Assembly: GCA_963714885.1 (NCBI GenBank)
Contig: CAVQQV010000034.1
Span: 8,702 to 72,701, forward strand
Origin: Candidatus Sulfomarinibacteraceae bacterium
GTDB lineage: Bacteria > Acidobacteriota > Thermoanaerobaculia > Thermoanaerobaculales > Sulfomarinibacteraceae
DNA length: 64,000 bases
Direction of reading: 5' to 3'
A program made the translations under genes and the position numbers. Under the pieces are notes generated by a model. That model worked only from the letters and a program-made list of their open reading frames with translations. It had not been told where the DNA came from and did not search any database. This document shows positions 1 to 64,000 of the stretch, piece after piece; positions within the stretch are counted from its first letter, which is position 1; each line of letters begins with the position of its first letter.

Positions 1-558
1 GCCGCGGTCCGGCCTGACAATCCGGTACAGAATGGTGCCGTCTTGTTTTTGAGCGCGGTGTTTTTTGCCTATTTGATCTGGAAAATTTTGAGAGATATCT
101 CGACCGGAGATCGCACAACGGTCGAGAGGGTTTTCGGCGCGCTGTGCGCCTATATCTTCATCGGTGTTTTGTTCGCGCTGTTGTATGCCTACCTGGAGTA
201 CCGCGATCCGGCCGTGGCCGCATTTACGGTCTCGAACGAGGCGATCATCCAGTCGGCCGCCAGCGAGACCAGCCTGCTGCCGATCTTCACCTATTACAGC
301 TTCGTCACCCTGACGACTCTCGGCTACGGCGACATCACTCCGGTTGCCGACGCGGCCCGCACCCTGGCCTGGATGGAGGCCCTCATCGGCCAGCTCTTCC
401 TGGCGGTCTTGGTGGCGGGATTCGTGGCGGACCACATATCGAAGGGCTCGAGGGCAGCTCATCGCGAGACGGGTCGCCCGACGGAGGACGAGAGCCCGGC
501 TCGGGGTGAGGGTGTACGTTCCCTTCGGAGGATCACTGGTCACTCCAGCACTCCCTGA
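1..558 (+). CDS. Pore-loop potassium channel (Ion_trans_2 type), possibly 5'-truncated by the window edge
   Basis: Track ORF 43..558 carries the K+ selectivity filter TTLGYGD. It lies between hydrophobic helices (VFGALCAYIFIGVLFALLYAYL and LIGQLFLAVLVAGFVA). The frame stays open back to nt 1, so the start is either TTG 43 or upstream of the window. Confidence 0.8.
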   Translation, partial: AAVRPDNPVQNGAVLFLSAVFFAYLIWKILRDISTGDRTTVERVFGALCAYIFIGVLFALLYAYLEYRDPAVAAFTVSNEAIIQSAASETSLLPIFTYYSFVTLTTLGYGDITPVADAARTLAWMEALIGQLFLAVLVAGFVADHISKGSRAAHRETGRPTEDESPARGEGVRSLRRITGHSSTP

Positions 559-593
559 AAGCGTCGAGGACGGTCCTGGCGCATTCGACGGGA

Positions 594-1785
594 TCACCCC
601 CTGTGCTCGTTTTCCGGCGTCGGCGTACGGCCCAGGTACCGGTCGATGAAAGTCGCCGGCCGGCGACCAGATGGTCTGCATGATCCCGGCAAAGCGTTCG
701 ACCTCATTTCGGGCGTTGAGGTCCGTCTCCACCGCAACATGTCGTCGATTTGAGTGGTGGCGACGTCGCCGAGCTTCCACGGGCAGGTGACCACCTTGAA
801 ACCCTTGGCCGCGAAAGTACGGCGCTGTGGGATCGGCGCGTTCGTAGTGCCAGTCGTTGATCACCACGTCCTTCGGGATGAGATCGATGGCGCGGTGGGT
901 CCGGTTCATGCTGGCTTCCCATTCGCCGATGCCCGTGGTCTTGCCGTCGATGAGCCGGTCACCCCAGATCCAGAGCTCGACCCCCGACCGCGCCAGATGG
1001 TTGCGAATCAGGGTGACCTCACCGGCGAAGAGCTCGGCCGGGTCCCGCCCGCCGCAACGTGGGCAACGGTCCATCGCGATATAAAAGACCTCGTCCATAC
1101 CGGCGTGGAAGGCGTCGGCCTCGAAGATGTCGACGATCTCGTCCACCAGCGCGAACACCACCTCGTGAACCTTCGGGTGGAGCGGGCAGTAGCTCTTGCA
1201 GTAGAGGTCGTCGTCGTTCGGCCACCCGTAGGTCTCGGGGAGTTCGATCCACGGGGTCTCGTCGAACTCGGGGTACTCCTCCAAAAGCTTGACGGCTTTT
1301 GTTTCCCACGATTGGTGGCCGAGCAGGTTGATCTGCGGAACCACGCGGATGCCGCCCCGACGGCAGGCCTTTCTGATTTTCCGCATGTCTTTCCGGCTCA
1401 GCGCCTCGTCATCGCGGAGCTCGGGGTGGGAGCGGTACTCGAAGTTGTAGTCCACCCGCAGGACCAGCGTGTTGACCCCGCTGGGAACCAGCACGTGGTC
1501 GATGAAATCGATGAAGTCGTCCATGCGGTCCGGTGCGGGAGCGCCGATGGCGAAACCGCGGACTGGCAATGTGTTTTCGCTCGTGGCAGTTTGGTCTGCG
1601 GAGGCCGGCGCCACCGGCCCGGCCGCGACTGTCACTGCGACCATGACCGCAGGGAAGAGCTGACCGATGAGGGCTGCCATCCAGGCCAGGGTGCGGGCCG
1701 CCACCTTGCGAACCGGTTCGGTCTGGAGGTCGAGCAACCGGGCAATGGCGGCTGGTTGTTCGTGGATCTCATCATGCAGGCTCAT
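594..1785 (-). pseudogene. GH20-like TIM-barrel glycosidase (beta-N-acetylhexosaminidase-like), frame-disrupted near the 3' end
   Basis: My manual reverse-complement translation from ATG 1785 reads MSLHDEIHEQ...AALIGQLFPAVMVAVTVAAGPVAPASA (signal/TM). It continues RGFAIGAPAPDRMDDFIDFIDHVLVPSGVNTLVLRVDYNFEY...VVPQINLLGHQSWE...ADAFHAGMDEVF (GH20-type H-x-G-x-DE)...INDWHYERADPTAPYF. The frame is codon-registered antisense to track ORF 754..1812. It is absent from the track because it meets no stop before nt 1. The only stop compatible with the convergent channel gene is in another frame (track ORF 594..794: ...AAKGFKVVTCPWKLGDVATTQIDDML...IDRYLGRTPTPENEHRG*). At least 1 frame change is therefore required, and probably 3 (about nt 813, 730, 648). 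Confidence 0.6.
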
Positions 1786-2132
1786 TGGCGACTCCTGAGA
1801 TCGATACCGTGAAGCAACGAGAGAAATTTCTTCTTGCGCACATCGTGATTCGAGTATACTTCCAAAGAATAGCGAAGGGGTTACATACCGATGGAGCAGC
1901 GCCCGCGCAGTGCGTTCCGCCCTCGTGCGACCCACCGTAGACTATCGGTGGGCGGCTTCCCTCCGTTTTTCACCTCCCTCCCGCCAACGACGCTTTCACC
2001 TTCTTCCGTCAGACATCAATGGATTCACCGATGTCGGAGCCTCGAGGCCCGGCCATTTTTTTGTCCGGTGTCGCCCCCGGGCGCGCAGGGTGACATCGAA
2101 TTTCTGAGGGCTTGAATGGAAGGGAGGATTCA

Positions 2133-5100
2133 ATGATTCGAAGTACCGTTCGTTGGTCCGGGGTTTTGGTCCTGGGCGTTGTATTGCTTGTCGGCGTGAG
2201 CCCGGCGTGGCCGCAATCGGTCAGCAAAGGCACGGTGACGGGCGTCGTGGTCCTGCCCGACGGGACGCCCGGCGCGGGCGCCACAGTTTCCCTCGAAAGC
2301 CCGGCCCTCATGTCGGGAAGGTTGGCGTCAGTGGCGGATGCCGAAGGAAGGGTCGTATTCCTCAGTGTGCCGCGGGGCACATATTTGGTGGTCGCGAGTC
2401 TGGCGGGCTTCAACAGTTCCAGCTTCGAAGACGTCGTCATCAGCGCCGGGGCCACCGTGCCCTTGACCTTCAACCTCGAGATGGCGGCGGCCGAGGGCGA
2501 GATCGTCGTTACCTCCATAGCGCCGATCGTGGATACGAGATCGTCGACCATCGACACCACCTTCGACCCTGAGATGCTCAAAGCACTCCCGACGTCGCGG
2601 GATTCCTTCTACGACCTGACCCTGACTGCACCGGGGATGTCGGCGGTGGGCGCCGACGGGTCGTGGCTGCCGAGTCCCTCCGCCTATGGCAGCGCGGCCA
2701 ACGAGAATATCTTTCTGGTCAACGGCGTCAATACAACCAATCCGCGCGGCGCGCCGTGGGGTTCGTTAGTGCAGGTGAACTATGACACGGTGCAGGAAGT
2801 GCAGGTCCTGTCGCTCGGGTCGCAGGCCGAGTACGGCTCATTCTCGGGTGCTGCGATCGACGTGATGACACGATCGGGCAGCAATGAGTTTCACGGTTCG
2901 GGCGGCTACTACACTCAATTGGGTGACGCCGGCGACAACTCCACGACCAACTTTGACGCGGATTGGCTGTGGGCCAACCCCGACGATGAGTTGATGACGA
3001 TACCGGTCAACAACAAAGAAATCGCCGTGACCCTCGGCGGTCCGATCGTCAAGGACATGCTGTGGTTCTTTGCCGGGTACGACCGGCGCGATTCTGAAAC
3101 CGATGAGCCCCTTCGTCCATTGAACACCATTTATGAGGCCGACATCTTCGATCTCAAGCTGACCGCTCAGTTCGCGAACGCCCACCGGGCGTGGCTCGGT
3201 TTTCACTACGAAGACAATTTCGCCGGCAATGGAACGTGGGGGCCGTTCGACGAGAACATGATCTACGACACACCTTCGGACAACAATACACTGCAGGCCG
3301 AGTACCAGTGGGTGATTTCCGACCACAACCTCTTTGGTTTTAAATACCTCGGATTCAGAACCGATCAGAACCCGACCATTCCCGAGAATGTCGGGTACCC
3401 GGGCTACATCAACTGGTGGAAGTGGATCGGCGGACGGGCGGTCGGCGTCGCCGGTGATTTCCCCTACATCGAGGCGCAGAAGTCGAGTCGTGACACCTAT
3501 CAGGCGGATTTCACCCACTACGCCGAAAACTGGGCAGGCCAACACGAGCTCAAGTTCGGCGTTCAGTACACCACCGCCAACGGTGACTGGATGGGCGGCT
3601 ACTTCCAGAACGCCGCCAATTTCGCCTACCCCTACGGCTGGGGCTATAGCCGCGAGTACATGAACAACGCATGGTGGTCCTGCGACTACACGTGGTGCGT
3701 GGCGCCGAACGACACAGTTGCTTTTTACAACATCGAGTACGTCCGCAATCCGTGGCTCAATGTTCGGGAGGCCGACTCGCTGGGCGCCTTCGTCGACGAT
3801 CAGTGGGTGATCTCGGATCGGATGACCCTCAACATCGGCCTGCGCTACGACAATATGACGGCCGGCTACGGACAGGGCGCGGTCTACGAGTTCCTCGATT
3901 CGCCGTCGGACGCCAGTAATCCGACTGTTCTCCGCACCACCCAGGGCTTCGATGTTTACGATTTCAAAACCTGGTCGCCCCGTATCGGTTTCGCCTGGAC
4001 CCTGACCGGCGACGGCAAGACAGTTCTGCGATCGCACATCGGCCGCTATTTTGCTCCGCTGGGCGTCGAGGCCTTGCGGCGCTTCGGACCGGACATGGGG
4101 ACGTACACCCGGAATGAGTGGATCTACTGGTTCCCGTATGGCGATGTCGACCAGAATGGCAATAACTTTATCGACCCCAACGAGGTCGTGTGGGCGACCT
4201 CACAGCTGCCCCACATGGAACCGGCGTACCTACGGTCAAGCAGCGCCGAGCCGGCGTCGTGGAGACTCGAGGTCGAACCAGGCACGACCAGCCCCTACAC
4301 AGACCAGTTCAACATCTCGATCCAGCGCCAGTTGGGCAATGACCTGGCCGTGGAACTCAGCTACATCTATAAGAAAACGAAGGATTTTCTGGTCCTCACA
4401 CCGTACAACCTCTCGACCGGCGAGTACTTCGAGTGGGAGACGCGGCCCTACACAACCTGGACGGGGTACGAAACCCAGATCTGGACGGTCGTGATCGAAG
4501 ACTTCAACGGCGACGGAGTGATCGACGGCACCGACGCGGGCTATCCGTCCAGCGACGCCACCCGGGGGTGGAGAGCGGAAAACCTCGAGACCTTTGCCGG
4601 GAACGATGTTGACCGTACCTACCAGGGTGTGCAACTCGTGCTGACCAAGCGCTTTTCGAACCGTTGGCAGGGGAACTTCTCCATCAATTACACCAACACC
4701 GACGGGTTCTTCCCCAGGCCGGTCGATCAGAACTGGTACATCGACGGCCCGCTGACCATGGACACGCCGTTCGGCAGCACGCCGAATCACTTCCAGAACA
4801 ACGTCAGCGGACCGGCCCTGATGACCCCTGAGTGGATGGCCAAGCTCGCCGGCAGCTACACCATTCCGGTGGTCGAGACCGATTTCGGCTTCCGTGTCCG
4901 CTATGACTCGGGGCGGCCGATCTTCGCGATCGACAACAACCTCGGTCCCTTCTATCAATCATGGATGGGGGCGTATGACCCGGACGCCGTTCTGACGAGT
5001 TCGGGCTGGCACAATATGATGGTTGCCGAGGACCCGAACAACCCCGATTGGATGCCCTCGACCACCATCGTCGACCTCAATCTGCGCAAACGGTTCGGCG

Positions 5101-5258
5101 TCGGCAGAGGGATGGGCTTCACCGCCTCCCTCGATGCGCTCAATGTGTTCAACGAGGGCGCTCCGAACCGGGTCGGCTACACGGGGGCGGACTACGGTCA
5201 GGTCAATTCCCTCGTGACGCCGCGGATTTTCCGCCTCGGTGTGAAGTTCGACTTCTAA
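2133..5258 (+). CDS. TonB-dependent outer-membrane receptor with N-terminal carboxypeptidase-regulatory-like domain
   Basis: ATG 2133 is preceded by GGGAGG. Signal peptide VLVLGVVLLVGVSPAWPQ. N-terminal beta-sandwich GTVTGVVVLPDGTPGAGATVSL...GRVVFLSVPRGTYLV. Plug-like segment IVVTS..VDTRSST..LPTSRD..NIFLVNGVNTTNP. About 800 aa of barrel end in the aromatic terminus RLGVKFDF. Confidence 0.85.
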   Translation: MIRSTVRWSGVLVLGVVLLVGVSPAWPQSVSKGTVTGVVVLPDGTPGAGATVSLESPALMSGRLASVADAEGRVVFLSVPRGTYLVVASLAGFNSSSFEDVVISAGATVPLTFNLEMAAAEGEIVVTSIAPIVDTRSSTIDTTFDPEMLKALPTSRDSFYDLTLTAPGMSAVGADGSWLPSPSAYGSAANENIFLVNGVNTTNPRGAPWGSLVQVNYDTVQEVQVLSLGSQAEYGSFSGAAIDVMTRSGSNEFHGSGGYYTQLGDAGDNSTTNFDADWLWANPDDELMTIPVNNKEIAVTLGGPIVKDMLWFFAGYDRRDSETDEPLRPLNTIYEADIFDLKLTAQFANAHRAWLGFHYEDNFAGNGTWGPFDENMIYDTPSDNNTLQAEYQWVISDHNLFGFKYLGFRTDQNPTIPENVGYPGYINWWKWIGGRAVGVAGDFPYIEAQKSSRDTYQADFTHYAENWAGQHELKFGVQYTTANGDWMGGYFQNAANFAYPYGWGYSREYMNNAWWSCDYTWCVAPNDTVAFYNIEYVRNPWLNVREADSLGAFVDDQWVISDRMTLNIGLRYDNMTAGYGQGAVYEFLDSPSDASNPTVLRTTQGFDVYDFKTWSPRIGFAWTLTGDGKTVLRSHIGRYFAPLGVEALRRFGPDMGTYTRNEWIYWFPYGDVDQNGNNFIDPNEVVWATSQLPHMEPAYLRSSSAEPASWRLEVEPGTTSPYTDQFNISIQRQLGNDLAVELSYIYKKTKDFLVLTPYNLSTGEYFEWETRPYTTWTGYETQIWTVVIEDFNGDGVIDGTDAGYPSSDATRGWRAENLETFAGNDVDRTYQGVQLVLTKRFSNRWQGNFSINYTNTDGFFPRPVDQNWYIDGPLTMDTPFGSTPNHFQNNVSGPALMTPEWMAKLAGSYTIPVVETDFGFRVRYDSGRPIFAIDNNLGPFYQSWMGAYDPDAVLTSSGWHNMMVAEDPNNPDWMPSTTIVDLNLRKRFGVGRGMGFTASLDALNVFNEGAPNRVGYTGADYGQVNSLVTPRIFRLGVKFDF

Positions 5259-5285
5259 CCGTCTCCAGGGGCGTTGCTATCATCC

Positions 5286-5314
5286 GGAGGGCCCGCTGCG
5301 GGCCCTCCATTTTT
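5286..5314 (+). terminator. Rho-independent terminator after the TonB-dependent receptor gene
   Basis: Perfect 9-bp GC-rich stem: ggagggccc (5286-5294) and gggccctcc (5300-5308). Loop is gctgc, followed by aTTTTT (5309-5314). It lies 28 nt after the stop at 5258. Confidence 0.75.
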
Positions 5315-5475
5315 GGAATCTGCGGCCATTCCCGAGCACGGACGCGGCTGAGGGAAAACAAGTCGAGAGTCAAGGGACGGACAGAGTGGGCTGAACTCTT
5401 CACCCTGGGCCCTTCATATTTGATCCGCGAAAGGAAGCGAATTCCTTGCGACGATGAAAGGGGTTGGATGTTTCA

Positions 5476-7809
5476 ATGAACGTGAAACGCGTCGCCGGGG
5501 TGGTCGGTCTCGCAATCGTTGTCGTGATGGCGATTGTGTTGGGCCGCGGCGGCAAGATCTCAGCTCCGACGGCCGGCCTCGGAGCAGGGAATCTCGACCT
5601 CACCGGCGCCAACGTCGTTTTGATCACGCTCGACACCACTCGTGCCGATCGCATCGGCGCCTACGGATATGAGGCGGCAGAAACTCCGCGGTTGGATGGG
5701 TTGGCGTCAGAGGGTGTGCTCTTCGAGCAGGCTGTGACCCCGACGGCCTTCACCTTGCCTTCGCACTCGTCGATCATGACCGGACTGTACCCGCCCTTTC
5801 ACGGAGTGCGGCTCAACGGCGGCGCGGCACTCGCCGACGGCCAGACGACTCTTGCCGAGAGGCTCGCGGCGTCGGGCTACCGCTGCGGGGCGTTTGTCGG
5901 CGCTTTCGTGATCGACCAGCGTTGGGGGCTGAGTCAGGGCTTCGAGCACTACGACGACGACTTTGAAATGGCGCCCGACCAGCGCCTCGATCTGGCCGGC
6001 GTGCAACGGCCTGCCGACCGGGTGGTCGACCTGGGGATCGACTGGTTGGAGGCGGGGGACGGGCGGCCGTTTTTCGCGTGGCTCCACCTTTACGACCCTC
6101 ATATCCCGTACGAGCCGCCGGAGCCGTACCGATCCCGGTTCGGCGGGCGGGGCAAGAGCGGACTCTACGACGGCGAGATCGCCTTTGCCGACTCGCAGGT
6201 GGGGCGGATCCTCGACTGGCTCGAGGCGGAGGGCGTGGCGGACAACACGATCGTGGTGGTGATCGGCGACCACGGGGAGAGCCTGGGCGACCACGGCGAG
6301 AAGGAGCACGGTTACTACATCTACGATGCCACTGTGAAGGTCCCGTTGATCGTCAGGGTGCCGGGGGCCGTCCTCGCAGATGTTCGCGTGCCCGTGCAGG
6401 TGCGGACCATCGATGTCCTGCCCACGGTCCTCGACCTGGTTGGCGTCGAGACGCCGGATCCGATCCACGGCGAGTCGCTGGTGCCGTTGATGCTCGAACC
6501 AGGCGCTGGCGAAGCGCGATACGCGTACTCGGAGTCGATGTCGGTCCATCTCCAGTACGGCTGGAGCGCGCTCTACAGCGTGCGGACGTCCACCCACAAG
6601 TTCATCGAGGCGCCACGGGCCGAGCTTTACGAGCTCTCGCAGGATCCAACCGAGTCCGAAAACCTCATTCGGCGAGAACCGGAGGTCGCCGAGGGTCTGC
6701 GGAGCACGCTGACCGCTCTTCGGGAGGAGATCGAGGCCGGGGCTCCCGAAATCCAGGAGGCCGATCTTGATGAGGAAACCCTGGGCATGCTCGCAGCGCT
6801 GGGGTACGTCGGCGGCGCCACCGCGGCTCCCGAAGGTGGAGACCTGGCCGATCCCAAGGACAAGCTCCACCTCTTCGAGTCGGTCGGCTTCGCGTCCAGC
6901 CTGATGATAGAGGACGACTACGAAGAGGCCGTCAAGGTCCTGGAGATCGTCCTCGACGACGATCCTGAGATCCCGCAGGCCATGCTGATGTTGGCCAGCG
7001 CCTATCGGGAAACCGGACGCACCGCAGAGGCCAAGGAACTGCTCGACGACTACCTGCGTGATCACCCGGACAGCACCCGGGCGTTGATCACGATGGCGGG
7101 CATTCTTTCCGATGAGGGGAAGACCGAGGAAGTCCTGGCCCTCGCCAAACGGGCGCTGGCGGAGGATGACCGCAACACCGAGGCGTACGCGCTGATGGCC
7201 GGGGTTTACATGAACGCCAACGATCACATGGGGGCGTTGGCGCTGCTCGAAAAGGCGGTCGAGATCCAGCCCAAGCTGACCCGTAACCGCCTCAATCTGG
7301 CGGCGGCCAACGTCGGTCTCGGACGGTTTGCCGAGGCGGAAACCCTCCTCGGTGACATTGTTGTCGAGAAGCCGGAATTCCCGCTCGCTCACTACCACCT
7401 CGGGCTGCTTTACGAGGAGCAGGGCCGGCTGGCGGAGGCGAGCGCCGCCTATGCCAGGGAGCTGGAGTTGTATCCGAGCTCCGTGGTGTCGAGGTTCAAC
7501 CTCGGTGAGCTGATGTTCCGACTTGGAGATTACGAAGCGGCGGAAGCCGAGATGCGGGTCCTGATCGAAGAATCGCCCGATCTGCCCCGTCCCTATCTCT
7601 CCCTCGCCCGCGTCTTCTTGAAGCAGGAAAAAGAGCTGGACGAGGTCGAGCGCCTCGCCCGCGCCGGTCTCGAACGGACCGATGAAGACGAGCTCAAGGT
7701 GCTCGGTTACTACCTGCTGGCCGACGTCTACTCGCGGCAGGGCCGGCAGGCGGAGCTCGAGCGGGTGTTGGAGAAGGCCCAGTACCATCGCTCGCGGATT
7801 GGAAGATGA
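5476..7809 (+). CDS. Sulfatase-fold (alkaline-phosphatase superfamily) membrane-anchored protein with C-terminal TPR repeats
   Basis: ATG 5476 (MNVKRVAGVVGLAIVVVMAIVL anchor). Metal-site motif VVLITLDTTRADRIGAYGY. Nucleophile region FTLPSHSSIMTGLYPPFHG has Thr and His where formylglycine sulfatases have C/S-x-P-x-R. Also VVVIGDHGESLGDHGEKEHGYYIYD. The last ~330 aa are TPR-like (AYRETGRTAEAKELL, HYHLGLLYEEQGRLAEA). Confidence 0.8.
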   Translation: MNVKRVAGVVGLAIVVVMAIVLGRGGKISAPTAGLGAGNLDLTGANVVLITLDTTRADRIGAYGYEAAETPRLDGLASEGVLFEQAVTPTAFTLPSHSSIMTGLYPPFHGVRLNGGAALADGQTTLAERLAASGYRCGAFVGAFVIDQRWGLSQGFEHYDDDFEMAPDQRLDLAGVQRPADRVVDLGIDWLEAGDGRPFFAWLHLYDPHIPYEPPEPYRSRFGGRGKSGLYDGEIAFADSQVGRILDWLEAEGVADNTIVVVIGDHGESLGDHGEKEHGYYIYDATVKVPLIVRVPGAVLADVRVPVQVRTIDVLPTVLDLVGVETPDPIHGESLVPLMLEPGAGEARYAYSESMSVHLQYGWSALYSVRTSTHKFIEAPRAELYELSQDPTESENLIRREPEVAEGLRSTLTALREEIEAGAPEIQEADLDEETLGMLAALGYVGGATAAPEGGDLADPKDKLHLFESVGFASSLMIEDDYEEAVKVLEIVLDDDPEIPQAMLMLASAYRETGRTAEAKELLDDYLRDHPDSTRALITMAGILSDEGKTEEVLALAKRALAEDDRNTEAYALMAGVYMNANDHMGALALLEKAVEIQPKLTRNRLNLAAANVGLGRFAEAETLLGDIVVEKPEFPLAHYHLGLLYEEQGRLAEASAAYARELELYPSSVVSRFNLGELMFRLGDYEAAEAEMRVLIEESPDLPRPYLSLARVFLKQEKELDEVERLARAGLERTDEDELKVLGYYLLADVYSRQGRQAELERVLEKAQYHRSRIGR

Positions 7810-7857
7810 GAGCCGAAGGGTTCTGTATTGCATCGACCTCGAGAGAAGGAGGATCAC

Positions 7858-10494
7858 ATGAACAGGACCAGAACCGGACTGTGGTGCCGCGTCCTCGCCG
7901 GGGCGTTTGGTCTCGTGCTTTTCCAGGCCTGCGCTGGACCTGAGGCCCCCATCGTGGGCTCGAGGACATTGTCCGACGGATGGGGGCTGAGGGCGGCCTC
8001 TGAAGTTTCCGGAGACGGCACCGCCGTGTCGCTGCCCGGATTCGACGCCACCGGCTGGTACTCCACCGACGTGCCGTCGACCCCGATGGCGGCGTTGGTG
8101 GCCAATGGCCTCTACCCGGACCTTTACGTCGGCAAGAACCTCGAAGGCGTGGACACCGCGCAATTCAAACAGGCGTGGTGGTACCGCACCGAGTTCGACG
8201 TCTCTCCCGAGGAGGCGAAGAGGGCGGCTCGCCTGGTTTTCAACGGCATCAACTACAGCGCCGAGATCTGGCTGAACGGGGAACGCCTGACATCCCGCAA
8301 CCAGACGGTCGGCGCCTTCCGGGTCCACGAGATCGAGGTGAGCGGGCGATTGACCGCGGGCCTCAATGCCCTGGCGGTCGCGGTCCACCCGCCGCAGCCG
8401 GGCGACTTCACGCTCGGCTTCGTCGACTGGAACCCCCGGTCCCCGGACAACAACATGGGGATCTGGCGACCGGTGGAGCTGCGGCTGACGGGCGATGTGT
8501 CGCTCGACGACGTGTACGTCCAAACCGACGTGGATCTTCCGGAAGGACTGACGGCTGGGGTCACGATCTCGGTCACCGTCAGGAATCACGGCGCCGAGCA
8601 GGTGAAATCGGTGGTGAGCGGAGAGATCGGCACCGTTGTTTTTTCCGCTGACGTCATCCTCGCGCCCGGCGAGGGACAGGTCGTTGATTTCACACCGGAC
8701 GATTATGATGTTTTGACCTTTGCCGAGCCCCGCCTGTGGTGGCCACACACCATGGGCAAACCCGATCTCTACCGGTTGGATATGAAGGCCGTGGTCGCCG
8801 GAGAGATCTCCGACACCGAAAGGACCACCTTCGGAATTCGCGAGGTTTCGACCTATATCAACGACGACGGCCACCGCGGTTTTGCGGTCAATGGCGAGCC
8901 GGTGCTGATTCGCGGCGGTGGGTGGGTCGATGATTTGCTGCTGTCGGATACTCCGGCCAAGATCGACGCCCAACTCGCGTACGTCAAGCAGATGCACCTC
9001 AACACGATCCGCTTCGAGGGGTTCTGGGGCTCGAGTCAGTACCTCTACGACGCGGCAGACCGAGAGGGCGTTCTGATCATGCCGGGCTGGAGCTGCCAGT
9101 GGGAGTGGGAGAATTACGTCGGAAAACCGGTGAGTGAGGACTACGGCGGTGTGCTGGAACCCGAAGAGATGGATCTCGTGGCGGCGTCTCTCGGCGACCA
9201 GATCCGCTTTCTGCGCAACCACCCGAGCATCTTCACCTGGGTTCTGGCCAGTGACCTGCTGCCGCACCCGGATCTTGAGCGCCGGTACGAAAAGGTACTG
9301 ACCGAAACCGACTCAACGCGCCCGCCGCTGGTGTCATGCGGCTGGCTCACCTCCGAGGTCAGCGGACCGAGCGGCGTCAAGATGAGGGGGCCCTATGACT
9401 GGGTGCCGCCGGTCTACTGGTGGTCCGACACCGAAAACGGCGGCGCCTACGGGTTCAATACCGAGACCGGCCCGGGACCGCAACCGCCGCCGCTGGAGAG
9501 CCTGCGGCGGATGCTCCCCCCCGAGCATCTGTGGCCGATCGACGAGGTGTGGAACTACCACTGCGGCCGTGGCGAGTTCAGCGACATGAACCGCTACGTG
9601 GAGGCCCTCGACCGGCGCTACGGTTCGTCGGAGTCAGTGGAGGAGTTCGCCATGAAGGCGCAGGTGGCCAGCTACGAGGCCATCCGCCCCATGTTCGAAA
9701 GCTTCGCAGTCAACCGGCCTTTGACCACAGGCCTCATCCAGTGGATGCTCAACTCGGCATGGCCGGAGACCTACTGGCAGCTCTACGACTGGTACCTGAT
9801 GCCGAACGGAGCCTTTTACGGCACGCGGGCGGCGAGCCAACCGCTGAATCTGTCCTTCAATTACGACGATTCTACGGTGTATGCGGTGAACGACTCGCGA
9901 TGGGCGCGGGAGGGGTTGACCGCGTCCGTTCGAGCGTTCGATCTCTCAGCGAAGGAGATCTTCGGGCAATCGTTCAACATCGCCCTTGAGGAGGGCGGCT
10001 CGCAGCCGCTCGTATCGCTGGCAGATCTTGAGCCGCCGACCACGGTGTGGTTCCTCGATCTCCGGTTGAACGATGCCGCGGGCGTGGAGGTGGCACGCAA
10101 CTTCTACTGGCTGTCCACGAAGCCCGACGTGCTCGATTACGACAACAACCTGTGGTATGTGACCCCAACGAAATCGTTTGCGGACTTCTCCGCCCTGAAT
10201 GATCTGCCGGTCGTGGAACTCGAGATTTCGACTTCCGTCGCCAACAACGAGGTGCAGGTCCGTCTGACCAATCCGTCAGACGGACTGGCCTTCTTCGTTG
10301 AACTTCGAGTGGTGGGTGAGGACGGCAATTCGATTCTCCCGGTATTGTGGAATGACAATTACGTTTCACTCCTCCCGGGCGAGGGCCGAGATCTGACTGC
10401 CCGGTTACCTGGGGTGAAGGATCTATCGGGGGCGGTCGTGAAGGTTCGGGGGTGGAATGTGGCGGCCACCGAGGTCGGCCTGGCGACGGATTGA
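7858..10494 (+). CDS. Glycoside hydrolase family 2 lipoprotein (exo-beta-D-glucosaminidase / beta-mannosidase-like branch)
   Basis: ATG 7858 is preceded by AGGAGG. Lipobox-like LVLFQAC. GH2 N-terminal sugar-binding motifs WWYRTEF and LVFNGINYSAEIWLNGERL, with a TIM-barrel region (HLNTIRFEGFWG, IMPGWSCQWEWE). The subfamily call is from memory of CsxA-like proteins, not a search. Confidence 0.75.
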   Translation: MNRTRTGLWCRVLAGAFGLVLFQACAGPEAPIVGSRTLSDGWGLRAASEVSGDGTAVSLPGFDATGWYSTDVPSTPMAALVANGLYPDLYVGKNLEGVDTAQFKQAWWYRTEFDVSPEEAKRAARLVFNGINYSAEIWLNGERLTSRNQTVGAFRVHEIEVSGRLTAGLNALAVAVHPPQPGDFTLGFVDWNPRSPDNNMGIWRPVELRLTGDVSLDDVYVQTDVDLPEGLTAGVTISVTVRNHGAEQVKSVVSGEIGTVVFSADVILAPGEGQVVDFTPDDYDVLTFAEPRLWWPHTMGKPDLYRLDMKAVVAGEISDTERTTFGIREVSTYINDDGHRGFAVNGEPVLIRGGGWVDDLLLSDTPAKIDAQLAYVKQMHLNTIRFEGFWGSSQYLYDAADREGVLIMPGWSCQWEWENYVGKPVSEDYGGVLEPEEMDLVAASLGDQIRFLRNHPSIFTWVLASDLLPHPDLERRYEKVLTETDSTRPPLVSCGWLTSEVSGPSGVKMRGPYDWVPPVYWWSDTENGGAYGFNTETGPGPQPPPLESLRRMLPPEHLWPIDEVWNYHCGRGEFSDMNRYVEALDRRYGSSESVEEFAMKAQVASYEAIRPMFESFAVNRPLTTGLIQWMLNSAWPETYWQLYDWYLMPNGAFYGTRAASQPLNLSFNYDDSTVYAVNDSRWAREGLTASVRAFDLSAKEIFGQSFNIALEEGGSQPLVSLADLEPPTTVWFLDLRLNDAAGVEVARNFYWLSTKPDVLDYDNNLWYVTPTKSFADFSALNDLPVVELEISTSVANNEVQVRLTNPSDGLAFFVELRVVGEDGNSILPVLWNDNYVSLLPGEGRDLTARLPGVKDLSGAVVKVRGWNVAATEVGLATD

Positions 10495-10521
10495 CGGGAA
10501 CCCAGGGAAAGAGGTGAACTG

Positions 10522-11799
10522 ATGAAACGCAGCGTGGGGATCGTGCTTCTCGTCTTTCTGATCTTCTTCGTGGTGTCCTTCCTGACAAATATTCTCGGAC
10601 CTTTGGTGCCGGACATCATCACGAGCTTCAGCCTCAGTCTGACCCTCGCGGGCTTTCTGCCGTTTTCGTTCTTTGTCGCCTATGGGGTGATGTCGATCCC
10701 GGCCGGAGTCCTGCTCGACCGTTTCGGGCAAAAGCCGATTCTGATCTCCGCCTTCGTGCTCGCCTTTGCGGGATCATTCCTCTTTGCCTCAATCCCAACC
10801 TTCACGGTCGCCCTGGTGTCGCTCTTCATGATCGGCATCGGCATGACCATGACCCAGGTGGCCATCAACCCTCTGCTGCGGGTTGCCGGCGGCGAGGAAA
10901 ACTTTGCTTTCTATTCGGTTATGGGTCAGTTGGTCTTCGGGTCGGCTTCCTTCTTCAGCCCCCACGTCTACTCCTACCTGGTGACAAACCTGCAGGGCGA
11001 TGAGACTGTCGGTGGAGGTGTGCTCGGTCTGTTGGCTCGAGTGGTGCCCTCCAACCTGCCGTGGGTCTCCCTCTACTGGGTGTTCACGGTGGTCACCTTG
11101 GCCATGATCCTGGTGCTGTTCTTCGTGCGGCTGCCGAAGGTCGAGCTGGCGGAGGACGAAAAGGCCGGCGCCGCATCGTCCTACCTCGAGCTCCTCAAGA
11201 ACCGCTACGTCTGGCTCTTTTTCTTCGGCATCTTCGCCTATGTGGGCTCCGAGCAGGGCGTGGCCAATTGGGTGTCGCGCTTCCTCGAGACCTACCACGG
11301 GCTCGATCCCCAGGTGGCGGGTGCACGGGTGGTGTCTTACTTCTGGGGCCTGCTCACGGCAGGCTGTCTGCTCGGGCTCGTCCTCCTTAAACTTTTTGAC
11401 GCCCGCAAGGTGCTGGTCTGGTTCACCGCGGCGTCCATGGCCAGCCTTGCCGTCGCCCTGTTCGGGCCGACCAGCGTGTCGTACATCGGCTTCATGATGG
11501 TGGGCTTCTTTCTCTCGGTGATGTGGTCCGTGATCTTCTCGCTGGCGCTCAACTCGGTGGCCGAACACCACGGGTCCTTTTCGGGGATCTTGTGCACGGG
11601 CATCGTCGGTGGTGCGGTGGTGTCGGCCCTGGTGGGCTGGCTCGGCGACCATTTCGGTCTCAGGGCCGGCATGATGGTGCTCTTCGTCACCCTCGGCTAC
11701 ATCGGATCGATCGGTCTGTGGGCGAAGCCCCTGATCGACAACGCCACTGTCAGTCCGGGTGAACTGCTCCGGTCGCTCACCGGGCGCAAGGCGGATTGA
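10522..11799 (+). CDS. MFS sugar:H+ symporter (FucP/GluP glucose-galactose-fucose transporter family)
   Basis: About 12 predicted TM segments. The N-terminus FFVVSFLTNILGPLVPDIITSFSLSLTLAGFLPFSFFVAYGVMSIPAGVLLDRFGQK is typical of FucP/GluP-type MFS proteins. Confidence 0.8.
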   Translation: MKRSVGIVLLVFLIFFVVSFLTNILGPLVPDIITSFSLSLTLAGFLPFSFFVAYGVMSIPAGVLLDRFGQKPILISAFVLAFAGSFLFASIPTFTVALVSLFMIGIGMTMTQVAINPLLRVAGGEENFAFYSVMGQLVFGSASFFSPHVYSYLVTNLQGDETVGGGVLGLLARVVPSNLPWVSLYWVFTVVTLAMILVLFFVRLPKVELAEDEKAGAASSYLELLKNRYVWLFFFGIFAYVGSEQGVANWVSRFLETYHGLDPQVAGARVVSYFWGLLTAGCLLGLVLLKLFDARKVLVWFTAASMASLAVALFGPTSVSYIGFMMVGFFLSVMWSVIFSLALNSVAEHHGSFSGILCTGIVGGAVVSALVGWLGDHFGLRAGMMVLFVTLGYIGSIGLWAKPLIDNATVSPGELLRSLTGRKAD

Positions 11800-11804
11800 A
11801 TTTC

Positions 11805-12656
11805 ATGCGAGAAACCATCATCGGCGTCGATCTCGGCGGCACCAAGGTGTCGGTAGGCGCGGTGGCCGGCGGCGAGGTGCACGGGCTGGTGCGTCGCGAG
11901 GTGCCGGCTGAGGAAGCAGCCGAGGTGGTCTTCGACGCCATCGCCGACACGATTGCGGAGGTCTTCGATTCTTCGGTGGTCGGCATCGGCTGCGGTGTGC
12001 CGAGCGTGGTCGACGTGGAGCGGGGTGTCGTCTTCGACGTGGAGAATATCCCTTCGTGGAAGGAGATGCACCTCAAGGCGGCCCTCGAGGATCGTTTCGG
12101 CGTTCCGGTTTCGGTCAACAACGACGCCAACGCCTTTGTGGTCGGTGAATATGTATTCGGCAAAGGCCGGGGCTTTCACAACGTCGTCGGCATGACCCTG
12201 GGCACCGGCCTCGGTACGGGCGTGATCGTCGCCGGCAGGCTCTACAGCGGCGCCAACTGCGGTGTCGGCGAGATCGGAATGATGACGCATAAGGGGCTGA
12301 CCCTCGAAGAAAGCTGTTCGGGGCCGTTCTTCGTGCGTGAGTACGGGGTCGGGCGGCGAGGTGATTTTTTCGCGGGCGTTGGATGGCGATCCAGAGGCGC
12401 TCGAGAGTCTTCGATCGTTACGGACGCGAGCTTGGCGAGGCGGTCATGATCGCCCTCTACGCCTACGATCCCGACGCTCTGATCTTCGGCGGTTCTATCA
12501 GCGCCGCCTTCGACTTCTTCAAGGCCGGGCTCCGAGGAAGGGCTCGATCGGTTCGCGTACCCCCGCGTGGTCGAGCGTCTGGTGGTCGACCGATCCGAGC
12601 TGGAGAATGCCGCGGTCCTCGGGGCGGCGGCGTTGTACCTGGACGCCGTGAGGTAG
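11805..12656 (+). pseudogene. ROK-family sugar kinase, three frame changes in the 3' third
   Basis: Motifs IIGVDLGGTKV, VNNDANAFVVGEY, GMTLGTGLGTGVI and CGVGEIGMM. The protein reads on only by switching frame: 0>1 (~12345-12353), 1>2 (~12406) and 2>0 (~12532). The segments read ..GGEVIFSRALDGDPEALES / VFDRYGRELGEAVMIALYAYDPDALIFGGSISAAFDFFKAGL / EEGLDRFAYPRVVERLVVDRSELENAAVLGAAALYLDAVR*. Stop is TAG 12654-12656. Confidence 0.75.
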
Positions 12657-12669
12657 GCGGAGGTCTGTG

Positions 12670-13605
12670 ATGACACAAACGGAACACTGTCGGGAGCTCG
12701 TGGTGCTCATGTGCGCGGTCTCGATCATCGCCGGGTGCGCCACGGCGCGAAAAGAAGCGGTTTCTGAAAAACCCGTGCTCGGAGCGGGATTCCGCTACTC
12801 GGCCTACGGGCCCGACTACAACCCCGGCCCGCGCTACTGGGTGAGGGTCGGTGAGGAGATGGCGGCCCGCTTCGATGGCGCCGTGCCGGAGGCCATCTGG
12901 ATCACCGGCCGGCTCAAGGGCGATGGGACCCTGCTCAACTTTCCGGTCGACGTCAAAAATCCCTTGATCCTCGGTTCCGAGAGCGACCTCGACGAGGCGG
13001 TTCTCGACCTCTTCGATGAGCACGGCTACCGGGTGTGGCTGCAGGTGGAATCGGGTCACGCGCCCGTCGAGGAGCTGATCCACCTCGTGCTCGATCGTTA
13101 CGGGCACCACCCATCGGTGGTGGGCTTCGGGATTGATGTGGAGTGGTACGAGTCCACCGAAACACCTGAAGGCAAGGCGGTGACTGACGAAGAGGCGGCG
13201 GCGTGGCTGGCTGCCGTGCGCGCTCACAACCCCAACTACCGCCTGTTCCTCAAGCACTGGGAGAGCGGCAAGATGCCGCCCACCGTTCGCGACGGGCTCC
13301 TCTTTGTCGACGACAGTCAGATCCTGCCGTCGCTCGAGGCCATGGTCGACGAGTTCGCCGAGTGGGGCCGGAGCTTCGCGCCGGCGCCGGTGGCCTTCCA
13401 GTACGGCTATCCTTCTGACCGCCCGTGGTGGTCGCAGCTCGAAGATCCGCCGCGGGACATCGGGCGCGCGATCCTCGAAAGGGTTCCCAATGCCCAGGGC
13501 CTTTATTGGGTGGATTTCACGGTGCTGCACCTCTTTCCACCGGGCCCCGACGACGAGCCCCCGCCGGAGGAGGATCCCGCTGACGAGGAAGTTGAGTCGA
13601 AGTGA
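12670..13605 (+). CDS. Uncharacterised lipoprotein, possibly a glycosidase-like TIM barrel
   Basis: Lipobox VSIIAGC. There are no motifs I can assign to a family. It sits inside a sugar operon, and its stop overlaps the next start (GTGA at 13602-13605). Confidence 0.55.
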   Translation: MTQTEHCRELVVLMCAVSIIAGCATARKEAVSEKPVLGAGFRYSAYGPDYNPGPRYWVRVGEEMAARFDGAVPEAIWITGRLKGDGTLLNFPVDVKNPLILGSESDLDEAVLDLFDEHGYRVWLQVESGHAPVEELIHLVLDRYGHHPSVVGFGIDVEWYESTETPEGKAVTDEEAAAWLAAVRAHNPNYRLFLKHWESGKMPPTVRDGLLFVDDSQILPSLEAMVDEFAEWGRSFAPAPVAFQYGYPSDRPWWSQLEDPPRDIGRAILERVPNAQGLYWVDFTVLHLFPPGPDDEPPPEEDPADEEVESK

Positions 13606-14705
13606 GGGCGGCGGGGATCCGAACTCTCGCTCTCGTCCTTGCCGCCGTTGCGATCGGCTGTGGAGGAGCGCCGCCCGAGCCGAACGCCGAACCTGTCATC
13701 GGCGTCAAAATTTACGAGACCGATCGAGACCTTCCCGAGCTCTTCAACGAGTGGCGGGAGCTCGGCGTCAATACTGTCTTTGTGGCCAGAAAACTCGCCT
13801 CCAGAGACGAGTTCCACGCGCTTGCGGCGCGAGATGATATCGAAGTGTTCGTGATCTTCCCCGTCTTCTACGCTCCCGAAGAGCTCGAGGAGAACCCGGA
13901 CTTGTGGGCGATCAAGACCGACGGGGGGAGAGCGAAGGAAGAGTGGGTGGAGTTCGCGTGTCCGAACCGTCGCGAATTTCGGGCGCAGCGGGTTCACGAG
14001 GCGGTGGAGATCGCCCGCATGTGCCAGCCGACAGGGCTGAGCATCGACTTCATCCGCTATTTTTCGTTCTGGGAGATGGTGGCGCCGGATCGTGATCCTG
14101 CGACACTGCCCGACACCTGTTACTGCCCGGTGTGCCTCCAAGCCTTCGCCGAGTTCGCCGGCCTGGATCAGGCGTCGATCCCTACCGACCCGGAGCTCGC
14201 GGCTGAGTGGATAGCCGCCAACGTCGCGGACCGGTGGGTCGACTTCAAGTGCGCCACGATCACCTCCCTGGCCTCCGAGATCGCTGCGGCTGTCCGCGAG
14301 GTCGATCCGGGCATCGCGGTCAACCTCCACCTGGTCCCCTGGCGAGCCGACGACTTCGACGGGGCCATCACGCGCATCACGGGTCAGGATCGTGCCGCCC
14401 TCGGCGGTCTCGCAGACTTCCTGTCACCCATGTGCTACTCGTTCATGCTCCATCGCGAGCCTTCCTGGATCGCTTCCGTGGTGGAGGACGTGTCACGCGT
14501 TACTTCGTGCCCGGTTCTGCCGAGCATTCAGGTCGCGGCGGCCTACAGCGAGGGAGAGAGCGTCTCGAGTACTGAGTTCGAGGCCTGTTTGCGTGCCGCC
14601 CTCGAGCCACCGTCGGCCGGCGTCGTCTTCTGGTCGTGGGACCACATCGAGGCCGATCCCGCGAAGGCGTCGGTGATTCGACGGGTGGTAGGTGGCGGGG
14701 AGTGA
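13602..14705 (+). CDS. Uncharacterised lipoprotein, glycoside-hydrolase-like (GHL10/DUF187-like guess) with a CxCPxC motif
   Basis: GTG 13602. Lipobox AVAIGCG. Alternating beta/alpha pattern (VNTVFVA, IEVFVIFPVFY, GLSIDFIRYF, AVNLHLVPW, VVFWSWDH). Cys cluster DTCYCPVCLQAF. The family assignment is weak. Confidence 0.5.
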   Translation: MRAAGIRTLALVLAAVAIGCGGAPPEPNAEPVIGVKIYETDRDLPELFNEWRELGVNTVFVARKLASRDEFHALAARDDIEVFVIFPVFYAPEELEENPDLWAIKTDGGRAKEEWVEFACPNRREFRAQRVHEAVEIARMCQPTGLSIDFIRYFSFWEMVAPDRDPATLPDTCYCPVCLQAFAEFAGLDQASIPTDPELAAEWIAANVADRWVDFKCATITSLASEIAAAVREVDPGIAVNLHLVPWRADDFDGAITRITGQDRAALGGLADFLSPMCYSFMLHREPSWIASVVEDVSRVTSCPVLPSIQVAAAYSEGESVSSTEFEACLRAALEPPSAGVVFWSWDHIEADPAKASVIRRVVGGGE

Positions 14706-14709
14706 AGAC

Positions 14710-15087
14710 TCAGACGTCCGGACGTGTTTTCTCGGGGTCCTGAGGGTTCGACGACAACTGCGTCGAGAAATGCCGGTACAACATCCAGGTGAGCACCACC
14801 GACACCAGGATGATCAGGGCCGGAAGGATCAGCCCGAGCGGATTGGCGGTCACGGCGCCCCACAGTCCGGGCCGGTCGCTGCCGGCGGCGGCGGCTGTCA
14901 GGACCGCTCCCGTCACGGCTACGGTGACGACCCCGATGATCACGACTTTCGCTCTCGGAGTGAAGATCGTCTCGGCCATGAGGATCCGCTTGCGGTAATT
15001 GATATAGGCGAGGAGGAGTCCGAGCGAGCTGACGGCGTACGCCATGATCATTCCGAGGATCTTGCCGTGGGCCGGGCTCATTTCCAT
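14710..15087 (-). CDS. Small polytopic membrane protein (unknown function)
   Basis: ATG 15087 lies 1 nt after the stop of the preceding small ORF. There are 3-4 hydrophobic helices (ILGMIMAYAVSSLGLLLAYI, VVIIGVVTVAVTGAVLTAAAA, LGLILPALIILVSVVLTWML). The track ORF start at 15147 is an over-extension. Confidence 0.5.
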   Translation of the reverse strand: MEMSPAHGKILGMIMAYAVSSLGLLLAYINYRKRILMAETIFTPRAKVVIIGVVTVAVTGAVLTAAAAGSDRPGLWGAVTANPLGLILPALIILVSVVLTWMLYRHFSTQLSSNPQDPEKTRPDV

Positions 15088-15088
15088 G

Positions 15089-15379
15089 TCATCGCTCCCA
15101 CCGGTTCTGTTTCTCGACCGTCTCGAGGAAGCCCGCCTGCTTGGCATCGAAGGCGTCGGAGAGTGCTCGCAGCTTGGGGTCGATCACCCGGAACGTGAGC
15201 CAGGTGAAGATGGCTGAGAGCGCGAGGGTGAAGAAGCCCCACGGGCGCAGCAGCAGCGAGCCCGCGACCCCTAGGGTGACGAATACGAAGGCCAACACCC
15301 CGAAGACGCAGGCCGCAAGATCGTGCCACGTCCAGTGGTCCGCCTCGTCTCCCGTCCACGCTCTCGTGAAGAGACTCAT
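15089..15379 (-). CDS. Small two-TM membrane protein (unknown function)
   Basis: ATG 15379 overlaps the symporter stop (ATGA at 15376-15379). Helices LAACVFGVLAFVFVTLGVAGSLLL and FFTLALSAIFTWLTF. Confidence 0.5.
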   Translation of the reverse strand: MSLFTRAWTGDEADHWTWHDLAACVFGVLAFVFVTLGVAGSLLLRPWGFFTLALSAIFTWLTFRVIDPKLRALSDAFDAKQAGFLETVEKQNRWER

Positions 15380-16992
15380 CGCAGGTCTCCCTCCGTGACC
15401 AGGAGGCCGCGCCGTGCGGCCTCATCGCGAATCGGGCCCCAGAAGCCGAGTGGTCGTGCCTGCACGTAGTAGCGGACCAGGTGCTCGCGGTCGTCCGGCT
15501 CGGTGAGGAAGGTGACCGGCAGGTAGACCAGCGAAACCAGCGCGGCCAGCAACCAGAAGTTGAGCCAGTTGGGCAGCTCCGGCAAAACCCCGATCTCCGG
15601 CAGGACCCAGACCACCAGCCAACTCATGACGAGATTCGCGATCCAGCTCGAGAGGTAGGCCCAGGAGTTGAATCGCCACCACACGACCTGCAGGATGGAT
15701 GGAATCCAGATCCCGGCAGCCTGCAGCCAGAGGGCGAAAATCAACCACGAGGTGATGGACTGCATCGTCAGACCGAGGAGAAACGACCCGAGCAATAGCA
15801 GGAGGGTGTTGAGCCGCCCGACTTTGACGAGTTGTTTTTCGGACGCCCCTGGATTGACGTAATGGTGATAGAGATCGCGCGTGGCGTAAAGGGCGCCGAG
15901 ATTGAGGTGGGTCGAGATAGTCGACAGGTGGATGGCGATGATGCCGGCGAAAAATATGCCGATCATGCCGGCCGGCAGGTGCTCGAACCCGAGCCGGAAC
16001 CAACCCATTTCGTACTGGGCTTCGGAGCCGATGGCGGGGTACATGACGAAGAAGGCGAGGATGGCGACGGCCCACACGCTGTTCCGGATCAGGGTCACGA
16101 AACCGCCGGCCCAGATCGAGTAGCTGGCGTCGCGGACGGTGCGGGCCGACTGGATCCGCTGCGCCTCCGGGTACCAGTCGATGAAGTTGCCCATGCCGAT
16201 GCCGCCGAGGGTCGCCATCACCAGCAGAGTCAGAAAGTCTGCGGTGTAGAACCCGTTCGGGTCGAGGCCCCAGAAGCCGTCGAAGTGAAACGGGTTCAGG
16301 CGCCAGCTCTCGCCGAGCTCGCCGAAGCGCGCCACGATGGCCGAAGGTCCGCCGGCCGCCGCGATGCCCCAGAACGACACCAGGGTGATGACCAGGAAGC
16401 TGATGACGCCCTGCTGGAAATCAGCCATGATCACGCCCCAGTAGCCTGCCGCCAGCACGTAGACTGCGCAGATCGAGGTAAAGAGGATGACGCCGATCCA
16501 ATTGGGCCACGCAAAGAGGTAGGTGCAGATCTTGCCCATGGCAGCCGACACCCAGGCGAGGACGAACATGTTCATGAAGGTCTGCCAGCCGGCCAGCCAA
16601 CCCCGCAGCAGTTCGGCGCCGAGGCCGGAATAGCGGAGGGTCTGCCATTCGGCCTGGCTCATGGCGAGGCTGCGGCGGAAGATGCGGGTCGACACAATGG
16701 CGGAGATAGCGGTCCAGGCGGTGAAGAACGGGAACCAGATCCCGCGCATGCCCCACTTGTAGATGGTGCCGCAGATCCACATCGGGGTGTCGGTGGCGGT
16801 GTGGGTGGCGTACACCGAGGTCGCCGGCAGCCACCACGGCAGCCCGCGCCCGGCGAGGAAGAAGTCGGCCTCGGATCGTTTGCCGAGACGGTAGAAGATG
16901 ATGCCGCAGGCGATCATGATGGTGATGAGCAGGACCACCCACACCCAGTCGAGAGGGGTGAAAACCACCGTGATGCCGGCGGAATCAGTCAC
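15376..16992 (-). CDS. Sodium:solute symporter family (SSS) transporter
   Basis: 538-aa polytopic protein. The N-terminal pattern FFLAGRGLPWWLPATSVYATHTATDTP is typical of the SSS family. It lies downstream of the GH94 phosphorylase on the same strand. Confidence 0.85.
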   Translation of the reverse strand: MTDSAGITVVFTPLDWVWVVLLITIMIACGIIFYRLGKRSEADFFLAGRGLPWWLPATSVYATHTATDTPMWICGTIYKWGMRGIWFPFFTAWTAISAIVSTRIFRRSLAMSQAEWQTLRYSGLGAELLRGWLAGWQTFMNMFVLAWVSAAMGKICTYLFAWPNWIGVILFTSICAVYVLAAGYWGVIMADFQQGVISFLVITLVSFWGIAAAGGPSAIVARFGELGESWRLNPFHFDGFWGLDPNGFYTADFLTLLVMATLGGIGMGNFIDWYPEAQRIQSARTVRDASYSIWAGGFVTLIRNSVWAVAILAFFVMYPAIGSEAQYEMGWFRLGFEHLPAGMIGIFFAGIIAIHLSTISTHLNLGALYATRDLYHHYVNPGASEKQLVKVGRLNTLLLLLGSFLLGLTMQSITSWLIFALWLQAAGIWIPSILQVVWWRFNSWAYLSSWIANLVMSWLVVWVLPEIGVLPELPNWLNFWLLAALVSLVYLPVTFLTEPDDREHLVRYYVQARPLGFWGPIRDEAARRGLLVTEGDLR

Positions 16993-17117
16993 TCCGCACC
17001 CTTGGTGCCGATTTCATTCTTGGTGCCGCACATGATGCCGTGTCAATTGTACACGGAGTCCTGCAGCACCCTGTACCGGCCCCCGGGCGCCGAAGCCGGA
17101 CCGGGCGGACAGGAAGC

Positions 17118-19545
17118 TCAGGTCACGCAGTCCACGGTGACCGTGGTGCCGACGGGTGCGTAGGGCAGGAGAGTCCCCTGGATGGCCTCCCCGTTGACGG
17201 CCAGCCGGGGTTCCGGATGCCGGAGGGAGTTGGTGACCCGGATGACGTAGGTGGCGCCGCGACATTTTCGGGTGACCGTGAAGCCCGGGATCTCGGGACC
17301 GATGCAGGGCGACACCCGCAGCCCTTCGAACTCGGGGCGGACTCCAAGCATGTGGTGCGCGATGGCGACGTAGTTCCAGGCAGCGGTGCCGGTGAGCCAC
17401 GAGTTCTTGGCCTCGCCGTGGCGGATGGCGTCCTTCCCGGCGACCATCTGTGAATAGACGTAGGGCTCGGTGCGGTGGACGTCCGACATCTCCTCCAGGT
17501 AGGCCGGTGCGAGCTTCTTGTAGTATTCGAAAGCCCGGTCGCCGCGGCCGACCCGGGTCTCCGCGATCATGATCCACGGGTTGTTGTGGCAGAAGATGCC
17601 CGCGTTCTCCTTGTAGCCGGGCGGGTAGGATGAGATCTCACCGAGTTCAACGTGGTAGCGCGAGTAGGCCGGCTGGTTGAGCACGATGCCGTAGCCGGAG
17701 TCGAGGTGCTCCTTGACCGCGTCGAGGGCGCGCAACGCTTTGCCGTCGTCGACGCCGATGCCCGCCATCACGCAGTAGCCCTGGCTTTCGATGAAGATCC
17801 GGCCTTCCTCGCACTCGCGGCTGCCGACCTTGTTGCCGAAGAAGTCGTAGGCGCGAAGGAACCACTCGCCGTCCCAGCCGTGGTCGAGAACGGCACGCTC
17901 CATGTCCTGGGCGTGGATCAGGGCGGCGGCGGACTCGTCCGAAAATCCCATGTGGTCCGCCAGCGCCGCGTAGTCGGGAGCGACGTGAACGAACTGGCCG
18001 GCGATGAACAGCGACTCGGCGGTGCGGCCCTCGCGGTTGGCGGTCGTCTGGTAGGGCTCGTCGGGCGCCTCCGAGAAGCAGTTGAGGTTGAGGCAGTCGT
18101 TCCAGTCGGCGCGACCGATGAGCGGCAGCCCGTGCGGGCCGAGGTTGGACAGGGTGAAGTGAAAGGACCGCTTCAGGTGCTCGAAGAGGGAGGCGCTGTC
18201 GTCGGGGTTGTTGTCGAAGGGAACGTCCTCCTCGAGTATCGCGAAGTCGCCGGTCTCCTTGATGTAGGCGGCGACCCCCGCGATCAGCCACAGCGGGTCG
18301 TCGTTGAAGCCGGAGCCGATGTCGTGGTTGCCCTTTTTGGTCAATGGCTGGTACTGGTGGTAGGCGCTGCCGTCAGCGAACTGGGTCGAGGCGATGTCGA
18401 TGATCCGCTGGCGAGCGCGCTCGGGGACGAGATGGACAAACCCGAGCAGGTCCTGATTGGAGTCGCGGAAACCCATGCCGCGGCCGATGCCGCTCTCGAA
18501 GTAGGACGCGCTGCGCGACATGTTGAAGGTGACCATGCACTGGTAGGGGTTCCAGATGTTGACCATCCGGTCGAGCCGTTCGTCCGGCGACGCCAGTGTG
18601 TAGGTGCCGAGCATCTCCGACCAGTAGTCGCGGAGTTCGGCGACCGCATCCGCCACCTGCTGCGGACTGTCGAAGCGAGCCATCAGCGCTCGCGCTCGCT
18701 CCTTGTTGACCACCCCCGGGCTCTCCCACTTGCGGTCGACCGGGTTCTCGACATAACCGAGAACGAAAACGAACTGCCGGCTTTCCCCGGGTGCGAGCGA
18801 GACTTCCAGACAGTGTGAGCCGACCGGCGCCCAGCCACTCGCCACGGAGTTGCGGGGCGATCCCTCGAGCACGGCCTCGGGCTCGTGAAAACCGTTGTAC
18901 AGCCCCAGGAAGGTCTCGCGGTCGGTGTCGAAGCCGGCGACCGGCGCGTTGACGCCAAACACCGCGAAGTGGTTGCGGCGCTCCCGGTACTCGGTCTTGT
19001 GGATGATGAGGCTGCCGTCCACCTCCACCTCTCCGGTCGAGAAGTTGCGCTGGAAGTTGGTCTGGTCGTCCCACGCGTTCCAAAGGCAGAACTCGACGAA
19101 CGAAAAGAGCTTCAACTCTTTCGTGTGGACGGACGTGTTGGTCAAGGTCAGCTGCTGGATTTCCGCGGTCTCGCCGAGTGGCACGACAAAGAGCATTTCC
19201 GCGGTCACTCCGTTGCGGGCGCCGGTGATTCGGGTGGTGCCGAGGCCGTGCCTGCACTGGTAGCGTTGCGAGCTCCGACTTCATCGGCATCCAGGACGGC
19301 GTCCACACATCATCGCCGTCGCGGATGTAGAGATACCGGCCGCCCGCGTCGGCCGGGACGTTGTTGTAGCGATAGCGGAGGATGCGGCGGAAGCGGGCGT
19401 CGCGATAGAAGCAGTAGCCGCCGGCGGTGTGCGAGATCAGCGAGAAGAAGTCTTCTGTTCCCAGGTAGTTGATCCACGGGTACGGGGTCCGAGGCGTCTC
19501 GATGACGTACTCCCGGGTACCGTCGTCGAAGTGTCCGAAACGCAT
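17118..19545 (-). pseudogene. GH94 cellobiose / N,N'-diacetylchitobiose phosphorylase, one frame change
   Basis: The N-terminus [92 protein letters not shown] (track ORF 18373..19545) matches the GH94 N-terminus as I remember it. It continues in track ORF 17118..19208 frame as [39 protein letters not shown]... The junction is GAGCTCGCA[A]CGCTAC at ~19266. Confidence 0.85.
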
Positions 19546-19631
19546 GGCAGCCTCCGCGCGGAGCCTAACACGGTCTTCGAGGGGAGGGGTCGCCGGTCGA
19601 CAACTTGCGGGGTGACCGGCAGAATAATCGT

Positions 19632-20954
19632 ATGAAACACCTCGTCACGCCGTTTCTGGTCGCTTTACTGCTCTCCGGCTGTGCGGGAGCCCCCGAAGAC
19701 GACCGGTCCTTCATTCGCGTCGAGGACACCGGCTTCATCCGCAACGGTCGGCCCTACACGTTCCTGGGCGCCAACCTGTGGTACGGCTGCAATCTCGGGT
19801 CGCTCGCCGAGGGCGGGGACCGGGAGCGCCTGCTCCGCGAGCTCGATCTGCTGCGGTCGTTGGGCATCGACAACCTGCGGGTGCTCGGCGCGTCGGAGGG
19901 GCTGACCCAGCGCAACACCGTGCGGCCGCCGCTGCAGCCGGAAACGGGGGTATATGACGAGCAGCTGCTCGATGGTCTCGACTTCCTGCTCGCCGAGATG
20001 GCACGGCGCGACATGGTGGCGGTGGTGTACCTCAACAACTACTGGGTGTGGTCCGGCGGCATGTCGCAGTACGTCTCGTGGTTCGACGCTGAGCCGGTGC
20101 CGAACCCGTTCCTCGAGCAGTACTCGTGGCCCGATTTCATGGAGTTCTCGGCCCGGTTCTACACCCACGCCGATGCCAACGCTGCGTACCGCCGTTACAT
20201 CGAGATGCTGGTCAATCGTGAAAACGCGCTCACCGGCGTTCGTTATCGGGACGACCCCACCATCATGGCCTGGCAGCTGGGCAACGAACCCAGACCCGGG
20301 GAGGGGGAATCGGGCCGGCGGAACTTCGACGTCTTCACCACGTGGGTCGGCGAGACCGCGGCATTCATCCGCTCACTCGACCCCAACCATCTGATTTCGA
20401 CGGGCAACGAAGGGCTCAAGGGCTGCATCGAATCGGCCGAGACCTACCTTGACATCCACCGTTTTGAAACGATCGACTACATGACCGTCCACCTGTGGAT
20501 TCTCAACTGGAGCTGGTACGATCCGCTCGAGCCGGAGGCGACCTATCCCGGGGCGGAGAAGCAAGCCATAGACTACCTCGACCAGCACATCGCCTTTGCC
20601 GAGGAGCTCGGCAAGCCCCTGGTATTGGAGGAGTTCGGTATCCCGAGGGACATGCACTCGTTCTCACCGGACTCAACAACGGAGTACCGGGATCGTTACG
20701 TCGCGCGGATATTCGAGCACGTTCGCGACAACGCCGCGTCGGGCGGGCCGTTCGCGGGCAGCAACTTCTGGACCTGGGGCGGTTATGGGCGCACCCGTGA
20801 CCCCGCGGAGGCCGTCTGGCGGCGGGGCGACGACTTCACCGGCGATCCGCCCCAGGAACCCCAGGGTCGCAACTCGGTGTTTGCGACCGACACCTCGACG
20901 CTGTCGGTCCTCGAGGAATACGCCGGCCGGATGCGGGCGATGGATCTGCGGTGA
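19632..20954 (+). CDS. GH5 lipoprotein, mannan endo-1,4-beta-mannosidase-like
   Basis: ATG 19632. Lipobox [44 protein letters not shown], and the catalytic-acid region [10 protein letters not shown]. Confidence 0.75.
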
Positions 20955-22159
20955 AACGGCGTTATCGGCTTTCGCTGGTCTGCTGCCTCGTCGTTTCGTT
21001 GGCGGGTGTCGCCGAGGCCCAGTTCCTGGAAGCCTTTGAGGATCAGGACCTGCAGGTTGACCCGGCCGGCATCGACGGTTGGTCCTTTTTTTCCGGTGAC
21101 GGTCAAACGACAATCGACTTCATGGCCACCGGACGGGGCTACGCTTCGATCCGCGTTGACGCGACCCGCGACCGCCGCAACGTCTGGTGGGCGCTGATCA
21201 AACACAGGGTCTCGCAGGACTTGGACCTGGAGCGGCTCTCCCGACCGGGTTGGGAGCTCCGGGTCGAGGCGAGGATCCGTTCCAGTCACGGCCCCCGGCG
21301 GGTCAACCTGCACGTGAACACCCAGCGCACAACGGACTTCCACAGCCACCTCATGGAGTACGACATTCCCAAAGCCGGCATCTGGTACACCATCAGCATG
21401 ACCACCCGTGACTTTCTGCTCGAGCCGGGCGACACGGTCTTCGCTCAGATGGCGCTGATGGACTGGGGGCACGATCGCTATGACCTCGATGTCGACTACT
21501 TCAAGGTCGATGTGGTGGAGGCGGAGCGTGCGGGACCTGATGTCGGTGAGCCGCTGCCCTACCACCCGCCGATCCCGGATCCCGGCAGTTTCGAGATCGC
21601 GATGCAGGCGGCCGACGCTGCGGTCGTCGACCTCGCCAATCCGGATGTCAATCTCGGCGAATGGTCGGTGCTCGACGGCGGCAACCGAACCCGGGTGCTG
21701 ACGGTCGGCGGCACGATGTGGGTGATCCTTCGCTGGGACCTGGAGGCGTTTCGAGGGCCGACGGGTGGTGGTCATGGCCTCCTCCAGCTGACCACGCATT
21801 CGGTGCAACGAAATGCCGAACGAGATCAAGGACTTCGGTCTCCTCCGCGTGGTGGAGATCTCGGGCGGCGATTCCGCGTGGCGGAGAGACACGGTGACGC
21901 TCGACGGGACTCCTCCAGGGAGAAATCGATCGACCGAGGTCTTCAACCCGCAGATGATCATCGATTGGCCGGTGAGCGAGGGCGCGGGCGCCACGACCTC
22001 GCTCACGATCTCGCGACCGGTGCTGCAGCGACTGGTGGACGGCACCACCCCGGCCTCGCCCTCACGCCGCTGGGGTCGATCGTCGCGTCCTTCTCGACCC
22101 GGGAGGGCGACGCACCTCGTCTGCTCTTCAACATCGAGAACCGACCCGGAGGTGAGTGA
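20951..22159 (+). pseudogene. Secreted protein with C-terminal DNRLRE/CBM-like domain, two frame changes
   Basis: GTG 20951 overlaps the GH5 stop. Signal peptide LVCCLVVSLAGVAEA. After ..HGLLQLTTHSVQRN the sensible reading moves to the frame of track ORF 21813 (..IKDFGLLRVVEISGGDSAWRRDTVTLDGTPPG..SLTISRPVLQRLVDGTT). It returns at ~22050 to GLALTPLGSIVASFSTREGDAPRLLFNIE. Junctions are at ~21810 and ~22048-22053. Confidence 0.5.
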
Positions 22160-23002
22160 TGCGTTCGACCATCTTCAGCCTGGTTCTGCTCACGGCAATC
22201 GGGGTGGGTGCGCAGACGGCGTCCGACGAGGCGGCGGTGGAGATCGCTTCGGGCCGGTCATGGCTTCATCGCGACGCCGGTCTTCACGGCAGCGGAGGAC
22301 CGGGAGCTTCTCGCAGCTCTTCGAGGGCCTCAGGGTGGCCGACGTCTCCGACGGCATGGACGCGGTGGGGCTCCACAATGTGGGGCTGATGGACCCGGCG
22401 ATCCATCCGCTGTGGAAGGACGTCGAGACCTACCGCCACCGGTTCGTGGGGATCGCCGTTACGGCTCGCTACGTGCCGACCAACCGCCCGCCGGCCGGGA
22501 AGCAGATCGTCGACGACTTCGACGCATGGGTCGGGGACTGGTACACCAAGCTCTCACCTGAACCCTTCGACGTGCTGCTCCGACCGGGGACCGCACTGGT
22601 CATCGACGACGCCGAGCGGGGTCGACGTGGGATCGATCGGCTCCTACAACATTCTCGCCTGGAAGCAGCGCGGGATGGTCGGTGTGGTGACCGACGCCAC
22701 CGCCCGCGACACCGACGAGATCGAGACCGAGGGGGTGCCGCTCTACTTCCGCGGCGTCGGCCGCGGGATCAGACCGGGCCGCAACGAGATCGAGTCGGTC
22801 AACCGTCCGGTGGTCTGCGGCGGCGTGCTGGTGATTCCGGGCGATGTCGTGGTGGCCGATGGCGATGGCGTCGTCGTGGTGCCGCGGGCCGTCGCCGCGG
22901 AGGTGGCCCGCTACGCCCGGACGATCCTCGACGGCGACAAGGCAGGGCCGGCGCGAGCTCTACCGCGAGCTCGGGCTGCCGGCGGACCCGTCGGTGGAGT
23001 GA
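22159..23002 (+). pseudogene. RraA-family (RraA/HMG-aldolase-like) protein with signal peptide, four frame changes
   Basis: Segments read in frame order 1>2>0>1>2: MMRSTIFSLVLLTAIGVGAQ..EIASGR / HGFIATPVFTAAEDRELL / QLFEGLRVADVSDGMDAVGLHNVGLMDPAIHPLW..ALVIDDAE / GVDVGSIGSYNILAWKQRGMVGVVTDATARDTDEIETEGVPLYFRG..VVVADGDGVVVVPRAV..ILDGDKAG / RRELYRELGLPADPSVE*. Junctions are at ~22258, ~22312, ~22618 and ~22948. Confidence 0.6.
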
Positions 23003-23013
23003 GGCGGTCGGTG

Positions 23014-23779
23014 ATGAAGATCGACCTCTCGGGTCACGTGTGCGTCGTGACCGGTGCCAGCGGCGAGTTGGGAAGGGTCATCTCCCGAACCCTCGGGGGT
23101 GCCGGTGCGGCGGTGGCGCTCCACTTACTACAGAGGTGAGGAGCGGGCGGCCGGCCTGCTCGAGGAGTTGCGAGTCGCAGGGAGTCACGGCGATGGCGGT
23201 GCAGGCCGACGTGACCGAGATGGCCTCGGTCGAGGCTATGCGCGACGCGATCAACGTGGAGCTCGGCCCGGCCGACATCATCGTCGACAATGCGGTCGTC
23301 CAGTACGACTGGGTGCCGGTCCTCGACCAGCCACTCGAGCGATTTCGAGAGTCAGTTCCGCTCCTGCGTCCTGCACAACGTCCACCTGGTCAAGGCCTTT
23401 GCCCCGGCCATGGTCGGCTTCGGGGTGGGGCCGGGTGATCGGCATCAACACCGAGTGCGCCATGCAGTGCCACGAGACCCAGGCGGCGTATGCCAGCGCC
23501 AAACGCGGGATGGATGGCTTGTATCGCGTGCTGGCCCGTGAGCTCGGCCCGAACGGGATCACCGTCAACCAGGTGGCGCCGGGCTGGATGATCTCCGACG
23601 CCCACCGTGCGGCGGGGACGGAGAAGCAGCCGGACTACGAGGCGACGGTCCCCTTGCGTCGGCGGGGCGTCGATCAGGACGTCGCGAATGCGGTCGCCTT
23701 TCTCGCCTCCGACCTCGCCGGGTTCATCACCGGCGCCTTCATCCCGGTGTGCGGCGGTAACGTCATGCCGGCGATATAG
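23014..23779 (+). pseudogene. Short-chain dehydrogenase/reductase (SDR), four frame changes
   Basis: Segments in frame order 1>2>0>1>2: MKIDLSGHVCVVTGASGELGRVISRTLGGAGAAVALH / YYRGEERAAGLLEEL / ESQGVTAMAVQADVTEMASVEAMRDAINVELGPADIIVDNAVV.. / DFESQFRSCVLHNVHLVKAFAPAMV / ASGWGRVIGINTECAM..AAYASAKRGMDGLYRVLARELGPNGITVNQVAPGW...FITGAFIPVCGGNVMPAI*. This gives the TGxxGxxG, Y-x-x-x-K and PG motifs. Junctions are at ~23125, ~23171, ~23340 and ~23416. Confidence 0.7.
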
Positions 23780-23852
23780 CTGCGTGAATTCGGACTTTCC
23801 GCCCACCAAACCGGGAAACGATGAAGGTCGGCCGCGAGTCGATGGTCTCGAG

Positions 23853-24844
23853 TCAGGCGGGGAAGGAACGTCGCCAGTCGGCGATGATCCGGTCCATCGT
23901 GCGGTCGAGCTCGTGATCGACCGTCTGGCGCGTGGAATCGGCGTCATGCCAGGCGATGATCTCCTCGGCGCCCGCTGAAAACGGGATCGTCGCCTCGAAG
24001 TCGGGGACGAAGCGCTTGATCTTGGAGTTGTCGAAGATCTTGCTGTGGGTCTTGTCACCCAAGAAGGCTCTCCCCCCACGCCGGGTCGTAGCGGCGGATG
24101 ATGTCTGACGGAACGTGAACGATCTCTGCGCTGGCGCCGGCGGCCCGCGCCAGGGTGCGGTTGATCCGGTCCCAGGTCAGCCACTCGTCGGAGGTGATGT
24201 GGAAGGCCTCGCCGACCGCGTCGTCGCGACCCAGCAGCCCGACGAAACCCCTCGCGAAGTCACGGTGGTGGGTCAGCGTCCACACGCTGGAGCCGTCGCC
24301 GTGGACCACGACCGGCTTCCCGCGGCGCATCCGCTCGATCACCGTCCAGCCGCCGCGCGGGGGCGACAGGGTGCAGTCGTAGGTGTGGGACGGCCGGACG
24401 ATGGTGCACGGGAAGCGGTCCTCACGGAAGGCGCGCATGAGCCTTGCCTCGCACGCGATCTTGTCCCTCGAGTACTGCCAGATCGGGTTTTCGAGGGGTG
24501 TCTACTCGGTCACCGGGAGACTGTCCGGTGGCGTTTGGTAGGCCGAAGCCGAGCTGATAAAGATGTACTGGGCGGTCCGTCCGACGAAACAGGGCGAGGT
24601 CGATCTCCACATGCTCCGGCGTGAAGGCCACCCAGTCGACGACGGCGTCGAACTCGAGCTTTCCGATCGCCTGCCGGGCCGTCTCCGGGTCGCGAATATC
24701 GGCCGGGAGCCGTGTGACGCTGTCGGGGATCGGCCGCGCGCTCCGCCCCCTGTTGAGCACGAAAAGCTCGATCCCGCGCTCCACTGCGAGGCGGGTGCAT
24801 GCCGAGCTGATGATCCCGGTGCCACCGACGAACAGTACCCGCAT
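23853..24844 (-). pseudogene. NAD-dependent epimerase/dehydratase family protein, two frame changes plus an in-frame TAG
   Basis: ATG 24844 is preceded by GGAGGAGGAAG. The sequence reads MRVLFVGGTGIISSACTRLAVERGIELFVLNRG (GxxGxxG)...EIDLALFR / GRTAQYIFISSASAYQTPPDSLPVTE[TAG]TPLENPIWQYSRDKIACEARLMRAFREDRFPCTIVRPSHTYD...YDPAWGESLL / GDKTHSKIFDNSKIKRFVPDFEATIPF...IADWRRSFPA*. Junctions are at ~24585 and ~24060, and the amber codon is at 24502-24504. Confidence 0.7.
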
Positions 24845-24860
24845 GTAGTGCTTCCTCCTC

Positions 24861-26804
24861 CTACCAGGAGTCCGTGCGGAAGGGCGAAGCGGGAAGACCT
24901 TCCGAGTTGTAGAGATTGGCCCCGTCGGGGTTGTCGGACCAGGCGTAGCGCACCGCGACCGGCTCGGGCACGTCGTCGCACCGCACCACCACCCGGTCGC
25001 CCTCGATGGCCGCCTCCGCCCACACGAAGTGCCGATCCTCTCCGGCGACGGCAAACCGCGCCAGCTTCCCGTCGCTCCTGTCCCTGTGCCACCAGCCCGC
25101 CGCCGACGTGGTCGAATTCGATGATGACGCGGCCGTCGCGCACCTCGTGTCCGCGGTACGAGGGACCGGAGACGACCAGCTTCTCACCGTAGGCGACCCG
25201 GCGCGCCGCCAACGCCAGACGACGGCCCACCTCCTGCTTGTTGCGCGGGTGGATGTCGTCGGCCTCGCCGATGTCGATGATGACCGCCTGGGCGGTCCGG
25301 GGGAGCGCCAGCGCTGCGGACTGCGACTCGCGGAGCATGGCCCAGCTGCTGTCGCCGGGCTCGTCGGCCGTCGCCATGTAGTTGGCGAGCTGCACCCACA
25401 GGAAGGGCAGGTCGCCGCGGCCCCACCGCGCACGCCAGTCGGTGATCATGGCGGTGAAGAGGTCGCGATACACGAAGGCACCCTCGACGTCGGCGTTGGA
25501 CTCGCCCTGGTACCAGAGGAAGCCGGCCACCGGGAAGGGCAGCAGGGGGTGCACCATCTTGTTGTAGAGCATGGTCGGCACCTGGTTCTTGCGCGCGTCG
25601 GGGTTGACCGTGACCAGCCCGAGGCCGATCTTCCAGAGCCCGGCGAGCGGCCGTTTGACCCCCGTTGCCTCGACAAAGAGCAGTTCGGGGTCACCCCAGA
25701 TGCCGCCTCCGCCGCCCGTGTCCTCGACCCGCACGGCGATCACGTTGCGGTCCTTCGCGCAAGCAGTCCGGCGGCACCTCGTAGATGCGCGGCCTGTTCC
25801 AGGCCAGGACCGTTCTCCCCACCTCGTGGCCGTTGACCCAGGTGGTGTCGGAGTCGTCGATGGTGCCGAGCCCGAGACGGACGCCCAGCTTCGCTTCGGC
25901 AGCGGTCAATTCGAATGCGGTGCGGAACCAGACGACGCCGTCCATCCCCTCGTAGCCCTGTTCCTCCCATCGCGAGGGGACCTCGAGCGTCAGCCAGCCG
26001 GTGTCGTCGAATTCGGGGCTCGCCCACACGGCGCGCCCGTCGACGAGACCCCGGTCGGAATCGGGCAGTCCGCCCGCAATCTTGCTGATCCGCTGCAGTA
26101 CCTCGCGCGCGTACGCATCCTCCGACACCAACAGCGCGCTCAGCTCGGTTCCGTCGATTCCGAGCGACTCGGCGCTCATCCACGGTTCGATACGGCTGCC
26201 GCCCCAGGTGGTGTTGACGAGGCCGACGGGCACCGAGGCGCGGCCGCGCAGCTCACGGGCGAAAAAGTATCCGACCGCTGTGAAATTTCCCACGTGCTCG
26301 GGGTCGGCGGGCTCCCAGGCACCGCCGTCGAGGGTGTCTTCAGGCTGTCGCCGCCCATGAGCGGGGCACCTTGAAGTGGCGGATTCCGGAATCGCCGGCG
26401 CCCTCGATTTCGATCGCCGCGTCCTTGGAGTCGGCCACCGTCCACTCCATGTTGGATTGGCCCGAGCACACCCACACGTCGCCGACCAGCACGTCGTCAA
26501 ACCGCCGGGTGACATCGCCGCTCGCCACCGTCATCTGATGGGGGCCGCCTGCGGGCAGTGCCCCGAAGTGCGCTCGCCATGTGCCGTCGGTGGCCGTCCG
26601 CACCGTCACAGTCTGGCCGGCCAGGGTCAACTTGATCTCGGCTCCGGGCTCCGCCGTGCCCCAGACGGGGATGGTGGCACCGCGCTGGAGGACCATGCGG
26701 TCGCCGAAGAGGAGGGAGGTCGTGAAATCGGTCGCGGCGGCCGACGAGATGGCCGTCAGGCACAGCAGGAGACTGAAACATCCGCCCATGGTCGAGACTT
26801 TCAT
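24861..26804 (-). pseudogene. Sialate-O-acetylesterase-like (SGNH/'DUF303') carbohydrate acetylesterase, three frame changes
   Basis: ATG 26804 overlaps the GH27 stop (ATGA). Signal peptide GGCFSLLLCLTAISSAAA. Motifs [93 protein letters not shown] and ..[18 protein letters not shown]. Frame order on the minus strand is 2>1>0>2, with junctions at ~26348, ~25758 and ~25089. Confidence 0.75.
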
Positions 26805-28030
26805 TGTTCCTCTGCCTCCAGCAAGCGATGCAATCTCACCATCAGCACGTCGTGGCCGGGCACCTCCGCGATCAGTGCCTGTCGGGTGGTCCCCATGTCG
26901 GCGTCGGACCACAGATCGCGCACCCGATAGAGACGGGCCTTGAAGAGGGTCTCCCTGCCGGAGTGTTCGTCGGCGACCAACTCGTCCTGCCACCTCAACC
27001 TGACCTGTCGCGGTAAAGCCTCCCGGTTGAGGATGCACATCGCCCAGTCCTCGCCACCCAAGGGCTTGAACCAGATCTCGAGACCGTCGCGCTCGGCGTA
27101 CTTGAAACCCTGGACACCGAGGGGGTCCTGGTCGACCTCGATCACCCGGCGGTTGGTGAGGACTCGTCGCGTCGCCTCGGACATCGTCCTCAGGTCGTTG
27201 CCGGCAATGAGCGGCGCCGCGAGCATCGCCCACATGGAGAAATGGGCACGGTCCTCGCTCTCACTCATACCGTTGCCGACCTCCATCATGTCGGGGTCGT
27301 TCCAGTGCCCGGGACCGGCGTGGACCCGCAAGCCGTCTTGCATGTCGAGGATCCGCATCACCCCCCACGACGACCAGTCGCCGTGGTCCACCTCGCAGTC
27401 AAAGCAGGCGGCGATGTCTCCGGTGGTGCGCCACATGTGGCCGATGCCCCCGCCCCATTCCCACGGCCGGTTGTTGCCCCACTCGCAGATGCTGAAAACC
27501 ATCGGCCGGCCTGCCGAGGCCAGGGCCGCACCCATGGTCTGGTAGGCGCCCTCGGCATTGAGGCCGTCGGTCGCGCACCAGTCGTACTTGAGATAATCGA
27601 TGCCCCAGCGTGCGTAGGTCAAGGCGTCGGAGTACTCGTGGCCACGGCCGCCGGGCCTGCCGGCGCAGGTGGTCCAACCGGCGTCCGAGTAGATGCCCAG
27701 CTTGAGGCCTTTCGAGTGAACGTAATCGGCAAGGGCCCTCATGCCCGAGGGAAAGCGTTCGGCATCAGGCTGAATGAAACCGTCGCCGTCGCGCTCGCCG
27801 TGCCAGCAGTCGTCGATGTTGATGTAGAGGTAGCCAGCTTCCCGCATCCCCGAAGAAACCATGGCGTCGGCGGTCTGCCGGATCAGCTCCTCGGTCACAT
27901 CGCACCCGAAGTGGTTCCAGCTGTTCCAGCCCATCGGCGGCGTCAGGGCCAGGTTCTCGAACTTCTGGGCACCGACGTTGGCCGCGGCGGTCACGACGAC
28001 AGCGGCGAAAAATATTGCCGTCTTCCTCAT
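26801..28030 (-). CDS. GH27 alpha-galactosidase
   Basis: ATG 28030 lies 1 nt after the GH130 stop and has GAGGTGAG upstream. Signal peptide. Motifs LTPPMGWNSWNHFGC, YLYINIDDCW, LKLGIYSDAG and GIDYLKYDWC are classic GH27. Confidence 0.9.
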   Translation of the reverse strand: MRKTAIFFAAVVVTAAANVGAQKFENLALTPPMGWNSWNHFGCDVTEELIRQTADAMVSSGMREAGYLYINIDDCWHGERDGDGFIQPDAERFPSGMRALADYVHSKGLKLGIYSDAGWTTCAGRPGGRGHEYSDALTYARWGIDYLKYDWCATDGLNAEGAYQTMGAALASAGRPMVFSICEWGNNRPWEWGGGIGHMWRTTGDIAACFDCEVDHGDWSSWGVMRILDMQDGLRVHAGPGHWNDPDMMEVGNGMSESEDRAHFSMWAMLAAPLIAGNDLRTMSEATRRVLTNRRVIEVDQDPLGVQGFKYAERDGLEIWFKPLGGEDWAMCILNREALPRQVRLRWQDELVADEHSGRETLFKARLYRVRDLWSDADMGTTRQALIAEVPGHDVLMVRLHRLLEAEEQ

Positions 28031-28031
28031 G

Positions 28032-29219
28032 TCACTCACCTCGCATCAGACGCAGGTTCGTGTCGATCAGGGCGATCCTCTGCCCGACGCACGCGGCCGA
28101 ACGAAGCGGGTCAGGCGGAGTATTTCTGCAATAGTCCACCAGCCGTTCGACGGTGGTCGTCGCGACGTGGCAGCGAGAGTCTGACGAGGCGTAGTAAATG
28201 AACAACTCGCCGTTTTCACGCGCGATCCAACCGCACGAAAACGTAACGTTCATGACGTCGCCGATGTACTCGTCTCCCGCTGGGGCGAGGAGGTAACCGC
28301 CAGGCTCGTAAGTGACGCGCCACGGCTCGTCGAGGTCGGTCATGAAAGCGTAGAGCACGTAGCGCAGCCCCGAGGCGGTGCCGCGCACGCCGTGGGCCAG
28401 CTGGAGCCAGCCCTCGCCGGTCTTGATGGGGGCGGGGCCGAGCCCGTTCTTGGCCTCGGTGATGGTGTGGTACTTGCGGTCGTGGACGATGATCTCCTCA
28501 TCGATCTGCGCCTCCTCGATGCTCTCCGACAGGCCCCAGCCGATGCCGCCGCCGGATCCGGCTTCGATAAAACCATCCTGCGGACGGGTGTAGAAGGCAT
28601 ATTTTCCATCAATGAACTCAGGATGGAGCACGACGTTTCGTTGCTGAGGTGAACGGCTCTTGAGATCGGCCAGACGCTCCCAGCTTTCGAGATCCGAGGT
28701 GCGGGCGACACCGCATTGGGCGACCGCCGTGGAGATGTCGCCGTGTGGCGGTTCGGGGTCCTTGCGCTCCGTACAGAAGAGCCCGTAGATGTGACCGTCT
28801 TCGTGCCGCACCATCCGCATGTCGTAGACGTTGACGTCGGGGTTTGAGGTCTCGGGCAGGACTACCGGACGGTCGCGGAAGCGGAAACCATCGACGCCGT
28901 TTTCACTTTCCGCAACGGCAAAAAAGCTCTTGCGGTCTGCGCCCTCGACCCGCGCCACGAGCAGAAACTTTCCGTCGAGCTCGATGGCGCCGGGGTTGAA
29001 GACCGCGTTGATCCCCAGACGCTCCATGAGGTGCGGGTTGGTCGCCGGGTCGAGGTCGTAGCGCCAAAAGGGGGGCGTGTGAGCGGCGGTCAGAACCGGG
29101 TGCCGCCAGCGCTGGACCACGCCGTTGCTGGGCGTGACCGGTTCGTTGTTCCGCGTCACCAGATCTTCGTAGTCGACGAAGAGCTGCTGTTTACGCTCGT
29201 CAAATTCCTGCCGGTTCAT
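28032..29219 (-). CDS. GH130 beta-1,4-mannosylglucose / mannooligosaccharide phosphorylase
   Basis: ATG 29219 is preceded by GGGAGAAGG, so the first ~190 aa of track ORF 28032..29786 are over-extension. MNRQEFDERKQQLFVDYEDLVTRNNEP..NAVFNPGAIELDGKFLLVARVEG.DRKSFFAVAES.NGVDGFRF..VYDMRMVRHEDGHIYGLFCTE..GKYAFYTRPQDGF..GWLQLAHGVR...YVLYAFMTDLDEPWRV is the GH130 pattern. Confidence 0.85.
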   Translation of the reverse strand: MNRQEFDERKQQLFVDYEDLVTRNNEPVTPSNGVVQRWRHPVLTAAHTPPFWRYDLDPATNPHLMERLGINAVFNPGAIELDGKFLLVARVEGADRKSFFAVAESENGVDGFRFRDRPVVLPETSNPDVNVYDMRMVRHEDGHIYGLFCTERKDPEPPHGDISTAVAQCGVARTSDLESWERLADLKSRSPQQRNVVLHPEFIDGKYAFYTRPQDGFIEAGSGGGIGWGLSESIEEAQIDEEIIVHDRKYHTITEAKNGLGPAPIKTGEGWLQLAHGVRGTASGLRYVLYAFMTDLDEPWRVTYEPGGYLLAPAGDEYIGDVMNVTFSCGWIARENGELFIYYASSDSRCHVATTTVERLVDYCRNTPPDPLRSAACVGQRIALIDTNLRLMRGE

Positions 29220-30435
29220 GCCTTCTCCCGTCATGGTTGATTGCGAGTCTCCGCAGCATCTCGAGACACATGCGGACCGTGTGGTAGGGGCCCTTCCACT
29301 CCGAAACCTTGGGCTCGCTCTCGTCGATCGTGCCGTCCGCCAGGACCCTCCAGAACCACTCACCTCGGGTTCGGTCCGCCTGATGGCGGTCGATGAACCG
29401 CCAACAGGCCGCGGCCGCTTCCGCGAATGCCGCCTCTCCGGTGAGCTGATAAACCTGCCAGAAACCGACAACAGCCTCCGCCTGACACCACCAGTCGCGG
29501 TGGGGGTTGGTGATTTCGCCGCCGCGCCCCTCATAGGCCAGTCCGCCGTCGCCGTCGATCGCCTCGGCCAGCGTCGTCCGTGCCAGATCGACCGCCCACA
29601 GGCGGACGGTCGCCGCGAGCTCTGGATTTGAGAGCACTTCCGCCGCCTCGCAGAGGAGCCACGCAGATTCGATGTCGTGCCCGTAGGTGCAGGTGTCGGA
29701 GCGGAGATTCCATCTTTCGTCGAAGAAATGGTGGAGGTGGCGGTCGCCGACGTCGCGGCTGATGATGAACCGACCGAAGATCGCAATGACCTCCTCGAGC
29801 CGCAACGCGAGCCCAGGGTCAGGCCACGCGCGGTAGAGGTTGGTGTAGGCCTCGAGGACGTGGAGGTGAGTGTTCATTGACTTGGCTTCGTTCATGTCCT
29901 TGTCGCTGAGGCGGAGTTCTTGCGCCTCCGCCCAGTCGGCGGCGCGGGCCTCGAGGTAACCGCCGAAGGTTCTGTCGCGGGCATGTTCTTCGATCAGCCG
30001 GTACACGTCCTGTGCGCGCTCGAGCGGGCCGGAGTCTCCGGTGGCGAGGTGGAGCTCGCTCAGTGCGTAGACGCAGAATGCCTGTCCGTAGGTCTTTTTC
30101 GATCGGTCGAGGGGGCGTCCGCCGGCATCGAGCCGCCAGAAGTAGCCCCCGTGGTCGGGATCACGAAAACGCGAGTCGAGATATCGGAACGCTCTCCGCG
30201 CCAGCTCGAGGTCGCTCGTGTCGCCGAGATGCCGGTGGAGGGCCGCAAAGGCCCAGAGCAGCCGTGTGTTGAGGATCAGTCCTCGCGGCGCGTCCTCGAG
30301 CACGCTGCCGTCGTTCGCCATCTCGGCGATGAACCCGCCGCGATCGTGGTCGACGCTGTGCTCACGCCAGAAGGGCACGAGGTTGTTCCTGAGCTCCGAT
30401 TCGATCTCGACCCGGAGTGCCGCCTGGTCGATCAT
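29200..30435 (-). CDS. N-acylglucosamine 2-epimerase-family protein (cellobiose/mannobiose 2-epimerase-like)
   Basis: The pattern LVPFWREHSVDHDRGGF, TRLLWAFAALHR, DPDHGGYFWRLD, KKTYGQAFCVYALSEL, MNTHLHVLEAYTNLY and YGHDIESAWLL indicates an AGE/CE (alpha/alpha)6 barrel. It overlaps the GH130 start by 20 nt. Confidence 0.8.
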   Translation of the reverse strand: MIDQAALRVEIESELRNNLVPFWREHSVDHDRGGFIAEMANDGSVLEDAPRGLILNTRLLWAFAALHRHLGDTSDLELARRAFRYLDSRFRDPDHGGYFWRLDAGGRPLDRSKKTYGQAFCVYALSELHLATGDSGPLERAQDVYRLIEEHARDRTFGGYLEARAADWAEAQELRLSDKDMNEAKSMNTHLHVLEAYTNLYRAWPDPGLALRLEEVIAIFGRFIISRDVGDRHLHHFFDERWNLRSDTCTYGHDIESAWLLCEAAEVLSNPELAATVRLWAVDLARTTLAEAIDGDGGLAYEGRGGEITNPHRDWWCQAEAVVGFWQVYQLTGEAAFAEAAAACWRFIDRHQADRTRGEWFWRVLADGTIDESEPKVSEWKGPYHTVRMCLEMLRRLAINHDGRRHEPAGI

Positions 30436-30438
30436 CAG

Positions 30439-32307
30439 CTACTCGCCGTACTCGACCTCGACCCGGGTGACTCGCACCTGGGTGCCCAGGAACTCCAATC
30501 GCAGGTACCGCGACCCGATCAAGGGGTCGTCAAGCCGGTACCGAACCGGCTGCTGAAAATCGTAGGTGGAGTCATTTTCGTACTCCATGGTTTCCTTGCG
30601 AAGACTGGCCGGCGAGAAGGTCGTGCCGTCCGCAGAGACGCTGAAGGCGAGGGGCTCGACCGCCGTCGACGTGAACGCCCACACACGAGCCCCGACGATC
30701 GGGCCGTCAGTGCGGTACATCACCGCGGCTCCCTTGGTTCCCACGAGCCCGTGCGCGTCCTCTTTGAAGCTGCGGGCACGGTCGTGTCGGAAATCGAGGT
30801 GTGGTTCCGTGAGAAATATGCGCGCGTCACTCCACAGCTCGTCAACCAGCGTCCGGTGCGTCATCGTCACTGGTCCGAAGGGTTCCGACGGCGCCGACCG
30901 ACCGGCGTCGTTGCGTGCGGTGACTCGGTACCAGTAACTCCTGCCCGGAACGACCGACTGGTCGGAGTGCAACTGCCGGTACTGGACGGTGGCATCGGAA
31001 ACGCCGGTGGCGACGGTCCTCCACGTACCGTCCAGCGATTCCGTCCGCTGGATATCGTAGGCGTTCGCGCCCGCAGACCCACGCCAGTTCAGCTGGCCGC
31101 CGGAACTGACCTCGATGACGGCTGGTGCCGCGGGGGCACCCCGTTCCAGGTCGTTGATGCCACGCACCGCAAAGGCACGGCGCCGTATTTCACGCAGTAG
31201 TCGGGTTTCGTCGTAGGCGTCGCCACTCGCGAAACCGGGCCAATGGTAGGCCTTGAACACATCGCCGCCGAGCGGCTCCGAGTGCCAGTAGAAGCCGCCG
31301 TCGCGGTTGTGGAAGCGCAGAGACCACGCCAGCCCGCCGGCCAGGCCTTCGCCGATGATGGTGTCCATCACAGCGGTCATCCCGGCCGTCGTCAGAAACC
31401 CGAACTCGCCCACGTGGTACGGCTTGCGACCACGAGCCATGGCTGCGCTGCGGCGGATGTTGGCGATGATGTCCCTTGGGTCCTTTTCGTAGTGGTGGGT
31501 CTGGAGCAGATCGACATTGGGGTCGTCGATCGATTCCGGGCGCAGAACCTCCTCCTGGCGACCGTCGATCACGAGGTGGTTGGGATCGAGTTGGTGAATG
31601 TAGGCCGCGATCTCAGCCGTCCAGGCGTGGGGGCACTGGAGCTCGTTTCCGGTCTCCCAGGCGAGAATGGTCGGGTCATCGCTGTAGGTCACTTGATTGC
31701 GGGTGTTCACGCGCTCGAGCATGAATCGCACGGTCTTTTTATAGTCGTCGATCAGTTCGGGGTCGGTCCAGAAAGCTTCGCGCGGTTCCTCCCGGAAGGC
31801 GGCGTATTCGGCCACGCCGCCCCACCACGACCAGTTGTCGACCAGTGGGATGATGACCCGCACGCCTTTGGTGCGGGCCACATCGAGCACCATGTCGAGG
31901 GCCTCGAAGCCCCGCTCGTCGAATTTACCCGGTCCGAGCACGTGGCGCGGCATGGTGTCCGGATCGTCGGGTTTGCGGACGGAGAGGGCGTAGATCCGGA
32001 CTACGAGGCCCCCCATCTGGCGGATCGAGTCGAGGGCGTCTCGAACCTCGTACTCGTTTGACCAGCGGAAGGGCATCGCCTGTGCGAACCGCATGTCGTC
32101 CTCGATGTAGTGGAGGTTGGGGACGTTGAAAGACAGGAAGCGAAACTCGTCCTGGCCTTCGAAAAGGCGGTCGCCGCGGGCCGTGACGAACCCCGGCGAT
32201 GGTTGGGCCACAAGTGGGGGCGCCTGCGCGCACGAGATGAGCAGCAGTGCCGCCGCCACGACAAGGGTCGTGACTCTCCACGCCGCGCGCCCCGTGAGAC
32301 CGATCAT
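30439..32307 (-). CDS. GH5 beta-mannanase-like enzyme with Fn3-like and C-terminal beta-sandwich (CBM-like) domains
   Basis: ATG 32307 overlaps the symporter stop (ATGA), so the first 171 aa of the track ORF are over-extension. Lipobox-like LLLISCAQ. FRFLSFNVPNLHYIEDD, ILAWETGNELQCP (acid/base NE) and YHVGEFGF (nucleophile E). The Fn3-like segment is LNWRGSAGANAYDIQRTESLDGTWRTVATGV..YWYRVTARNDAGRSAPS. Confidence 0.75.
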   Translation of the reverse strand: MIGLTGRAAWRVTTLVVAAALLLISCAQAPPLVAQPSPGFVTARGDRLFEGQDEFRFLSFNVPNLHYIEDDMRFAQAMPFRWSNEYEVRDALDSIRQMGGLVVRIYALSVRKPDDPDTMPRHVLGPGKFDERGFEALDMVLDVARTKGVRVIIPLVDNWSWWGGVAEYAAFREEPREAFWTDPELIDDYKKTVRFMLERVNTRNQVTYSDDPTILAWETGNELQCPHAWTAEIAAYIHQLDPNHLVIDGRQEEVLRPESIDDPNVDLLQTHHYEKDPRDIIANIRRSAAMARGRKPYHVGEFGFLTTAGMTAVMDTIIGEGLAGGLAWSLRFHNRDGGFYWHSEPLGGDVFKAYHWPGFASGDAYDETRLLREIRRRAFAVRGINDLERGAPAAPAVIEVSSGGQLNWRGSAGANAYDIQRTESLDGTWRTVATGVSDATVQYRQLHSDQSVVPGRSYWYRVTARNDAGRSAPSEPFGPVTMTHRTLVDELWSDARIFLTEPHLDFRHDRARSFKEDAHGLVGTKGAAVMYRTDGPIVGARVWAFTSTAVEPLAFSVSADGTTFSPASLRKETMEYENDSTYDFQQPVRYRLDDPLIGSRYLRLEFLGTQVRVTRVEVEYGE

Positions 32308-34140
32308 TCGAGCTCCAGCTTGTCGTACCAGTTCTTTTTCAGGAAGACCATGGTCAAGGCGATGATCGAGGCCGTGACCGCCGCCGGCGTCCATCGCATG
32401 AGCACAAAGTAGATGGGGAAAACCACCAGCGCAGTCTGCCAGACGGTGCCGACGACGACGTTGACCATGTCGCGCTTGAAGTTCTTGTTGGGCTGGAAAT
32501 CCGGGTCTTCGGCTTCGACCTGGCGGCGGATCGGCCCCCAGAAACCCCAGGGCCGCACGCTGCGATAGAAATTCTTCAGCGTTGCCTCGTCGGTGGCCTT
32601 TGTCAGATAGGTGCCCAACAAACACCCGGCCAGCGAAATCGCCATGAGGTGCGGGAAGTAGTAAAGCGGCAGGATCGTCGGCCAGATGATAGGGGCGATC
32701 AGGGCCGGTATGATCCCCGCCACCATGCCCCAGAAGTATCCGTAACCATTGAACCGCCACCAGTACCACTTGAGCACGTTGGAGGACAGGTAGGCGCCCC
32801 ACAGCGCGGACACGATCCACTGCAGCATGTTATTGACGTTCTTGGCAAAGAAGCCGAGGACTATGGAAACGATGACGATGAGCAGCCCGCTGGCGTAATT
32901 GACGATCACCGTCCGACGCTGTGACGCTCTGGGGTCGATGTACTTGTGATAGAGGTCGTTCACGACGTAGGCCTGAGCGGCGTTCAGGGTCCCCGAAAAG
33001 GTCGACACGAAGGCGGCGGCCAGACCGGCCAGCAGCAGGCCGGTGAACCCCGCCGGAACGAACTCGTTGATCGCCGACGGCAAGATCTGTTCGAAATCGA
33101 GCCGACCGCCGGAAACGAGGTCCAGCCGCTCGTAGAAGAGCAGGCCCAAGACCATGAAACCGGCGATCATCAGATAGCGGGACGGGGCGAGAACCAGGCT
33201 CACGAAACCGCTCATCAGCGAGGCTTCACGAGGCGATTTGGTGGCGAGGATCTTCTGCATGTCGTAGTTGGGGGCCGGCCCCGCTGCGCTCACCAGGATC
33301 CCCTTGAAGACCATCATCATGAAGAAGATCGTGAAAAGGCCGAAGTGGTCATCCGCGATTTTCTGGTTGACCTCGGAGATGATTCCCGTCCAGTCCAGGT
33401 TGAGTTCCCAACCGAACCAGGGACTCATCCAGCCGTCGGGAACTACGAGGGGATTTGCGGCCAGGGCGGACATGGCGATGACCGCGACCACCACCGCTGA
33501 AATACTCATGATGGTGTACTGCAAGACGTCGGCGAGAACGATGGACCGCATGCCGCCGAGGACCGTGTATCCCACAGCCACAAGGGTGAAGACGACGCCG
33601 TAAAGGTGGGGCACGAACTCGGGTGCCACGCTGATGCCGAGGTACGGTTGCACCGCCTCCCATGGGATGAAAATTTCGATAAACTTGCCGAGACCGACAA
33701 ATCCGTAAGCCAGAAAACCGAGCCCGCCGATGAGGGCAAAAACCACGACGACGGTATGTGAGAGGCGCGACCCAGTACCGGTGCCGAAGCGGGTCTCGAT
33801 CCATTGCGCGCCGGTGGTCACGTTCGACCTGCGCAGCCATGCCGATAAGAAGACCATCAGAAAGATCTGGTTAAAGGTCGGCCACAACCACGGCAGCCAG
33901 ATGCTCTTGAGGCCGTAGACAAAGCCGATGGTGACCAGCCACATCGTGCCCGAGATGTCGAACATTCCGGAAGCGTTGGACAGACCCAGCATGTACCACG
34001 GGATGTCCTTGCCGCCCAGAAGGTACGACTCCATGCTCTATTGCCGCGCGCCGCCGCATGGCGAAACCGATGGCTGTCACCGCGACCAGGTAGACGGCGA
34101 TGATGCTCAGATCGAGACCGGTCAGTTGCAGTGAAGCCAT
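32304..34140 (-). pseudogene. Sodium:solute symporter family transporter, one frame change near the 5' end
   Basis: The N-terminus MASLQLTGLDLSIIAVYLVAVTAIGFAMRRRAA (track ORF 33871..34140) joins ..SMESYLLGGKDIPWYMLGLSNASGMFDISGT... (track ORF 32304..34034) at ~34039-34041. The junction is gcaa[t]agagcatggag. Confidence 0.8.
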
Positions 34141-34171
34141 CTCCGTTCCCCTCGCTTGTGGTCAGGCCACC

Positions 34172-35252
34172 TCAGTCATTTTCCAACATGTAGGACCTGA
34201 AGAACGCGCCTTGCTCGGTCGGTGTGTAGTCCCAATCGGCAATCAGCTGCGGTGGCCAGTCGGGGTCGAAGCACCAGGCGGTCCACGACATGCCTTTGGA
34301 TTCGAAGAAAGCGGTGATTCTCTTCGCCGTAGCTGACGTCGCTGATGACCGGGATGTGGGCCCCCAGTTGATCGGCGGCCATGAAGCCGATTTCGGTGGC
34401 GATCACCGGGTAGGTGTCGGCCACGTGGCCCCAGTCTTTCTCCCAGTTCTTCTCCCACGGCTGCTGTGCCTTCATTGGGTAGGGATGGGTGACGTAGCCG
34501 ACGCCTTCGAAGGCTACAGGGTCGTCGATCACGCTTCGCAGCTCGTAGGCCCAGTCGAAGCCCCCGACGAGCGGAATGACGTTCTGGTCATGGGCGAAGA
34601 TGATGCCGATCATCTCTTCGTTCATGGCCTTCCATTCGGCCCAGCTGATCCGGCCCAGTTGTCCGAAATAGGTGGTGGGTTCGTTGAAGAGTTCGTAGAA
34701 CGCGATGGTGGACACACCGGCGTAGCGGAAAGAGATGTCGCGCCAGAAGTTGTACGTCTCCTGCCGGGTGGTGTAGTGCATCGGGTGCTGAAAGACCTCG
34801 GTCTTCAGATTGCCGATGCCGTGCCACTCGACGATCAGATAAAGCCCGACCTCGGACGCCCACACGACGCCTTGGTCGAGCAGCTCGAAATAGGCGTCCT
34901 TTCCGCGCCCCTTCCAGGCCACCGGGTGGACCGGCACGCGGACGATGTCGGCGCCCCAGTCCTTGATAACCTTGAAGTAGGCGCGGTTCCAATGGCCGTC
35001 CTTTTCGAGCTTGTCGGGATCGGAGATGTTGACGCCGTGGAAGATTCGGGTGGTGCCGTCTTGGTCCACAAAACGGTTGCCCTCGACCCGGATAAATGAT
35101 GGAGCATTCTCGATTTGTGAAGCGTCGAACGGCTGCGGATAGGGAACGTCCCACCAGTCTTCGCCGGTCGCGCCTCCAGCGTCGGCCGCGAGACCATGGA
35201 CCATGAGCGCAGCCGCACAGAACATTACAAGGCGGTTCGGTTTCTTTTTCAT
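34172..35252 (-). pseudogene. GH5 endo-beta-1,4-glucanase-like enzyme, one frame change near the 3' end
   Basis: ATG 35252 (MKKKPNRLVMFCAAALMVHGLAADA signal). FHGVNISDP, DIVRVPVHP, YLIVEWHGIGN and AFYELFNEPT (acid/base). After ..HIPVISDVSYGEE the real C-terminus is in another frame: ITAFFESKGMSWTAWCFDPDWPPQLIADWDYTPTEQGAFFRSYMLEND*. Stop is at 34172-34174 and the junction at ~34319. Confidence 0.75.
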
Positions 35253-35301
35253 CGGCACCTCCCAGAGATCCGTAACACCCACAGATCCTCGAACCGTCGG
35301 T

Positions 35302-37411
35302 TCAGTGTTCCACGACTTCTGACGCCTTCTCATCCGGTGAGCAACCCTGCTCGTCGAGACCGGCCGGTCCGGCGGCAGCGCACACCAGCCGGACGATCGG
35401 TTCGATGATGACCAGCTCGGTCTGGCCGTGAGATGTCTTCGCCTTTTCGAGCGTTTCCATGTGCGGACGAAGCCAGTCCGCGGTCGCAGGTTCGTCGTTT
35501 CCTAGAACACCGAGTGCCTCGAGTCCGACTGCCGACACCTCGGCCAACGAGGCGGACATCGGAATCATCTCGGCCAGTGCCGGAGAGGATTCCAACATGC
35601 CCCCGATCTCGGTGTTGTTGTCTCGCCAGATCTCGAGAGCCATCCGAACGGCCTCGAGCTGCGCCGGGTCGGCGAAGCTGCCGTCGATCAAGCGTTCGAC
35701 CGCCCATCGGAACTCCCGCGCCGGCTGTGCATCGGGCCAGGCCGTGTCCACCATCCGGGTCAGAGGAGAAAACTGGGTGTGTTTTTTGAGCCGGCCGCGG
35801 TTGTAGACCTTGACCGGTTCGATAGTGCCCAAAAGGACCTCTAGACCGGCCACGTCGCGGCACTGACACAGCCGGCGCAACATCATCTGGCGGTTGCGTT
35901 CGTGCTGCAGGCCGAGCTCCTCGAGCATCAGGCTGATGCGGTCCAACCGCCGGTACATGTCCTCGAGGTCGCGGATCGATCCCGGAGACCAGAGGCGCTC
36001 GGCGATTGCCGCAGTGCGCGGCCAGATCCGGGAGTCCACCGTTTCCGGCGAGACATACTCCGCCCACATGGTGGCCTCGCCGCCGAGGACGCGAGCCGCT
36101 TCATCCGCCGACAGGTCTGAGTCCGGCGGCATGGGGTCGTTGAGATAGTGATGGTCCGTGGGGTGGATGAGATCGATGTAATAGCCGTTGGAGAGGATCC
36201 CCGCATAGCCGAGGCGGGCCGCCTCGAAGAGCGATTGCCGACCGCGCCACGACTGGATGACGACGTTCTTCGGCAGACCGTCCTGAAAGATCTCGTCCCA
36301 GCCGATCATCCGCTTGCCGTGCCTGGTCAGGATTTCGAGGACCCGTTCGTTGAAGTGACGCTGCAGCATCAGCGGCTCGTCGTAGCCGTTGGCCTCCATG
36401 AAGGCGACGATCTCCGGGTTGGCGAGCCAGTGTTTGCCGTTGTTTTCGTCGCCGCCGATGTGAATGAACTCGTCGTCGAAGAGCTCCGCCATTTCGGCGA
36501 AGAATGCGTCGAGAAAGGTGTAGGTCTCCTCGAGGATGGGGTTGACAGTGGGGTCGAAGATGCCCCAGCTGCGCTCGATCTCATAGGGCCCCGGCGCGCT
36601 GGCCAGCTCGGGGTAGGCGGTGAGCCAGGCGGTGCCGTGGCCGGGAAGGTCGAACTCCGGCACTACCCGGATGCCGCGGTCGGCGGCGTAGTCGATGACC
36701 TCGCGAATCTGGGCGCGGGTGTAGTAGTAGCCATCGGAACCGAGTTCGTGAAGCTTGGGCAGGACCAGACATTCGACCCTGAAACCCTGGTCGTCCACCA
36801 GGTGCCAGTGGAGGACATTGAGCTTGACCGCGGCCATGCCGTCGAGGTTGCGTTTGACCATCTCCACCGGCATGAAGTGGCGGCTCGAATCGATCATCAG
36901 ACCGCGCCACGGGAAGCGCGGATGGTCGACGATCGTGACGCGCCGGGAAGGTGACGCCGTGCTGCGTCGAGCGTCAGGAGCTGGAGCAGTGTCTGCAAGA
37001 CCGCGGAGGGCGCCGATGTCGGTGACCGCCGCAGCTCGATGCTTTCCGGGGTGACCGTCAGCCGGTAGCTCTCATCGTCTCCGACATTCAACGATCCGGT
37101 GCGCTCGGCGACGACAGTCACCGATGCGGTCTGTGCGGTCCGAGAGTTGGAGAAAAACGGCGTTGTCGAAAAAGATCGCCGAGCGGTCTGACAATCGGCG
37201 CAGCATTCGCCGTACGCCGCGCTGCAACCGGGGAGTGGCGCCACCTGCCTTCGATGGCAACCGCAAATCCCTCATCGATTTCGAAAACGCCGGCGTTCAG
37301 CTCGATTTGTGCGGGAACGGGCATGAGATCGAGAGTTGTGGAGGTGGTTTCGGCTGCTGGTGTGGCTGCGGCGATGAGCATCGCGCAGAGGCAGAGGAAC
37401 GGAATCTTCAT
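35302..37411 (-). pseudogene. GH20 beta-N-acetylhexosaminidase, at least 5 frame changes confined to the first ~500 nt
   Basis: The catalytic part is intact: RFPWRGLMIDSSRHFMPV, LNVLHWHLVDDQGFR, VVPEFDLPGHG and FIHIGGDENNGKHW. The N-terminal domain is spread over several frames: MKIPFLCLCAMLIAAATPAAE..LMPVPAQIELNAGVFEIDEGFAVAIE / AGGATPRLQRGVRRMLRRLSDRSAIFFDNAVFLQLS / TAQTASVTVVAERTGSLNVGDDESYRLTVTPESIEL / AAVTDIGALRGL / QTLLQLLTLDAA / GVTFPAR / VTIVDHPRF. Junctions are at ~37250, ~37140, ~37010-36980 (two), ~36950 and ~36935. Confidence 0.8.
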
Positions 37412-37522
37412 TTTTCCCCCCAGAATTGATTTTGCTGAGAGCTTTATGGCAACTCATTCTCTCGCAACCGGACGATACATGCCACCTCTGCGGTAAGATT
37501 CTGGCAGCAAAAAGGAGACTTC

Positions 37523-39316
37523 GTGCAGCTCATCTCGATCGACTGGATCGTCATCGCCCTGTGCCTCGCAGCGGCCGTTGCGCCGGCGGTCTTTTTTGCG
37601 CGGCGGGCCAGCACGGGAACCGCGGAGTTCTTCGCCTCCGGCCGATCCGCACCGTGGTGGTTGATCGGCACCTCCATGGTGGCGACCACCTTTTCCACCG
37701 ACACTCCGAATCTGGTGACCGATTTCGTGCGCACCAAGGGCGTGTCGATGAACTGGGCGTGGTGGGCCTTTCTGCTCACCGGGATGCTGACGGTGTTCTT
37801 CTACGCCCGGATGTGGCGCCGCTCCGGGGTCCTCACCGATCTCGAGTTTTACGAACTCCGGTACTCGGGGCGGTCGGCCGCCTTTGTGCGCGGTTTCCGG
37901 GCGGTGTATCTGGGCCTGTTCTTCAACTGCGCCATCATGGCGTCGGTGACTCTGGCCGCGGTCAAGATCGCCAACGTCATGCTCGGCTGGAGCCGCCTCC
38001 AAACGGTCATTGTCTGTGGTCTCATCTGCATCGTGTTCTCGGCCATTGCGGGGCTGTGGGGCGTGCTCGCGTCGGACCTTGTCCAGTTCTGCCATCGCCA
38101 TGGTCGGAGTTGTCGCCGCGGCGTACGTGGCGTTGTCGCAGCCACAGGTCGGCGGCCTGAGTGGGTTGGTGACGAAGCTCGACCCCGCGACGTTGCGGTT
38201 GTTGCCCGACTTCTCTGACTGGGGGCTGACGCTGACGGTCCTGGTCATACCACTCACCATCCAGTGGTGGTCGGTGTGGTACCCGGGCGCGGAGCCCGGC
38301 GGCGGCTCCTACATCGCACAGACGGATGCTGGCGGCGAAGGACGAAAAGAACGCCATGGCCGCGACCCTGTGGTTCAATATCGCCCACTACGCCTTGCGA
38401 CCGTGGCCGTGGATCATCGTTGCCCTGTGCTCGATGCTGGTCTTCCCGACCCTGGCAGACATCAAAACTGCCTTGCCCCACGTGTCCGATGATCTCATTG
38501 GCAACGACCTCGCCTATCCGGCCATGCTGACGTTGTTGCCGGCCGGGCTGCTCGGTTTGTTGGTGGCCTCTCTGCTGTCGGCCTATGTCTCGACGATGTC
38601 CACCCACCTCAACTGGGGCTGCTCCTATCTGGTCCACGACTTCTACCGTCGATTCCTCAGGCCGGATGCCTCGGAGAAACACCTCGTGTGGTTGTCGAGG
38701 GTGATCACGGCGCTCTTGATGGTGGTCTCAGGGGCGACGGTATTTCTGTTGTCGACCGCCGGTGAGGCCTTCCAGCTGCTGCTTTCGATCGGCGCCGGAA
38801 CAGGTCTGATCTATCTCTTGCGGTGGTTCTGGTGGCGGATCAATGCGTGGTCGGAGATCGCCGCCATGGCGGCGTCGTTCACCATCGCCTTTTCGCTCTT
38901 CGTTGCGCGCAAAGTCAGGGCTCGAAATGTCGTCCGACGCGGCCCTCGTGTGGTCGGTGGTTTTGACGACCCTGGTCTGGGTGGCGCGTGACCTTCTTGA
39001 CGAAGCCGACGGACACCGAGACCCTGCGTGTCGTTTTATCGCAAGGTACGGCCTGCGGGTCGCAGGCTGGGCAAAGGTCGTCGGAACCGAAAAAGTTGTC
39101 GGACCTCGTGACAACCTTTCACTGGCGATTCTGGGCTGGGTTTTTGGCTGTACCTTCGTCTATTCGGCGCTCTTTGGCACCGGCGCCCTGTTGTATGGGC
39201 AGACCCTGCAAGGAGCGGTGTGTTTGACGGTGACCGTTGCCGCCGGTATCGGCTTGGCCCGGGTCGTACCAAAAATTTGGCGGGACGAGAGCCTTCCAAA
39301 GGAGGGCCGGGTTTGA
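37523..39316 (+). pseudogene. Sodium:solute symporter family transporter, six frame changes
   Basis: GTG 37523 is preceded by GGAG. Segments in frame order 2>0>1>2>0>1>2: MQLISIDWIVIALCL..FFASGRSAPWWLIGTSMVATTFSTDTPNLV..ASDLVQF / AIAMVGVVAAAYV..WWSVWYPGAEPGGGSYIAQ / RMLAAKDEKNAMAATLWFNIAHYALRPWPW..FSLFVARKV / GLEMSSDAALVWSVVLTTLVWVA / VTFLTKPTDTETLR / FYRKVRPAG / GWAKVVGTEK..KIWRDESLPKEGRV*. Junctions are at ~38090, ~38321, ~38917, ~38987, ~39031 and ~39060. Confidence 0.8.
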
Positions 39317-40716
39317 AGCTTCGCCACCCTCCGACTCTCGATCCCGATTTCATGCCGGCGGAAATCTGGAATCGAGAGTATGAGGCCCGGGTTGCGGGTG
39401 ATCCCGGGAGCCGGACGGTGGGCGTCGCCCTGGTCAGACCCGACGGAACTGTGTTTCGCCACGAGGTGCGGGTGCTGCCGCACGAGGGTGACAACGTGGC
39501 GGCGAACGTCCGTTTTCTCGAGCGAGCCGTCAAGTTCTGGTTGTGGACCGAGGGTGGATCGGGGATCGTCATCGGTGGACACGATGCCCTGGCGCGGGAT
39601 ATTTCTCGAATCTACAGACCGCAAGGCCCACGGGCGTTCGACTGTGATGTGGTCGCGCGGCGGATATACCTCGAACCCATGACCGTGACTTCGATGAGTC
39701 TCGAGCACCTGCCGGCGAGCCGGACCTCTTCGGTGTCGCTCGGCGGTCACCTCGATGGATGTCGCCTGGGGTTCGACCTCGGCGGCAGCGACCGCAAATG
39801 CGCCGCTGTCGTCGACGGCCGGGTGGTGCACTCGGAGGAAGTGGCGTGGAATCCCTACTTCGAATCCGACCCGCAGTACCACTTCGACGGCATCATGGAT
39901 TCGTTGAGCCGTGTCGCCGTCCACCTCCCCCGGGTGGACGCCATCGGCGGCAGCGCGGCGGGTGTGTATGTGGACAATGAGCCGCGGGTCGGGTCATTGT
40001 TTCGCGGCATTTCGGATGCCGATTTCGATGTCGGGATCCGCCCCCTGTTCCGGCGCCTCCGCGAGGCGTGGGGCGGTGTGCCGTTCGAGGTGGTCAATGA
40101 CGGCGAGGTGACGGCCCTGGCGGCGTCCTTGAAGCTCGATGTCCGGGCACCGCTCGGCATCGCCATGGGCACCAGCCTGGCTTCGGGCTACTGCGACATC
40201 GACGGGCACATCACCCCGCAGCTCAACGAGCTCGCGTTCGCACCGGTGGACTATCGCGAGGACGGGCCGGTGGACGAGTGGTCGGGTGATATCGGCTGCG
40301 GCTCCCAGTACTTTTCGCAGCAGGCTGTGGCGCGGCTCGCACCGCTGGCGGGAATCGAGCTGCCGGACGAAATGCCGTTTGCCGAAAGACTGGCCGAGGT
40401 GCAGTCTTTGATGCAGCAGGGAGACCATCGGGGCCGGCAGGTATTCGAGACTATCGGGTGCTATCTCGGGTACTCGATCCCGTGGTTCGCGCGGTGGTAC
40501 GACATCGAGAACATCCTGATCCTCGGTCGTGTCACGTCGGGTCCGGGCGGTGAGGTCATCATCGATACTGCGAACCGGGTGGTGCGCGACGAGTTTCCAG
40601 AGAGGGCGGGGATCCGGCTGTTGACTCCCGACGAAAAATTCAAACGCCACGGCCAGGCCATCGCGGCGGCCAGCCTGCCGCGGATCGATGACTGGGAGAA
40701 GCCCATATGCAACTGA
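39313..40716 (+). CDS. ROK/ASKHA-fold sugar-kinase-like protein with a ~165-aa N-terminal extension
   Basis: TTG 39313 overlaps the symporter stop (TTGA) and follows GGAGG. An alternative start is ATG 39352. The ASKHA core starts at CRLGFDLGGSDRKCAAV, followed by AIGGSAAGVYV, VVNDGEVTALAA and GIAMGTSLASGY. The preceding ~165 aa have no motif I recognise. Confidence 0.65.
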   Translation: MKLRHPPTLDPDFMPAEIWNREYEARVAGDPGSRTVGVALVRPDGTVFRHEVRVLPHEGDNVAANVRFLERAVKFWLWTEGGSGIVIGGHDALARDISRIYRPQGPRAFDCDVVARRIYLEPMTVTSMSLEHLPASRTSSVSLGGHLDGCRLGFDLGGSDRKCAAVVDGRVVHSEEVAWNPYFESDPQYHFDGIMDSLSRVAVHLPRVDAIGGSAAGVYVDNEPRVGSLFRGISDADFDVGIRPLFRRLREAWGGVPFEVVNDGEVTALAASLKLDVRAPLGIAMGTSLASGYCDIDGHITPQLNELAFAPVDYREDGPVDEWSGDIGCGSQYFSQQAVARLAPLAGIELPDEMPFAERLAEVQSLMQQGDHRGRQVFETIGCYLGYSIPWFARWYDIENILILGRVTSGPGGEVIIDTANRVVRDEFPERAGIRLLTPDEKFKRHGQAIAAASLPRIDDWEKPICN

Positions 40717-41566
40717 AGAACCCTGATGCTGACGTTTTTGTCCCGGATGGGTCGAGTCTGACCGAGGCCCTGGCCACGAACCACCCATCTGGCGGTCGGT
40801 GCGCACCAGGACGACATCGAGTTCATGGCCCTGCACGGCATTCTCAGCTGTTTTGGTCGGTCCGACCTCTGGTTCAGCGGCATTACCGATCACCCACGGC
40901 GGCGGCAGTCCACGAAGCGGGCCGTACGAGCAGTACTCTGACGAGGAGATGCGCGGGGTGAGGGCCGCCGAACAACGGAAGGCCGCGCTGATCGGAGACT
41001 ACGCCTGCCAGGTCCAGCTCGGGTTCCCGAGCTCCGTTGTCAAGGACGGTTCGAACGACGAGGTGACTGTCTTCCTCAAGGCTCTCTTCGAGGGCGCTGT
41101 TCCTGAGGTGGTGTACCTCCACAATCCGGCCGACAAGCACGACACCCATGTGGCGTGCTTTCTGCGGTCTCTCGATGCGCTCCGCATGCTCCCCCGAGAT
41201 GTCCGTCCGAAAAAGGTTTACGGCTGCGAGGTGTGGCGAGGCCTCGATTGGCTGTTCGATGACGACAAGCAGGCTCTCGAACTGCCTGATCGGGACAATA
41301 TCGCAGAGGCGCTGTGCGGCGTTTTCGATTCGCAGATCTCGGGCGGCAAGAGGTACGATCTTGCGGTTCGCGGCCGCCATGTCGCCAACGCGACCTTTCA
41401 CGAGTCACACGAAGTGGATCGGCAGGAAAAGCTCAGCTTCGCCATGGATCTGACACCCCTGATGGAGGACGATGCCGTGACCGCCGCCGATTTCACACTC
41501 GCCCTCCTGCGACGGTTCAAGGACGACGTCACCGACCGGATTGTCAGGATGAACCGGGGTTCGTGA
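40707..41566 (+). pseudogene. PIG-L/LmbE-family (GlcNAc-type) deacetylase, two frame changes near the 5' end
   Basis: Segments in frame order 0>1>2: MQLKNPDADVFVPDGSSLTEALA / RTTHLAVGAHQDDIEFMALHGILSCFGRSDLWFSGIT / ITHGGGSPRSGPYEQYSDEEM..VVYLHNPADKHDTHVA... AHxDD and the HxxH-type region are PIG-L hallmarks. Junctions are at ~40777 and ~40888. Confidence 0.7.
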
Positions 41567-41589
41567 CCCGGCACAAAGGTCCGGTCACG
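41562..41589. terminator. Possible bidirectional hairpin between convergent genes (no T-tract)
   Basis: cgtgacc(c)gg (41562-41571) pairs with ccggtcacg (41581-41589), giving 9 bp with one bulge and a 9-nt loop. The stem spans both stop codons (TGA 41564-66 and tca 41585-87). No U-run follows, so the call is weak. Confidence 0.25.
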
Positions 41590-42463
41590 TGGCTGCGATC
41601 GGGGAAAGTCTGCTCTCCGAGACCATCTTTCTCGGAACCAAGAGCGCCACCAGAACCCAGGCGTGGACGATCGAGTCGGCGGTGATCTCCAGCCCGTGGA
41701 CAATGCGCATCGTCATGGGCAACCAGCTGGCTTCGATCATGCCCACGACGCCGACCATAGCTGTCAGGCCGGCGGCGAGGGCAACCATCAATCCGCGGCG
41801 GGACCCCGACCAGCTCATGAGGATCGGGATGGTGACGAGGAGAAAGAACAGACTGCGAAGCGTGACCGCGCCGAGTATGATGCCCTGGCTGGGCACCACG
41901 AGGCCGAGCTCACCCCCCTCGTAGAAATCTGCGACACTCCAGTAGATCAGGGCGCCGAAAAAGTGGTAAATGATCGGGAAGGCCAGCCACGCGAGGGCTG
42001 CACGCCACCACCACGCCGACGCCGGGCGGTCGCTGAAAACCGTTTCTATGGCGGCGGACTCGACGGATGGTCCGACGAGGAATGCGGCCGCCCCTGCGAC
42101 CAGCGCACACGGGACAATGAAGAAGACGAGCATCGTGTCAGCGTGCCCCATGGTGGTGAACACGAACCCCTCGATCTGATTGTTGACGCAGAAAGAAATG
42201 TAGATGAAAACGAAGAGGATCAAGGTGCGGGTCGGTGCCGAACCACGGATCCCCAGGGCAAGCAGGTAGACGGCTCCTGCAAGGACGAGAGCGGCGACGA
42301 AACTGAGCAGGGGATTGTACGACTGCCCGGGAAAATTCGGGAACTCCATACCCAGACCCATGATCATCGCTCCGCTGATCATTGTGGCGATGAAGTAGGC
42401 TGTGGCGATCAGCGGGACCTTCCACAGCCAGGCGGTATTTCGGCGGTCGATGGCGGGACTCAT
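41585..42463 (-). CDS. Polytopic integral membrane protein of unknown function (PadR-linked)
   Basis: 292 aa with ~8 hydrophobic helices. It starts 12 nt after the PadR stop, so it is likely co-transcribed. Confidence 0.6.
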   Translation of the reverse strand: MSPAIDRRNTAWLWKVPLIATAYFIATMISGAMIMGLGMEFPNFPGQSYNPLLSFVAALVLAGAVYLLALGIRGSAPTRTLILFVFIYISFCVNNQIEGFVFTTMGHADTMLVFFIVPCALVAGAAAFLVGPSVESAAIETVFSDRPASAWWWRAALAWLAFPIIYHFFGALIYWSVADFYEGGELGLVVPSQGIILGAVTLRSLFFLLVTIPILMSWSGSRRGLMVALAAGLTAMVGVVGMIEASWLPMTMRIVHGLEITADSIVHAWVLVALLVPRKMVSESRLSPIAAT

Positions 42464-42475
42464 GTCAGAACCTCC

Positions 42476-43036
42476 TCACTTCTTTTCGACGATTGACAGT
42501 TCGGCGATGGCTCGCGTCGCCCAACGGGTGCTGCCCGCGTAGCTCTCGATGCCGTGGTCGAGCGCCAGCCGACCGCACGGCGATAAGTGCTCTCGCATCG
42601 ACACGCGGAGCCCTTCGAGATGGCGGAGGTATTTCTGCGCTTCGTTTCTGAACTCGTCGAGAAAGCACAGCGCCTGGCCGATCCCGAGACGCTCGATAAA
42701 GGCGAAGCGGAGCATCACGGAATCGAAGTGCCAGATCAGGTCCTCGTGGGTGACCGTCTTTTCGAGTTCGGCGTTGAGTACGGCGTCGCCCTTTTCTGTG
42801 ATGGAGTAGACCAGCCGAGGCCTCAGGGAATCGGGGTTGTCCGTCTCACTAGTGACCCACCCCTTTTTTTCCAGGGCCTTGAGGGCGGGGTAGATCGCCC
42901 CAGGGCTCGAGGAAAAATTCCCCATCGGCGTCGTTTCAAAGACCTTTTTGAGGTCGTACCCCGACTGCGGATGCATGGCGATGAGACCGAGGATGGCGAG
43001 CCGCAGCGGGGTCAGGGGAGTGTCGGCGTTATTCAT
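42476..43036 (-). CDS. PadR-family transcriptional regulator
   Basis: ATG 43036. LRLAILGLIAMHPQSGYDLKKVF...PGAIYPALKALEKKGWV..RLVYSITEKG is the PadR winged-helix signature. The track start (TTG 43072) coincides with a TTGACA -35 box and is rejected. Confidence 0.85.
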   Translation of the reverse strand: MNNADTPLTPLRLAILGLIAMHPQSGYDLKKVFETTPMGNFSSSPGAIYPALKALEKKGWVTSETDNPDSLRPRLVYSITEKGDAVLNAELEKTVTHEDLIWHFDSVMLRFAFIERLGIGQALCFLDEFRNEAQKYLRHLEGLRVSMREHLSPCGRLALDHGIESYAGSTRWATRAIAELSIVEKK

Positions 43037-43072
43037 ACGAATAGATATAATACGATTCGTACTATTTGTCAA
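43036..43072 (-). promoter_or_regulatory. Putative padR promoter and operator; likely leaderless transcript
   Basis: The minus strand reads TTGACA (43072-43067), 17 nt, TATATC (43049-43044), 7 nt, ATG (43036). The inverted repeat TACGAAT-N12-ATTCGTA (43036-43042 and 43055-43061) overlaps the -10 and spacer. The region is locally AT-rich in an otherwise GC-rich window. Confidence 0.4.
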
Positions 43073-43139
43073 GGGCGAGCGGTTCTTGGCCCAAAAGGAG
43101 CTGGGCTAGAATCATTTTCTATTCAGACGGAGAAGGCAC

Positions 43140-45656
43140 ATGAACACGACCTGGTTCGTCGCGGCCGGATTGATGATTGGAGTGCTGGCGCTCGTTGGTT
43201 GCGGTTCGTCGGAAAACGAGGTGCCCGCACCGATGCCGGTGGTTCACCCCGACATCTGGCCGGCGCTCTCGAGTCCGATGGGCTTCGACCCCGATGTCGA
43301 AGAGAGGATTGACGCTCTCCTTGCCCAGATGTCGGTGGAGGACAAGGTGGGGCAGGTGGTCCAGGGCGAGATCCGCCACCTGACGCCGGAGGATGTTCGC
43401 CAGTATCGTCTCGGATCGGTCCTCAACGGCGGCGGCGTGCAGCCGGGAAACGTCCGCCGGGCGGCCCCGGGGGATTGGCTGGCTTTGGCCGACGCCTTCT
43501 GGGAAGCGTCGATGGACACCTCGGACGGAGGTTTCGCGATTCCCGTGATCTGGGGAACCGACGCGGTCCACGGTCACGCCAACGTGATCGGTGCGACCAT
43601 CTTTCCACAAAACATAGGTCTCGGCGCCACCCGCGACCCGGAGCTGATTCGCGAGATCGGCCGGGTCACCGCCACCGAAATGGCGGTGACCGGTCTCGAT
43701 TGGGATTTCTCGCCGACCGTCGCTGTGGTCCGGGACGACCGCTGGGGGCGGACCTACGAGGGTTGGTCCGAAGACCCCGAGATCGCCGGCTCCTATGCTG
43801 GCGCCATGATCACCGGGCTGCAGGGCGCAGTCGGTTCGGGAAATTTCCTCGACGGTCACCACGTCATCGGTTGTGCCAAACACTTCCTGGGCGACGGCGG
43901 CACCTTCCAGGGAATCGACCAGGGTGACACTCTCTGCAGCGAGGCCGAGCTGCGAGACGTCCACGCCGCCGGGTACGTCTCGGCGCTCGAAGCCGGCGTG
44001 CAGACAGTAATGGTCTCGTTCTCCAGCTGGCACGGCCGCAAGCTGCACGGCTTTCCCGAGCTCGTGACGGACGTTCTCAAGGGCCGGATGGGATTCGACG
44101 GGTTTGTCGTCGGCGACTGGAACGCTCACGGCCAACTGGAGGGATGCGCCAACGACAGCTGCCCGGATGCTTTCAACGCCGGAATCGACATGTTCATGGT
44201 TCCCGAGGACTGGAAGGCGCTGCACGCAAACACCGTCGCCCAGGTACGGTCGGGGGAGATCGCGATGTCGCGTCTCAACGACGCCGTGCGCCGTATCCTC
44301 AGGGTCAAGATGCGGGCCGGTTTATTCGAGCGCGGCAAACCCTCGAGCCGGCCGTTGGCCGGCAGGACGGAATTGCTCGGCTCCGCCGAGCACCGGGCGG
44401 TGGCACGGCGTGCAGTTCGGGAATCCCTGGTGCTGCTCAAGAACGACGGCGGACTGTTGCCCCTGGCGCGGGCGCAGAAGGTGCTGGTGGCCGGCGACGG
44501 CGCCGACAACATCGGCAAGCAGTGCGGCGGATGGACCGTCACCTGGCAGGGCACCGACACCACCAATCAGGACTTTCCTCAAGGTTCGTCGATCTGGGAC
44601 GGGATTCGAGACCTGGTGGATGGAGCCGGCGGCATGGCGGTGCTGTCGGTTGACGGGAGCTTTGACACCCCGCCGGACGTAGCTGTTGTCGTCTTCGGCG
44701 AGGACCCCTACGCAGAGTATCAGGGGGACCGGGAGAGTCTCGAATACGGTCTCACACGACCTCGGGACGTGATGCTGTTGCGGCAACTTGCCGCCAAGGG
44801 CATCCCTGTGGTGTCAGTTTTCCTTTCGGGCCGGCCGCTGTGGATCAACCCTGAGCTCAACGCCTCGGACGCCTTCGTGGCGGCCTGGCTGCCAGGTTCG
44901 GAGGGCGCCGGAGTGGCGGACGTGGTTTTCCGTGCCGCCGACGGCTCCATCGGACACGACTTCAAGGGCACCCTATCGTACTCGTGGCCCAGGACGGCTA
45001 CCCAGACGCCGCTCAACCGCGGCGATTCGGAATACGATCCCCTTTTCCCCTATGGATTCGGTCTCACGTACGCGGATTTCGGCGACCTCGCCACGCTGCC
45101 CGAGGACTCTGGAGTGGCAACCCCCGACCTCAGCCGAACCGTCTATTTCAGGGGTGGCCCGGTGGCGCCGTGGCGGCTGTTCATCGGAGACGAACACAAC
45201 TGGGCGGTCGAGGCGGGTGGCGGACAGACATCGACGTGGGACCGCGACAACCTGGTGGTCAATACTGTCGATCGGGAGGTTCAGGAGGACGCCCGCGTGG
45301 CGCGGTGGGCGGGCTACGATTTTGCTCACCTCTACCTTGAAGCCGCGACTGCGATCGATCTGACCCGGCAATCCGAAGGCTGCATGGCTATAGCCTGTGA
45401 CCTGATGATCGAAGAGCCACCGAGCTCTCCGGTCTTGCTGGGCATGCGTTGCGGTGAAGATTGCGAAGGCCATGTCGACATCACTGAAATGCTGACAAGC
45501 ATGCCGCCGGCCACATGGCAGACGATCGTAGTCCCACTCCGCGACCTGGCGGATGCGGGTCTCGACCTGGGGCACGTCACGACGCCGTTCGTGTTGGCGA
45601 CAGAAGGCAGCCTCGTCCTTCGTTTTTCGGACATCCGACTGGTGCCTTGCGGGTGA
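43140..45656 (+). CDS. GH3 exo-beta-glucosidase (glucan 1,4-beta-glucosidase type) lipoprotein with extra C-terminal domain
   Basis: Lipobox ALVGCGS. KVGQVVQGEI, LGSVLNGGG, IWGTDAVHGHANV.GATIFPQNIGLGATRDP, SPTVAVVRDDRWGRTYEGWSEDP and FVVGDWNAHGQL (nucleophile D). A ~200-aa extra domain follows the (alpha/beta)6 sandwich. Confidence 0.85.
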   Translation: MNTTWFVAAGLMIGVLALVGCGSSENEVPAPMPVVHPDIWPALSSPMGFDPDVEERIDALLAQMSVEDKVGQVVQGEIRHLTPEDVRQYRLGSVLNGGGVQPGNVRRAAPGDWLALADAFWEASMDTSDGGFAIPVIWGTDAVHGHANVIGATIFPQNIGLGATRDPELIREIGRVTATEMAVTGLDWDFSPTVAVVRDDRWGRTYEGWSEDPEIAGSYAGAMITGLQGAVGSGNFLDGHHVIGCAKHFLGDGGTFQGIDQGDTLCSEAELRDVHAAGYVSALEAGVQTVMVSFSSWHGRKLHGFPELVTDVLKGRMGFDGFVVGDWNAHGQLEGCANDSCPDAFNAGIDMFMVPEDWKALHANTVAQVRSGEIAMSRLNDAVRRILRVKMRAGLFERGKPSSRPLAGRTELLGSAEHRAVARRAVRESLVLLKNDGGLLPLARAQKVLVAGDGADNIGKQCGGWTVTWQGTDTTNQDFPQGSSIWDGIRDLVDGAGGMAVLSVDGSFDTPPDVAVVVFGEDPYAEYQGDRESLEYGLTRPRDVMLLRQLAAKGIPVVSVFLSGRPLWINPELNASDAFVAAWLPGSEGAGVADVVFRAADGSIGHDFKGTLSYSWPRTATQTPLNRGDSEYDPLFPYGFGLTYADFGDLATLPEDSGVATPDLSRTVYFRGGPVAPWRLFIGDEHNWAVEAGGGQTSTWDRDNLVVNTVDREVQEDARVARWAGYDFAHLYLEAATAIDLTRQSEGCMAIACDLMIEEPPSSPVLLGMRCGEDCEGHVDITEMLTSMPPATWQTIVVPLRDLADAGLDLGHVTTPFVLATEGSLVLRFSDIRLVPCG

Positions 45657-45665
45657 TAACGTTCG

Positions 45666-46670
<1,005 letters not shown>

Positions 46671-46773
46671 GGGTCCCTCCAGACGTACGGGATGGACGTG
46701 GGGGTGTGTTCCAGGGAATCATCTCACATCCGCAGCTGGTATTCTGAACTCCGAAATCGAAGAGGGGGCACCG

Positions 46774-47958
46774 ATGAGAACTCTTTTCCAGCTCGTTGCG
46801 TTGGTTGCATTCTCCGTTTCGGTCTGGGGTTGTGGACCGATGAAAGAACCTGCGGCAGAGCCCGACATTTTCGCCACCCGCAACGTGCTCTCCGCGATGG
46901 AGAGGGCCTTCGATTGGCAGATTGAACACATCGTCTACTCGGCACCTCTGCCCGATGGAGGCTTTCAAGACGTCAGCGACACCGAATGGGTTCGGGGAGC
47001 TTTCTATGCCGGTGTGGCGGCGGCTGCCGATGCCACAGAGAACCCGAAATACAGGGACGCTGTACGAGCGATCGGCGAGAAGAACGGCTGGCAGCCCGGA
47101 CCGCGGCCGCGGCACGCCGACGACCACTGTATTGCGCAGGCCTACACGAGGTTGTATCTGAGCGAGCCGGAGCCGGTCATGATCGAGGCCACGGCCTCGA
47201 GGTTCGACGACATGATTGCCGAGCCGCGGCCGGCCGCCGAGGTGGGCTGGTCGGAGGACGACAACTGGTCGTGGTGTGACGCGCTGTTCATGGCGCCGCC
47301 CACCATGGCTCTTGTGAGCGCGGCCACCGGCGAGGAGCGTTACCTGGATCTCATGAACACAATGTGGTGGGAAACCTACGACTACCTCTACGATTCCGAG
47401 GAGCATCTGTGGTATCGGGACGGCCGCTACGTGATTCAGGAGGACGGGTCGGGCCCTCGAACGCCCAACAGCGCCAAGGTTTTCTGGTCACGGGGAAACG
47501 GGTGGGTTTTTGCCGGGCTCGCGTTGGTACTTCAATACATGCCTGCTGACTATCCCGATCGGCCACGATATGAGGTTCTTTTTCAGGACATGGCCGAGGC
47601 CGTGATCCGGGTTCAGGGGTCCGATGGTCTGTGGCGGTCGAGCCTGCTCGACCCGGACGAGTACCCGATCCCGGAATCTAGCGGCACCGGATTCTTCACA
47701 TTCGGTCTCGCCTGGGGCGTCAACAACGGTCTCCTCGTCGAAGAGGAGATGCTGGCGGCTGCGCGCCGCGGCTGGCAAGGATTGGTCTGGGCGCAGCAGC
47801 CGGACGGGCGGCTCGGTTGGGTTCAGCAGATCGGTTACGACCCACGTTCGGTGTCGGCCGACGACAGCATGGAGTACGGAACCGGAGCCTTCCTGCTCGC
47901 CGGCAGCGAGATGCTCAAGCTCGCGGGTCAGTCGTCCTCCGCGAATCCTGTTGAGTAA
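46774..47958 (+). CDS. GH105 (Glyco_hydro_88) unsaturated rhamnogalacturonyl/glucuronyl hydrolase-like lipoprotein
   Basis: ATG 46774 follows AGAGGGGG. Lipobox-like SVSVWGCG. WSWCDALFMAPPT, LWYRDGRY, FWSRGNGWVFAGLA and GTGAFLLAGSEM are typical of the YteR/YesR family. Confidence 0.75.
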   Translation: MRTLFQLVALVAFSVSVWGCGPMKEPAAEPDIFATRNVLSAMERAFDWQIEHIVYSAPLPDGGFQDVSDTEWVRGAFYAGVAAAADATENPKYRDAVRAIGEKNGWQPGPRPRHADDHCIAQAYTRLYLSEPEPVMIEATASRFDDMIAEPRPAAEVGWSEDDNWSWCDALFMAPPTMALVSAATGEERYLDLMNTMWWETYDYLYDSEEHLWYRDGRYVIQEDGSGPRTPNSAKVFWSRGNGWVFAGLALVLQYMPADYPDRPRYEVLFQDMAEAVIRVQGSDGLWRSSLLDPDEYPIPESSGTGFFTFGLAWGVNNGLLVEEEMLAAARRGWQGLVWAQQPDGRLGWVQQIGYDPRSVSADDSMEYGTGAFLLAGSEMLKLAGQSSSANPVE

Positions 47959-48876
47959 CTCGACAGGTCCGCGGGAGGATGCATGGCCTCGAGGCCAAGC
48001 GCCGACACGATGTCCCGATAGGTCACGAACTCGATCCCCGAATCGGCTACGGCCTGCCGAAACGCCTGTGAGGTGATGGCGTCGAGCTCCGCCTGGCGGT
48101 GGATCGCTACCCGGTAAGGATCCTCTTCGTTGTTCAAATCGACCATTGCGGACATTTCCGGTGTGTTCATGCCAAGGTGGATCACCAGCAGACTGAGACC
48201 GGGTTGAATGCTTCGTACGTGCGTGAGGAGGCTGGACAACTTGTCCTCCGGGGCGTCTGCCCAGATCGAAACCGAGGCCTCGCCGAAGTAGCGGGACAAG
48301 GCCGAGGCCGTACTCGGCCGCCAGTTCCTCGACAATGGCCCGAAGACCAGGGGTCGAGACGGCCGTCAACATGTGGTAGTCGAGATAGTCGACCCGAAGT
48401 CCCGCCGCGAATGCGCGGTCGATCTGCGCGCGAAGCTCCAACCTGACCTCGTCGAGATTGACGTCGGCCGCTTTGAAGTCGACCTCCGACGCGTGAAAGT
48501 GGCCGTTCCCATCTACCAGGGACGGCACCGCGGACGCGCCGGCGACGGGTCCCCACTTGTAGTGCTGCCACTCGGAGTTGAGGGTCAGGTGGATCCCGAC
48601 TCCGACCTGCGGGTTGGCCTTGAGAATCTCGACAGCCTCAAGGTACCAGGGGCACGCGATCATTACCGACGTCGAAAACGGGATGCCGGTTGCGAGGAGC
48701 TCCCGAACCGCCAGGTTGACGGTGTGGGACATCCCCACATCATCGCAACGGACAAGGACGTGTTTGGAAGACGGTCGTTCGCCCGCAGCCAAGAAGGGGG
48801 GCGACCAAACGAGGAAGCCGACCAACCCGATGATCGAAACGACAGCCCACGACGCCTTATTGATGTTTGCGACCAT
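47928..48876 (-). pseudogene. YdjC/ChbG-family carbohydrate (chitooligosaccharide-type) deacetylase, one frame change
   Basis: ATG 48876 follows GGGGAGG. N-terminal anchor. VLVRCDDVGMSHTVNLAVRELL..GIHLTLNSEW..LDYHM are YdjC motifs. After ..ELAAEYGLGL the reading moves (~48297) to SRYFGEASVSIWADAPEDKL..LLVIHLGMNTPEM..FVTYRDIV...FAEDD*. It overlaps the GH105 3' end by 31 nt, convergently. Confidence 0.7.
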
Positions 48877-49110
48877 GAGTCCGTACCTCCCCTTGAATCT
48901 CGGCCAATCGTAACGTTCCCGAAACCAGGTGTCGATCTTGGTGCAGGCGGTTCATGGCGGCATGGACAGCAGCTCACACGGTTCGCCGCTCTCGTCGTGT
49001 GGATGGCGGACGGCAGCATGAAACATCAGACGGTCGCAGAGAAACTTTGAGCGCGACCGCTTTCGCCGAACCCGCGTGCAGGTGAACTGAACCCCGGGCG
49101 GGCGGTCGTT

Positions 49111-50568
49111 TCAGGCGGACGGCGGCCCGTCCTCGAGCCACCGACGGAGGAATTCGTTGCCGACGGTGTAGTGACCGGACGGGTCTCTTCGAACGAGGCC
49201 GAGATTTTGGAGATTCGCCAGACTCGTACGGGCCTCGGTCGGTGGATCCGGCGGGGCGCCGCCAGCCGATTTCAGCTCGGATGCGGGATTGGTGGCGAGT
49301 TGGATCAGAATGGCGCGCTCGGCCTCGTTGATGAGATTGAAATCGACCGAGAAAAAGAACGACACCGCGCGGTCGTTGTGGACCTCTTCGATCGCATCGT
49401 CAAGAGTGCCGTGATCGAGTGCGTGGCGACACAACATCTGGATCAGGTAGGGGTGGTCTCCGCAGAGGTCTCGGATGCGTTCGATGTGCCGATCGGCGAA
49501 ATCCGGCCGTGAAGCCTCCGGGAGCTGCGTCTGAAGAATCAGAGCGCGGGCGTCGTCGACATCGAGGGGACCAATCGCAAGCGGTGGTGTGAATCCGTCA
49601 AGAAACGGGGAGGTGTCCTCGCCGGCATCGGCAAGCTTCCACAATCGGCTGCTCGAGGCCAATACCGAGCGGATGCCCTCCCGCGACTGCAGCGCCCGAC
49701 GCAGCTTTCTCAGCAGCGAGGGGTCCTGGCGGTTGAGGTTGATCAACTCCTCCACTTCATCGCACAGGAGCAACAGGCGCAGGTTTTTCGCAAGTAGCGC
49801 TCGTCGCATCCTGGCCAGTGAGTCGAAGCAGTCCTCCGACTGAATTTCTGCCAACGGGATGCCCGCCCCCTCGAGGTGCTCTTCAGCGTCGAGCAGTGCA
49901 TCTGCAAAATCGAGGTGGAACTCTTCGGGCCGGTCCGCTCCCTGGAGGTCCCAGAAGACGGGAACAAACCCGAGATCCGGTGAGGTCGCCGCGATCAGTT
50001 CCAGCTGCTTGAGCAGCGAGGTCTTGCCGATCCTGCGGGTTCCGAGCAACCACAACCAGTTTCGATTCCCCACGAGCACTTCGTGGATCGCGGCCTTTCT
50101 TCCATAGAACCTCTCACCGCGAACCCACTGTCCGATCACGTACGGCAGCGGGACCTCGCCGGTGCGATGGGCGGACTCGGACTGTCGTGAGAGGACCGGC
50201 CCTCCACCGCGGTGGTTCTCGTACTCGACGTCGGCGATCAACCGATAGCCCCGCTTCGAAATCGTCTCGATATAGCGAGGGCTCTTGACGTCGTCGCCAA
50301 AGGCGCGCCGCAGCCCGGCAATGGATCGTGTGATCACCGACTCGGTGATAAAGACGTCGGACCACACCGCATCGGTGATTTCGTTTTTGGAGACGACCCG
50401 CCCGGCGTTCGACGCCAGAAACACCAGAACATCCATCAGCTTGGGTTCGAGTTGGATCACCTGAGCCTCTTGCGAAAGCCGGTTGAGGCTCGGTTGGACG
50501 AGCCAGTCGGAAATTCTGAATTCAGCGGCGGCGGGCGGCTCGGAATTTTTATAGCGGTCCATTTCCAC
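49111..50568 (-). CDS. OmpR/CadC-type winged-helix DNA-binding domain fused to a STAND-like P-loop NTPase (module 1, output = DNA binding)
   Basis: N-terminal Trans_reg_C pattern: IQLEPKLMDVLVFLASNAGRVVSKNEITDAVWSDVFITESVITRSIAGLRRAF..IETISKRGYRLIA. Then GQWVRGERFYGRKAAIHEVL, Walker A LLGTRRIGKTSLLKQLE, Walker B LLLLCDEVEEL, and a C-terminal winged-helix-like LQNLGLVRRDPSGHYTVGNEFLRRWLED. The core is paralogous to that of 57012..58928. Confidence 0.8.
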   Translation of the reverse strand: MEMDRYKNSEPPAAAEFRISDWLVQPSLNRLSQEAQVIQLEPKLMDVLVFLASNAGRVVSKNEITDAVWSDVFITESVITRSIAGLRRAFGDDVKSPRYIETISKRGYRLIADVEYENHRGGGPVLSRQSESAHRTGEVPLPYVIGQWVRGERFYGRKAAIHEVLVGNRNWLWLLGTRRIGKTSLLKQLELIAATSPDLGFVPVFWDLQGADRPEEFHLDFADALLDAEEHLEGAGIPLAEIQSEDCFDSLARMRRALLAKNLRLLLLCDEVEELINLNRQDPSLLRKLRRALQSREGIRSVLASSSRLWKLADAGEDTSPFLDGFTPPLAIGPLDVDDARALILQTQLPEASRPDFADRHIERIRDLCGDHPYLIQMLCRHALDHGTLDDAIEEVHNDRAVSFFFSVDFNLINEAERAILIQLATNPASELKSAGGAPPDPPTEARTSLANLQNLGLVRRDPSGHYTVGNEFLRRWLEDGPPSA

Positions 50569-50573
50569 GCATT

Positions 50574-51284
50574 CTATCCCGGACTCGCGTCGGAGAGAGG
50601 GTCGACGCCGACGGGCGCTATCCGAATTTCCTCGAAGAAGTTGTACCAGGGGCTGCCCTCCTCGACCCAGTGTTTGTCGATTTCGACCGCCGTCGCCACC
50701 ATGACCAATGCACCATCGAGACTCATCATGAAGAGACTCCTCACCCTCTGGGTGGTCCGTGGCGTGTAGTGGTTGAGTTCGTCAATCCCGTCGACCAGCA
50801 ACACCAGCCGGGGGCGTCCACCTTCGCGTTTCTTGAGCGCGCGGATGATCCTGCGCAGATCGTGCGCGAGATCGCGGTGGCCGTAGCCGGTGTGAGTACC
50901 CTCGGGACCCGCCAAGTGTTCGGGCCGGAGCTGATCGAAAACGGCCCCACTCACTGTCGAAAACAGCACGTTTTCTGGAATGCTGCGCAGGTTGACGTAG
51001 ACGGGGAAAAAGGTGCTGGTGCCTCTGCCTGCCGACAGACGGTCTTTGAGATCGAGAAGGATAGCTGTTTTTCCGCTCCCGGGCGGTCCACAGAGCAGAA
51101 TGCTGTTGTTGTGGATCGTGCTCAAGATGCGCTGGGTCAAACGCTCGGACCAATGATCGACCCGCGCCGGTCCAGAAGGTGTCATCTCCTCTCGACCGTG
51201 TCCGCCGAAACGGCGCACAAAGCGGGCGATGGCAAACGCGGAAGTGCGAACGATGTTCATTGGTCGGTTCTTTCGTCTGCCCAC
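50574..51284 (-). CDS. Stand-alone P-loop ATPase of the 'SPWYNFFEE' type (module 1 partner)
   Basis: RILSTIHNNSILLCGPPGSGKTAILLDL (Walker A), LVLLVDGIDEL (Walker B), and the C-terminal EGSPWYNFFEEI. It is a paralogue of the cytoplasmic domain of 58912..61311 but lacks the signal, TPR and TM parts and ~65 C-terminal aa. The start is GTG 51284 or ATG 51260. Its stop lies 5 nt before the next start. Confidence 0.7.
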   Translation of the reverse strand: MGRRKNRPMNIVRTSAFAIARFVRRFGGHGREEMTPSGPARVDHWSERLTQRILSTIHNNSILLCGPPGSGKTAILLDLKDRLSAGRGTSTFFPVYVNLRSIPENVLFSTVSGAVFDQLRPEHLAGPEGTHTGYGHRDLAHDLRRIIRALKKREGGRPRLVLLVDGIDELNHYTPRTTQRVRSLFMMSLDGALVMVATAVEIDKHWVEEGSPWYNFFEEIRIAPVGVDPLSDASPG

Positions 51285-51353
51285 AGACAGGACGACTTCA
51301 GGGTCGAATCCTCCTCTCCCTCTCTAAACTAGGCAGAGGGGGATCGAGAGTCT

Positions 51354-51399
51354 TGAGGGTGTGATGAGGCTCCGATGAGGATTTTCCTCGTGCTAGGAT
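51354..51399 (+). promoter_or_regulatory. Three TGAGG direct repeats at 11-bp phasing plus a conserved -10-like block upstream of FadL-like gene 1
   Basis: TGAGG occurs at 51354, 51365 and 51376, exactly 11 nt apart. TAGGAT (51394-51399) starts 18 nt after the last repeat start. ATG follows at 51412. The block TGAGGaTTTtCCtCGTGcTAgGATC is 20/25 identical to the block at 55625-55649. Confidence 0.55.
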
Positions 51400-51411
51400 C
51401 TTTGGGACTCC

Positions 51412-52794
51412 ATGGTGGGCCCGGGCGCTGTTGACACAACCATGCAAGCTCGACTTCGACTCATGCTGCTCGCTTTGGTGGCCATCGCGCCGGCGATGAC
51501 TTCCGCCCAGGAGACCCCTGCCACCTTCGAGTTCAGCTTCTCAAACCCCGGAGCGCGCAGCCTGGGTCTCGGCGGCGCGTTTGCAGCCTTTGCCGACGAC
51601 GCGACCGCCGCCTTTTCCAACCCCGCCGGTCTGGTCCAGCTCGTCCGGCCGGAGGTGTCAGCAGAGCTTCGTCATTGGCGATACACGACGCCATACATCG
51701 AGGGAGGGCGATATGAGGGCGAGCCGACGGGGATCGGTCTCGATACCACCAGCGGTCTTCGAGCTTCGGAATCCGAAGAACAGCTGACAGGGCTGTCCTT
51801 CCTGTCGTTTGTGTATCCAAAAGGGAAGTTCTCCCTCGCGGTCTACCAGCATCAGTCGGCGAAATTCAAGGCCGAGACCGAAACCCAGGGTTTGTTTCAC
51901 ACCGGCGGCACCGGCACCGGGGTCTTTCGAACCCATGACCGTCGGTGGTCGACCGATCTCGATATCGTCAGCTATGGCCTGGCGGGCGCCTACAGGGTCA
52001 GCGATCACCTGAGTGTCGGTCTGGGTCTGGTGTACTTCGAGGGACGGCTGGACGCCCCGTTCGAGTGGACCTTTTTCGACGACTCAACGCTCGATGGCTT
52101 TTATGGACCGAACTCCTACCTGCCGGAGCGACGGCTGGTCACTGGAGACATGGCGATCGATGATTCCGACTGGGGGTTGAATGCGGGTCTTCTGTGGACC
52201 TTCGCCGAACGTTGGAGCCTCGGCGCCTTTTACCGCCAGGGGCCTGAGTTCGGTGTGGTGTACGGTGTTGTTGCCGGACCCATAGCCCCCCTGTTCGAGC
52301 CGGCGCTCACGGAAGGTGCGACAGTGCTGACGATCTCGACACCGATGCAGTTCCCGGACGTGTACGGTCTCGGTCTGGCCTACAGATCGAGCGACGGCAA
52401 GCTCGCGGTTGGCTTCGAGTGGGATCGCGTCGAGTACTCATCGATCTTCGGCAGCTTCGATCCGGTGGTCATCGAAAGTATCGATGACGACCTCGATCTC
52501 GGCATCGAGTTGGTGGCTGAAGACGGCGACGAGTTCCATCTCGGTGCGGAATACGCGTTTCTCGATCTCAAACCCGTGATCGCGGTCCGTGCGGGTGTCT
52601 GGCTCGATCCCGATCACCGTTTCCACAGCATCAGTACCGACCCGGAGCACCAGGCCCTGTTCCAGGCCGGGCAGGACGAGGTTCATCTGGCCCTGGGAAT
52701 CGGGCTCGCCTTTTCGTCGTTTCAGATTGACCTGGCAGCCGACTTTTCGGACCTCGTTGACACCTTCTCGTTGTCGGCGATCTACAGCTTTTGA
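51412..52794 (+). CDS. FadL/TodX-family-like outer-membrane beta-barrel (paralogue 1)
   Basis: Signal peptide LMLLALVAIAPAMTSAQ. N-terminal family motif FSFSNPGARSLGLGGAFAAFADDATAAFSNPAGL. Alternating beta-strand pattern. C-terminal beta-signal SLSAIYSF. Confidence 0.75.
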   Translation: MVGPGAVDTTMQARLRLMLLALVAIAPAMTSAQETPATFEFSFSNPGARSLGLGGAFAAFADDATAAFSNPAGLVQLVRPEVSAELRHWRYTTPYIEGGRYEGEPTGIGLDTTSGLRASESEEQLTGLSFLSFVYPKGKFSLAVYQHQSAKFKAETETQGLFHTGGTGTGVFRTHDRRWSTDLDIVSYGLAGAYRVSDHLSVGLGLVYFEGRLDAPFEWTFFDDSTLDGFYGPNSYLPERRLVTGDMAIDDSDWGLNAGLLWTFAERWSLGAFYRQGPEFGVVYGVVAGPIAPLFEPALTEGATVLTISTPMQFPDVYGLGLAYRSSDGKLAVGFEWDRVEYSSIFGSFDPVVIESIDDDLDLGIELVAEDGDEFHLGAEYAFLDLKPVIAVRAGVWLDPDHRFHSISTDPEHQALFQAGQDEVHLALGIGLAFSSFQIDLAADFSDLVDTFSLSAIYSF

Positions 52795-52799
52795 CCACA

Positions 52800-52931
52800 T
52801 CACATGGCAGCGACGAATATGAGGACCACCAACAAGATCAAAGCGGTGAGGACGGTGACCGGCACGTCGGCCGGTCTCGGTTCGCCGCTGGTACCGTACG
52901 GTGGTGTGTAGCCGCGACGTTGCGGTTCCAT
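52800..52931 (-). CDS. Untracked 43-aa tail-anchored membrane peptide downstream of the beta-lactamase-fold gene
   Basis: My manual translation gives GAGGAGGAAAACC-ATG, with ATG at 52931-52929. The peptide is MEPQRRGYTPPYGTSGEPRPADVPVTVLTALILLVVLIFVAAM, with TGA at 52802-52800. It is too short for the 60-aa track. It lies 42 nt after the upstream stop on the same strand. Confidence 0.5.
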   Translation of the reverse strand: MEPQRRGYTPPYGTSGEPRPADVPVTVLTALILLVVLIFVAAM

Positions 52932-52973
52932 GGTTTTCCTCCTCTTGGCATCGATTGAGATGGTCACTGGGTC

Positions 52974-55541
52974 CTACCGTTTCATGGAGATGGCTGTGCC
53001 GTCGTTGGTGCGGTTGTCGATGACCGACGCGTAGGCGATCAGCCCCTGCCCGGACTGGACGTGGACCGTTGCATAGCCGGCGTCGATGTCGGTACGGCCC
53101 GCGATGCGGGCGAACGGTTCCTGCAGCTGCAGCCACCCACCGGGCCCCAGGGTCCTCGATCGTGACGCCAGCTCGACTCCGGAGCTGTCGAAGAACGTCA
53201 CCCGCATACGCGCCTCGGTCTCGCCGGTGTTGACGAGACCGACATTGGTTCGGAAGAGGTCGTTTTGCAGCAGGTGCGGCAGCCAGACCGTGCCTCCCTC
53301 CCGGCAACTGTCCGCTCCTGAAATGCCGTCGAGAAACAAACCATAGGTGCCGAAGTCGCTCGCGTTGTAGGTTCGAGACGCGACCATGACCGGGCTCGAA
53401 GACTGAATCTCCACCGAACCGGAACCCTCCGCGCCGACCGAGGCCACGACGTCGCCGATCGTCCGTTGCTCGCCATCGTCAAGGGTCACGACAACGTTGC
53501 TGGAGGTCCCATTGTCGCCACGAAAACGAACGTCAACGGTCGCGGTTTCGCCGGAGCGATTGAGGAGACTGAGGTCTGTGCGCCACTGGCTCTCATGGGC
53601 ACCCTCGCCGTGGACGGCGGCCGCGATCCACTGCAGATGATGCCCCTGGCCGGTTTTCATCGGAATCGAGGTGGGGTCCCCGGTCACATTGTCGATGACC
53701 GATGCAGAGGCGTAGACATCCTGCCCCGAGACCACCGTGATCACGGCATAACCGGAGGCGACGTCGTCGCGGTGGCCGAGCTTGAAAAACGGTCGGTTGA
53801 GCTGCACCGTCTGCTGGGGCGCGATCTCCCTGGTATGGCCGGTGATCAGCGAGCCGTCGCCGTCAAACAGAGCGATCTCGACGACCGCCGACCGCCGCCA
53901 CTGATTGTGAATGCCGATGTTGGTGCGAGCTGCGTCGTCCTCCTGCAGCTGCATCAGCACCGCCGATTCGCCGGACTCGAGGCCACCGGTGGCGGTCACA
54001 CCGTCGAGGGACTGGCCGAATGTTCCATCGATGGACTGGTTGTAGGTTCTCGAGGTCACGGTGAGGCCCTCCGATGAGAAGACCTGGAGAGGGCCGGAAC
54101 CGCTCCGGCCAAACCACTCGACCGCGTCCGAAATCACGCGCGATTCTCCGGGCGCCAGCTCGACCTCGCGATCGACCGGTTGATTGCCACGGTGAAGCCT
54201 CAGACGGACGACGTTTGTCCTTGACGACCGGTTGAGCAGACCGACGTCGGAGCGCCAGGTGCTGTCCCCGACGCCGTCGGCATGAGCGACGGCAGGAATC
54301 CACGATTCGGCCGTCGCCGAGCCCACGGGCTCGGTGGAGATGCAGACCGTTTCCCAGAGATCATGGTCGGGCCACGATGTGATTTCGGGGAAGTCGATGG
54401 TCGGAGCGATGGGGTCTTTGTTGGTGAATATGACGAAGACGATGCCGTCCGAGCGCCACACGGCGAGAGTGTGGACGCCGCCGCCTCCCCCTCCGTGGCC
54501 GAAGACCTGGTGTTGATCGTTCGGATTCGTGAGCCAGCCGACGGTGTGGCCGGAATTGGTGAAAAAGTCCTCATTGACCCAGCCGCGTCCGTATCCCACT
54601 TCTTCTCCTGCGGCGAATGGAATAGACAGCATCTGATCGACCGTCCCGTTGTCGAGCAGACCGCTGGCCTCAGGGTCGTCGAAGAGCGCGGAATAGACCC
54701 GCGCCAGGTCGGGGGCGGACATCACCATGAGGCCGGCCGCGAAGGCGTTCTCGGTGATCACCGCGTAGGGATCACCTTCGAGACCGTCGTAGGTCGTCTC
54801 GGTGGGGGCCAGATCGGAGGGGAGAGTGTGGGGGAGGCGGGCACGAGACACGCCGACGGGCCGGAAGATGTTCTCGAAGACAAATTCCGGAAAGTCCTGA
54901 CCGGTGACCTGCTCGACCAGCATGCCGAGCATGATGTAGCCGTAGTTGTTGTAGTCCCACGCCGTCCCGGAATCAAAGAGGAACGGATTGGCAACGATGT
55001 AGGATGCGATTTCCTTCCTCGTGGTTGGCTGCCCGACGCCGTGGGCGGCGGCGACCACACCGTCCACCTCATAGATGTTGTCTTCCGAGTACATGCCGCT
55101 CGTGTGGGTCAACATATGGTCCACGGTCACCGAGTCGAGGCGCGGGTCCACCCGCCAGTCCCACAGTGGATCCACTTCGAGTCCGGACATGACCTCCGTG
55201 TCGTAGGAGAGTGTTCCGTCTTCGATGAGCTGATGGACAGCGATCGAGGTGATCGATTTGCTGATGCTGGCGATGCGAAACAGGGTGGTGGGTTGGATGG
55301 GCTCAACGGAGGGGTCGTCCCAGGTGAATCCCCTTGCGTAGACGAGACGGCCGTCTTTTGCGATCGCCACCGAGCTGCCGCGGATAGAGTGGGTCTGCAT
55401 GATGTCCTGCATCATCAGGTCCACCGCGGACAGTTCGGGGATCGCCTGTCCGGTGACACTCCACTGACGCTGGGCGGCCGCGGCGGCAGCCACCATCAAC
55501 AGGGCTATGAGAACGGTGACGGTCTTTTTCGTGGTTTGCAT
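52974..55541 (-). CDS. Secreted beta-lactamase-fold (class C / family VIII esterase-like) serine hydrolase fused to four copies of an unassigned ~105-aa beta-sandwich-like repeat
   Basis: ATG 55541 follows GAGGGGG. Signal peptide VLIALLMVAAAAAAQ. S-x-x-K motif (FRIASISKSITS), Y-x-N motif (WDYNNYGY) and a third box (VFGHGGGGGG). The C-terminal ~440 aa are repeats (see the repeat feature). Confidence 0.75.
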   Translation of the reverse strand: MQTTKKTVTVLIALLMVAAAAAAQRQWSVTGQAIPELSAVDLMMQDIMQTHSIRGSSVAIAKDGRLVYARGFTWDDPSVEPIQPTTLFRIASISKSITSIAVHQLIEDGTLSYDTEVMSGLEVDPLWDWRVDPRLDSVTVDHMLTHTSGMYSEDNIYEVDGVVAAAHGVGQPTTRKEIASYIVANPFLFDSGTAWDYNNYGYIMLGMLVEQVTGQDFPEFVFENIFRPVGVSRARLPHTLPSDLAPTETTYDGLEGDPYAVITENAFAAGLMVMSAPDLARVYSALFDDPEASGLLDNGTVDQMLSIPFAAGEEVGYGRGWVNEDFFTNSGHTVGWLTNPNDQHQVFGHGGGGGGVHTLAVWRSDGIVFVIFTNKDPIAPTIDFPEITSWPDHDLWETVCISTEPVGSATAESWIPAVAHADGVGDSTWRSDVGLLNRSSRTNVVRLRLHRGNQPVDREVELAPGESRVISDAVEWFGRSGSGPLQVFSSEGLTVTSRTYNQSIDGTFGQSLDGVTATGGLESGESAVLMQLQEDDAARTNIGIHNQWRRSAVVEIALFDGDGSLITGHTREIAPQQTVQLNRPFFKLGHRDDVASGYAVITVVSGQDVYASASVIDNVTGDPTSIPMKTGQGHHLQWIAAAVHGEGAHESQWRTDLSLLNRSGETATVDVRFRGDNGTSSNVVVTLDDGEQRTIGDVVASVGAEGSGSVEIQSSSPVMVASRTYNASDFGTYGLFLDGISGADSCREGGTVWLPHLLQNDLFRTNVGLVNTGETEARMRVTFFDSSGVELASRSRTLGPGGWLQLQEPFARIAGRTDIDAGYATVHVQSGQGLIAYASVIDNRTNDGTAISMKR
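52977..54302 (-). repeat. Intragenic tandem duplication: 2 x ~216 aa, each made of two related ~105-aa units
   Basis: Unit 1 (54302-53655) and unit 2 (53630-52977) align as follows. WIPAVAHADGVGDSTWRSDVGLLNRS..VTSRTYNQS.DGTFGQSLDGV...DDAARTNIGIHNQ...ASGYAVITVVSGQDVYASASVIDNVTGDPTSIPMK versus WIAAAVHGEGAHESQWRTDLSLLNRS..VASRTYNASDFGTYGLFLDGI...NDLFRTNVGLVNT...DAGYATVHVQSGQGLIAYASVIDNRTNDGTAISMK. Confidence 0.65.
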
Positions 55542-55591
55542 GGCGAACCCCCTCGTCTCCATCAATGTGGGGTTTCGACAGCGCCAGCGCT

Positions 55592-55648
55592 TGAGGGAAT
55601 ACTGAGGTCGCCGTGAGGGTCTTTTGAGGCTTTCCCCCGTGTTACGAT
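55592..55648 (+). promoter_or_regulatory. Four TGAGG direct repeats at 11-bp phasing plus a conserved -10-like block upstream of FadL-like gene 2
   Basis: TGAGG occurs at 55592, 55603, 55614 and 55625, exactly 11 nt apart. TACGAT (55643-55648) starts 18 nt after the last repeat start. ATG follows at 55656, only 7 nt after the hexamer. The same intergenic region serves the divergent beta-lactamase-fold gene. Confidence 0.55.
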
Positions 55649-55655
55649 CCACACC

Positions 55656-57005
55656 ATGAACCGCGTGGATCGTAATCTGTTCCGTGGTTCTGTGACGCGG
55701 TGTTTCGTGCTCATGGTCGCTGCCGCTGCGGCACAGCTGATGCCGAGATATTCGGTGGCGCAGGAAGCGCCCCCCGCGCTCGAGTTCAGCTTTTCCAATC
55801 CCGGCGCCCGGAGCATGGGTTTGGGCGGCGCATTCGTCGCTTTGGCCGATGACGCAACCGCCGCCTTTGCCAACCCGGCCGGTCTCGTTCAGTTGCTGCG
55901 GCCCGAGGTGTCACTCGAGTTGAGGAGGCGGAATTACTCGACCCCATACACTGAGGGGGGACGAGCCTCGGGTTCGCCAACCGGATTCGGTATCGATACC
56001 GTCGATGGTGTTCGAACCGCAACCTCGAACGAGACGACGTCTGGAGTGTCCTTTCTCTCATTCGTCTATCCGGGCACGAAGTGGTCGCTGGCCCTGTATC
56101 GACATCAGCTCGCTGATTTTTCGGTGAGTACGGAAATCAACGGTCTCTTCGGCGACGCCATTGAGGGCGGAACCAGGCGCTACGAAGACCAGCCGATAAC
56201 CACCGATCTCGAAATCGTCGGAACTGGCCTCTCGGGCGCCTACCAGGTGAGTGAACGTCTCAGCGTCGGGTTCGGGCTGACGTACTTCGCGGGCAGCGTC
56301 GAGAATCATGGGGCGGCCTACTCTGTCGACAGCTTCCCGGAGACCTATTGGGACGAGAATTCGTTTCTACCCCACAGACAGATTGTGACCAGCAGCTTCG
56401 TAGTTGATGAAACGGACATCGGGTTCAACGTCGGCTTCCTGTGGCAGTTCGCCGAGAGCTGGCGCCTCGGGGGCGTGTATCGGCAGGGACCGCGATTCGA
56501 CTACGAGCTCTACAATCGCGCCGGACCCCTCAACGATGAGCCAGAGGGGACCGTCCTCGAGGCCGTGACCGACCGCTCCATCGCCTTTCCGGATGTGTGG
56601 GGATTGGGCGTCGCCTACCGATCGCCGAATGGGAGTCTGACCGTCGGTTTCGAGTGGGATCTGGTCGAGTACTCGGTGATTCTGGAGACGCTTGATTCCG
56701 AGCAGGTCGACACGACGGATGTTGCAATGGACGACGCGAACGAGCTGCACCTCGGGTTCGAGTACGTGTTTCTGAAAACGAAACCTCTGATCGCGGTTCG
56801 CGCCGGGCTGTGGCGCGATCCGGACCACCGGTTTCGATATGAAGGCGACGATCCGTTCGCAAGTGCTCTGTATCAGCCCGGAAAGGACTCGTTGCACGTC
56901 ACCGTCGGCGTTGGGGTTGCATTCAAGAGTTTTCAAATCGACCTCGGGGCCGACCTCTCGGATCGTGCCGACGTCTTGTCGCTGTCAGCGATCTACAGTT
57001 TCTGA
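55656..57005 (+). CDS. FadL/TodX-family-like outer-membrane beta-barrel (paralogue 2)
   Basis: Signal peptide. FSFSNPGARSMGLGGAFVALADDATAAFANPAGL, and the C-terminal VLSLSAIYSF. It is collinear with 51412..52794 throughout. Confidence 0.75.
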   Translation: MNRVDRNLFRGSVTRCFVLMVAAAAAQLMPRYSVAQEAPPALEFSFSNPGARSMGLGGAFVALADDATAAFANPAGLVQLLRPEVSLELRRRNYSTPYTEGGRASGSPTGFGIDTVDGVRTATSNETTSGVSFLSFVYPGTKWSLALYRHQLADFSVSTEINGLFGDAIEGGTRRYEDQPITTDLEIVGTGLSGAYQVSERLSVGFGLTYFAGSVENHGAAYSVDSFPETYWDENSFLPHRQIVTSSFVVDETDIGFNVGFLWQFAESWRLGGVYRQGPRFDYELYNRAGPLNDEPEGTVLEAVTDRSIAFPDVWGLGVAYRSPNGSLTVGFEWDLVEYSVILETLDSEQVDTTDVAMDDANELHLGFEYVFLKTKPLIAVRAGLWRDPDHRFRYEGDDPFASALYQPGKDSLHVTVGVGVAFKSFQIDLGADLSDRADVLSLSAIYSF

Positions 57006-57011
57006 TCCTGT

Positions 57012-58928
57012 CTATCGGAGCCCGGCCGCTATGCGCCGGAGGGCCTCCTCAACCTGCACCGCACTCGAAATCCGTTCCGCCGGGTCCTTGGCGAGGCAGC
57101 GCAAGGTGAGGGCTGCGAGCTCCCCCGGAATTCCAGGCGCGATCGTCGACGGGTCGGGGGGGAGGGCGGTGCGCTGCATGGCAAGAACCTCAGCCACAGT
57201 GTTGGCCTCGAACGGCCGCCGGCCGGTTGCCATCTCGAAGATCACGAGCCCCAGCGCATAGAGATCGGATCTTTCGTCGAGCGGGCCCAGGGCGACCTGT
57301 TCGGGCGACGCGTAATGTGGCGTGCCGACAAACACGCCGTGCTGGGTGAGGCCCTGCTCACCGATCAAACGGGCAAGGCCGAAATCGGCGAGGTACGGTT
57401 CGCCATCCTCATCCATCAGGATGTTGCCGGGTTTGACGTCGCGGTGAAGGACGTTTCGTTCGTGTGCGGATGCCAGTGCCGATGCGAGCTTCGAAGAAAT
57501 ACTGAGAACCACCGGCACCGGAAGCGCCCCACACTCCGAGATTCTGTCGGCGAGCGTCCCTCCGTTGATCCACTGCATGGTGATGTATGTTCCGCCCTCA
57601 TACGAGGCCAGGTGATAGGCACGGAGGATGTTGGGGTGGGCGAGATCACGTGACAGAAGGATCTCCTGTCGCACCCGATCGAGCGCTGAGGGGTTGGCCG
57701 TGTACTCCGGTTTGAGCAGCTTGAGAGCAACCCAGGTGTCGAGCATGGTGTCGCGGGCCTTGAAAACGCTGCCGGTCGCTCCCGTGCCGACTTCCTCGTG
57801 CAGTGTGTACCGGCTGTCGATGGTCCTCAGAGATATCGTGAGGTCCCCGCTTATCGAGGCAGACTGTGGCGGAGGTGCCTGTGGCGCGGTGTCCAGATCT
57901 TCGAGCCAGCGCCGCATGAAAAAACTCGGCAGCACATAGCTCCGGTCCTCATCGCGACCGATGAAACCGAGGTTTTCGAGCCGCTGCAGGGCGTCGTCCC
58001 GGTCGGCGGTGTCGGCCTTCATCACGGCGTGAAGTGATGCATCGGTAGCCCTCTCTTGCTCGGCAATCAACCGGAGGACCGTCTTCTCGGTGGCAGACAG
58101 CATCTCGAAATCGACCGAAAAGAAGTAGTTGATCATGCGATCGGTGGCGACCTGGCGACAGGCTTCGTCGAAATCGCCGGTCTCCAGGAAGCGTTTGCAG
58201 ACCAGCTGGACCAGGTAGGGGTGGTTGCCGCAGCGGAGACAGATTTCGATCGCGTCTTTCTCGCCGATCTCCGGCCGAGATTCCGGTGTGGTGTGGTCCT
58301 GTCGAACGAGGGCGAGGCTTTCGTCGGTGGAGAGGCCGTTGATGTAGAGCGGTGGGCTGAAGCCATGGAGGAATGGCGATGTGTCGCCCCTCTGTTCCGA
58401 GAGTTCGCACAGCCGGACCGACGAGGTGAGCACCGAACGAACACCCTCCTGGGACTGCATGGCGCGCCGAAGTTTGCGCAACAGCGCGGGATCCTGGCGG
58501 TGGAGATTGAGGAGTTCCTCGACCTCGTCGCAGAGGAGGAGGAGCGAGCGCCCCTGGCTCGTGAGCAGGCGGCGGAGTCTGGCCATCGAACTGAAGAGGT
58601 CCCCGCTTTCGAAATCGGAGATTTGAATGCCAATATCGCCGAACCTTTCTTCGGCGTCGAGCAGGGCGTCCGAAAAGCTGAGATGGAGTTCTTCCGGGTC
58701 GTCGGCTCCCTGAAAATCCCAGAAGATCGGGACGTACTCTCGCCCGTCGGACGTGGCCAGAAACTCGAGTTGTTTGAGCAGGGACGTCTTGCCGATCCTT
58801 CGAGTGCCCAGGATCCAGAGCGAGTTTCGAGGACCGTCGAGGATTTCCTCGATCAGACCGCTCCGCCCATAGAAACGATCACCGCGGACCCACTGGCCGA
58901 CCACGAAGGGGTTAGGTCCTGGCTTCAT
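57012..58928 (-). CDS. STAND-like P-loop NTPase fused to a C-terminal Hanks-type Ser/Thr protein kinase (module 2, output = kinase)
   Basis: ATG 58928. The core is GQWVRGDRFYGRSGLIEEIL, ILGTRRIGKTSLLKQLE, LLLLCDEVEEL and LENLGFIGRDEDRSYVLPSFFMRRWLED. The kinase has VGTGATGSVFKA (G-loop), WVALKLL, HRDVKPGNIL, LADFGLAR and GTPHYASPEQ. The first 50 aa of the track ORF are over-extension. Confidence 0.85.
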   Translation of the reverse strand: MKPGPNPFVVGQWVRGDRFYGRSGLIEEILDGPRNSLWILGTRRIGKTSLLKQLEFLATSDGREYVPIFWDFQGADDPEELHLSFSDALLDAEERFGDIGIQISDFESGDLFSSMARLRRLLTSQGRSLLLLCDEVEELLNLHRQDPALLRKLRRAMQSQEGVRSVLTSSVRLCELSEQRGDTSPFLHGFSPPLYINGLSTDESLALVRQDHTTPESRPEIGEKDAIEICLRCGNHPYLVQLVCKRFLETGDFDEACRQVATDRMINYFFSVDFEMLSATEKTVLRLIAEQERATDASLHAVMKADTADRDDALQRLENLGFIGRDEDRSYVLPSFFMRRWLEDLDTAPQAPPPQSASISGDLTISLRTIDSRYTLHEEVGTGATGSVFKARDTMLDTWVALKLLKPEYTANPSALDRVRQEILLSRDLAHPNILRAYHLASYEGGTYITMQWINGGTLADRISECGALPVPVVLSISSKLASALASAHERNVLHRDVKPGNILMDEDGEPYLADFGLARLIGEQGLTQHGVFVGTPHYASPEQVALGPLDERSDLYALGLVIFEMATGRRPFEANTVAEVLAMQRTALPPDPSTIAPGIPGELAALTLRCLAKDPAERISSAVQVEEALRRIAAGLR

Positions 58929-61311
58929 CGATTCCCGCGACCGCATCGACGTCGGCGGTCGTGATCTGCCGTCGTCCCTCCTCGTACATCCGGTTGACGA
59001 GAGCGATGCAGAGCCTTTGAACCCGGTACGGTTTGCGGTCGGTGAGCTCGATGATGCTGTCGACCACGGCACCGTCAAACTTGAAAACCCCGCCGGTCGG
59101 TCGTGTGATCAAGTCGATCGCGTGGTCCCGCTCGATCGGCGTGACCTCGATCTCCTCGAAGAAGTTGTACCAGGGGCTGCCTTCTTTGTCCCACTGCTTG
59201 CGGATCTCGACTCCCGAGACCACCGCGACGAGGTTTTCGGCAAAACTCTTCATGAAAAGGCTTCTCAGACGTTGGTTGACACGGGGGTCGTAGGCATTGA
59301 GTTCGTCGACCTCGTCGATGAGAAGCACCAGCTTGACCTGCTTTTCGCTTCTGGCCTTGAGGGCCTTGATCACCTTCCGGAGATCGTGCACCAGTTCGCG
59401 GTAGCCATAGACCGATCCCTGGGGAACATCAGCACCGACCGTCGCACCGTCGAGCAGTGGGGCCAGCTCGTGAAAGATGTCTTCAGCCAGGGTGGAGAAA
59501 AACTGCGACTCGGGGGTTCCCTGGAGATCGATATAGACCGGGTAGAACGCGTACTGCGGGTCGTCGAGCTCGAGCAGCCGCCGCCTGATGTGGTGTTGCA
59601 GCGAGGTCTTGCCGATTCGGCGTTCGCCGTACAACAGAAGACTGTTGTTGTGGATGGTCTGCAGGATCCTCTCGACAAGTTGTTCCCTTCCAAAGAACAT
59701 TTCACGATCGAGCACCGGCGCGCCGGCGATGTAGGGGTTGAATCGCCGCGTGATGAGCTGGCGCCGGCGTCTGGCCCGGAACGCCCAGACTCCGGCGAGA
59801 ACGGCGATCGGCAGCGCGGCTATCACGAGTTGGAACCAGAGTGATCTGTAGAACGGCACCGCGTAAAGGACGGTGTACTCTGCGCTCGAACTCAGACCGG
59901 CGCTGTCGGTGGCGGTGAGGGAGTAGACCGACCATCCTGAGCGGAGACGCTCGGTGAGCGTGAACTCGGTGACGAAGTACTCGCCCACAGCCTGGCTGGT
60001 GCTGTGTCCTTCGATCTGCCGGCCTTCAGGGCCCTGGAATCGGATGTCGACTGGAGAGTTGTCGATCACCACGCCATTCAGGCGAAAGTCCGGTGTCCTC
60101 ACAACCTGGATCTTCATCCCGTCGGGCTGGTCGCTTCTGAAATCGGCGAAGCGAATCGCGGGGGGGATATTTTCGACAGTTCGCGATCCAAGCAGCCGGC
60201 TGCTGATCTCGCCGTAGGCTCTGCGGACCTGTCCGAGAGCCGCGACGTTTCCCGGGTCGATCGCGAGCACGCGGTTGGACGCCGAAATGGCGGCCTCGAA
60301 CTCGCCGGCCGCGTACAAACTGACGGCTTCCTGGAGCGTGCTGTTCAGGGACTCCTGAACGACAATCCTCTTTTGAGCCTCGAGGATTCGGCGCTGAATC
60401 TCGGCTGCCGCTGCGTTTGTCGGATCGGCTGCGAGAACTCTCTGGAGTTGGTCGAGGGCCGCGGAGAACCGCCCTGACTGTTCGAGGTCTCGAGCCTGGC
60501 TCAACCCTGTCGTGACCGCGGCCTGCCGTGCGCCCGCATCTTCCTCGGCCCGGATCTCTGCCGCGAGGCCGGCCCGCGCCTGATCGAGAAGTTGTTGGGC
60601 CGTTGTGTCTGGTTGCAGCGAAAGGGCCTGTTGGAACAGGCTCGATGCCTCCGCGAAGTTGCCGTCGTCGAGGTCAGCTCTGCCGCGGCTGATCAGATCC
60701 GCCGCCCGGGCGCCGTCGAGTCGTTGGCGCTCCCGCCGAACGACCTCGGTCCGCAGTTCCTGCATCTTGGCGGTTGCGTCGGGGTTTTCCTGGTCCACGG
60801 CGAGACCCTCACCGAGAGCATCCATGGCTGCCTCGAGCCGGCCCTGACGCTCGAGAATCTCGGCCTCCCGGAGGCTTTCACGGACGATCTGCGATGTGCG
60901 CTCGCTCTCCATGTTGGCGACGTCCTCGCGTGCGTTGAGGGCCAACTGTCGGAATCGTTGCAGCTCCTCCATGTCCGTTTTCGAGGCTTGAATCGCGCCC
61001 AGTTGCTCCTCGGTCTGAAATGCCTGCAGCGCGGCTTCGTACTGCCCGAGATGGTGGTAGGCGATGCCGAGCTTGAGGTAGGGAAAGTACGCGACAACCT
61101 TCATCCCGTACGAACGGACTCGTGCTCCCGAGTCGCCCTTACGCTCGAGGGCCTGTTGGAGCTCCTCGACGGCGTCGCCCCATTTCCCATCGGCAAGGGC
61201 GGCTTCGGCCCGTGCATAGTGCTCGTACCAGTAGTCGGCCCAGGCGGTCGGGGCGGGCGCCCATAACGTGCACACGATCACCGCGTATGCAACCAGCACG
61301 CGACCTTTCAT
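58912..61311 (-). CDS. Membrane sensor-like protein: signal peptide, TPR-rich ectodomain, Ig-like segment, one TM helix, cytoplasmic 'SPWYNFFEE'-type P-loop ATPase (module 2 partner)
   Basis: ATG 61311 (MKGRVLVAYAVIVCTLWAPAPTAWA). TPR-like repeats (YFPYLKLGIAYHHLGQYEAALQAF, ..AEASSLFQQALSLQPD.., AISASNRVLAIDPGN). TM helix LWFQLVIAALPIAVLAGVWAF followed by RARRRRQ. ATPase: RILQTIHNNSLLLYGERRIGKTSL, LVLLIDEVDEL and EGSPWYNFFEEI. It overlaps the kinase gene start by 17 nt. Confidence 0.8.
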   Translation of the reverse strand: MKGRVLVAYAVIVCTLWAPAPTAWADYWYEHYARAEAALADGKWGDAVEELQQALERKGDSGARVRSYGMKVVAYFPYLKLGIAYHHLGQYEAALQAFQTEEQLGAIQASKTDMEELQRFRQLALNAREDVANMESERTSQIVRESLREAEILERQGRLEAAMDALGEGLAVDQENPDATAKMQELRTEVVRRERQRLDGARAADLISRGRADLDDGNFAEASSLFQQALSLQPDTTAQQLLDQARAGLAAEIRAEEDAGARQAAVTTGLSQARDLEQSGRFSAALDQLQRVLAADPTNAAAAEIQRRILEAQKRIVVQESLNSTLQEAVSLYAAGEFEAAISASNRVLAIDPGNVAALGQVRRAYGEISSRLLGSRTVENIPPAIRFADFRSDQPDGMKIQVVRTPDFRLNGVVIDNSPVDIRFQGPEGRQIEGHSTSQAVGEYFVTEFTLTERLRSGWSVYSLTATDSAGLSSSAEYTVLYAVPFYRSLWFQLVIAALPIAVLAGVWAFRARRRRQLITRRFNPYIAGAPVLDREMFFGREQLVERILQTIHNNSLLLYGERRIGKTSLQHHIRRRLLELDDPQYAFYPVYIDLQGTPESQFFSTLAEDIFHELAPLLDGATVGADVPQGSVYGYRELVHDLRKVIKALKARSEKQVKLVLLIDEVDELNAYDPRVNQRLRSLFMKSFAENLVAVVSGVEIRKQWDKEGSPWYNFFEEIEVTPIERDHAIDLITRPTGGVFKFDGAVVDSIIELTDRKPYRVQRLCIALVNRMYEEGRRQITTADVDAVAGIDEART

Positions 61312-61440
61312 GTCGGAGCAACGCACCGGATGACGGTCACCGGCCTTCCGAGCCTGAGGCGCAACGGCGTCATGTGTGTGCATACGCTATCCCGCGTCGA
61401 GTGTAACAGGCGACACGAAGGCGATGGATCGTCGCGCGGC

Positions 61441-61468
61441 GTGACAATGGTGAGAAATTGGGTAGCAT
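61441..61468 (+). promoter_or_regulatory. Putative promoter of the DUF45-like gene (leaderless geometry)
   Basis: GTGACA (61441-46), 16 nt, TAGCAT (61463-68), 7 nt, ATG (61476). This is prediction only. Confidence 0.3.
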
Positions 61469-61475
61469 GCACTGT

Positions 61476-62059
61476 ATGACGGATGTATCGACCAAGCTCG
61501 ACGTGGACGGCATGACCCTCGACCTCGTCGTGGTTCGGAAGACGGGTGAAAAACATCAACGCGCGGCTCAACGGCTCGACGCTTTCGGTCAGCGCGCCGC
61601 ACCGTGTTTCCCGAGGCGAGGTTCGCTCCGTGGCGGTGGAGCTCGCGCGGCGTTTGCTCCGCCGCGCCCGCGCCGACGCCGTCAACGGCGACGACTCGGG
61701 CAGGATTGTCGCTCAAAAGGTCGCAGCGAAGTTTCCGAAACCGCCCCGGGTGACCGAGGTCCGGTTCTCGACCAACCAGCGCTCGCAGTGGGGGAGCTAC
61801 AGCCCGCGAACCGGGGTCATTCGGCTCAACGCGGTGCTCAAGGTGATGCCGCCGTGGGTCCTCGAGGCGGTTGTGGCGCACGAACTGGCGCACTCGGTCC
61901 ACCCCGACCACTCGCTGGCGTTCTGGAAACTGGTGCGGTCGATCTGCCGCCACACCGATCGCGCGAATGCTTTTCTGGAGGGTGTCGGCTGGTTGGCCTC
62001 GTCGTGGGATGATCTGGAGCCCGCCGAGAGATCGCAGCTGGCTGGAAGAGGTAATCTGA
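61476..62059 (+). pseudogene. YgjP/DUF45 (WLM/SprT-like) HExxH metal-dependent hydrolase, at least one frame change; 3' end uncertain
   Basis: MTDVSTKLDVDGMTLDLVVVRKT joins VKNINARLNGSTLSVSAPHRVSRGEV... at ~61543, in a G-run. The motif VVAHELAHSVHPDHSLAFWKLV is the DUF45 signature. The track frame runs on to 62310, 244 nt into the convergent MttB gene. A second +1 shift would end it at TGA 62057-62059, so I give that end with low confidence. Confidence 0.55.
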
Positions 62060-62066
62060 AGCTCAC

Positions 62067-63530
62067 TCAGGTCGGCGACTCGATTTCCGGCAGGGCGTCC
62101 ATCCCGGCGTTGCGGGCAGCGGCGGACATGATGGTCCGGAGTTCGCCGCGAATATCGCTGCCGATGCGGCTCGGCTCGAAATCCGCGATCAGGCGATCGA
62201 CCTCAGCGGCTGCCCTGTCGGCCAGGGTCGGGGCCCCCTCCTCCAACCACCGCGCCCGGCTCGTGCGGTCGATGACCTGGCCCGGGAACGACAGTTCCTT
62301 GCGGACGTGACGCCGCGTGTGGTCGGCGATCAGGAGGTGCTTTTCGGCCAGGAGCTCTTCGAAGAGCGGTCTTGCAGGGAAGTCGTCACGCGGTTCGATG
62401 CCGGCGCGCAGGCGGTCGGTCATGAGACAGATCTCGTGGTCCACGACCAACTTCTCCAGGCTCTGACAGCTTTCGAAATCGAGCATCCCGGGGCCGGAGA
62501 CGTTGTCGATCACGGTCAGGGCGGCGAGGGTCGCGCCCATCCCGGTCTCGAGCCCGGCCTGGGCGTCGAGGGCCTTGGAGTCCGAGAGAGCGATATAACC
62601 CTGGGTCGGAAGCCCGAGGCGGCGGCCGATCTCGGCTGCCGCACAGGTCAACATGGTGGTTTCCATCGCGCCCATCGGGGTGGTTTCAAAACGCAGATCG
62701 AAGATGGCCGGTGAGCCCCCGAACAGCAGTGGTGTTCCTGGGTTTGCCAGCTGCGCGATCACGACGCCAGAGAGCACCTCTGCCGTGTGCTGAATGAGGG
62801 TTCCGACGAGGGTGACCGGGGCCATGAAGCCGGTCAGGGGGACGGGAATGATTTCGACCGGGATGCGCAGCCTGGCGCAGTCGATGAGGTTGCGGCTGCC
62901 CTCGTCGGTCCAACGCAGCGGCGCCGTGGGACAGCAGGTGAACATGGCGACCGGTTTCGCGGCGAGGGCCTCGGATGAACCGCGGACGGCCAGCACGAGG
63001 TCGCGCATGACATCGAAGCCTTCAATAGTGAAGGCGCCGGTCACAACCGGTTTTTCGCAGTGGAGCAGGTTGAGATAGAGCCGATAGCTGTCGGCAATGG
63101 CCTCGGGTACGTCGGATGAAACCAGTGCCGTCGACTGGGCGTTCATGCGCTCGAGGCGGCTGACGAGCTTCGCGAGGGCGACGAGGTCGGAGGTCACCGC
63201 CGGGCGGATCGCGCCGCTTTCCCGGTCGAGGACATTGATGGCCGCTGACCCCGGGGTGAAGTGGGTCTTCTGACCATCGAAACAGTGGGTCTCGTTGCCC
63301 GCTACGTCGTACAGCGAAAAGCTGAGTGGGGTGGTGTCGAGCGCCGCTTCAACCAGACCCTCGGCAAAATGCACGCGGCCGTCGGCGCCCTCGAGCGCGC
63401 CGTGCTCCGCGAGCAGGGCCTTGGTCTGGTCGTCAACGACGTCCACCCCGACCTCGGCCAGCACGATTTTCGCCTCGGTGATGATTCGGTCCGCCAGGTC
63501 GTCGTCGAGCAGTTGAAACCTCGGTTGCAT
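62067..63530 (-). CDS. MttB-superfamily (trimethylamine methyltransferase-like) protein, non-pyrrolysine type
   Basis: 487-aa uninterrupted ORF. It shows MttB-family TIM-barrel character (LSFSLYD..G, FTCCPTAPLRWTDEG, IPVPLTGFMAPVTLVGTL, GGSPAIFDLRFETTPMGAMET, LSDSKALDAQAGLE). There is no in-frame TAG. Confidence 0.75.
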   Translation of the reverse strand: MQPRFQLLDDDLADRIITEAKIVLAEVGVDVVDDQTKALLAEHGALEGADGRVHFAEGLVEAALDTTPLSFSLYDVAGNETHCFDGQKTHFTPGSAAINVLDRESGAIRPAVTSDLVALAKLVSRLERMNAQSTALVSSDVPEAIADSYRLYLNLLHCEKPVVTGAFTIEGFDVMRDLVLAVRGSSEALAAKPVAMFTCCPTAPLRWTDEGSRNLIDCARLRIPVEIIPVPLTGFMAPVTLVGTLIQHTAEVLSGVVIAQLANPGTPLLFGGSPAIFDLRFETTPMGAMETTMLTCAAAEIGRRLGLPTQGYIALSDSKALDAQAGLETGMGATLAALTVIDNVSGPGMLDFESCQSLEKLVVDHEICLMTDRLRAGIEPRDDFPARPLFEELLAEKHLLIADHTRRHVRKELSFPGQVIDRTSRARWLEEGAPTLADRAAAEVDRLIADFEPSRIGSDIRGELRTIMSAAARNAGMDALPEIESPT

Positions 63531-63565
63531 GGTCTCCCCCCGGTCCAGATCATTTCACAAAAGAC

Positions 63566-64000
63566 TCAGTGTCGCTCGACACACTCCCGGACGGTGATGG
63601 CGGCGGCCAGGGCTGCGGCTCCGGTCCGGCCGTCGACGAAGGCCGTTTCCTCTCCCCGGCAGGCGCCGATGAAGGCCACCAATTCGGCTCTGAGCGGTTC
63701 GTCTTTTTCCACTTCGACCATTCGCGGTGCGATCTCTGCACCCTTCGGGCCTCGAATGAGCTGCGCCGACGAAACGCTCTGTTCGGCGTAGTCGACCGAA
63801 AAATACGACTCCCGCGCAAACAGCCGCAGCTTGCGGATGCGTTCGGCCGAAACCCTGCTGGCGGTGAGGTTTGCCACCAGGCCGCCGGGGAATTCCACCC
63901 AGGCGTGACAGAGATCGACCTTGTCGGTGAGCACCGGGACGCCGACGGCGCGGATCTCGGACGGCGCTTCACCGGCAACCGCGAGGGTGATCTGCAGATC
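63566..64000 (-). CDS. Gfo/Idh/MocA-family oxidoreductase, C-terminal part only (gene continues beyond the window)
   Basis: ..VLTDKVDLCHAWVEFPGGLVANLTASRVSAERIRKLRLFARESYFSVDY.. is typical of the Gfo/Idh/MocA C-terminal domain. The frame remains open to nt 64000. Confidence 0.7.
   Translation of the reverse strand, partial: DLQITLAVAGEAPSEIRAVGVPVLTDKVDLCHAWVEFPGGLVANLTASRVSAERIRKLRLFARESYFSVDYAEQSVSSAQLIRGPKGAEIAPRMVEVEKDEPLRAELVAFIGACRGEETAFVDGRTGAAALAAAITVRECVERH

Follow-up and report, generated by a model that had tools for sequence, protein, structure and literature searches.

MalT and GutR, two transcription factors of the STAND class, and PknK, in which a STAND part is fused to a kinase, are single polypeptides that carry their own cytoplasmic sensor repeats. 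The locus analysed here lies in a 64-kb window (the whole stretch of DNA, 64,000 nucleotides) and resembles these proteins in the fusion of a nucleotide-dependent switch with an output domain, either DNA-binding or kinase, and has a fold like that of MalT (8bob); however, it splits sensor and output over two paralogous NTPases, A and B, and the sensor is extracytoplasmic. In Streptomyces, the large SARP AfsR of the AfsK/AfsR system consists of an OmpR-type DNA-binding domain, a BTAD, a NOD/STAND ATPase and TPRs. Our locus likewise has an OmpR-type winged helix (wHTH) N-terminal to a STAND-like NTPase, a Hanks kinase in the cluster, and 11-bp direct repeats abutting a putative -10 element, in place of a -35 (PMC10936776; window repeats). 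On the other hand, we detected no BTAD, A lacks C-terminal TPRs, and its NTPase is of the ATPase_2/nSTAND1 rather than the NB-ARC type. Moreover, unlike AfsK, the kinase shares its polypeptide with a paralogous NTPase, and the module, which occurs in other host lineages, adds a membrane-spanning TPR-NTPase partner and an obligatory FadL linkage.

The FecA-FecR-FecI system is similar in tying an outer-membrane channel gene to a single-pass inner-membrane sensor and a transcription output; some relatives of our locus use an ECF sigma factor in the channel operon (locus L002), and operator-like repeats suggest that regulation extends to the channel gene. Here, though, a FadL-type channel without an N-terminal signalling domain takes the place of the TonB-dependent one, a TPR-NTPase serves as sensor instead of an anti-sigma factor, and the sigma, wHTH and kinase outputs are fused to NTPases. 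CadC and ToxR are the closest matches of the A1 wHTH, and most wHTH-A relatives are membrane-anchored as well, but A has no periplasmic sensor, the NTPase sits between wHTH and anchor, and A1 is unanchored. Finally, nSTAND conflict systems and the Avs/NLR-like antiviral STAND proteins belong to the same NTPase family neighbourhood, nSTAND1/ATPase_2, and distant relatives of the A NTPase carry EAD, CHAT, SIR2 and HEPN domains, whereas the module clade itself is strongly conserved, is without death effectors and combines a periplasmic sensor with a FadL setting.

The first-pass annotation knew of no named system of this composition, and our searches bear this out. PADLOC matched the generic kinase domain and nothing else, NCBIfam gave only sub-threshold partial matches, and full-text literature searches returned no description of the module; FadL is not mentioned in the STAND surveys checked, and the treatment of nSTAND conflict systems by Kaur et al. 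2020 (PMC7159879) mentions neither FadL nor OmpR nor sigma factors. The window holds two copies of a conserved bacterial gene module that has apparently gone undescribed so far. We lean towards reading this module, built on two paralogous STAND-like NTPases, as a trans-envelope signalling route by which channels for hydrophobic substrates are controlled.

Genes of the window

An ORF check and Pfam searches found all seven genes where the first-pass annotation had placed them, with the domains that it named and with two paralogous ATPase pairs (Table 1); its 5-nt gap between B1 and A1 and its 17-nt overlap of B2 and A2 follow from the ORF coordinates.

Table 1. Features of the locus, with positions in the window
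Feature	Position	Strand	Description
A1	49111..50568	-	OmpR/CadC-type wHTH fused N-terminally to A-type NTPase core
B1	50574..51284	-	Short soluble B-type paralogue; AAA_16/AAA_22/NACHT-like P-loop (Pfam)
F1 module	51354..51399	+	Putative operator/promoter, common to divergent B1-A1
F1	51412..52794	+	FadL-family channel, Toluene_X (Pfam)
43-aa peptide	52800..52931	-	Tail-anchored membrane peptide downstream of H; GEPRPxDVPxTVLTALILL...
H	52974..55652 (ORF); 52974..55541 from probable start	-	Secreted serine hydrolase
F2 module	55592..55648	+	Putative operator/promoter, common to divergent H
F2	55656..57005	+	FadL-family outer-membrane channel, Toluene_X 63.6 bits (Pfam)
A2	57012..58928	-	Soluble A-type NTPase core fused to Hanks Ser/Thr kinase (ORF calls, Pfam)
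B2	58912..61383	-	Putative envelope sensor NTPase: TPRs + nSTAND1/ATPase_2 (Pfam)

B2 matches nSTAND1 and ATPase_2 (33.9 bits each, both passing the Pfam cut-off) as well as TPR families, and probably starts at the ATG at 61311. By hydrophobicity, aa 29-47 form a signal-like segment and aa 513-538 a single TM helix, with RARRRRQ behind it, which puts the TPRs on the periplasmic side of the membrane and the ATPase on the cytoplasmic side, in agreement with the earlier description of a signal peptide, TPR ectodomain, one TM helix and ATPase. The ectodomain comprises ~460 aa of TPRs and an Ig-like beta domain (a weak Big_13 match at aa ~400-510), and the cytoplasmic P-loop part has a Walker A (GERRIGKTS), a Walker B (LVLLIDEVDEL) and a GSPWYNFFEEI motif, all three near-invariant in B across about 60 loci. 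B1 is 48% identical to B2 across 196 aa (E 9e-54) and keeps GSPWYNFFEEI; it has no TPR and no TM helix, its Walker A is degenerate (GPPGSGKTA), and its Walker B (LVLLVDGIDEL) is without the catalytic Glu. We rejected the idea that B1 is merely B2 cut short: there is a conserved short subtype, marked by a degenerate Walker A and a Walker B lacking the glutamate, of which B1 is a member, and B1 is probably a pseudo-NTPase partner of A1. Thus the duplication of two cassettes proposed in the first-pass annotation holds as paralogy (A1/A2, B1/B2, F1/F2) and fails as equivalence, B1 being soluble and catalytically degenerate.

A1 and A2 are 50% identical across 357 aa (E 1e-117), and A and B are in turn related to each other as distant paralogues (29% identity, E 1e-17). 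The A2 core contains GQWVRGDRFYGR, Walker A GTRRIGKTS, Walker B LLLLCDEVEEL and a C-terminal winged helix, and is joined to a complete Hanks kinase (Pkinase, E 2.6e-47, Pfam; GTGATGSV, VALK, HRDVKPGN, DFG and SPE motifs), just as had been proposed: the same core as A1 with a kinase. The AF2 model of this core (pLDDT 80) finds its best PDB folds in 2qen and 2fna, then in ORC/Cdc6, plant NLR NB-ARC, MalT and Apaf-1/Dark. The NTPase part of A1 gives Pfam matches to ATPase_2, nSTAND1 and AAA_22, all sub-threshold, while its wHTH (Trans_reg_C, aa 36-110, E 1.9e-17, Pfam) is closest in a PDB profile search to CadC (5ju7, E 5.7e-15) and then ToxR, and partially matches CadC in NCBIfam (NF007540, E 1.7e-29). 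We found no TM anchor on A1, which is the sole DNA-binding protein of the locus.

F1, whose true start may be M11 at 51442, is 53% identical to F2 (E 2e-154). F2 has a signal peptide, an NPA hatch motif and SAIYSF at its C-terminus, and its AF2 model is a barrel that best matches E. coli FadL, a P. aeruginosa FadL homologue, CymD and TodX; neither sequence nor model revealed an N-terminal signalling extension on F. H agrees with its earlier description as a secreted beta-lactamase-fold hydrolase (Beta-lactamase PF00144, E 1.8e-53; beta-lactamase/PBP fold with SISK, YNN and HGG motifs) and probably starts at M38 (55541), with a GAGGGGG ribosome-binding site upstream. Its C-terminal part is a tandem 2-fold repeat of an unassigned beta-rich unit of ~218 aa (40% identity, E 3e-49); the 4-fold repeat once claimed is unsupported, because the halves of a single unit do not align with each other. 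The 43-aa peptide is real: tblastn finds it at the equivalent position, with 51-69% identity, in seven related loci (L005-L008, L010, L074, L078). Locus L007 has the peptide yet no H. Among the surveyed loci both H and the peptide are found solely in Sulfomarinibacteraceae, and are therefore clade-specific accessories.

Conservation of the module across genomes

Our survey covered 41 A-type NTPase genes with full flanks in about 75 genomes, all MAGs, from Acidobacteriota classes, Woeseiaceae/Gammaproteobacteria and a few other taxa. Conditional on the presence of A, 40 of the 41 genes have a B-type ATPase core within 6 kb, all 41 have a B TPR region within 7 kb, and 35 have a FadL-like gene within 6 kb (none was found at that distance from the other 6), so that the proposed synteny of both ATPase types with FadL genes is strongly upheld. 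In loci collected by way of the A family, B (TPR+ATPase) stands directly upstream on the same strand for 30 of the 34 kinase-type A genes with full flanks; among the 64 same-strand B-A pairs listed, most have a B that ends right at the beginning of A or just inside it, and the same B-A-F triad occurs on independent large contigs. Between Acidobacteriota and Gammaproteobacteria the A core keeps 50-60% identity, and its outputs are swapped among an N-terminal Trans_reg_C, a C-terminal Sigma70_ECF (aa 365-552 of relative P0116, E 7.5e-55) and a C-terminal Pkinase. At L002, F lies in one operon with B and a sigma-fused A. Most wHTH-A relatives bear C-terminal TM helices, which therefore place those forms at the membrane alongside B.

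The B input is invariably of the same TPR type in the surveyed loci, an invariance that would also suit a dedicated role in structure or transport. One could imagine an energised uptake machine, in which the B ectodomain docks on the FadL channel and the B ATPase together with A drives cargo extraction or hand-over, the periplasm being crossed as by TonB-ExbBD or Mla/Lpt and the A outputs merely reporting load. Such a machine would suit an ectodomain that is always TPR+Ig, strictly conserved catalytic motifs, F genes that adjoin nearly always and are often multiplied, and OmpW-family channels that recur in 14 loci. But B has only one TM helix, no permease or periplasmic lipid carrier is conserved near the module, A bears classic signalling outputs swapped between lineages, and a STAND-like fold is typical of switches rather than motors, and so we consider this explanation quite improbable.

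The first-pass annotation also thought a defence role possible, a claim that now looks weak for this clade. A function against phages or in conflict, after the manner of nSTAND/Avs and with the kinase acting as the effector, would be in keeping with B2 scoring above the nSTAND1 threshold, with the kinase domain matching PD-T4-6/MAD6 kinase models in PADLOC, and with distant A NTPase relatives (20-35% identity) being fused to CHAT, SIR2_2, HEPN_Swt1, EAD2/EAD7 and AbiEii-like AAA_21. Yet the PADLOC matches are confined to the generic kinase domain, with no NTPase or system-level match, the outputs include wHTH and ECF sigma, STAND clades often switch between defence and non-defence (PMC13581612), and one distant relative with a defence-like fusion has neither B nor F close by. 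Because the sensor is periplasmic, the components are unusually conserved across phyla (in contrast to diversifying immune sensors), the neighbouring genes are metabolic (GH3, GH88, AKR, MttB) and no homologues were found in plasmid and phage collections, we regard defence as unlikely, and this particular form of it as scarcely credible.

A direct repeat before the channel genes

Upstream of both channel genes lies a TGAGG direct repeat of exact 11-bp spacing, in 3-4 copies, 13 nt from a -10-like hexamer, with identical geometry at F1 and F2. The F1 copies are at 51354, 51365 and 51376, followed by TAGGAT (51394-51399); those of F2 are at 55592, 55603, 55614 and 55625, followed by TACGAT (55643-55648), which ends 7 nt before the F2 ATG. 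On the minus strand the F2 module reads as CCTCA x4, 51-88 nt upstream of the H ATG. Within the 64-kb window CCTCA-N6-CCTCA-N6-CCTCA occurs solely at 51354-51380 and 55592-55629, with 3 matches at up to 2 mismatches against 0.26 expected. Every Sulfomarinibacteraceae relative keeps the repeat at both F positions, three repeats are invariant across 11 aligned sites, and in 1.37 Mb of loci the triple repeat is confined to this family and, with one exception, to the front of F1/F2. The -10 assignments derive from conservation alone, since a promoter scan did no better than shuffles. The arrangement is similar to that of SARP sites, where by rule the 11-bp repeats end 8 bp from the -10 (PMC10936776), and A1 is the candidate binder of these TGAGG/CCTCA repeats.

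Gammaproteobacterial loci have TGAT x3, also at 11-bp spacing, just upstream of the wHTH-A gene (6 matches, and 0 in the remaining 1.15 Mb of loci); there the A gene and not F has the repeat. Outside Sulfomarinibacteraceae, the search for an operator in front of F found none in any clade, and thus the sequence record of A controlling F is that of one family.

The repeat common to the fronts of F1, F2 and H favours the earlier proposal that the output controls the FadL-type channels and the hydrolase, though not its placing of H and the peptide in the core. A scan of the window found no such operator upstream of B2-A2, which suggests a hierarchy, B2/A2 upstream and B1/A1 downstream, in place of the two parallel units first envisaged. 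The same observations could suit a sensor of envelope or outer-membrane stress, an explanation that departs from ours solely in the nature of the input: B would watch outer-membrane lipid or OMP state, and F1, F2 and H, marked as outputs by the operator, would be targets only. The missing signalling extension of F and the 6 of 41 loci without an adjacent F are in line with this; the linkage of F to B-A across phyla, including the L002 operon, is nevertheless tighter than expected for a mere target, and we hold such a sensor to be unlikely, if worth keeping in mind.

A possible route from envelope to gene

How could trans-envelope signalling by this module work? In our best reading B2 senses, A2 phosphorylates, and B1 and A1 act as pseudo-ATPase and transcription factor, respectively. 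B2, in the inner membrane, would read a periplasmic cue through its TPR and Ig-like ectodomain, the presumed ligand probably being connected with the neighbouring FadL-type channel or with the hydrophobic cargo that this channel carries. Its cytoplasmic NTPase would pair with the soluble paralogue A2, as paralogy, adjacency and start/stop overlap suggest, and, with the signal presumably passing from B to A, the nucleotide state of A2 would switch the fused kinase. The transcriptional arm would be the second pair, in which A1, helped by the degenerate B1, may bind the repeats that take the -35 place at the F1 and F2 promoters, either activating or repressing them. These repeats would co-regulate the divergent H-peptide and B1-A1 units too, so that the regulon would be equipment for the uptake of hydrophobic substrates, made up of two FadL channels, a hydrolase resembling esterases and, in relatives, an OmpW-like channel. 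The kinase arm would probably signal on to the transcriptional one, on the model of AfsK and AfsR. Such a relay would most likely be a new kind of envelope-to-gene signalling.

The locus and its products

Our analysis of the window confirms that the seven genes lie where the first-pass annotation had placed them: the layout is borne out by the ORF list and the translations, and the domain content by Pfam. Both ATPase pairs and the FadL pair are paralogous by alignment. The A-type NTPases, A1 with a fused winged helix (wHTH) and A2 with a fused Hanks kinase, are 50% identical (E 1e-117), the B-type NTPases B1 and B2 48% (E 9e-54), and the FadL-like channels F1 and F2 53% (E 2e-154); A and B are distant paralogues of one another (29% identity, E 1e-17). 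The G+C content of the window is about 62%, the neighbours in it are metabolic genes (GH3, GH88, aldo-keto reductase, YdjC, YgjP-like, MttB), and Rfam and tRNA scans of the window gave no match. Directly downstream of A1, the first part of an ORF at 47488-48876 (-) matches the YdjC family (Pfam, positions 2-151 of 266), and about 260 unmatched residues follow; the ORF looks like a frameshift or an assembly error.

Coordinates of the genes in the window and of the repeats in gammaproteobacterial loci
Feature	Coordinates	Strand	Evidence or content
A1	49111-50568	-	ORF and translation; Pfam Trans_reg_C and sub-threshold ATPase_2/nSTAND1 P-loop
B1	50574-51284	-	ORF and translation; Pfam P-loop, AAA_16/AAA_22/NACHT-like
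F1	51412-52794	+	ORF and translation; Pfam Toluene_X
43-aa ORF	52800-52931	-	C-terminal TM helix, MEPQRRGYTPPYGTSGEPRPADVPVTVLTALILLVVLIFVAAM
H (hydrolase)	52974-55652	-	ORF and translation; Pfam Beta-lactamase PF00144
F2	55656-57005	+	ORF and translation; Pfam Toluene_X
A2	57012-58928	-	ORF and translation; Pfam NTPase as in A1, and Pkinase
B2	58912-61383	-	ORF and translation; Pfam TPRs and nSTAND1/ATPase_2
(T)TGAT triple repeat	L054 9464-9490; L062 4213-4239; L064 ~9501; L065 9531-9557; L067 6333-6359; L057 3049-3075		

The Walker A (GTRRIGKTS) and Walker B (LLLLCDEVEE) motifs of A are invariant in 18-30 homologues, and in full-length B proteins Walker A (GERRIGKTS), Walker B (hhLLIDEVDEL, in B2 LVLLIDEVDEL) and a GSPWYNFFEEI motif are almost invariant over some 60 loci. 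B2 passes the Pfam gathering thresholds for nSTAND1 (33.9 vs 27.1) and ATPase_2 (33.9 vs 33.2), and the nSTAND1 threshold is also exceeded by the B1-type protein of locus L074 (38.6) and the A-type homologue P0011 (30.5); the nSTAND1/ATPase_2 scores of A1 (23.6/24.4), A2 (20.1/27.2) and B1 (17.9/16.6) lie below threshold. With an AlphaFold (AF2) model of the A2 core (pLDDT 80), Foldseek places the archaeal ATPase_2 structures 2qen (E 9e-12) and 2fna closest, followed by ORC/Cdc6, the NB-ARC domains of plant NLRs (NRC2/3/4, RPP1), MalT and Apaf-1/Dark. On this predicted model the A core is a STAND-like switch, sharing the NBD-helical-winged-helix fold of the STAND class. In sequence searches of the PDB the NTPases had no close relative of solved structure; the matches were limited to CadC/ToxR for the wHTH and a weak one of 2qen to B2 (E 0.045).

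STAND/NLR-type NTPases are known as switches made of one cytoplasmic protein, which acts as a regulator (MalT, AfsR) or as an immune sensor, and they carry C-terminal cytoplasmic sensor repeats on the NTPase chain. Here, however, A has no sensor repeats, and the TPRs of B are N-terminal and periplasmic, with a TM helix between them and the NTPase. With a signal-like segment and one TM helix (aa 513-538) that RARRRRQ follows, B2 should have its TPR and Ig-like region (~460 aa) in the periplasm and its NTPase in the cytoplasm. The N-terminus of B is always TPR (+Ig); we considered variable input domains on B and rejected them, the short B matches being split gene calls with TPR genes ahead.

The claim of two paralogous pairs holds as far as paralogy goes, but B1 is not a plain copy of B. 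It belongs to a distinct degenerate subtype, short and limited to Sulfomarinibacteraceae and one bin, in which Walker A is variable or broken (e.g. GKCA, GKKS) and Walker B is without its glutamate (DG, DH, EG, DD), in departure from the Walker A and hhhhD[DE] Walker B that A and B otherwise share with the STAND class, while GSPWYNFFEEI is kept perfectly. We read B1 as a putative pseudo-NTPase adaptor for A1. GSPWYNFFEEI and, in A, DTSPFLHGFxPP (residues ~174-190) are the top conserved non-Walker motif of each paralogue; this motif, kept even in degenerate B1, falls in the one loop that the AF2 model gives with low confidence (pLDDT <50) and is a candidate interaction surface.

The two A proteins differ in their outputs. 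A1 has an N-terminal OmpR-type winged-helix DNA-binding domain (Trans_reg_C, aa 36-110, 63.5 bits), in common with SARP/AfsR regulators; those have a BTAD after the wHTH, whereas A1 gives no BTAD match (Pfam, E<=0.01). The C-terminus of A2 scores 161.9 bits with Pkinase and, with its G-loop, VAxK, HRD, DFG and A/SPE motifs all legible in the translation, is a predicted Hanks-type Ser/Thr kinase.

With Toluene_X scores of 55.4 (F1) and 63.6 bits (F2) against a cut-off of 29.7, and with E. coli FadL (E 4e-16), a P. aeruginosa FadL homologue, CymD and TodX as top Foldseek matches of the F model, the channels are members of the FadL/TodX family and predicted transporters; NPAGL is present in both, the hatch itself being of low confidence in the model. 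We rejected F as a PorV/T9SS shuttle for H, as PorV models match only the ~40-70-aa FadL-type N-terminal hatch motif, far below threshold; the "TPR" of a Treponema FadL paper was likewise dropped as a lead, since it denotes T. pallidum repeat proteins. OmpW-like genes turn up in 14 loci spread over several Acidobacteriota clades, and in relatives a small outer-membrane protein of the OmpW family is encoded between F1 and B1, downstream of the predicted operator described below (L005 18465-19133 (+); L074 3664-4338 (+)). Only 127 bp separate 51284 and 51412 in the window, which implies that the gene has been lost there.

H, with 182.3 bits for PF00144 and intact SxxK, YxN and HxG motifs (SISK, YNN and HGG in the translation), is a predicted beta-lactamase/transpeptidase-like serine hydrolase of the esterase/PBP-type fold; it reaches no NCBIfam equivalog threshold. 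The four-fold repeat first ascribed to it reduces to a two-fold tandem repeat of a ~218-aa beta-rich unit in the C-terminal part (residues ~450-892; window 52974-54302 (-)), with the recurring motifs W.x.AxHxxGxxxSxWRTDLxLLN and YASVIDNxTxD and no match of the unit in Pfam (best E 0.094). The 43-aa ORF is found at the same position, with 51-69% identity, in seven Sulfomarinibacteraceae loci, including L007, which is without the hydrolase; the ORF probably encodes a genuine small membrane protein belonging to the regulon.

Synteny and output swapping among relatives

A pattern scan that took one genome for each species and an A-type protein alignment as query yielded 75 loci, all from MAGs; all carriers of the module are uncultured. 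The closest (66-77% identity) are from Candidatus Sulfomarinibacter and the Sulfomarinibacteraceae (Acidobacteriota, Thermoanaerobaculia), a marine-sediment lineage. Others come from Thermoanaerobaculia, Holophagales, Vicinamibacteria and Polarisedimenticolia, from Woeseiaceae and other Gammaproteobacteria, and from single bins assigned to Calditrichaceae, Hyphomicrobium, Bacteroidetes and Deltaproteobacteria, where some assignments may be binning errors.

We mapped the window proteins on all loci by tblastn, in a survey that starts from loci that have A, and counted synteny for those 41 A genes that have flanks of at least 6 kb upstream and 7 kb downstream. The association of B, A and FadL-like genes that the first-pass proposal presupposed is thereby confirmed for A-containing loci: the B core lies within 6 kb of A in 40/41, the B TPR region within 7 kb in 41/41, and a FadL-like gene within 6 kb in 35/41. 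In nearly all loci with enough flank B (TPR plus ATPase) is directly upstream of A on the same strand (for kinase-type A, immediately upstream in 30/34), and in most of the 64 same-strand pairs listed the stop codon of B touches or overlaps the start of A, an arrangement indicative of one operon, probably with translational coupling. The triad is also found on large contigs that we looked up independently, among them a 682-kb contig where B, a sigma-fused A and a FadL-like gene follow one another with 4-nt overlaps. The Gammaproteobacteria depart from the common orientation: B is divergent, 2-4 kb upstream of a wHTH-A, with a DUF5666/DUF2807 gene between and FadL-like genes after A.

The full order of the window (B2 with kinase-type A2, F2, H, peptide, F1, B1-A1) is kept in four loci (L005, L006, L008, L010) and piecewise in four more (L004, L009, L074, L078). 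All of these are Sulfomarinibacteraceae, and L007 of this family has no H; we therefore regard H and the 43-aa peptide as clade-specific accessories. The 120 F2 homologues listed are all close orthologues. Many other Acidobacteriota have a single B together with two A genes, one of kinase type and one of wHTH or sigma type; B adjoins either of them and the other is an orphan (L011, L026, L047; L002/L015, L027, L029; MAG pairs L020/L066 and L013/L071), and such gene sets fit a cascade. A STAS-domain gene (L002 15160-15495 (+), with equivalents in L015, L024, L027 and L029) adjoins the orphan kinase-type A in genomes where the partner of B is a sigma-fused A, and its position hints at a partner-switching element.

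Clustered at 90%, homologues of the A core number more than 1,000, and the best 120 listed are 55-92% identical over the full 345 aa; at 50% clustering 340 representatives have E < 1e-30. Members of the close clade differ in output domain: most have an OmpR/CadC-type wHTH at the N-terminus, others an ECF sigma factor (e.g. P0116, Sigma70_ECF aa 365-552, E 7.5e-55) or a Hanks kinase at the C-terminus. Most wHTH-A proteins are ~580 aa long and end in two or three TM helices, absent from A1 of the window, with a conserved tail of the form …VGIAYVVxAWLLLQVGEIVLDFLEVPxWAGKLLLVFLALGLPIALxLAWAFELTPEG… (P0011, P0097, P0054, P0109, P0036, P0023, P0029, P0008); with these hydrophobic helices, most are membrane-anchored transcription factors. 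That the NTPases drive an uptake machine with ATP is a less likely alternative: the signalling outputs of A speak against it, and we found no conserved permease or carrier partner.

Distant NTPase relatives (20-35% identity) are fused to CHAT, SIR2_2, HEPN_Swt1, EAD2/EAD7 and AbiEii-type AAA_21 domains, and also (representatives P0363-P0508) to FHA and SpoIIE, which suggests that the signalling clade is nested in a family otherwise of conflict type; one relative with a defence-like fusion has neither B nor F nearby. While these fusions speak for the defence role that had been left open at first, such a role now appears unlikely for the A/B clade itself: its sensor is periplasmic, all its parts are strongly conserved across phyla, its neighbours are metabolic genes, plasmid and phage collections yielded no A core homologues, and PADLOC-DB v2 recognises nothing beyond the generic kinase domain in A2 (PD-T4-6, mad6), the NTPase matches having E>=1e-4 over 20-70 residues and F and H none. 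A recent survey reports that STAND clades often switch between defence and non-defence (PMC13581612), and the signalling clade looks like one such switch.

Repeats upstream of the channel genes

Alignment of the F2|H intergenic regions of relatives reveals four copies of CCTCA with exact 11-bp spacing. With up to two mismatches allowed, CCTCA-N6-CCTCA-N6-CCTCA occurs in the 64-kb window only at 55592-55629 (H|F2) and 51354-51380 (B1|F1); all the matches are perfect, and 0.26 were expected. In the 1.37 Mb of fetched loci (up to one mismatch) it is confined to Sulfomarinibacteraceae and stands, with one exception, directly before F2 or F1. Eleven aligned sites from six genomes have three invariant repeats and an adjacent GATCGTAGCACG element.

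On the F-coding strand, three to four TGAGG repeats are followed after 13 nt by TACGAT (F2) or TAGGAT (F1), in identical geometry for both genes, which leaves 7 nt between the end of the last 11-bp unit and a -10-like hexamer. SARP activators use 11-bp repeats of which the 3' one lies 8 bp from the -10, in place of a -35 (PMC10936776), and the sequence pattern of the predicted F1/F2 control elements is essentially of this form. A consensus promoter and terminator scan did no better than on shuffled sequence, and our promoter assignments accordingly follow from conservation. Within window 55643-55658 (+) the conserved -10-like TACGAT ends 7 nt before the F2 ATG; were it a true -10, F2 would be transcribed into a leaderless or nearly leaderless mRNA. 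In F1 orthologues the element is ~45-50 nt away from the start codon.

Read on the opposite strand, the repeats lie ~50-90 nt upstream of B1 and of the start of H, M38, which a GAGGGGG ribosome-binding site precedes; none is found upstream of B2-A2. In L078, where F2 is missing, the -10-like element has degenerated and the repeats remain before H, a pattern of decay in keeping with a bidirectional control region. No DNA-binding protein other than A1 is encoded in the locus, and OmpR-family domains typically bind tandem repeats of this kind.

In gammaproteobacterial loci, TGAT is repeated three times at 11-bp spacing only just upstream of wHTH-A, in the divergent region between it and the DUF5666/DUF2807 gene (6 exact matches, against 0 in the other 1.15 Mb). 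This second, independent case of such repeats suggests that these loci are autoregulated through a half-site of another sequence. Under strict criteria no periodic repeats were found upstream of F outside Sulfomarinibacteraceae.

A proposed relay across the envelope

The best-supported reading of the locus is a trans-envelope signalling module, with a mechanism that we infer from its sequence. In this model B2 would be a constitutive inner-membrane sensor and A2 its paired effector, whose nucleotide switch would control the Hanks kinase. A1 and B1 would form a transcriptional arm acting on the TGAGG operator and controlling F1, F2, H, the peptide and its own operon, and the kinase would probably modulate this arm, by analogy with AfsK and AfsR. 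In Gammaproteobacteria, B and a membrane-anchored wHTH-A would suffice. The regulated genes point to uptake of hydrophobic compounds, given the FadL fold of F, the recurrent OmpW-family gene and the esterase/PBP-type H. A pure envelope-stress sensor with F only as its target differs from this module mainly in its input, and the present data do not tell the two apart.

The logic resembles that of AfsK/AfsR, of MalT-type regulators and of Fec-type surface signalling. In the last, a TonB-dependent transducer that bears a signalling domain at its N-terminus works with a FecR-type anti-sigma factor and an ECF sigma factor, whereas F is of the Toluene_X/FadL fold without an N-terminal extension, B is an NTPase, and ECF sigma occurs only as a fusion in relatives. 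The module thus departs from each of these systems, having no BTAD, no same-chain cytoplasmic sensor repeats and no TonB-dependent transducer or anti-sigma factor. The first reading had known of no named system of such composition, and PADLOC, NCBIfam and Pfam indeed offer no system-level name; literature searches (nSTAND1, Sulfomarinibacter, FadL+STAND+TPR+ECF, PF01637+PF03349, Toluene_X+sigma, TIGR02999, among others), of incomplete coverage, returned no description of the combination.

Individually the parts belong to known kinds: a STAND-like switch, an OmpR-type wHTH, a Hanks kinase, a FadL channel and a serine hydrolase. What appears to be new is their combination, namely a split paralogous NTPase sensor/effector pair, a periplasmic TPR sensor with a single membrane pass, outputs that can be swapped, a pseudo-NTPase variant and a near-obligatory linkage to FadL-type channels. 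A bolder reading, which we offer tentatively and consider rather doubtful, is a new class of transmembrane signalling with paralogous STAND-like NTPases as transmitter and receiver, B1 as adaptor and a kinase-to-transcription-factor cascade. A single-pass TPR sensor NTPase would then take the place of the histidine kinase, and an effector NTPase with interchangeable wHTH, ECF-sigma or Hanks-kinase output that of the response regulator, while a FadL-type channel at the outer membrane would provide the input, as a hydrophobic-substrate counterpart of TonB-dependent cell-surface signalling.

More generally, a strongly conserved STAND clade appears to be divided between a sensor in the membrane and a soluble effector whose outputs can be exchanged, and its genes are locked to those of FadL-type, and often also OmpW-type, channels. 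The predicted operator (TGAGG, 11-bp spacing) makes the model testable in vitro, with no need to culture the host. If the relay is real, it would represent a new architecture for bacterial trans-envelope signalling and a natural sensor/helper-like pairing of STAND paralogues outside immunity, pseudo-NTPase included, and the uptake of hydrophobic compounds by the abundant, uncultured Acidobacteriota and Woeseiaceae of marine sediments would gain its first regulatory handle.

Follow-up and report, generated by a model that had tools for sequence, protein, structure and literature searches.

The FadL-like gene 1 locus raises the question of what a phased array of TGAGG repeats does in front of an outer-membrane transporter gene, and which protein would read it. 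We addressed this question in a 64,000-nt stretch of a Candidatus Sulfomarinibacteraceae contig (the window), where two such arrays are present, and in related genomes and metagenomes.

Anatomy and conservation of the TGAGG arrays

At site 1, upstream of FadL-like gene 1, TGAGG occurs on the forward strand at 51354, 51365, and 51376, with an exact 11-bp spacing, and the hexamer TAGGAT begins 18 nt past the start of the last unit, just as the original prediction had it. The distal unit 1 (51354–51364) consists of the core at 51354–51358 and 6 further nt, as judged from the sequence, from shuffled controls, and from a synteny-chosen set of promoters, 17 of 19 of which read TGAGG at this position. 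Unit 2 (51365–51375; core 51365–51369 plus 6 nt) follows the consensus aTGAgGnTCtg, and the promoter-proximal unit 3 (51376–51386; core 51376–51380) is marked by its conserved offset to the −10 element. The conserved spacer ATTTTCCTCG (51381–51390; family consensus nTTTTCCCCG) leads from the last core to TGcTAGGAT (51391–51399), which is assigned as an extended −10 element on the basis of conservation. The TG at 51391–51392, a feature absent from the earlier description, is what turns the −10 hexamer at 51394–51399 into an extended −10. Transcription of FadL1 would start near 51406–51407. The core of unit 3 would then lie at about −30 to −26, beside the usual place of a −35 element and 13 nt upstream of the −10 hexamer, and unit 1 would be centered at about −50 (about −37 from the inferred divergent promoter considered below).

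At site 2 (55592–55648, forward strand), the units start at 55592, 55603, 55614, and 55625 and are followed by TGtTACGAT (hexamer 55643–55648). The 18-nt offset from 55625 to 55643 is identical to that at site 1, which bears out the earlier claim of a shared geometry. The three or four units of each site are exactly 11 bp apart from start to start and are all on one strand; since 11 bp is about one helix turn, they are located on one face of the helix. Counted from the sequence, the blocks 51376–51400 and 55625–55649 are identical at 20 of 25 positions, as had been stated. The intergenic DNA surrounding the two sites had been called unalignable, and a convincing alignment was indeed obtained only at the array and the promoter block.

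The triple TGAGG pattern had three matches, all inside the two sites, compared to 0.00 expected from 100 dinucleotide-preserving shuffles, and the double pattern had five matches compared to 0.16 expected. Scores of at least 14/15 were reached only with the 11-bp spacing, on the plus strand, and at the two sites. Array scans at spacings of 9, 10, 12, 13, 21, and 22 yielded nothing, and other spacings or the opposite strand were discarded as candidates. A chance origin of the array is excluded. An ordinary sigma-70 promoter was rejected at site 1, where a scan of 51200–51500 revealed no −35/−10 pair; at site 2, the scan gave a single weak match (TCGACA-17-AATACT) that falls in a non-conserved spacer.

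At 11 loci from genomes, the array precedes a FadL-like gene. In a metagenome scan, 53 of 69 pattern matches were located at these FadL-type loci, which resulted in a set of 52 promoters, no two of them identical, drawn from sediment metagenomes and from Ca. Sulfomarinibacteraceae-like genomes. Among them, the array is always on the coding strand. Promoters of the FadL1 type carry three units, and those of the FadL2 type four units, of TGAGGnT plus 4 nt, followed by a conserved spacer and the extended −10 TGnTAnnnT, with no −35 element. The unit logo has 1.8, 2.0, 2.0, 1.1, and 1.9 bits at T, G, A, (G), and G, and 1.0 bit at the +6 T; other positions have at most 0.5 bits. TGnTA is 18 nt from the last unit in 49 of the 52 promoters, and the spacing from unit to −10 is precise to a single base in 17 of the 19 synteny-chosen promoters; even degenerate arrays (loci L003 and L008) retain the phase and the 18-nt offset. 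The earlier suggestion that TA(G/C)GAT is a −10 element is thus supported by conservation. It had also been argued that the two sites reflect a shared, selected cis element and not a recent duplication. This view gains support, because the FadL1 and FadL2 proteins are only 53% identical, the signatures of the two promoter types (three versus four units; G versus C after the last core) are kept separately across many genomes, and the cores stay fixed while spacers and flanks drift.

The mRNAs had been suggested to be nearly leaderless, which is supported for one promoter type and not for the other. FadL-like gene 1 (51442–52794, plus strand; Pfam Toluene_X, 4.6e-15) has its conserved start at ATG 51442 (MQARLRL..., a signal peptide), about 42 nt after the −10, according to start-codon comparison. 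By the same comparison, ATG 51412, located 12 nt after the −10 of site 1, is unconserved. Among 35 FadL1-type promoters, a start codon 5 to 8 nt after the −10 is seen in only 3. FadL-like gene 2 (55656–57005, plus strand) has its ATG 7 nt after the −10, so its mRNA is probably leaderless; an in-frame ATG or GTG is found at this distance in 14 of 17 FadL2-type promoters, with a variable sequence in the 7-nt gap. A conserved start ~6 to 8 nt past the −10, the hallmark of a leaderless promoter, is therefore present at site 2 and absent from site 1. A perfect 11-nt inverted repeat surrounds the FadL2 start; it is not kept even in the closest relative.

On the opposite strand, a −10–like hexamer, TAGTTT (51326–51331), starts exactly 22 nt from the distal edge of the site 1 array. 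TAGCTT or TAGTTT occupies this position in 31 of 39 three-unit arrays, and the intervening 22 nt vary. Further along the minus strand is a Shine-Dalgarno–like GGAGAGGAGGA (51309–51319); in many relatives, a GGAGAGGAGGA-type Shine-Dalgarno sequence precedes an OmpW-family gene, which has been lost from this window. At site 2, the −10–like hexamer CACATT (55564–55569, minus strand) keeps the same 22-nt distance to the distal array edge, is present there in 23 of 30 four-unit arrays even though the intervening DNA again varies, and would belong to the divergent promoter of a gene for a secreted beta-lactamase-family hydrolase (52974–55541; Pfam Beta-lactamase, 1.6e-53). Given the exact 22-nt distance, each array appears to sit between back-to-back promoters. 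Since the hexamer at site 1 points at the regulator operon, autoregulation, raised as a possibility in the original prediction, is plausible. Lying between two putative −10 elements, the array itself is probably not transcribed. An Rfam search of 49000–57500 at a permissive E-value found nothing, and an RNA element was dismissed on both grounds.

The winged-helix/STAND protein and its co-occurrence with the array

The divergent operon had been described as an "ATPase pair," a description that overlooked an OmpR/CadC-type DNA-binding domain in one of its members, and it is chiefly this domain that hints at the mechanism. The protein in question, the candidate array reader, is encoded at 49111–50562 on the minus strand (Trans_reg_C, 1.9e-17), its conserved Met being codon 3 of the open reading frame at 49111–50568. 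It consists of a CadC/ToxR-type winged helix (amino acids 17 to 116), a disordered linker of ~35 amino acids, and a STAND NTPase with P-loop, helical, and winged-helix subdomains, and ends at amino acid 485. Pfam places Trans_reg_C at amino acids 36 to 110 and ATPase domains (nSTAND1, ATPase_2, AAA_22) from about amino acid 150. The AF2 model is of moderate quality (pLDDT, 69; pTM, 0.44) and was used only for domain boundaries and fold matches; between the winged helix and the ATPase it has only a disordered linker (amino acids 118 to 161). No recognizable sensor domain was found in the protein.

The closest solved relatives of the winged helix are CadC (5ju7, E = 1.3e-23) and ToxR (8b4b, E = 2.4e-12), and Foldseek gave TM-scores of 0.85 to 0.87 within the CadC/ToxR group, with a root mean square deviation of 1.2 to 2.0 Å in the superposition with ToxR-DNA complexes. 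The recognition helix shows little or no change among orthologues of 62 to 91% identity, and its T80-R81 align with the positions at which ToxR reads bases, T77-Q78 (PMC12802830). The structural neighbors of the STAND part in Foldseek are 2qen, 2fna, ORC/Cdc6, and CED-4. With intact Walker A and B motifs (GTRRIGKT and LLLLCDE), the protein combines a NOD with a DNA-binding domain, as STAND regulators do. Proteins of this architecture are rare; in a set of 1.84 billion representatives, matches that span both the winged-helix and the STAND parts come from only about ten clusters at 50% identity.

In this window, the first gene of the divergent operon (50574–51284, minus strand; Pfam AAA_16/NACHT) encodes a small P-loop ATPase whose Walker A and B motifs are both intact and whose start codon may be GTG 51284 or ATG 51260. 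The tblastn searches show it to be paralogous to the ATPase at the C terminus of a TPR-STAND protein; Pfam finds TPRs only in that separate paralogous protein (58912–61383).

The co-occurrence of the regulator and the array was assessed within ~6 kb on either side of each FadL gene, or ~13 kb per locus. In loci with the N-terminal winged-helix domain, all 20 FadL upstream regions score 12 to 15 out of 15, and every examined locus with the regulator beside a FadL-like gene has the array. In loci without the domain, 81 of 89 upstream regions score 7 to 11. The eight exceptions are at L013, L014, L015, and L023; L015 is from the same metagenome-assembled genome (MAG) as the regulator-bearing L009, L023 has the regulator as frameshifted fragments, and L014 has the paired small ATPase at a contig edge. 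L001 was considered as a natural loss of both regulator and array, and the case is not clean, as L014 from the same MAG keeps the array beside the small ATPase gene. The co-occurrence is clustered in one family plus L008 and L065, and shared ancestry could produce the pairing.

Relation to known repeat-reading regulators

The closest parallels in promoter design are found among OmpR-type activators. In Streptomyces, AfsR/SARP regulators, like the protein described here, have an OmpR-type DNA-binding domain fused to a STAND (NOD) ATPase. AfsR binds two 11-bp repeats at −40 to −19, overlapping the −35 (PMC10936776). Like the TGAGG array, the afs box is made of 11-bp direct repeats, one for each protomer, which overlap or replace a poor −35, and its downstream repeat starts at about −29 compared to about −30 here (PMC10936776). 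According to the SARP rule, target repeats are 11 or 22 bp apart and the 3′ repeat is 8 bp from the −10 (PMC10936776); here, the repeats are 11 bp apart, and their distance to the −10, 11 bp if counted from where the heptamer ends or 7 bp if counted from where the 11-mer ends, comes near the rule without matching it. A Ser/Thr kinase paralogue module nearby (57012–59078) is reminiscent of the AfsK-AfsR pairing. According to Pfam and the AF2 model, our regulator, unlike AfsR, has neither a BTAD nor a TPR sensor in its polypeptide; its winged helix is of the CadC/ToxR branch, it would face three or four repeats instead of two, and it belongs to the phylum Acidobacteriota, with outer-membrane transporter genes as putative targets instead of antibiotic clusters. 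Of the hallmarks of large SARP/AfsR-type regulators, the NOD is present and the TPR absent. Membership in the SARP family was rejected on account of the lack of a BTAD match in Pfam and the disordered linker in the AF2 model.

The PHO box consists of 11-nt direct-repeat units, with seven conserved and four less conserved positions, that are bound in tandem, head to tail, by PhoB, which replaces the −35 and contacts sigma-70 (PMC4415409). The TGAGG unit logo has the same shape, 11-nt direct repeats of 7 + 4 positions, and the array has at least two head-to-tail 11-nt units in place of a −35. The cores are different (TGAGGnT here and CTGTCAT in the Escherichia coli PHO box). Unlike PhoB, our regulator has no receiver domain, and a STAND ATPase instead of phosphorylation would control it.

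By both sequence and structure, the closest relatives of the DNA-binding domain are the ToxR/TcpP/CadC activators. ToxR controls the outer-membrane protein genes ompU and ompT. ToxR/CadC proteins are membrane-anchored and have periplasmic sensors; our regulator, in contrast, is probably cytoplasmic. Pfam and AF2 agree on an N-terminal winged helix as in ToxR/CadC, with a soluble STAND NTPase instead of a transmembrane segment and periplasmic sensor. ToxR uses T77-Q78 on A/T-rich sites, while the regulator presents T80-R81 and the array has a G-rich core. Proteins of the ToxR/TcpP/CadC group occupy tandem sites upstream of promoters, where they make contact with RNA polymerase (PMC12802830).

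E. coli MalT, which shares a STAND module with our regulator, activates transcription from promoters that contain a number of repeated boxes. The comparison with the MalT box consensus covered only the E. coli malP promoter region. There, GGATGAGG, and GGGGATGAGC on the other strand, resemble the (a)TGAGG unit; this likeness of GGATGAGG to the array is probably coincidental, and the class of DNA-binding domain differs. MalT has a C-terminal LuxR-type helix-turn-helix, a large SUPR sensor domain, and boxes of different spacing and geometry. Its multimerization permits cooperative binding to repeated boxes (PMC4381067).

A proposed mechanism and its alternatives

The anatomy of the arrays, their conservation and fixed geometry, the co-occurrence with the regulator, and the domain identity of the latter lead us to favor, with some reservation, a reading in which the array is a row of head-to-tail sites for a multimerizing activator, the winged-helix/STAND protein from 49111–50562, which substitutes for the −35. 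Three sites, or four at site 2, would each be bound by an OmpR-type winged-helix factor, a unit being the TGAGGnT core plus four less constrained bases. On the FadL side, the proximal unit would lie at about −30 of an extended −10 promoter without a −35, and on the other side, the distal unit would lie at about −37 of the second promoter. A signal would cause nucleotide-dependent multimerization of the STAND part, possibly together with the co-transcribed small ATPase, and several winged-helix domains held in register would bind the units cooperatively. The promoter-proximal protomer would replace the missing −35 contact and, by way of either sigma region 4 or the C-terminal domain of alpha, bring in RNA polymerase. 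FadL1 and FadL2 would be switched on and, through the divergent promoters, so would the regulator's own operon (with the OmpW-family gene in many relatives) and the secreted serine hydrolase. Simple class II activation does not account for the highly conserved spacer TTTTCCCCG.

The winged-helix/STAND protein may instead be a repressor whose bound multimer blocks both intrinsically active promoters until a signal releases it. Extended −10 promoters (TGnTAnnnT) can function without a −35; those described here may be active without an activator, which would favor repression, and the array covers about −26 to −63 as well as the −35 region of the divergent promoter. Members of the ToxR family can also repress, with ToxR described as a repressor of ompT (PMC6733452). 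However, contacts between protein and polymerase demand just such a strict orientation and an 18-nt spacing precise to a single base, while simple occlusion needs neither. Moreover, the closest architectures activate: the PHO box, the afs box, and TcpP at −52 to −35 (PMC4415409, PMC10936776, PMC12802830). We consider repression unlikely.

It is also quite unlikely, in our estimation, that the reader of the array is another member of the OmpR/PhoB family whose gene lies elsewhere in the genome, such as a classical phosphorylated response regulator, with the neighboring gene linked to FadL for other reasons. The unit structure and geometry would suit any OmpR/PhoB-type factor (PMC4415409), and the ~13 kb covered per locus leaves room for a reader, and for additional targets, further away in the genome. 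Yet wherever the flanks are long enough, the array has the winged-helix/STAND operon immediately on one side and FadL1 immediately on the other, and distant FadL loci have neither the array nor the winged-helix domain. L065, despite the replacement of its FadL promoter side, retains a regulator next to the array, at 43% identity and with the same T-R helix. A general reader might be seen in L103, where a TGAGG ×3 array of the same geometry precedes a winged-helix regulator gene, with no such STAND protein in view. The L103 protein, however, is from Usitatibacter-like Betaproteobacteria and has A-N instead of T-R at the base-reading positions. The array is not conserved in orthologous loci, as L140 does not keep it and L141 has a different 11-bp-phased repeat, so that L103 gives no evidence for a general reader. 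For the same reasons, it was rejected as independent support for the activator reading and is regarded only as an analogue. An array without a dedicated protein might be a remnant of duplication or of gene conversion between the two promoters, or might act through DNA structure, for example by phased bending. Such a reading might be suggested by the location of the two sites only 4.2 kb apart beside paralogous genes, but it is highly improbable given the separately kept site signatures, the 53% identity of the paralogues, the near-invariant cores among variable spacers, and the lack of phased A-tracts in the repeated cores, and it leaves the fixed distances to two −10 elements unexplained.

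Clusters of FadL, TPR-STAND, and STAND-kinase genes are widespread in Acidobacteriota. As a tentative account of its origin, the regulator may stem from a two-ATPase STAND module, normally ending in a Ser/Thr kinase, that was duplicated in marine Acidobacteriota and in whose copy the kinase output was swapped for a ToxR/CadC domain. In the minimal winged-helix/STAND protein so formed, which would work with a separate small ATPase, nucleotide-driven oligomerization would then act as a ruler that sets three or four domains on 11-bp-phased sites, one array driving two back-to-back promoters, and the regulon would comprise two FadL proteins, one OmpW, and one secreted serine hydrolase, all suited to the uptake of hydrophobic substrates, together with the regulator's own operon. 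The promoter design is familiar and the regulator is unusual; no new kind of regulation is revealed. Promoter logic is almost uncharted in Acidobacteriota, above all in lineages that live in marine sediment and have not been cultured, Ca. Sulfomarinibacteraceae among them, and the locus offers a concrete, testable pair of a cis element and a regulator. If the activator reading is true, the AfsR/MalT principle, in which STAND oligomerization gates cooperative DNA binding, would reach a new phylum and the ToxR/CadC branch of winged-helix proteins. STAND-gated binding would moreover be tied to the uptake of hydrophobic substrates across the outer membrane, and the locus would show how a signaling module with a kinase output can be rewired into a transcription factor.

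Two phased TGAGG arrays and their promoters

The window encodes two FadL/TodX-family outer-membrane transporters, FadL1 (51442–52794, + strand) and its paralog FadL2 (55656–57005, +; 53% identical to FadL1). Direct reading of the sequence upstream of FadL1 (site 1) located TGAGG at 51354, 51365, and 51376 (+) and the hexamer TAGGAT at 51394, 18 nt from the start of the last repeat unit, as the original prediction had described. The geometry is the same before FadL2 (site 2), where TACGAT at 55643 lies at an offset of 18 nt from the last of four units (55592, 55603, 55614, and 55625). The claims that the 25-nt blocks starting at the last unit share 20 of 25 positions and that elsewhere the two intergenic regions yield no convincing alignment also held. 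At both sites, a TG absent from the earlier description is located two bases 5′ of the hexamer, so both −10 elements are extended (TGnTAnnnT).

The triple TGAGG pattern matched the window three times, always inside sites 1 and 2, while 0.00 matches were expected from 100 dinucleotide-preserving shuffles; the double pattern matched five times versus 0.16 expected. When three phased cores were scored by their matching positions (maximum of 15), a score of at least 14 was confined to sites 1 and 2, to the + strand, and to a spacing of 11 bp. A perfect 11-nt inverted repeat (TTACGATCCAC/GTGGATCGTAA, 55642–55652 and 55665–55675) spans the FadL2 −10 element and start codon; it is not conserved among relatives, including the closest one (L117).

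Among 73 fetched genome loci encoding FadL relatives, 11 had phased arrays with a score of 14 or 15 (of 15) upstream of FadL-like genes; all of these arrays are on the coding strand, and the FadL1 and FadL2 positions are often both occupied. Arrays at loci L003 and L008 are degenerate (e.g., TGATG, GGAGG, TGAAG, GGAGG) and keep the phase and the 18-nt offset. A scan of the whole metagenome collection for the array followed by TGnTA returned 69 matches: 53 at FadL-type loci, 15 in unrelated simple tandem repeats, and 1 at a betaproteobacterial locus (L103). Genomes and metagenomes together provided 52 nonidentical FadL promoters with the family consensus cTTGAGGatgggATGAGGatctgaTGAGGGTTTTCCCCGTGCTACGATc. 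Three units are present in 32 of 35 FadL1-type promoters and four in 16 of 17 FadL2-type promoters. The offset is 18 nt in 49 of the 52, the metagenome subset having been selected with this offset built into the pattern; among promoters chosen by synteny, it is exactly 18 nt in 17 of 19, with the indel-containing L023 copies left aside. In a logo of the 19 synteny-chosen promoters, the T, G, A, (G), and G of the core carry 1.8, 2.0, 2.0, 1.1, and 1.9 bits and are followed by one free base, a T at 1.0 bit, and four weakly constrained bases, which defines a 7+4 unit of 11 nt. One metagenome-assembled genome (MAG) contig (L001; 1700–1830 and 3150–3260) has two tandem FadL1-type genes; the promoter retains the CCCCGTGGTACGAT block, the TGAGG array is absent, and no regulator genes are found within 1.8 kb upstream.

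Nearly leaderless mRNAs had been raised as a possibility for both transporters, and this idea is supported for FadL2 but not for FadL1. An in-frame ATG or GTG follows the −10 element by exactly 7 nt in 14 of 17 FadL2-type promoters, with differing intervening nucleotides; such a fixed distance is evidence for the −10 assignment and also for a leaderless mRNA. In contrast, only 3 of 35 promoters of the FadL1 type, to which site 1 belongs, have such a start codon. The conserved FadL1 start is 40 to 47 nt downstream of the −10 element (in the window, the ATG at 51442, which opens MQARLRL... and a signal peptide); the ATG at 51412 is not conserved among FadL1-type loci. Judging from these distances, a leader of about 35 nt is probable for the FadL1 mRNA. 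The corresponding segment (51400–51441 and FadL1-type loci) is partly conserved, e.g., GTGCCGCCCG ~10 to 20 nt after the −10 element in many loci.

Predicted divergent promoters across the arrays

The opposite strand has a −10–like hexamer whose start is separated from the distal array edge by exactly 22 nt. Of 39 three-unit arrays, 31 have TAGCTT or TAGTTT here (51331 to 51326 in the window); of 30 four-unit arrays, 23 have CACATT (55569 to 55564). A GGAGG ribosome-binding site follows the hexamer, and the intervening 22 nt are not conserved. The −10–like elements at fixed distances on both sides suggest that the array occupies untranscribed DNA between back-to-back promoters.

At site 2, the divergent gene (52974–55541, −), which has the array in common with FadL2, encodes an 855–amino acid (aa) β-lactamase–family serine hydrolase with a signal peptide. 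Its C-terminal extension of ~450 aa contains internal repeats with recurring ...SRTYN... and ...ASVIDN... motifs and has no Pfam match. At site 1, the first divergent gene in many relatives encodes an OmpW-family outer-membrane protein (PF03922, 1.7e-11; 233 aa, e.g., L002 5157–5858). It lies between the array and a small ATPase gene. The window has lost this gene and, at 51285–51331, retains the divergent promoter and a strong Shine-Dalgarno remnant (51309–51319). The window has an identical counterpart in a metagenome contig (L088).

In L003 (about 10098–10165) and L005 (about 10158–10290), a deletion immediately following the last unit has removed FadL2 and the kinase gene, and the array still adjoins the hydrolase gene. 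In L065 (9188–9300), a BrnT-like toxin gene has replaced the FadL promoter side; the array persists beside an OmpW-like gene and a winged-helix/STAND gene, with TAGGCT 23 nt away. Retention of the array without the FadL promoter side is expected if it also serves divergent promoters.

A winged-helix/STAND protein as the candidate reader

Upstream of site 1, on the − strand, are genes for a 236-aa P-loop ATPase (50574–51284; start codon putative, as in several relatives) and a 485-aa protein (49111–50568) in which a Trans_reg_C winged-helix domain (E 1.9e-17) at the N terminus precedes a STAND NTPase. We scored, in an unbiased manner, 300 nt upstream of every FadL-like gene in the fetched loci. 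Where the N-terminal winged-helix domain is encoded, all 20 FadL upstream regions scored 12 to 15 of 15; where it is not, 81 of 89 scored at the background level of 7 to 11. The opposite-strand control stayed at or below 11. The eight exceptions are confined to L013, L014, L015, and L023: L015 belongs to the same MAG as regulator-bearing L009, L023 has the regulator as frameshifted fragments, and L014 has the paired small ATPase gene at the contig edge. Wherever a metagenome contig extends far enough upstream of a site-1 array, it encodes both the small ATPase and the winged-helix/STAND protein. In distant Acidobacteriota, the FadL/TPR-STAND/STAND-kinase cluster is kept, and the winged-helix fusion and the array are both absent. 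The positive cases comprise one family and two outliers (L008 and L065), so shared ancestry contributes to the co-occurrence; reading of the array by another OmpR-family protein is a live alternative.

The winged-helix domain is closest to Escherichia coli CadC (5ju7, E 1.3e-23, ~41% identity) and also matches Vibrio cholerae ToxR (E 2.4e-12). An AlphaFold2 model (pLDDT 69) places it at aa 17–116, followed by a disordered linker (aa 118–161), a P-loop domain, a helical domain, and a C-terminal winged helix. Foldseek matched the N terminus to CadC and to ToxR–DNA complexes (TM-score 0.85–0.87, rmsd 1.2–2.0 Å) and the remainder to archaeal PF01637 ATPases, ORC/Cdc6, and CED-4. Orthologs of 62 to 91% identity have an invariant or nearly invariant recognition helix. 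T80-R81 aligns with ToxR T77-Q78, residues reported to read bases (PMC12802830), and an arginine at this position would be compatible with the G-rich core.

Downstream of FadL2 are genes for a STAND NTPase with a C-terminal Ser/Thr kinase (57012–59078, −) and a TPR protein with a C-terminal STAND-type ATPase (58912–61383, −). By tblastn, the STAND part of the winged-helix protein is ~50% identical to that of the STAND-kinase, and the small ATPase has a match in the ATPase at the C terminus of the TPR-STAND protein. On these similarities, the pair at 49111–51284 is best read as a remodeled duplicate of the kinase module (57012–61383), with an N-terminal DNA-binding domain in place of the kinase. 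A comparison with 1.84 billion representatives gave only about ten 50%-identity clusters that match both winged-helix and STAND parts; ~200 clusters matched at E 1e-30 or better, mostly through the STAND part by itself or with extensions at the C terminus. Linkage of FadL-like, TPR-STAND, and STAND-Ser/Thr-kinase genes (55656–61383; loci L016–L072, e.g., L045 5971–11677) is seen in many Acidobacteriota (Thermoanaerobaculia, Holophagales, and Marinacidobacterales), often as a same-strand three-gene cluster.

Relation to known systems and proposed regulon

PHO boxes consist of two 11-nt units, bound in tandem with σ70 contact (PMC4415409), and the afs box of two 11-bp repeats (−40 to −19) to which AfsR, a protein that has a STAND NOD as well, binds through its OmpR-type domain (PMC10936776). 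The window system would work like PhoB and AfsR/SARP. SARP membership was rejected because BTAD and TPR are absent from the 485-aa protein and the phylum differs; the protein also lacks a receiver domain. A ToxR/CadC-type membrane regulator was rejected as well, since the STAND module stands in place of the membrane anchor and periplasmic sensor. MalT, whose multimerization enables cooperative binding to repeated boxes (PMC4381067), is also a STAND activator but has another class of DNA-binding domain. In the E. coli K-12 malP-malT intergenic region (L143, NC_000913 about 3552540–3552600), the MalT-dependent malP promoter contains GGATGAGG and, on the other strand, GGGGATGAGC, which resemble the (a)TGAGG unit; the likeness of the malP promoter GGATGAGG is probably coincidental.

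The L103 array (2499–2560, −) has the same geometry before a winged-helix/TPR regulator gene and is not conserved in orthologs. The orthologous locus L141 (1440–1503) has another triple repeat in 11-bp phase, ATAACGC; TGCTAGGCT comes next, and an ATG lies 6 nt beyond it. Both loci are from Usitatibacter-like Betaproteobacteria and share three 11-bp–phased direct repeats, a TGn-extended −10 element, and an ATG 6 nt on. Their repeat cores differ (TGAGG in L103, ATAACGC in L141). The shared layout suggests that three phased repeats, an extended −10 element, and a leaderless start recur more widely at winged-helix regulator genes.

We found no published account of the element or the gene cluster, the Sulfomarinibacter literature being concerned with metabolism, and no description of an outer-membrane-transporter/double-ATPase/kinase module in the literature searched. 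The cis-logic is classical; the regulator architecture and its origin by output-domain exchange are unusual.

Head-to-tail 11-nt 7+4 units and an array at the −35 place of a −35-less promoter are hallmarks of OmpR/PhoB-type activators. Together with the MalT precedent for STAND multimerization, they lead us to propose a multimerizing winged-helix/STAND activator. Upon a signal, the protein would multimerize, possibly with the small ATPase, bind the three to four units cooperatively, and activate extended −10 promoters on both sides of the array. We infer its binding, the regulatory direction, and the signal, and repression by the same protein instead of activation is a live alternative. Under the proposed activation, FadL1, FadL2, the secreted hydrolase, and the regulator’s own operon would be switched on, along with OmpW where present. 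We propose that all of these together make up a coherent regulon for hydrophobic-substrate uptake.

What the first reader, a model, noticed from the sequence alone, without database searches (positions are those of the whole stretch)
55592..55648. Four TGAGG direct repeats with exact 11-bp phasing upstream of FadL-like gene 2
In the 114-bp divergent intergenic region, TGAGG occurs at 55592, 55603, 55614 and 55625, which is one helical turn apart. It is followed by a block (TGAGGcTTTcCCcCGTGtTAcGATC) that recurs upstream of the paralogous gene at 51376. OmpR/PhoB-family winged-helix domains classically bind tandem direct repeats with ~10-11-bp periodicity that overlap or replace the -35 region (the pho box is an example). 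The only such DNA-binding domain in the locus is on the STAND ATPase 49111..50568. This gives a concrete, testable regulator-operator pairing for the candidate system.
Basis: partly seen in the sequence, partly recalled or inferred. Interest (0 to 1): 0.72.

Follow-up and report, generated by a model that had tools for sequence, protein, structure and literature searches.

The report
Phased TGAGG operator for STAND regulator
The four evenly spaced TGAGG repeats are real, conserved across species, and most likely form the docking track for the neighbouring DNA-binding ATPase that switches on two outer-membrane channel genes; this is a well-supported prediction of a familiar type of genetic switch in uncultured sediment bacteria.

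Summary
Observation confirmed. TGAGG occurs at 55592, 55603, 55614 and 55625, exactly 11 bp apart. It occurs three times at 51354, 51365 and 51376 upstream of the paralogous FadL-like gene. Shuffled sequence gives no such triples. In both places the last repeat is followed by 9 nt and an extended -10 (TGnTAnGAT), with no -35. The FadL2 ATG lies 7 nt after the -10, so the mRNA is probably leaderless.

The array is conserved upstream of FadL1 and FadL2 orthologues in every related Sulfomarinibacteraceae-type cassette I could fetch. Pentamers and the -10 are conserved while spacers drift. In 1.13 Mb of related loci, the relaxed pattern occurs only at these cassettes or next to homologues of the same regulator in Woeseiaceae (Gammaproteobacteria).

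The regulator 49111..50568 holds the only Trans_reg_C domain in the window. It is CadC/ToxR-like and fused to a STAND-like P-loop NTPase, with no BTAD, TPR or membrane segment.

Best reading: a head-to-tail oligomer occupies 3-4 sites on one DNA face and activates the promoter in place of a -35, as PhoB and SARP/AfsR do. It probably also controls the divergent gene. Binding itself is untested. The mechanism is textbook, so interest is moderate.

The parts
55592..55635 (+). F2 operator. It consists of four 11-bp direct-repeat units with TGAGG cores at 55592, 55603, 55614 and 55625. In orthologues the first core is usually TGATG.
55640..55648 (+). Extended -10 of the FadL2 promoter, TGtTACGAT (hexamer 55643-55648). 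No -35 match lies 16-18 bp upstream. The ATG at 55656 lies 7 nt after the hexamer, so a leaderless mRNA is inferred.
55656..57005 (+). FadL/TodX-family outer-membrane channel gene 2 (FadL2), the forward target of the F2 operator.
55564..55569 (-). Conserved -10-like hexamer (CACATT on the minus strand). It lies 22 nt from the first repeat and 22 nt from the divergent ATG, with a GGGGG/GAGG ribosome-binding site between. It is the inferred promoter of the divergent hydrolase gene.
52974..55541 (-). 855-aa secreted beta-lactamase-fold serine hydrolase gene, divergent from FadL2. It is a probable second target of the F2 array.
51354..51386 (+). F1 operator. It consists of three 11-bp direct-repeat units with TGAGG cores at 51354, 51365 and 51376.
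51391..51399 (+). Extended -10 of the FadL1 promoter, TGcTAGGAT (hexamer 51394-51399). It has the same 9-nt spacing from the last repeat as in F2.
51326..51331 (-). Conserved -10-like hexamer (TAGTTT on the minus strand; TAGCTT in orthologues), 22 nt from the first F1 repeat. It is the inferred promoter of the divergent P-loop gene / regulator operon.
51412..52794 (+). FadL/TodX-family outer-membrane channel gene 1 (FadL1), 53% identical to FadL2. The start may instead be the ATG at 51442.
49111..50568 (-). Candidate cognate regulator. Its layout is a CadC/ToxR-like wHTH (aa 17-116), a disordered linker, a STAND-like P-loop NTPase, a helical domain and a C-terminal winged helix. The likely true start is the ATG at 50562.
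50571..50576 (-). The regulator's own conserved -10 (TAGAAT within GGGATAGAAT), 8 nt before the ATG at 50562. It overlaps the stop codon of the upstream P-loop gene. A leaderless mRNA is inferred.
50574..51284 (-). 236-aa AAA_16/NACHT-like P-loop protein encoded immediately upstream of the regulator. It is paralogous to the C-terminal part of the TPR-STAND protein at 58912..61383.

Best explanation
The TGAGG arrays are operators: three (F1) or four (F2) head-to-tail binding sites, one per helical turn. They are recognised by the N-terminal CadC/ToxR-type winged helix of the STAND-like NTPase encoded at 49111..50568. When the NTPase module oligomerises (signal unknown, inferred), protomers line one face of the DNA from about -61 to -26. 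The promoter-proximal protomer sits where a -35 element is missing, next to an extended -10 (TGnTAnGAT). It recruits or stabilises RNA polymerase, which is class-II / sigma-adaptation type activation as in PhoB and SARP/AfsR. Transcription then starts about 7 nt after the -10, giving a leaderless or short-leader mRNA for the FadL-like outer-membrane channel. The distal repeat lies a fixed 22 nt from a divergent -10-like hexamer. The same array therefore probably also controls the divergent gene: the secreted beta-lactamase-fold hydrolase at F2, and the P-loop/regulator operon at F1.

Shown: the sequence architecture, its conservation, its rarity, and its co-occurrence with the regulator family.

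Inferred: binding by this protein, activation rather than repression, oligomer stoichiometry, and bidirectionality.
For: (1) Exact phasing at two paralogous promoters, with zero expected by chance.

(2) Conservation in orthologous cassettes of other species (L001-L009, L013, L034, L040, L046) and in 17 metagenome contigs. Ungapped alignment of the unique instances shows near-maximal information at the pentamers and at GTGnTAnGAT, and low information in most spacers.

(3) The paralogous proteins are only 53% identical, yet the operator/-10 block matches at 20 of 25 positions.

(4) There is no -35. The promoter scan finds no canonical promoter at the conserved position, and the hexamer 17 bp upstream of the -10 is TCTTTT in the window and TCTGTT in the consensus.

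(5) ATG lies exactly 7 nt after the hexamer in 8 of 29 unique instances, against about 0.5 expected. This supports the -10 assignment and the transcription start.

(6) Across 76 genome loci: array and wHTH-STAND together in 11; wHTH-STAND only in 8, of which the seven gammaproteobacterial loci carry degenerate phased repeats beside the regulator gene and L046 carries them upstream of its FadL gene and beside the hydrolase gene; array only in 3, all cut by contig ends; neither in 54. Fisher p = 3e-6, though the loci are not phylogenetically independent.

(7) Independent clade. In Woeseiaceae loci, 46-51% identical wHTH-STAND homologues have GCGCTTGATG-N5-TTGATn-N6-TGATn arrays with the same 11-bp period in the divergent region next to the regulator gene. 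The recognition helix differs between clades: ITESVITRSIAGLRR against VTEHTLSRCIYQLR.

(8) This is the only Trans_reg_C domain in the window. The wHTH matches CadC 5ju7 (E 1e-23) and ToxR-DNA complexes at TM 0.87.

(9) The geometry matches published SARP promoters: 11-bp direct repeats, with the 3' repeat 8 bp from the -10. Here the unit TTGAGGCTTTC ends 8 bp before TACGAT (PMC10936776).

(10) L034 and L046 lack FadL2, yet they keep the four pentamers next to the divergent hydrolase gene while the spacers and the -10 have changed.
Against: There is no binding, footprint, transcription-start or expression data. Co-occurrence is largely explained by synteny of a single inherited cassette, with effectively two independent clades. 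An extended -10 can work without a -35, so the promoter could be constitutive and the array could repress it. The ATPase Pfam hits are below the curated cut-offs (nSTAND1 23.6 bits against 27.1; ATPase_2 24.4 against 33.2) and the model has a mean pLDDT of only 67.6, so 'STAND' rests on sub-threshold profile hits and on fold matches with low TM-scores (0.2-0.4). In the gammaproteobacterial loci the array is not adjacent to a -10 and the FadL operon carries a different upstream box. The target and mode are therefore not conserved across phyla. Whole genomes could not be scanned, so other regulators and other targets cannot be excluded.
Confidence: 0.62

Rival explanations
1. The array is a real operator, but the bound wHTH-STAND represses. 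It would occlude the -35 to -60 region of an extended -10 promoter that is active on its own, and a signal would release it.
For: The promoter has TGn plus TAnGAT with the key A-11 and T-7. Such promoters can work without a -35 (established knowledge). The sites overlap the region RNA polymerase must occupy.
Against: Characterised relatives with N-terminal wHTH domains and direct repeats in this position are activators: CadC, ToxR at ompU, PhoB and SARP/AfsR (PMC10629549; PMC10936776). The proximal repeat sits in the same register as activator sites, 8 bp from the -10. The hexamers match TATAAT at only 4 of 6 positions, whereas the regulator's own promoter is TAGAAT at 5 of 6.
Confidence: 0.2
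2. The array is bound by a different OmpR/PhoB-family protein encoded elsewhere in the genome, for example a classical two-component response regulator. The neighbouring wHTH-STAND would then have other targets.
For: Only 64 kb of the genome is visible. OmpR-family response regulators are numerous and bind 10-11-bp direct repeats.
Against: The array is found only where a wHTH-STAND gene is in the same cassette. It is absent from 54 FadL-homologue loci that lack the gene. A related array sits next to homologous regulator genes in another phylum. This fits a local dedicated regulator.
Confidence: 0.12
3. The repeats are not a protein operator. They could be a slippage-generated tandem repeat, a DNA-curvature element, or an RNA-level element such as SD-like GAGG motifs in a 5' UTR.
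For: Perfect 11-bp TGAGG-containing satellites are common in metagenomes. GAGG resembles a Shine-Dalgarno core.
Against: Spacers differ between units and drift between species while the pentamers stay fixed, which is the opposite of a satellite. A conserved extended -10 lies downstream of the repeats, and the ATG follows 7 nt later, so the repeats are upstream of the transcript. There is no Rfam match in the window. There are no A-tracts.
Confidence: 0.04

Closest known systems
SARP / AfsR-type activators and their direct-repeat boxes (the afs box of Streptomyces coelicolor; PMC10936776)
   Same: The OmpR-type wHTH is N-terminal. In AfsR it is fused to a STAND NTPase. The sites are 11-bp direct repeats on one DNA face. 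The 3' repeat is 8 bp from the -10 and covers the region of a poor or absent -35. A Ser/Thr kinase is present in the same regulatory neighbourhood (AfsK for AfsR; STAND-kinase 57012..59078 here).
   Different: There is no BTAD domain and no TPR sensor. The wHTH belongs to the CadC/ToxR subgroup. There are three to four repeats instead of two. The core is TGAGG rather than TCGAG-like. The promoter has an extended -10. The host is Acidobacteriota, not Actinobacteria. The ATPase resembles archaeal ATPase_2 / Orc-like folds.
PhoB and the pho box
   Same: Direct repeats with 11-bp periodicity, a conserved 5' part and a variable 3' part. They replace the -35, with head-to-tail wHTH protomers.
   Different: PhoB is activated by a phosphorylated receiver domain, and its wHTH is C-terminal. 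Here the wHTH is N-terminal on an NTPase, and sequence similarity to PhoB is weak (E 0.01-0.02).
ToxR / CadC one-component membrane activators
   Same: These are the closest wHTH by sequence and fold: CadC E 1e-23 with 45% identity, and ToxR TM 0.87. The domain is N-terminal. ToxR binds several tandem sites near the -35 of ompU, an outer-membrane protein gene (PMC10629549).
   Different: ToxR and CadC are membrane-anchored with periplasmic sensors. This protein has no hydrophobic segment (maximum KD19 of 1.07) and instead carries a cytoplasmic NTPase. ToxR sites are AT-rich and loosely defined, whereas these are a sharp G-rich pentamer.
MalT, the STAND transcription activator of E. coli (from my own knowledge)
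   Same: An NTP- and ligand-driven STAND oligomer that binds several short asymmetric boxes arranged as direct repeats upstream of a promoter lacking a good -35.
   Different: The MalT DNA-binding domain is a C-terminal LuxR-type HTH. The box sequence and spacing also differ.
M. tuberculosis PhoP multi-protomer activation complex (PDB 9ji5; PMC11825685)
   Same: It is a precedent for more than two OmpR/PhoB-family protomers (six) on tandem direct repeats in a transcription activation complex.
   Different: It is a response regulator, not an NTPase fusion.

Membership tests
OmpR/PhoB-superfamily winged-helix DNA-binding domain (Pfam Trans_reg_C, PF00486) | Profile match above the curated threshold, and the wHTH fold | tested here: met
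   63.5 bits against a cut-off of 26.2, E 1.9e-17, aa 36-110. The AF2 domain has pLDDT of about 85-90. Foldseek gives CadC and ToxR at TM 0.87.
SARP (Streptomyces antibiotic regulatory protein) | A BTAD (bacterial transcriptional activation domain) directly after the wHTH | tested here: not met
   No BTAD hit in Pfam at E <= 0.001. Residues 118-159 are a disordered linker followed by the P-loop domain. JGI labels a few gammaproteobacterial homologues 'SARP family', but the domain content does not support that label.
SARP / pho-box type direct-repeat promoter | At least two direct repeats at 11-bp (or 22-bp) spacing, with the 3' repeat about 8 bp from the -10 and overlapping the -35 position | tested here: met
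   Three or four repeats at exactly 11 bp. The unit TTGAGGCTTTC ends 8 bp before TACGAT. There is no -35. The criterion is taken from PMC10936776. The -10 assignment is inferred from conservation and from the ATG at +7.
SARP / pho-box type direct-repeat promoter | Demonstrated binding of the regulator to the repeats, and regulator-dependent transcription | not testable with these tools
   Needs EMSA or footprinting and a reporter or in vitro transcription.
STAND NTPase | P-loop NTPase, then a helical domain, then a winged helix, recognised by STAND profiles | tested here: inconclusive
   nSTAND1 23.6 bits (cut-off 27.1), ATPase_2 24.4 (33.2) and AAA_22 23.9 (27) are all below threshold. The model shows a P-loop, a helical domain and a C-terminal WH. 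Foldseek hits PAB2304 2qen, SSO1545 2fna, Orc2 and CED-4 with E-values of 1e-6 to 1e-4 but TM of only 0.2-0.4. Many homologues carry precomputed PF20703 and PF01637 hits.
STAND NTPase | A C-terminal sensor repeat domain (TPR, WD40 or LRR) on the same polypeptide | tested here: not met
   The protein is 485 aa and ends after the C-terminal winged helix, with no repeat domain. TPRs are on a separate protein, 58912..61383.
ToxR-like membrane one-component receptors (CadC/ToxR) | A single transmembrane helix and a periplasmic sensor after the wHTH | tested here: not met
   The maximum 19-residue Kyte-Doolittle hydropathy is 1.07, and that stretch is inside the wHTH. The C-terminal part is an NTPase.
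Known anti-phage defence systems (PADLOC) | A profile match of the cassette proteins to a defined system | tested here: not met
   Only the generic Ser/Thr kinase domain of 57012..58916 matches (PD-T4-6, mad6). The other six proteins give nothing significant.

The most novel reading that the evidence does not exclude
The array is the track for a non-SARP class of STAND transcription factor: a CadC-type wHTH, an Orc/ATPase_2-like NTPase, and a separately encoded small P-loop partner. The factor polymerises head-to-tail, one protomer per helical turn (3-4 protomers), and fires two divergent promoters at once. One drives a leaderless FadL-type outer-membrane channel. The other drives a secreted hydrolase or the regulator's own operon. 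This transcriptional branch would be the twin of a paralogous branch in the same cassette (TPR-P-loop protein plus STAND-Ser/Thr kinase). Together they would form a two-output STAND signalling module that has moved between marine-sediment Acidobacteriota and Woeseiaceae.
Probability: 0.25. Interest if true: 0.6.

Novelty: new variant of a known kind. Interest (0 to 1): 0.42.

Why it matters
It provides a precise, ready-to-test operator-regulator pair for a large and entirely uncharacterised family of wHTH-NTPase proteins. More than 1,300 clusters appear in each of two searches, all from uncultured marine-sediment Acidobacteriota and Woeseiaceae. The consensus, register, promoter and probable transcription start are all defined.

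It extends the PhoB/SARP logic of helically phased direct repeats that replace the -35 to a CadC-type wHTH on a STAND-like ATPase outside Actinobacteria. It also offers a handle on what the conserved cassette (two FadL channels, a hydrolase, and paralogous STAND pairs with a kinase) senses and does.

It does not overturn any principle. The mechanism proposed is the textbook one for this domain family.

Tried and rejected
(1) Chance. Rejected by shuffles and by absence elsewhere in 1.13 Mb of related loci.

(2) Simple tandem repeat or satellite. The metagenome scan showed that most global matches are perfect 11-bp satellites. The sites here have non-repeated, drifting spacers, so they were rejected as satellites.

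(3) RNA element. There is no Rfam hit in the whole window, and the repeats lie upstream of the inferred -10.

(4) Canonical sigma-70 promoter. The scan found none at the conserved position. Its single hit (TCGACA-17-AATACT, 55575-55603) is not conserved in orthologues.

(5) A second wHTH in the window. A weak tblastn hit near 62.8 kb lies inside an MTTB methyltransferase gene and is spurious.

(6) SARP membership. Rejected, because there is no BTAD.

(7) Known defence system. Rejected.

(8) A third target gene class with the same promoter architecture. None was seen among the 120 metagenome stretches returned.

(9) Phased repeats upstream of the more distant FadL homologues (45-53% identity). 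None were found; those loci carry other conserved boxes.

(10) Reading the conserved gammaproteobacterial TGTTCAAT box, which lies 22 nt from the array, as a divergent -10. It lacks the A at position 2, so I leave it unexplained.

(11) Literature. No paper in the library links Trans_reg_C, nSTAND and FadL, or describes this cassette.

Full report
**1. The observation**

Reading the window directly, TGAGG starts at 55592, 55603, 55614 and 55625. The 114-bp intergenic region 55542..55655 lies between a minus-strand gene (ATG at 55541) and the plus-strand FadL-like gene (ATG at 55656).

The triple pattern TGAGG-N6-TGAGG-N6-TGAGG occurs three times in the window (two overlapping at F2, one at F1), against 0.00 in 100 dinucleotide-preserving shuffles. 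Allowing two mismatches, or relaxing to TGANG, adds nothing elsewhere in 64 kb.

**2. Anatomy**

The two upstream regions align without gaps from the repeats to the start of the gene. In both, the last TGAGG is followed by 9 T/C-rich nucleotides and then GTGnTAnGAT:
- F2: TGtTACGAT at 55640-55648.
- F1: TGcTAGGAT at 51391-51399.

This is an extended -10 (TGn plus a hexamer that keeps A-11 and T-7). No -35-like hexamer lies 16-18 bp upstream. That position is occupied by the spacer and start of the last repeat (TCTTTT in the window, TCTGTT in the consensus). The promoter scan finds no canonical promoter at the conserved position.

At F2 the ATG follows the hexamer by exactly 7 nt. Across 29 unique operator instances from different species, 8 have an ATG at exactly +7, and one each at +5 and +6. 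About 0.5 would be expected by chance at one offset. This supports both the -10 assignment and a leaderless transcript.

With the hexamer at -12..-7, the pentamers sit at about -30, -41, -52 and, in F2, -63.

On the other side, a conserved hexamer lies exactly 22 nt before the first repeat in both operators. It is AATGTG at 55564-55569, which reads CACATT on the minus strand. At F1 it is AAACTA at 51326-51331, which reads TAGTTT, and TAGCTT in orthologues. At F2 it is also 22 nt from the divergent ATG, with a ribosome-binding site between. The whole 114 bp is thus accounted for as a compact bidirectional control region.

**3. The genes**

Pfam, NCBIfam and BLAST give the following cassette:
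- 49111..50568(-): Trans_reg_C wHTH plus P-loop NTPase.
- 50574..51284(-): a 236-aa AAA_16/NACHT-like P-loop protein.
- F1 operator.
- 51412..52794(+): FadL/TodX-family protein, FadL1.
- 52974..55541(-): an 855-aa beta-lactamase-fold protein.
- F2 operator.
- 55656..57005(+): FadL2, 53% identical to FadL1.
- 57012..59078(-): STAND-like NTPase plus Ser/Thr kinase.
- 58912..61383(-): TPR plus P-loop protein.

**4. Comparative evidence**

The FadL2 family is abundant in metagenomes. A genome scan returned 76 loci. The closest are Candidatus Sulfomarinibacteraceae / Thermoanaerobaculia MAGs (Acidobacteriota), which places the window's organism.

The whole cassette is syntenic in L001, L002, L005-L008, L013, L034 and L046. 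Phased TGAGG/TGATG repeats are present upstream of both the FadL1 and FadL2 orthologues in these loci.

Ungapped alignment of the unique instances gives these consensus sequences:
- F1: CTTGAGGatGgGATGAGGaTCTGaTGAGGGTTTTCCCCGTGcTACGAT.
- F2: CGCTTGATGGAatccTGAGGtCGtgATGAGGGTCTgtTGAGGCTtTtCCCCGTGCTAcGAT.

Information is near maximal at the pentamers and the -10, and low in most spacers. This is the signature of selection on the pentamers, not of recent slippage.

In 1.13 Mb of loci, on both strands, the relaxed triple TGA[GT]G x3 at 11 bp occurs only at these two cassette positions and in two gammaproteobacterial loci. With TGAnG x3, the 2x2 table of array against wHTH-STAND gene in the locus is 11 / 8 / 3 / 54, Fisher p = 3e-6:
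- The 3 array-only loci are all cut by a contig end at the place where the regulator would be.
- Of the 8 regulator-only loci, the seven gammaproteobacterial ones carry degenerate phased repeats beside the regulator gene, and L046 carries them upstream of its FadL gene and beside the hydrolase gene.

These loci are related, so the p-value overstates independence. Effectively there are two clades.

**5. The second clade**

In Woeseiaceae and other gammaproteobacterial loci, wHTH-STAND homologues (46-51% identical) sit in a different gene order: TPR-P-loop gene, DUF5666/DUF2807 secreted protein, intergenic region, wHTH-STAND, two FadL genes. The loci are L014, L018, L022, L024, L033, L036, L042, L054 and L061, plus L197, L198 and L200 fetched through the protein.

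In every one, the divergent region beside the regulator gene carries three 11-bp-phased repeats, GCGCTTGATG-acgnn-TTGATn-nnnnnn-TGATn. The first unit, GCGCTTGATG, is nearly identical to the first F2 unit of the acidobacterial cassettes. L033 has a second array next to a second DUF5666 paralogue.

The recognition helix is invariant within the acidobacterial group (ITESVITRSIAGLRR) and different in the gammaproteobacterial group (VTEHTLSRCIYQLR). This parallels the G-to-T shift at pentamer position 4. It is one contrast only, so it is suggestive rather than proof.

In the gammaproteobacterial loci the array is not followed by a -10. Their FadL operon carries a different box, CGGGAAnCCCTTATTG. 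The regulator-array association therefore travels across phyla, but the target promoters differ.

**6. Scan of metagenomes**

Most are perfect 11-bp satellites with identical spacers. All 17 with non-repeated spacers and GTGnTAnGAT are upstream of FadL1 or FadL2 homologues, usually with cassette neighbours. No third class of target was seen among the returned stretches.

**7. The regulator**

An HMM built from the family's wHTH finds a single match among all six-frame ORFs of at least 60 aa in the window. A weak tblastn hit at 62.8 kb lies inside an MTTB gene.

By sequence the domain is closest to the E. coli CadC DNA-binding domain (5ju7, E 1.3e-23) and to ToxR (E 2e-12), well ahead of PhoB (E about 0.01).

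The AlphaFold2 model (mean pLDDT 67.6) has this layout:
- A confident wHTH, aa 17-116.
- A disordered linker, aa 118-159.
- A P-loop domain.
- A helical domain.
- A C-terminal winged helix.

Foldseek matches CadC and ToxR-DNA complexes for the wHTH (TM 0.87). For the remainder it matches archaeal ATPase_2-type proteins, Orc2 and CED-4, with E-values of 1e-6 to 1e-4 but low TM-scores of 0.2-0.4.

The protein has no BTAD, no TPR and no transmembrane segment. The regulator gene has its own conserved promoter, GGGATAGAAT, 8 nt before the ATG at 50562 and overlapping the stop codon of the upstream gene.

**8. Mechanism**

The architecture matches what is published for SARP promoters: direct repeats 11 bp apart, the 3' repeat 8 bp from the -10, and a box overlapping a poor -35. 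A side-by-side wHTH dimer contacts sigma region 4 (PMC10936776). Here the 11-bp unit TTGAGGCTTTC ends 8 bp before TACGAT.

ToxR, a close wHTH relative, binds multiple tandem sites near the -35 of ompU (PMC10629549). A six-protomer PhoP activation complex is also in the PDB (9ji5).

I therefore propose head-to-tail occupancy of 3-4 sites by an NTPase-driven oligomer, and class-II-type activation of a promoter that lacks a -35. Activation rather than repression is inferred from the family's behaviour and from the site register, not shown.

**9. Bidirectionality**

L034 and L046 lack FadL2 and the STAND-kinase gene. The array there abuts the 3' end of the TPR-P-loop gene. The -10 is gone and the spacers differ between the two species, yet the four pentamers are retained next to the divergent hydrolase gene. 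Together with the fixed 22-nt distance to a divergent -10-like hexamer, this suggests the array also controls the divergent gene. At F1 that would mean autoregulation of the P-loop/regulator operon. This is an inference.

**10. Novelty and verdict**

No paper in the searchable library describes this cassette or regulator family. PADLOC matches only the generic kinase domain.

- The operator is a new instance of a well-known kind: a direct-repeat operator for an OmpR/PhoB-superfamily wHTH.
- The regulator is an uncharacterised variant: a CadC-type wHTH on a STAND-like NTPase without BTAD or TPR, and with a split P-loop partner.

Binding and the direction of regulation need experiments.

Noticed in passing
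window 49111..51284 and 57012..61383: The cassette contains two paralogous two-gene modules. The 236-aa P-loop protein (50574..51284) resembles the C-terminal part of the TPR protein (58912..61383). Residues 141-484 of the wHTH-NTPase match, at 51-54% identity, the N-terminal NTPase of the orthologous STAND-Ser/Thr kinases in related loci. The same NTPase pair thus appears to be wired to a DNA-binding output in one module and a kinase output in the other.
   Followed up: partly
window 50560..50576 (minus strand): The regulator has its own conserved promoter-like element, GGGATAGAAT, 8 nt before the ATG at 50562. It overlaps the TAG stop of the upstream P-loop gene and is conserved in all acidobacterial orthologues. 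The annotated GTG start at 50568 is probably wrong, and the mRNA is probably leaderless.
   Followed up: partly
L034 14155-14200; L046 about 14098-14140: Two related genomes lack FadL2 and the STAND-kinase gene but keep the four-repeat array, without its -10, beside the divergent hydrolase gene.
   Followed up: partly
L014, L018, L022, L024, L033, L036, L042, L054, L061, L197, L198, L200 (gammaproteobacterial loci): A homologous cassette is found in Woeseiaceae and other Gammaproteobacteria, with a different gene order and a DUF5666/DUF2807 secreted protein in place of the beta-lactamase-fold protein. The near-identical first repeat unit, GCGCTTGATG, suggests horizontal transfer of regulator plus operator between phyla.
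   Followed up: partly
Gammaproteobacterial loci, about 22 nt before the array and about 20-130 nt after it: Further conserved boxes of unknown role: TGTTCAAT (minus-strand reading) exactly 22 nt from the first repeat; CTA(A/G)GTACATCCCCGGGTTG upstream of the regulator gene and also upstream of some FadL genes; and CGGGAAnCCCTTATTG upstream of the FadL operon.
   Followed up: no
L020, L029, L041, L049 (about 150-200 nt upstream of FadL homologues); L074: More distant Thermoanaerobaculia FadL-homologue loci lack the TGAGG array. They share a (C/T)GTAACGCG box (CTGTAACGCGACATCGCGG in L049). In L074 the translated sequence just upstream of the FadL homologue looks like the C-terminal region of an ECF-type sigma factor, read by eye from the DNA and not checked against a profile. 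Related cassettes may use a different regulatory solution.
   Followed up: no
L077, L079, L082, L085, L087, L093 and many other short soil metagenome contigs: A recurrent element, AACACCTGGAGATACCTGGACTAACC(TGAGGCTAACC)n...TAGGTGTCTCCAGGTGTTCC, is an 11-bp TGAGG-containing tandem repeat flanked by inverted-repeat-like ends. It is unrelated to the operator studied here.
   Followed up: no
window 51284..51331 (minus strand): In the window the P-loop gene lacks the ATG that orthologues have about 21-22 nt after the divergent -10-like hexamer. The only in-frame start listed is the GTG at 51284, about 27 nt past the GAGGAGG ribosome-binding site. This may be a start-codon change or a mis-called start.
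   Followed up: no
window 62067..63530 (minus strand); 61546..62310 (plus strand): An MTTB-family (trimethylamine methyltransferase-like) gene and a YgjP-like metallopeptidase-domain ORF lie just beyond the cassette.
   Followed up: no
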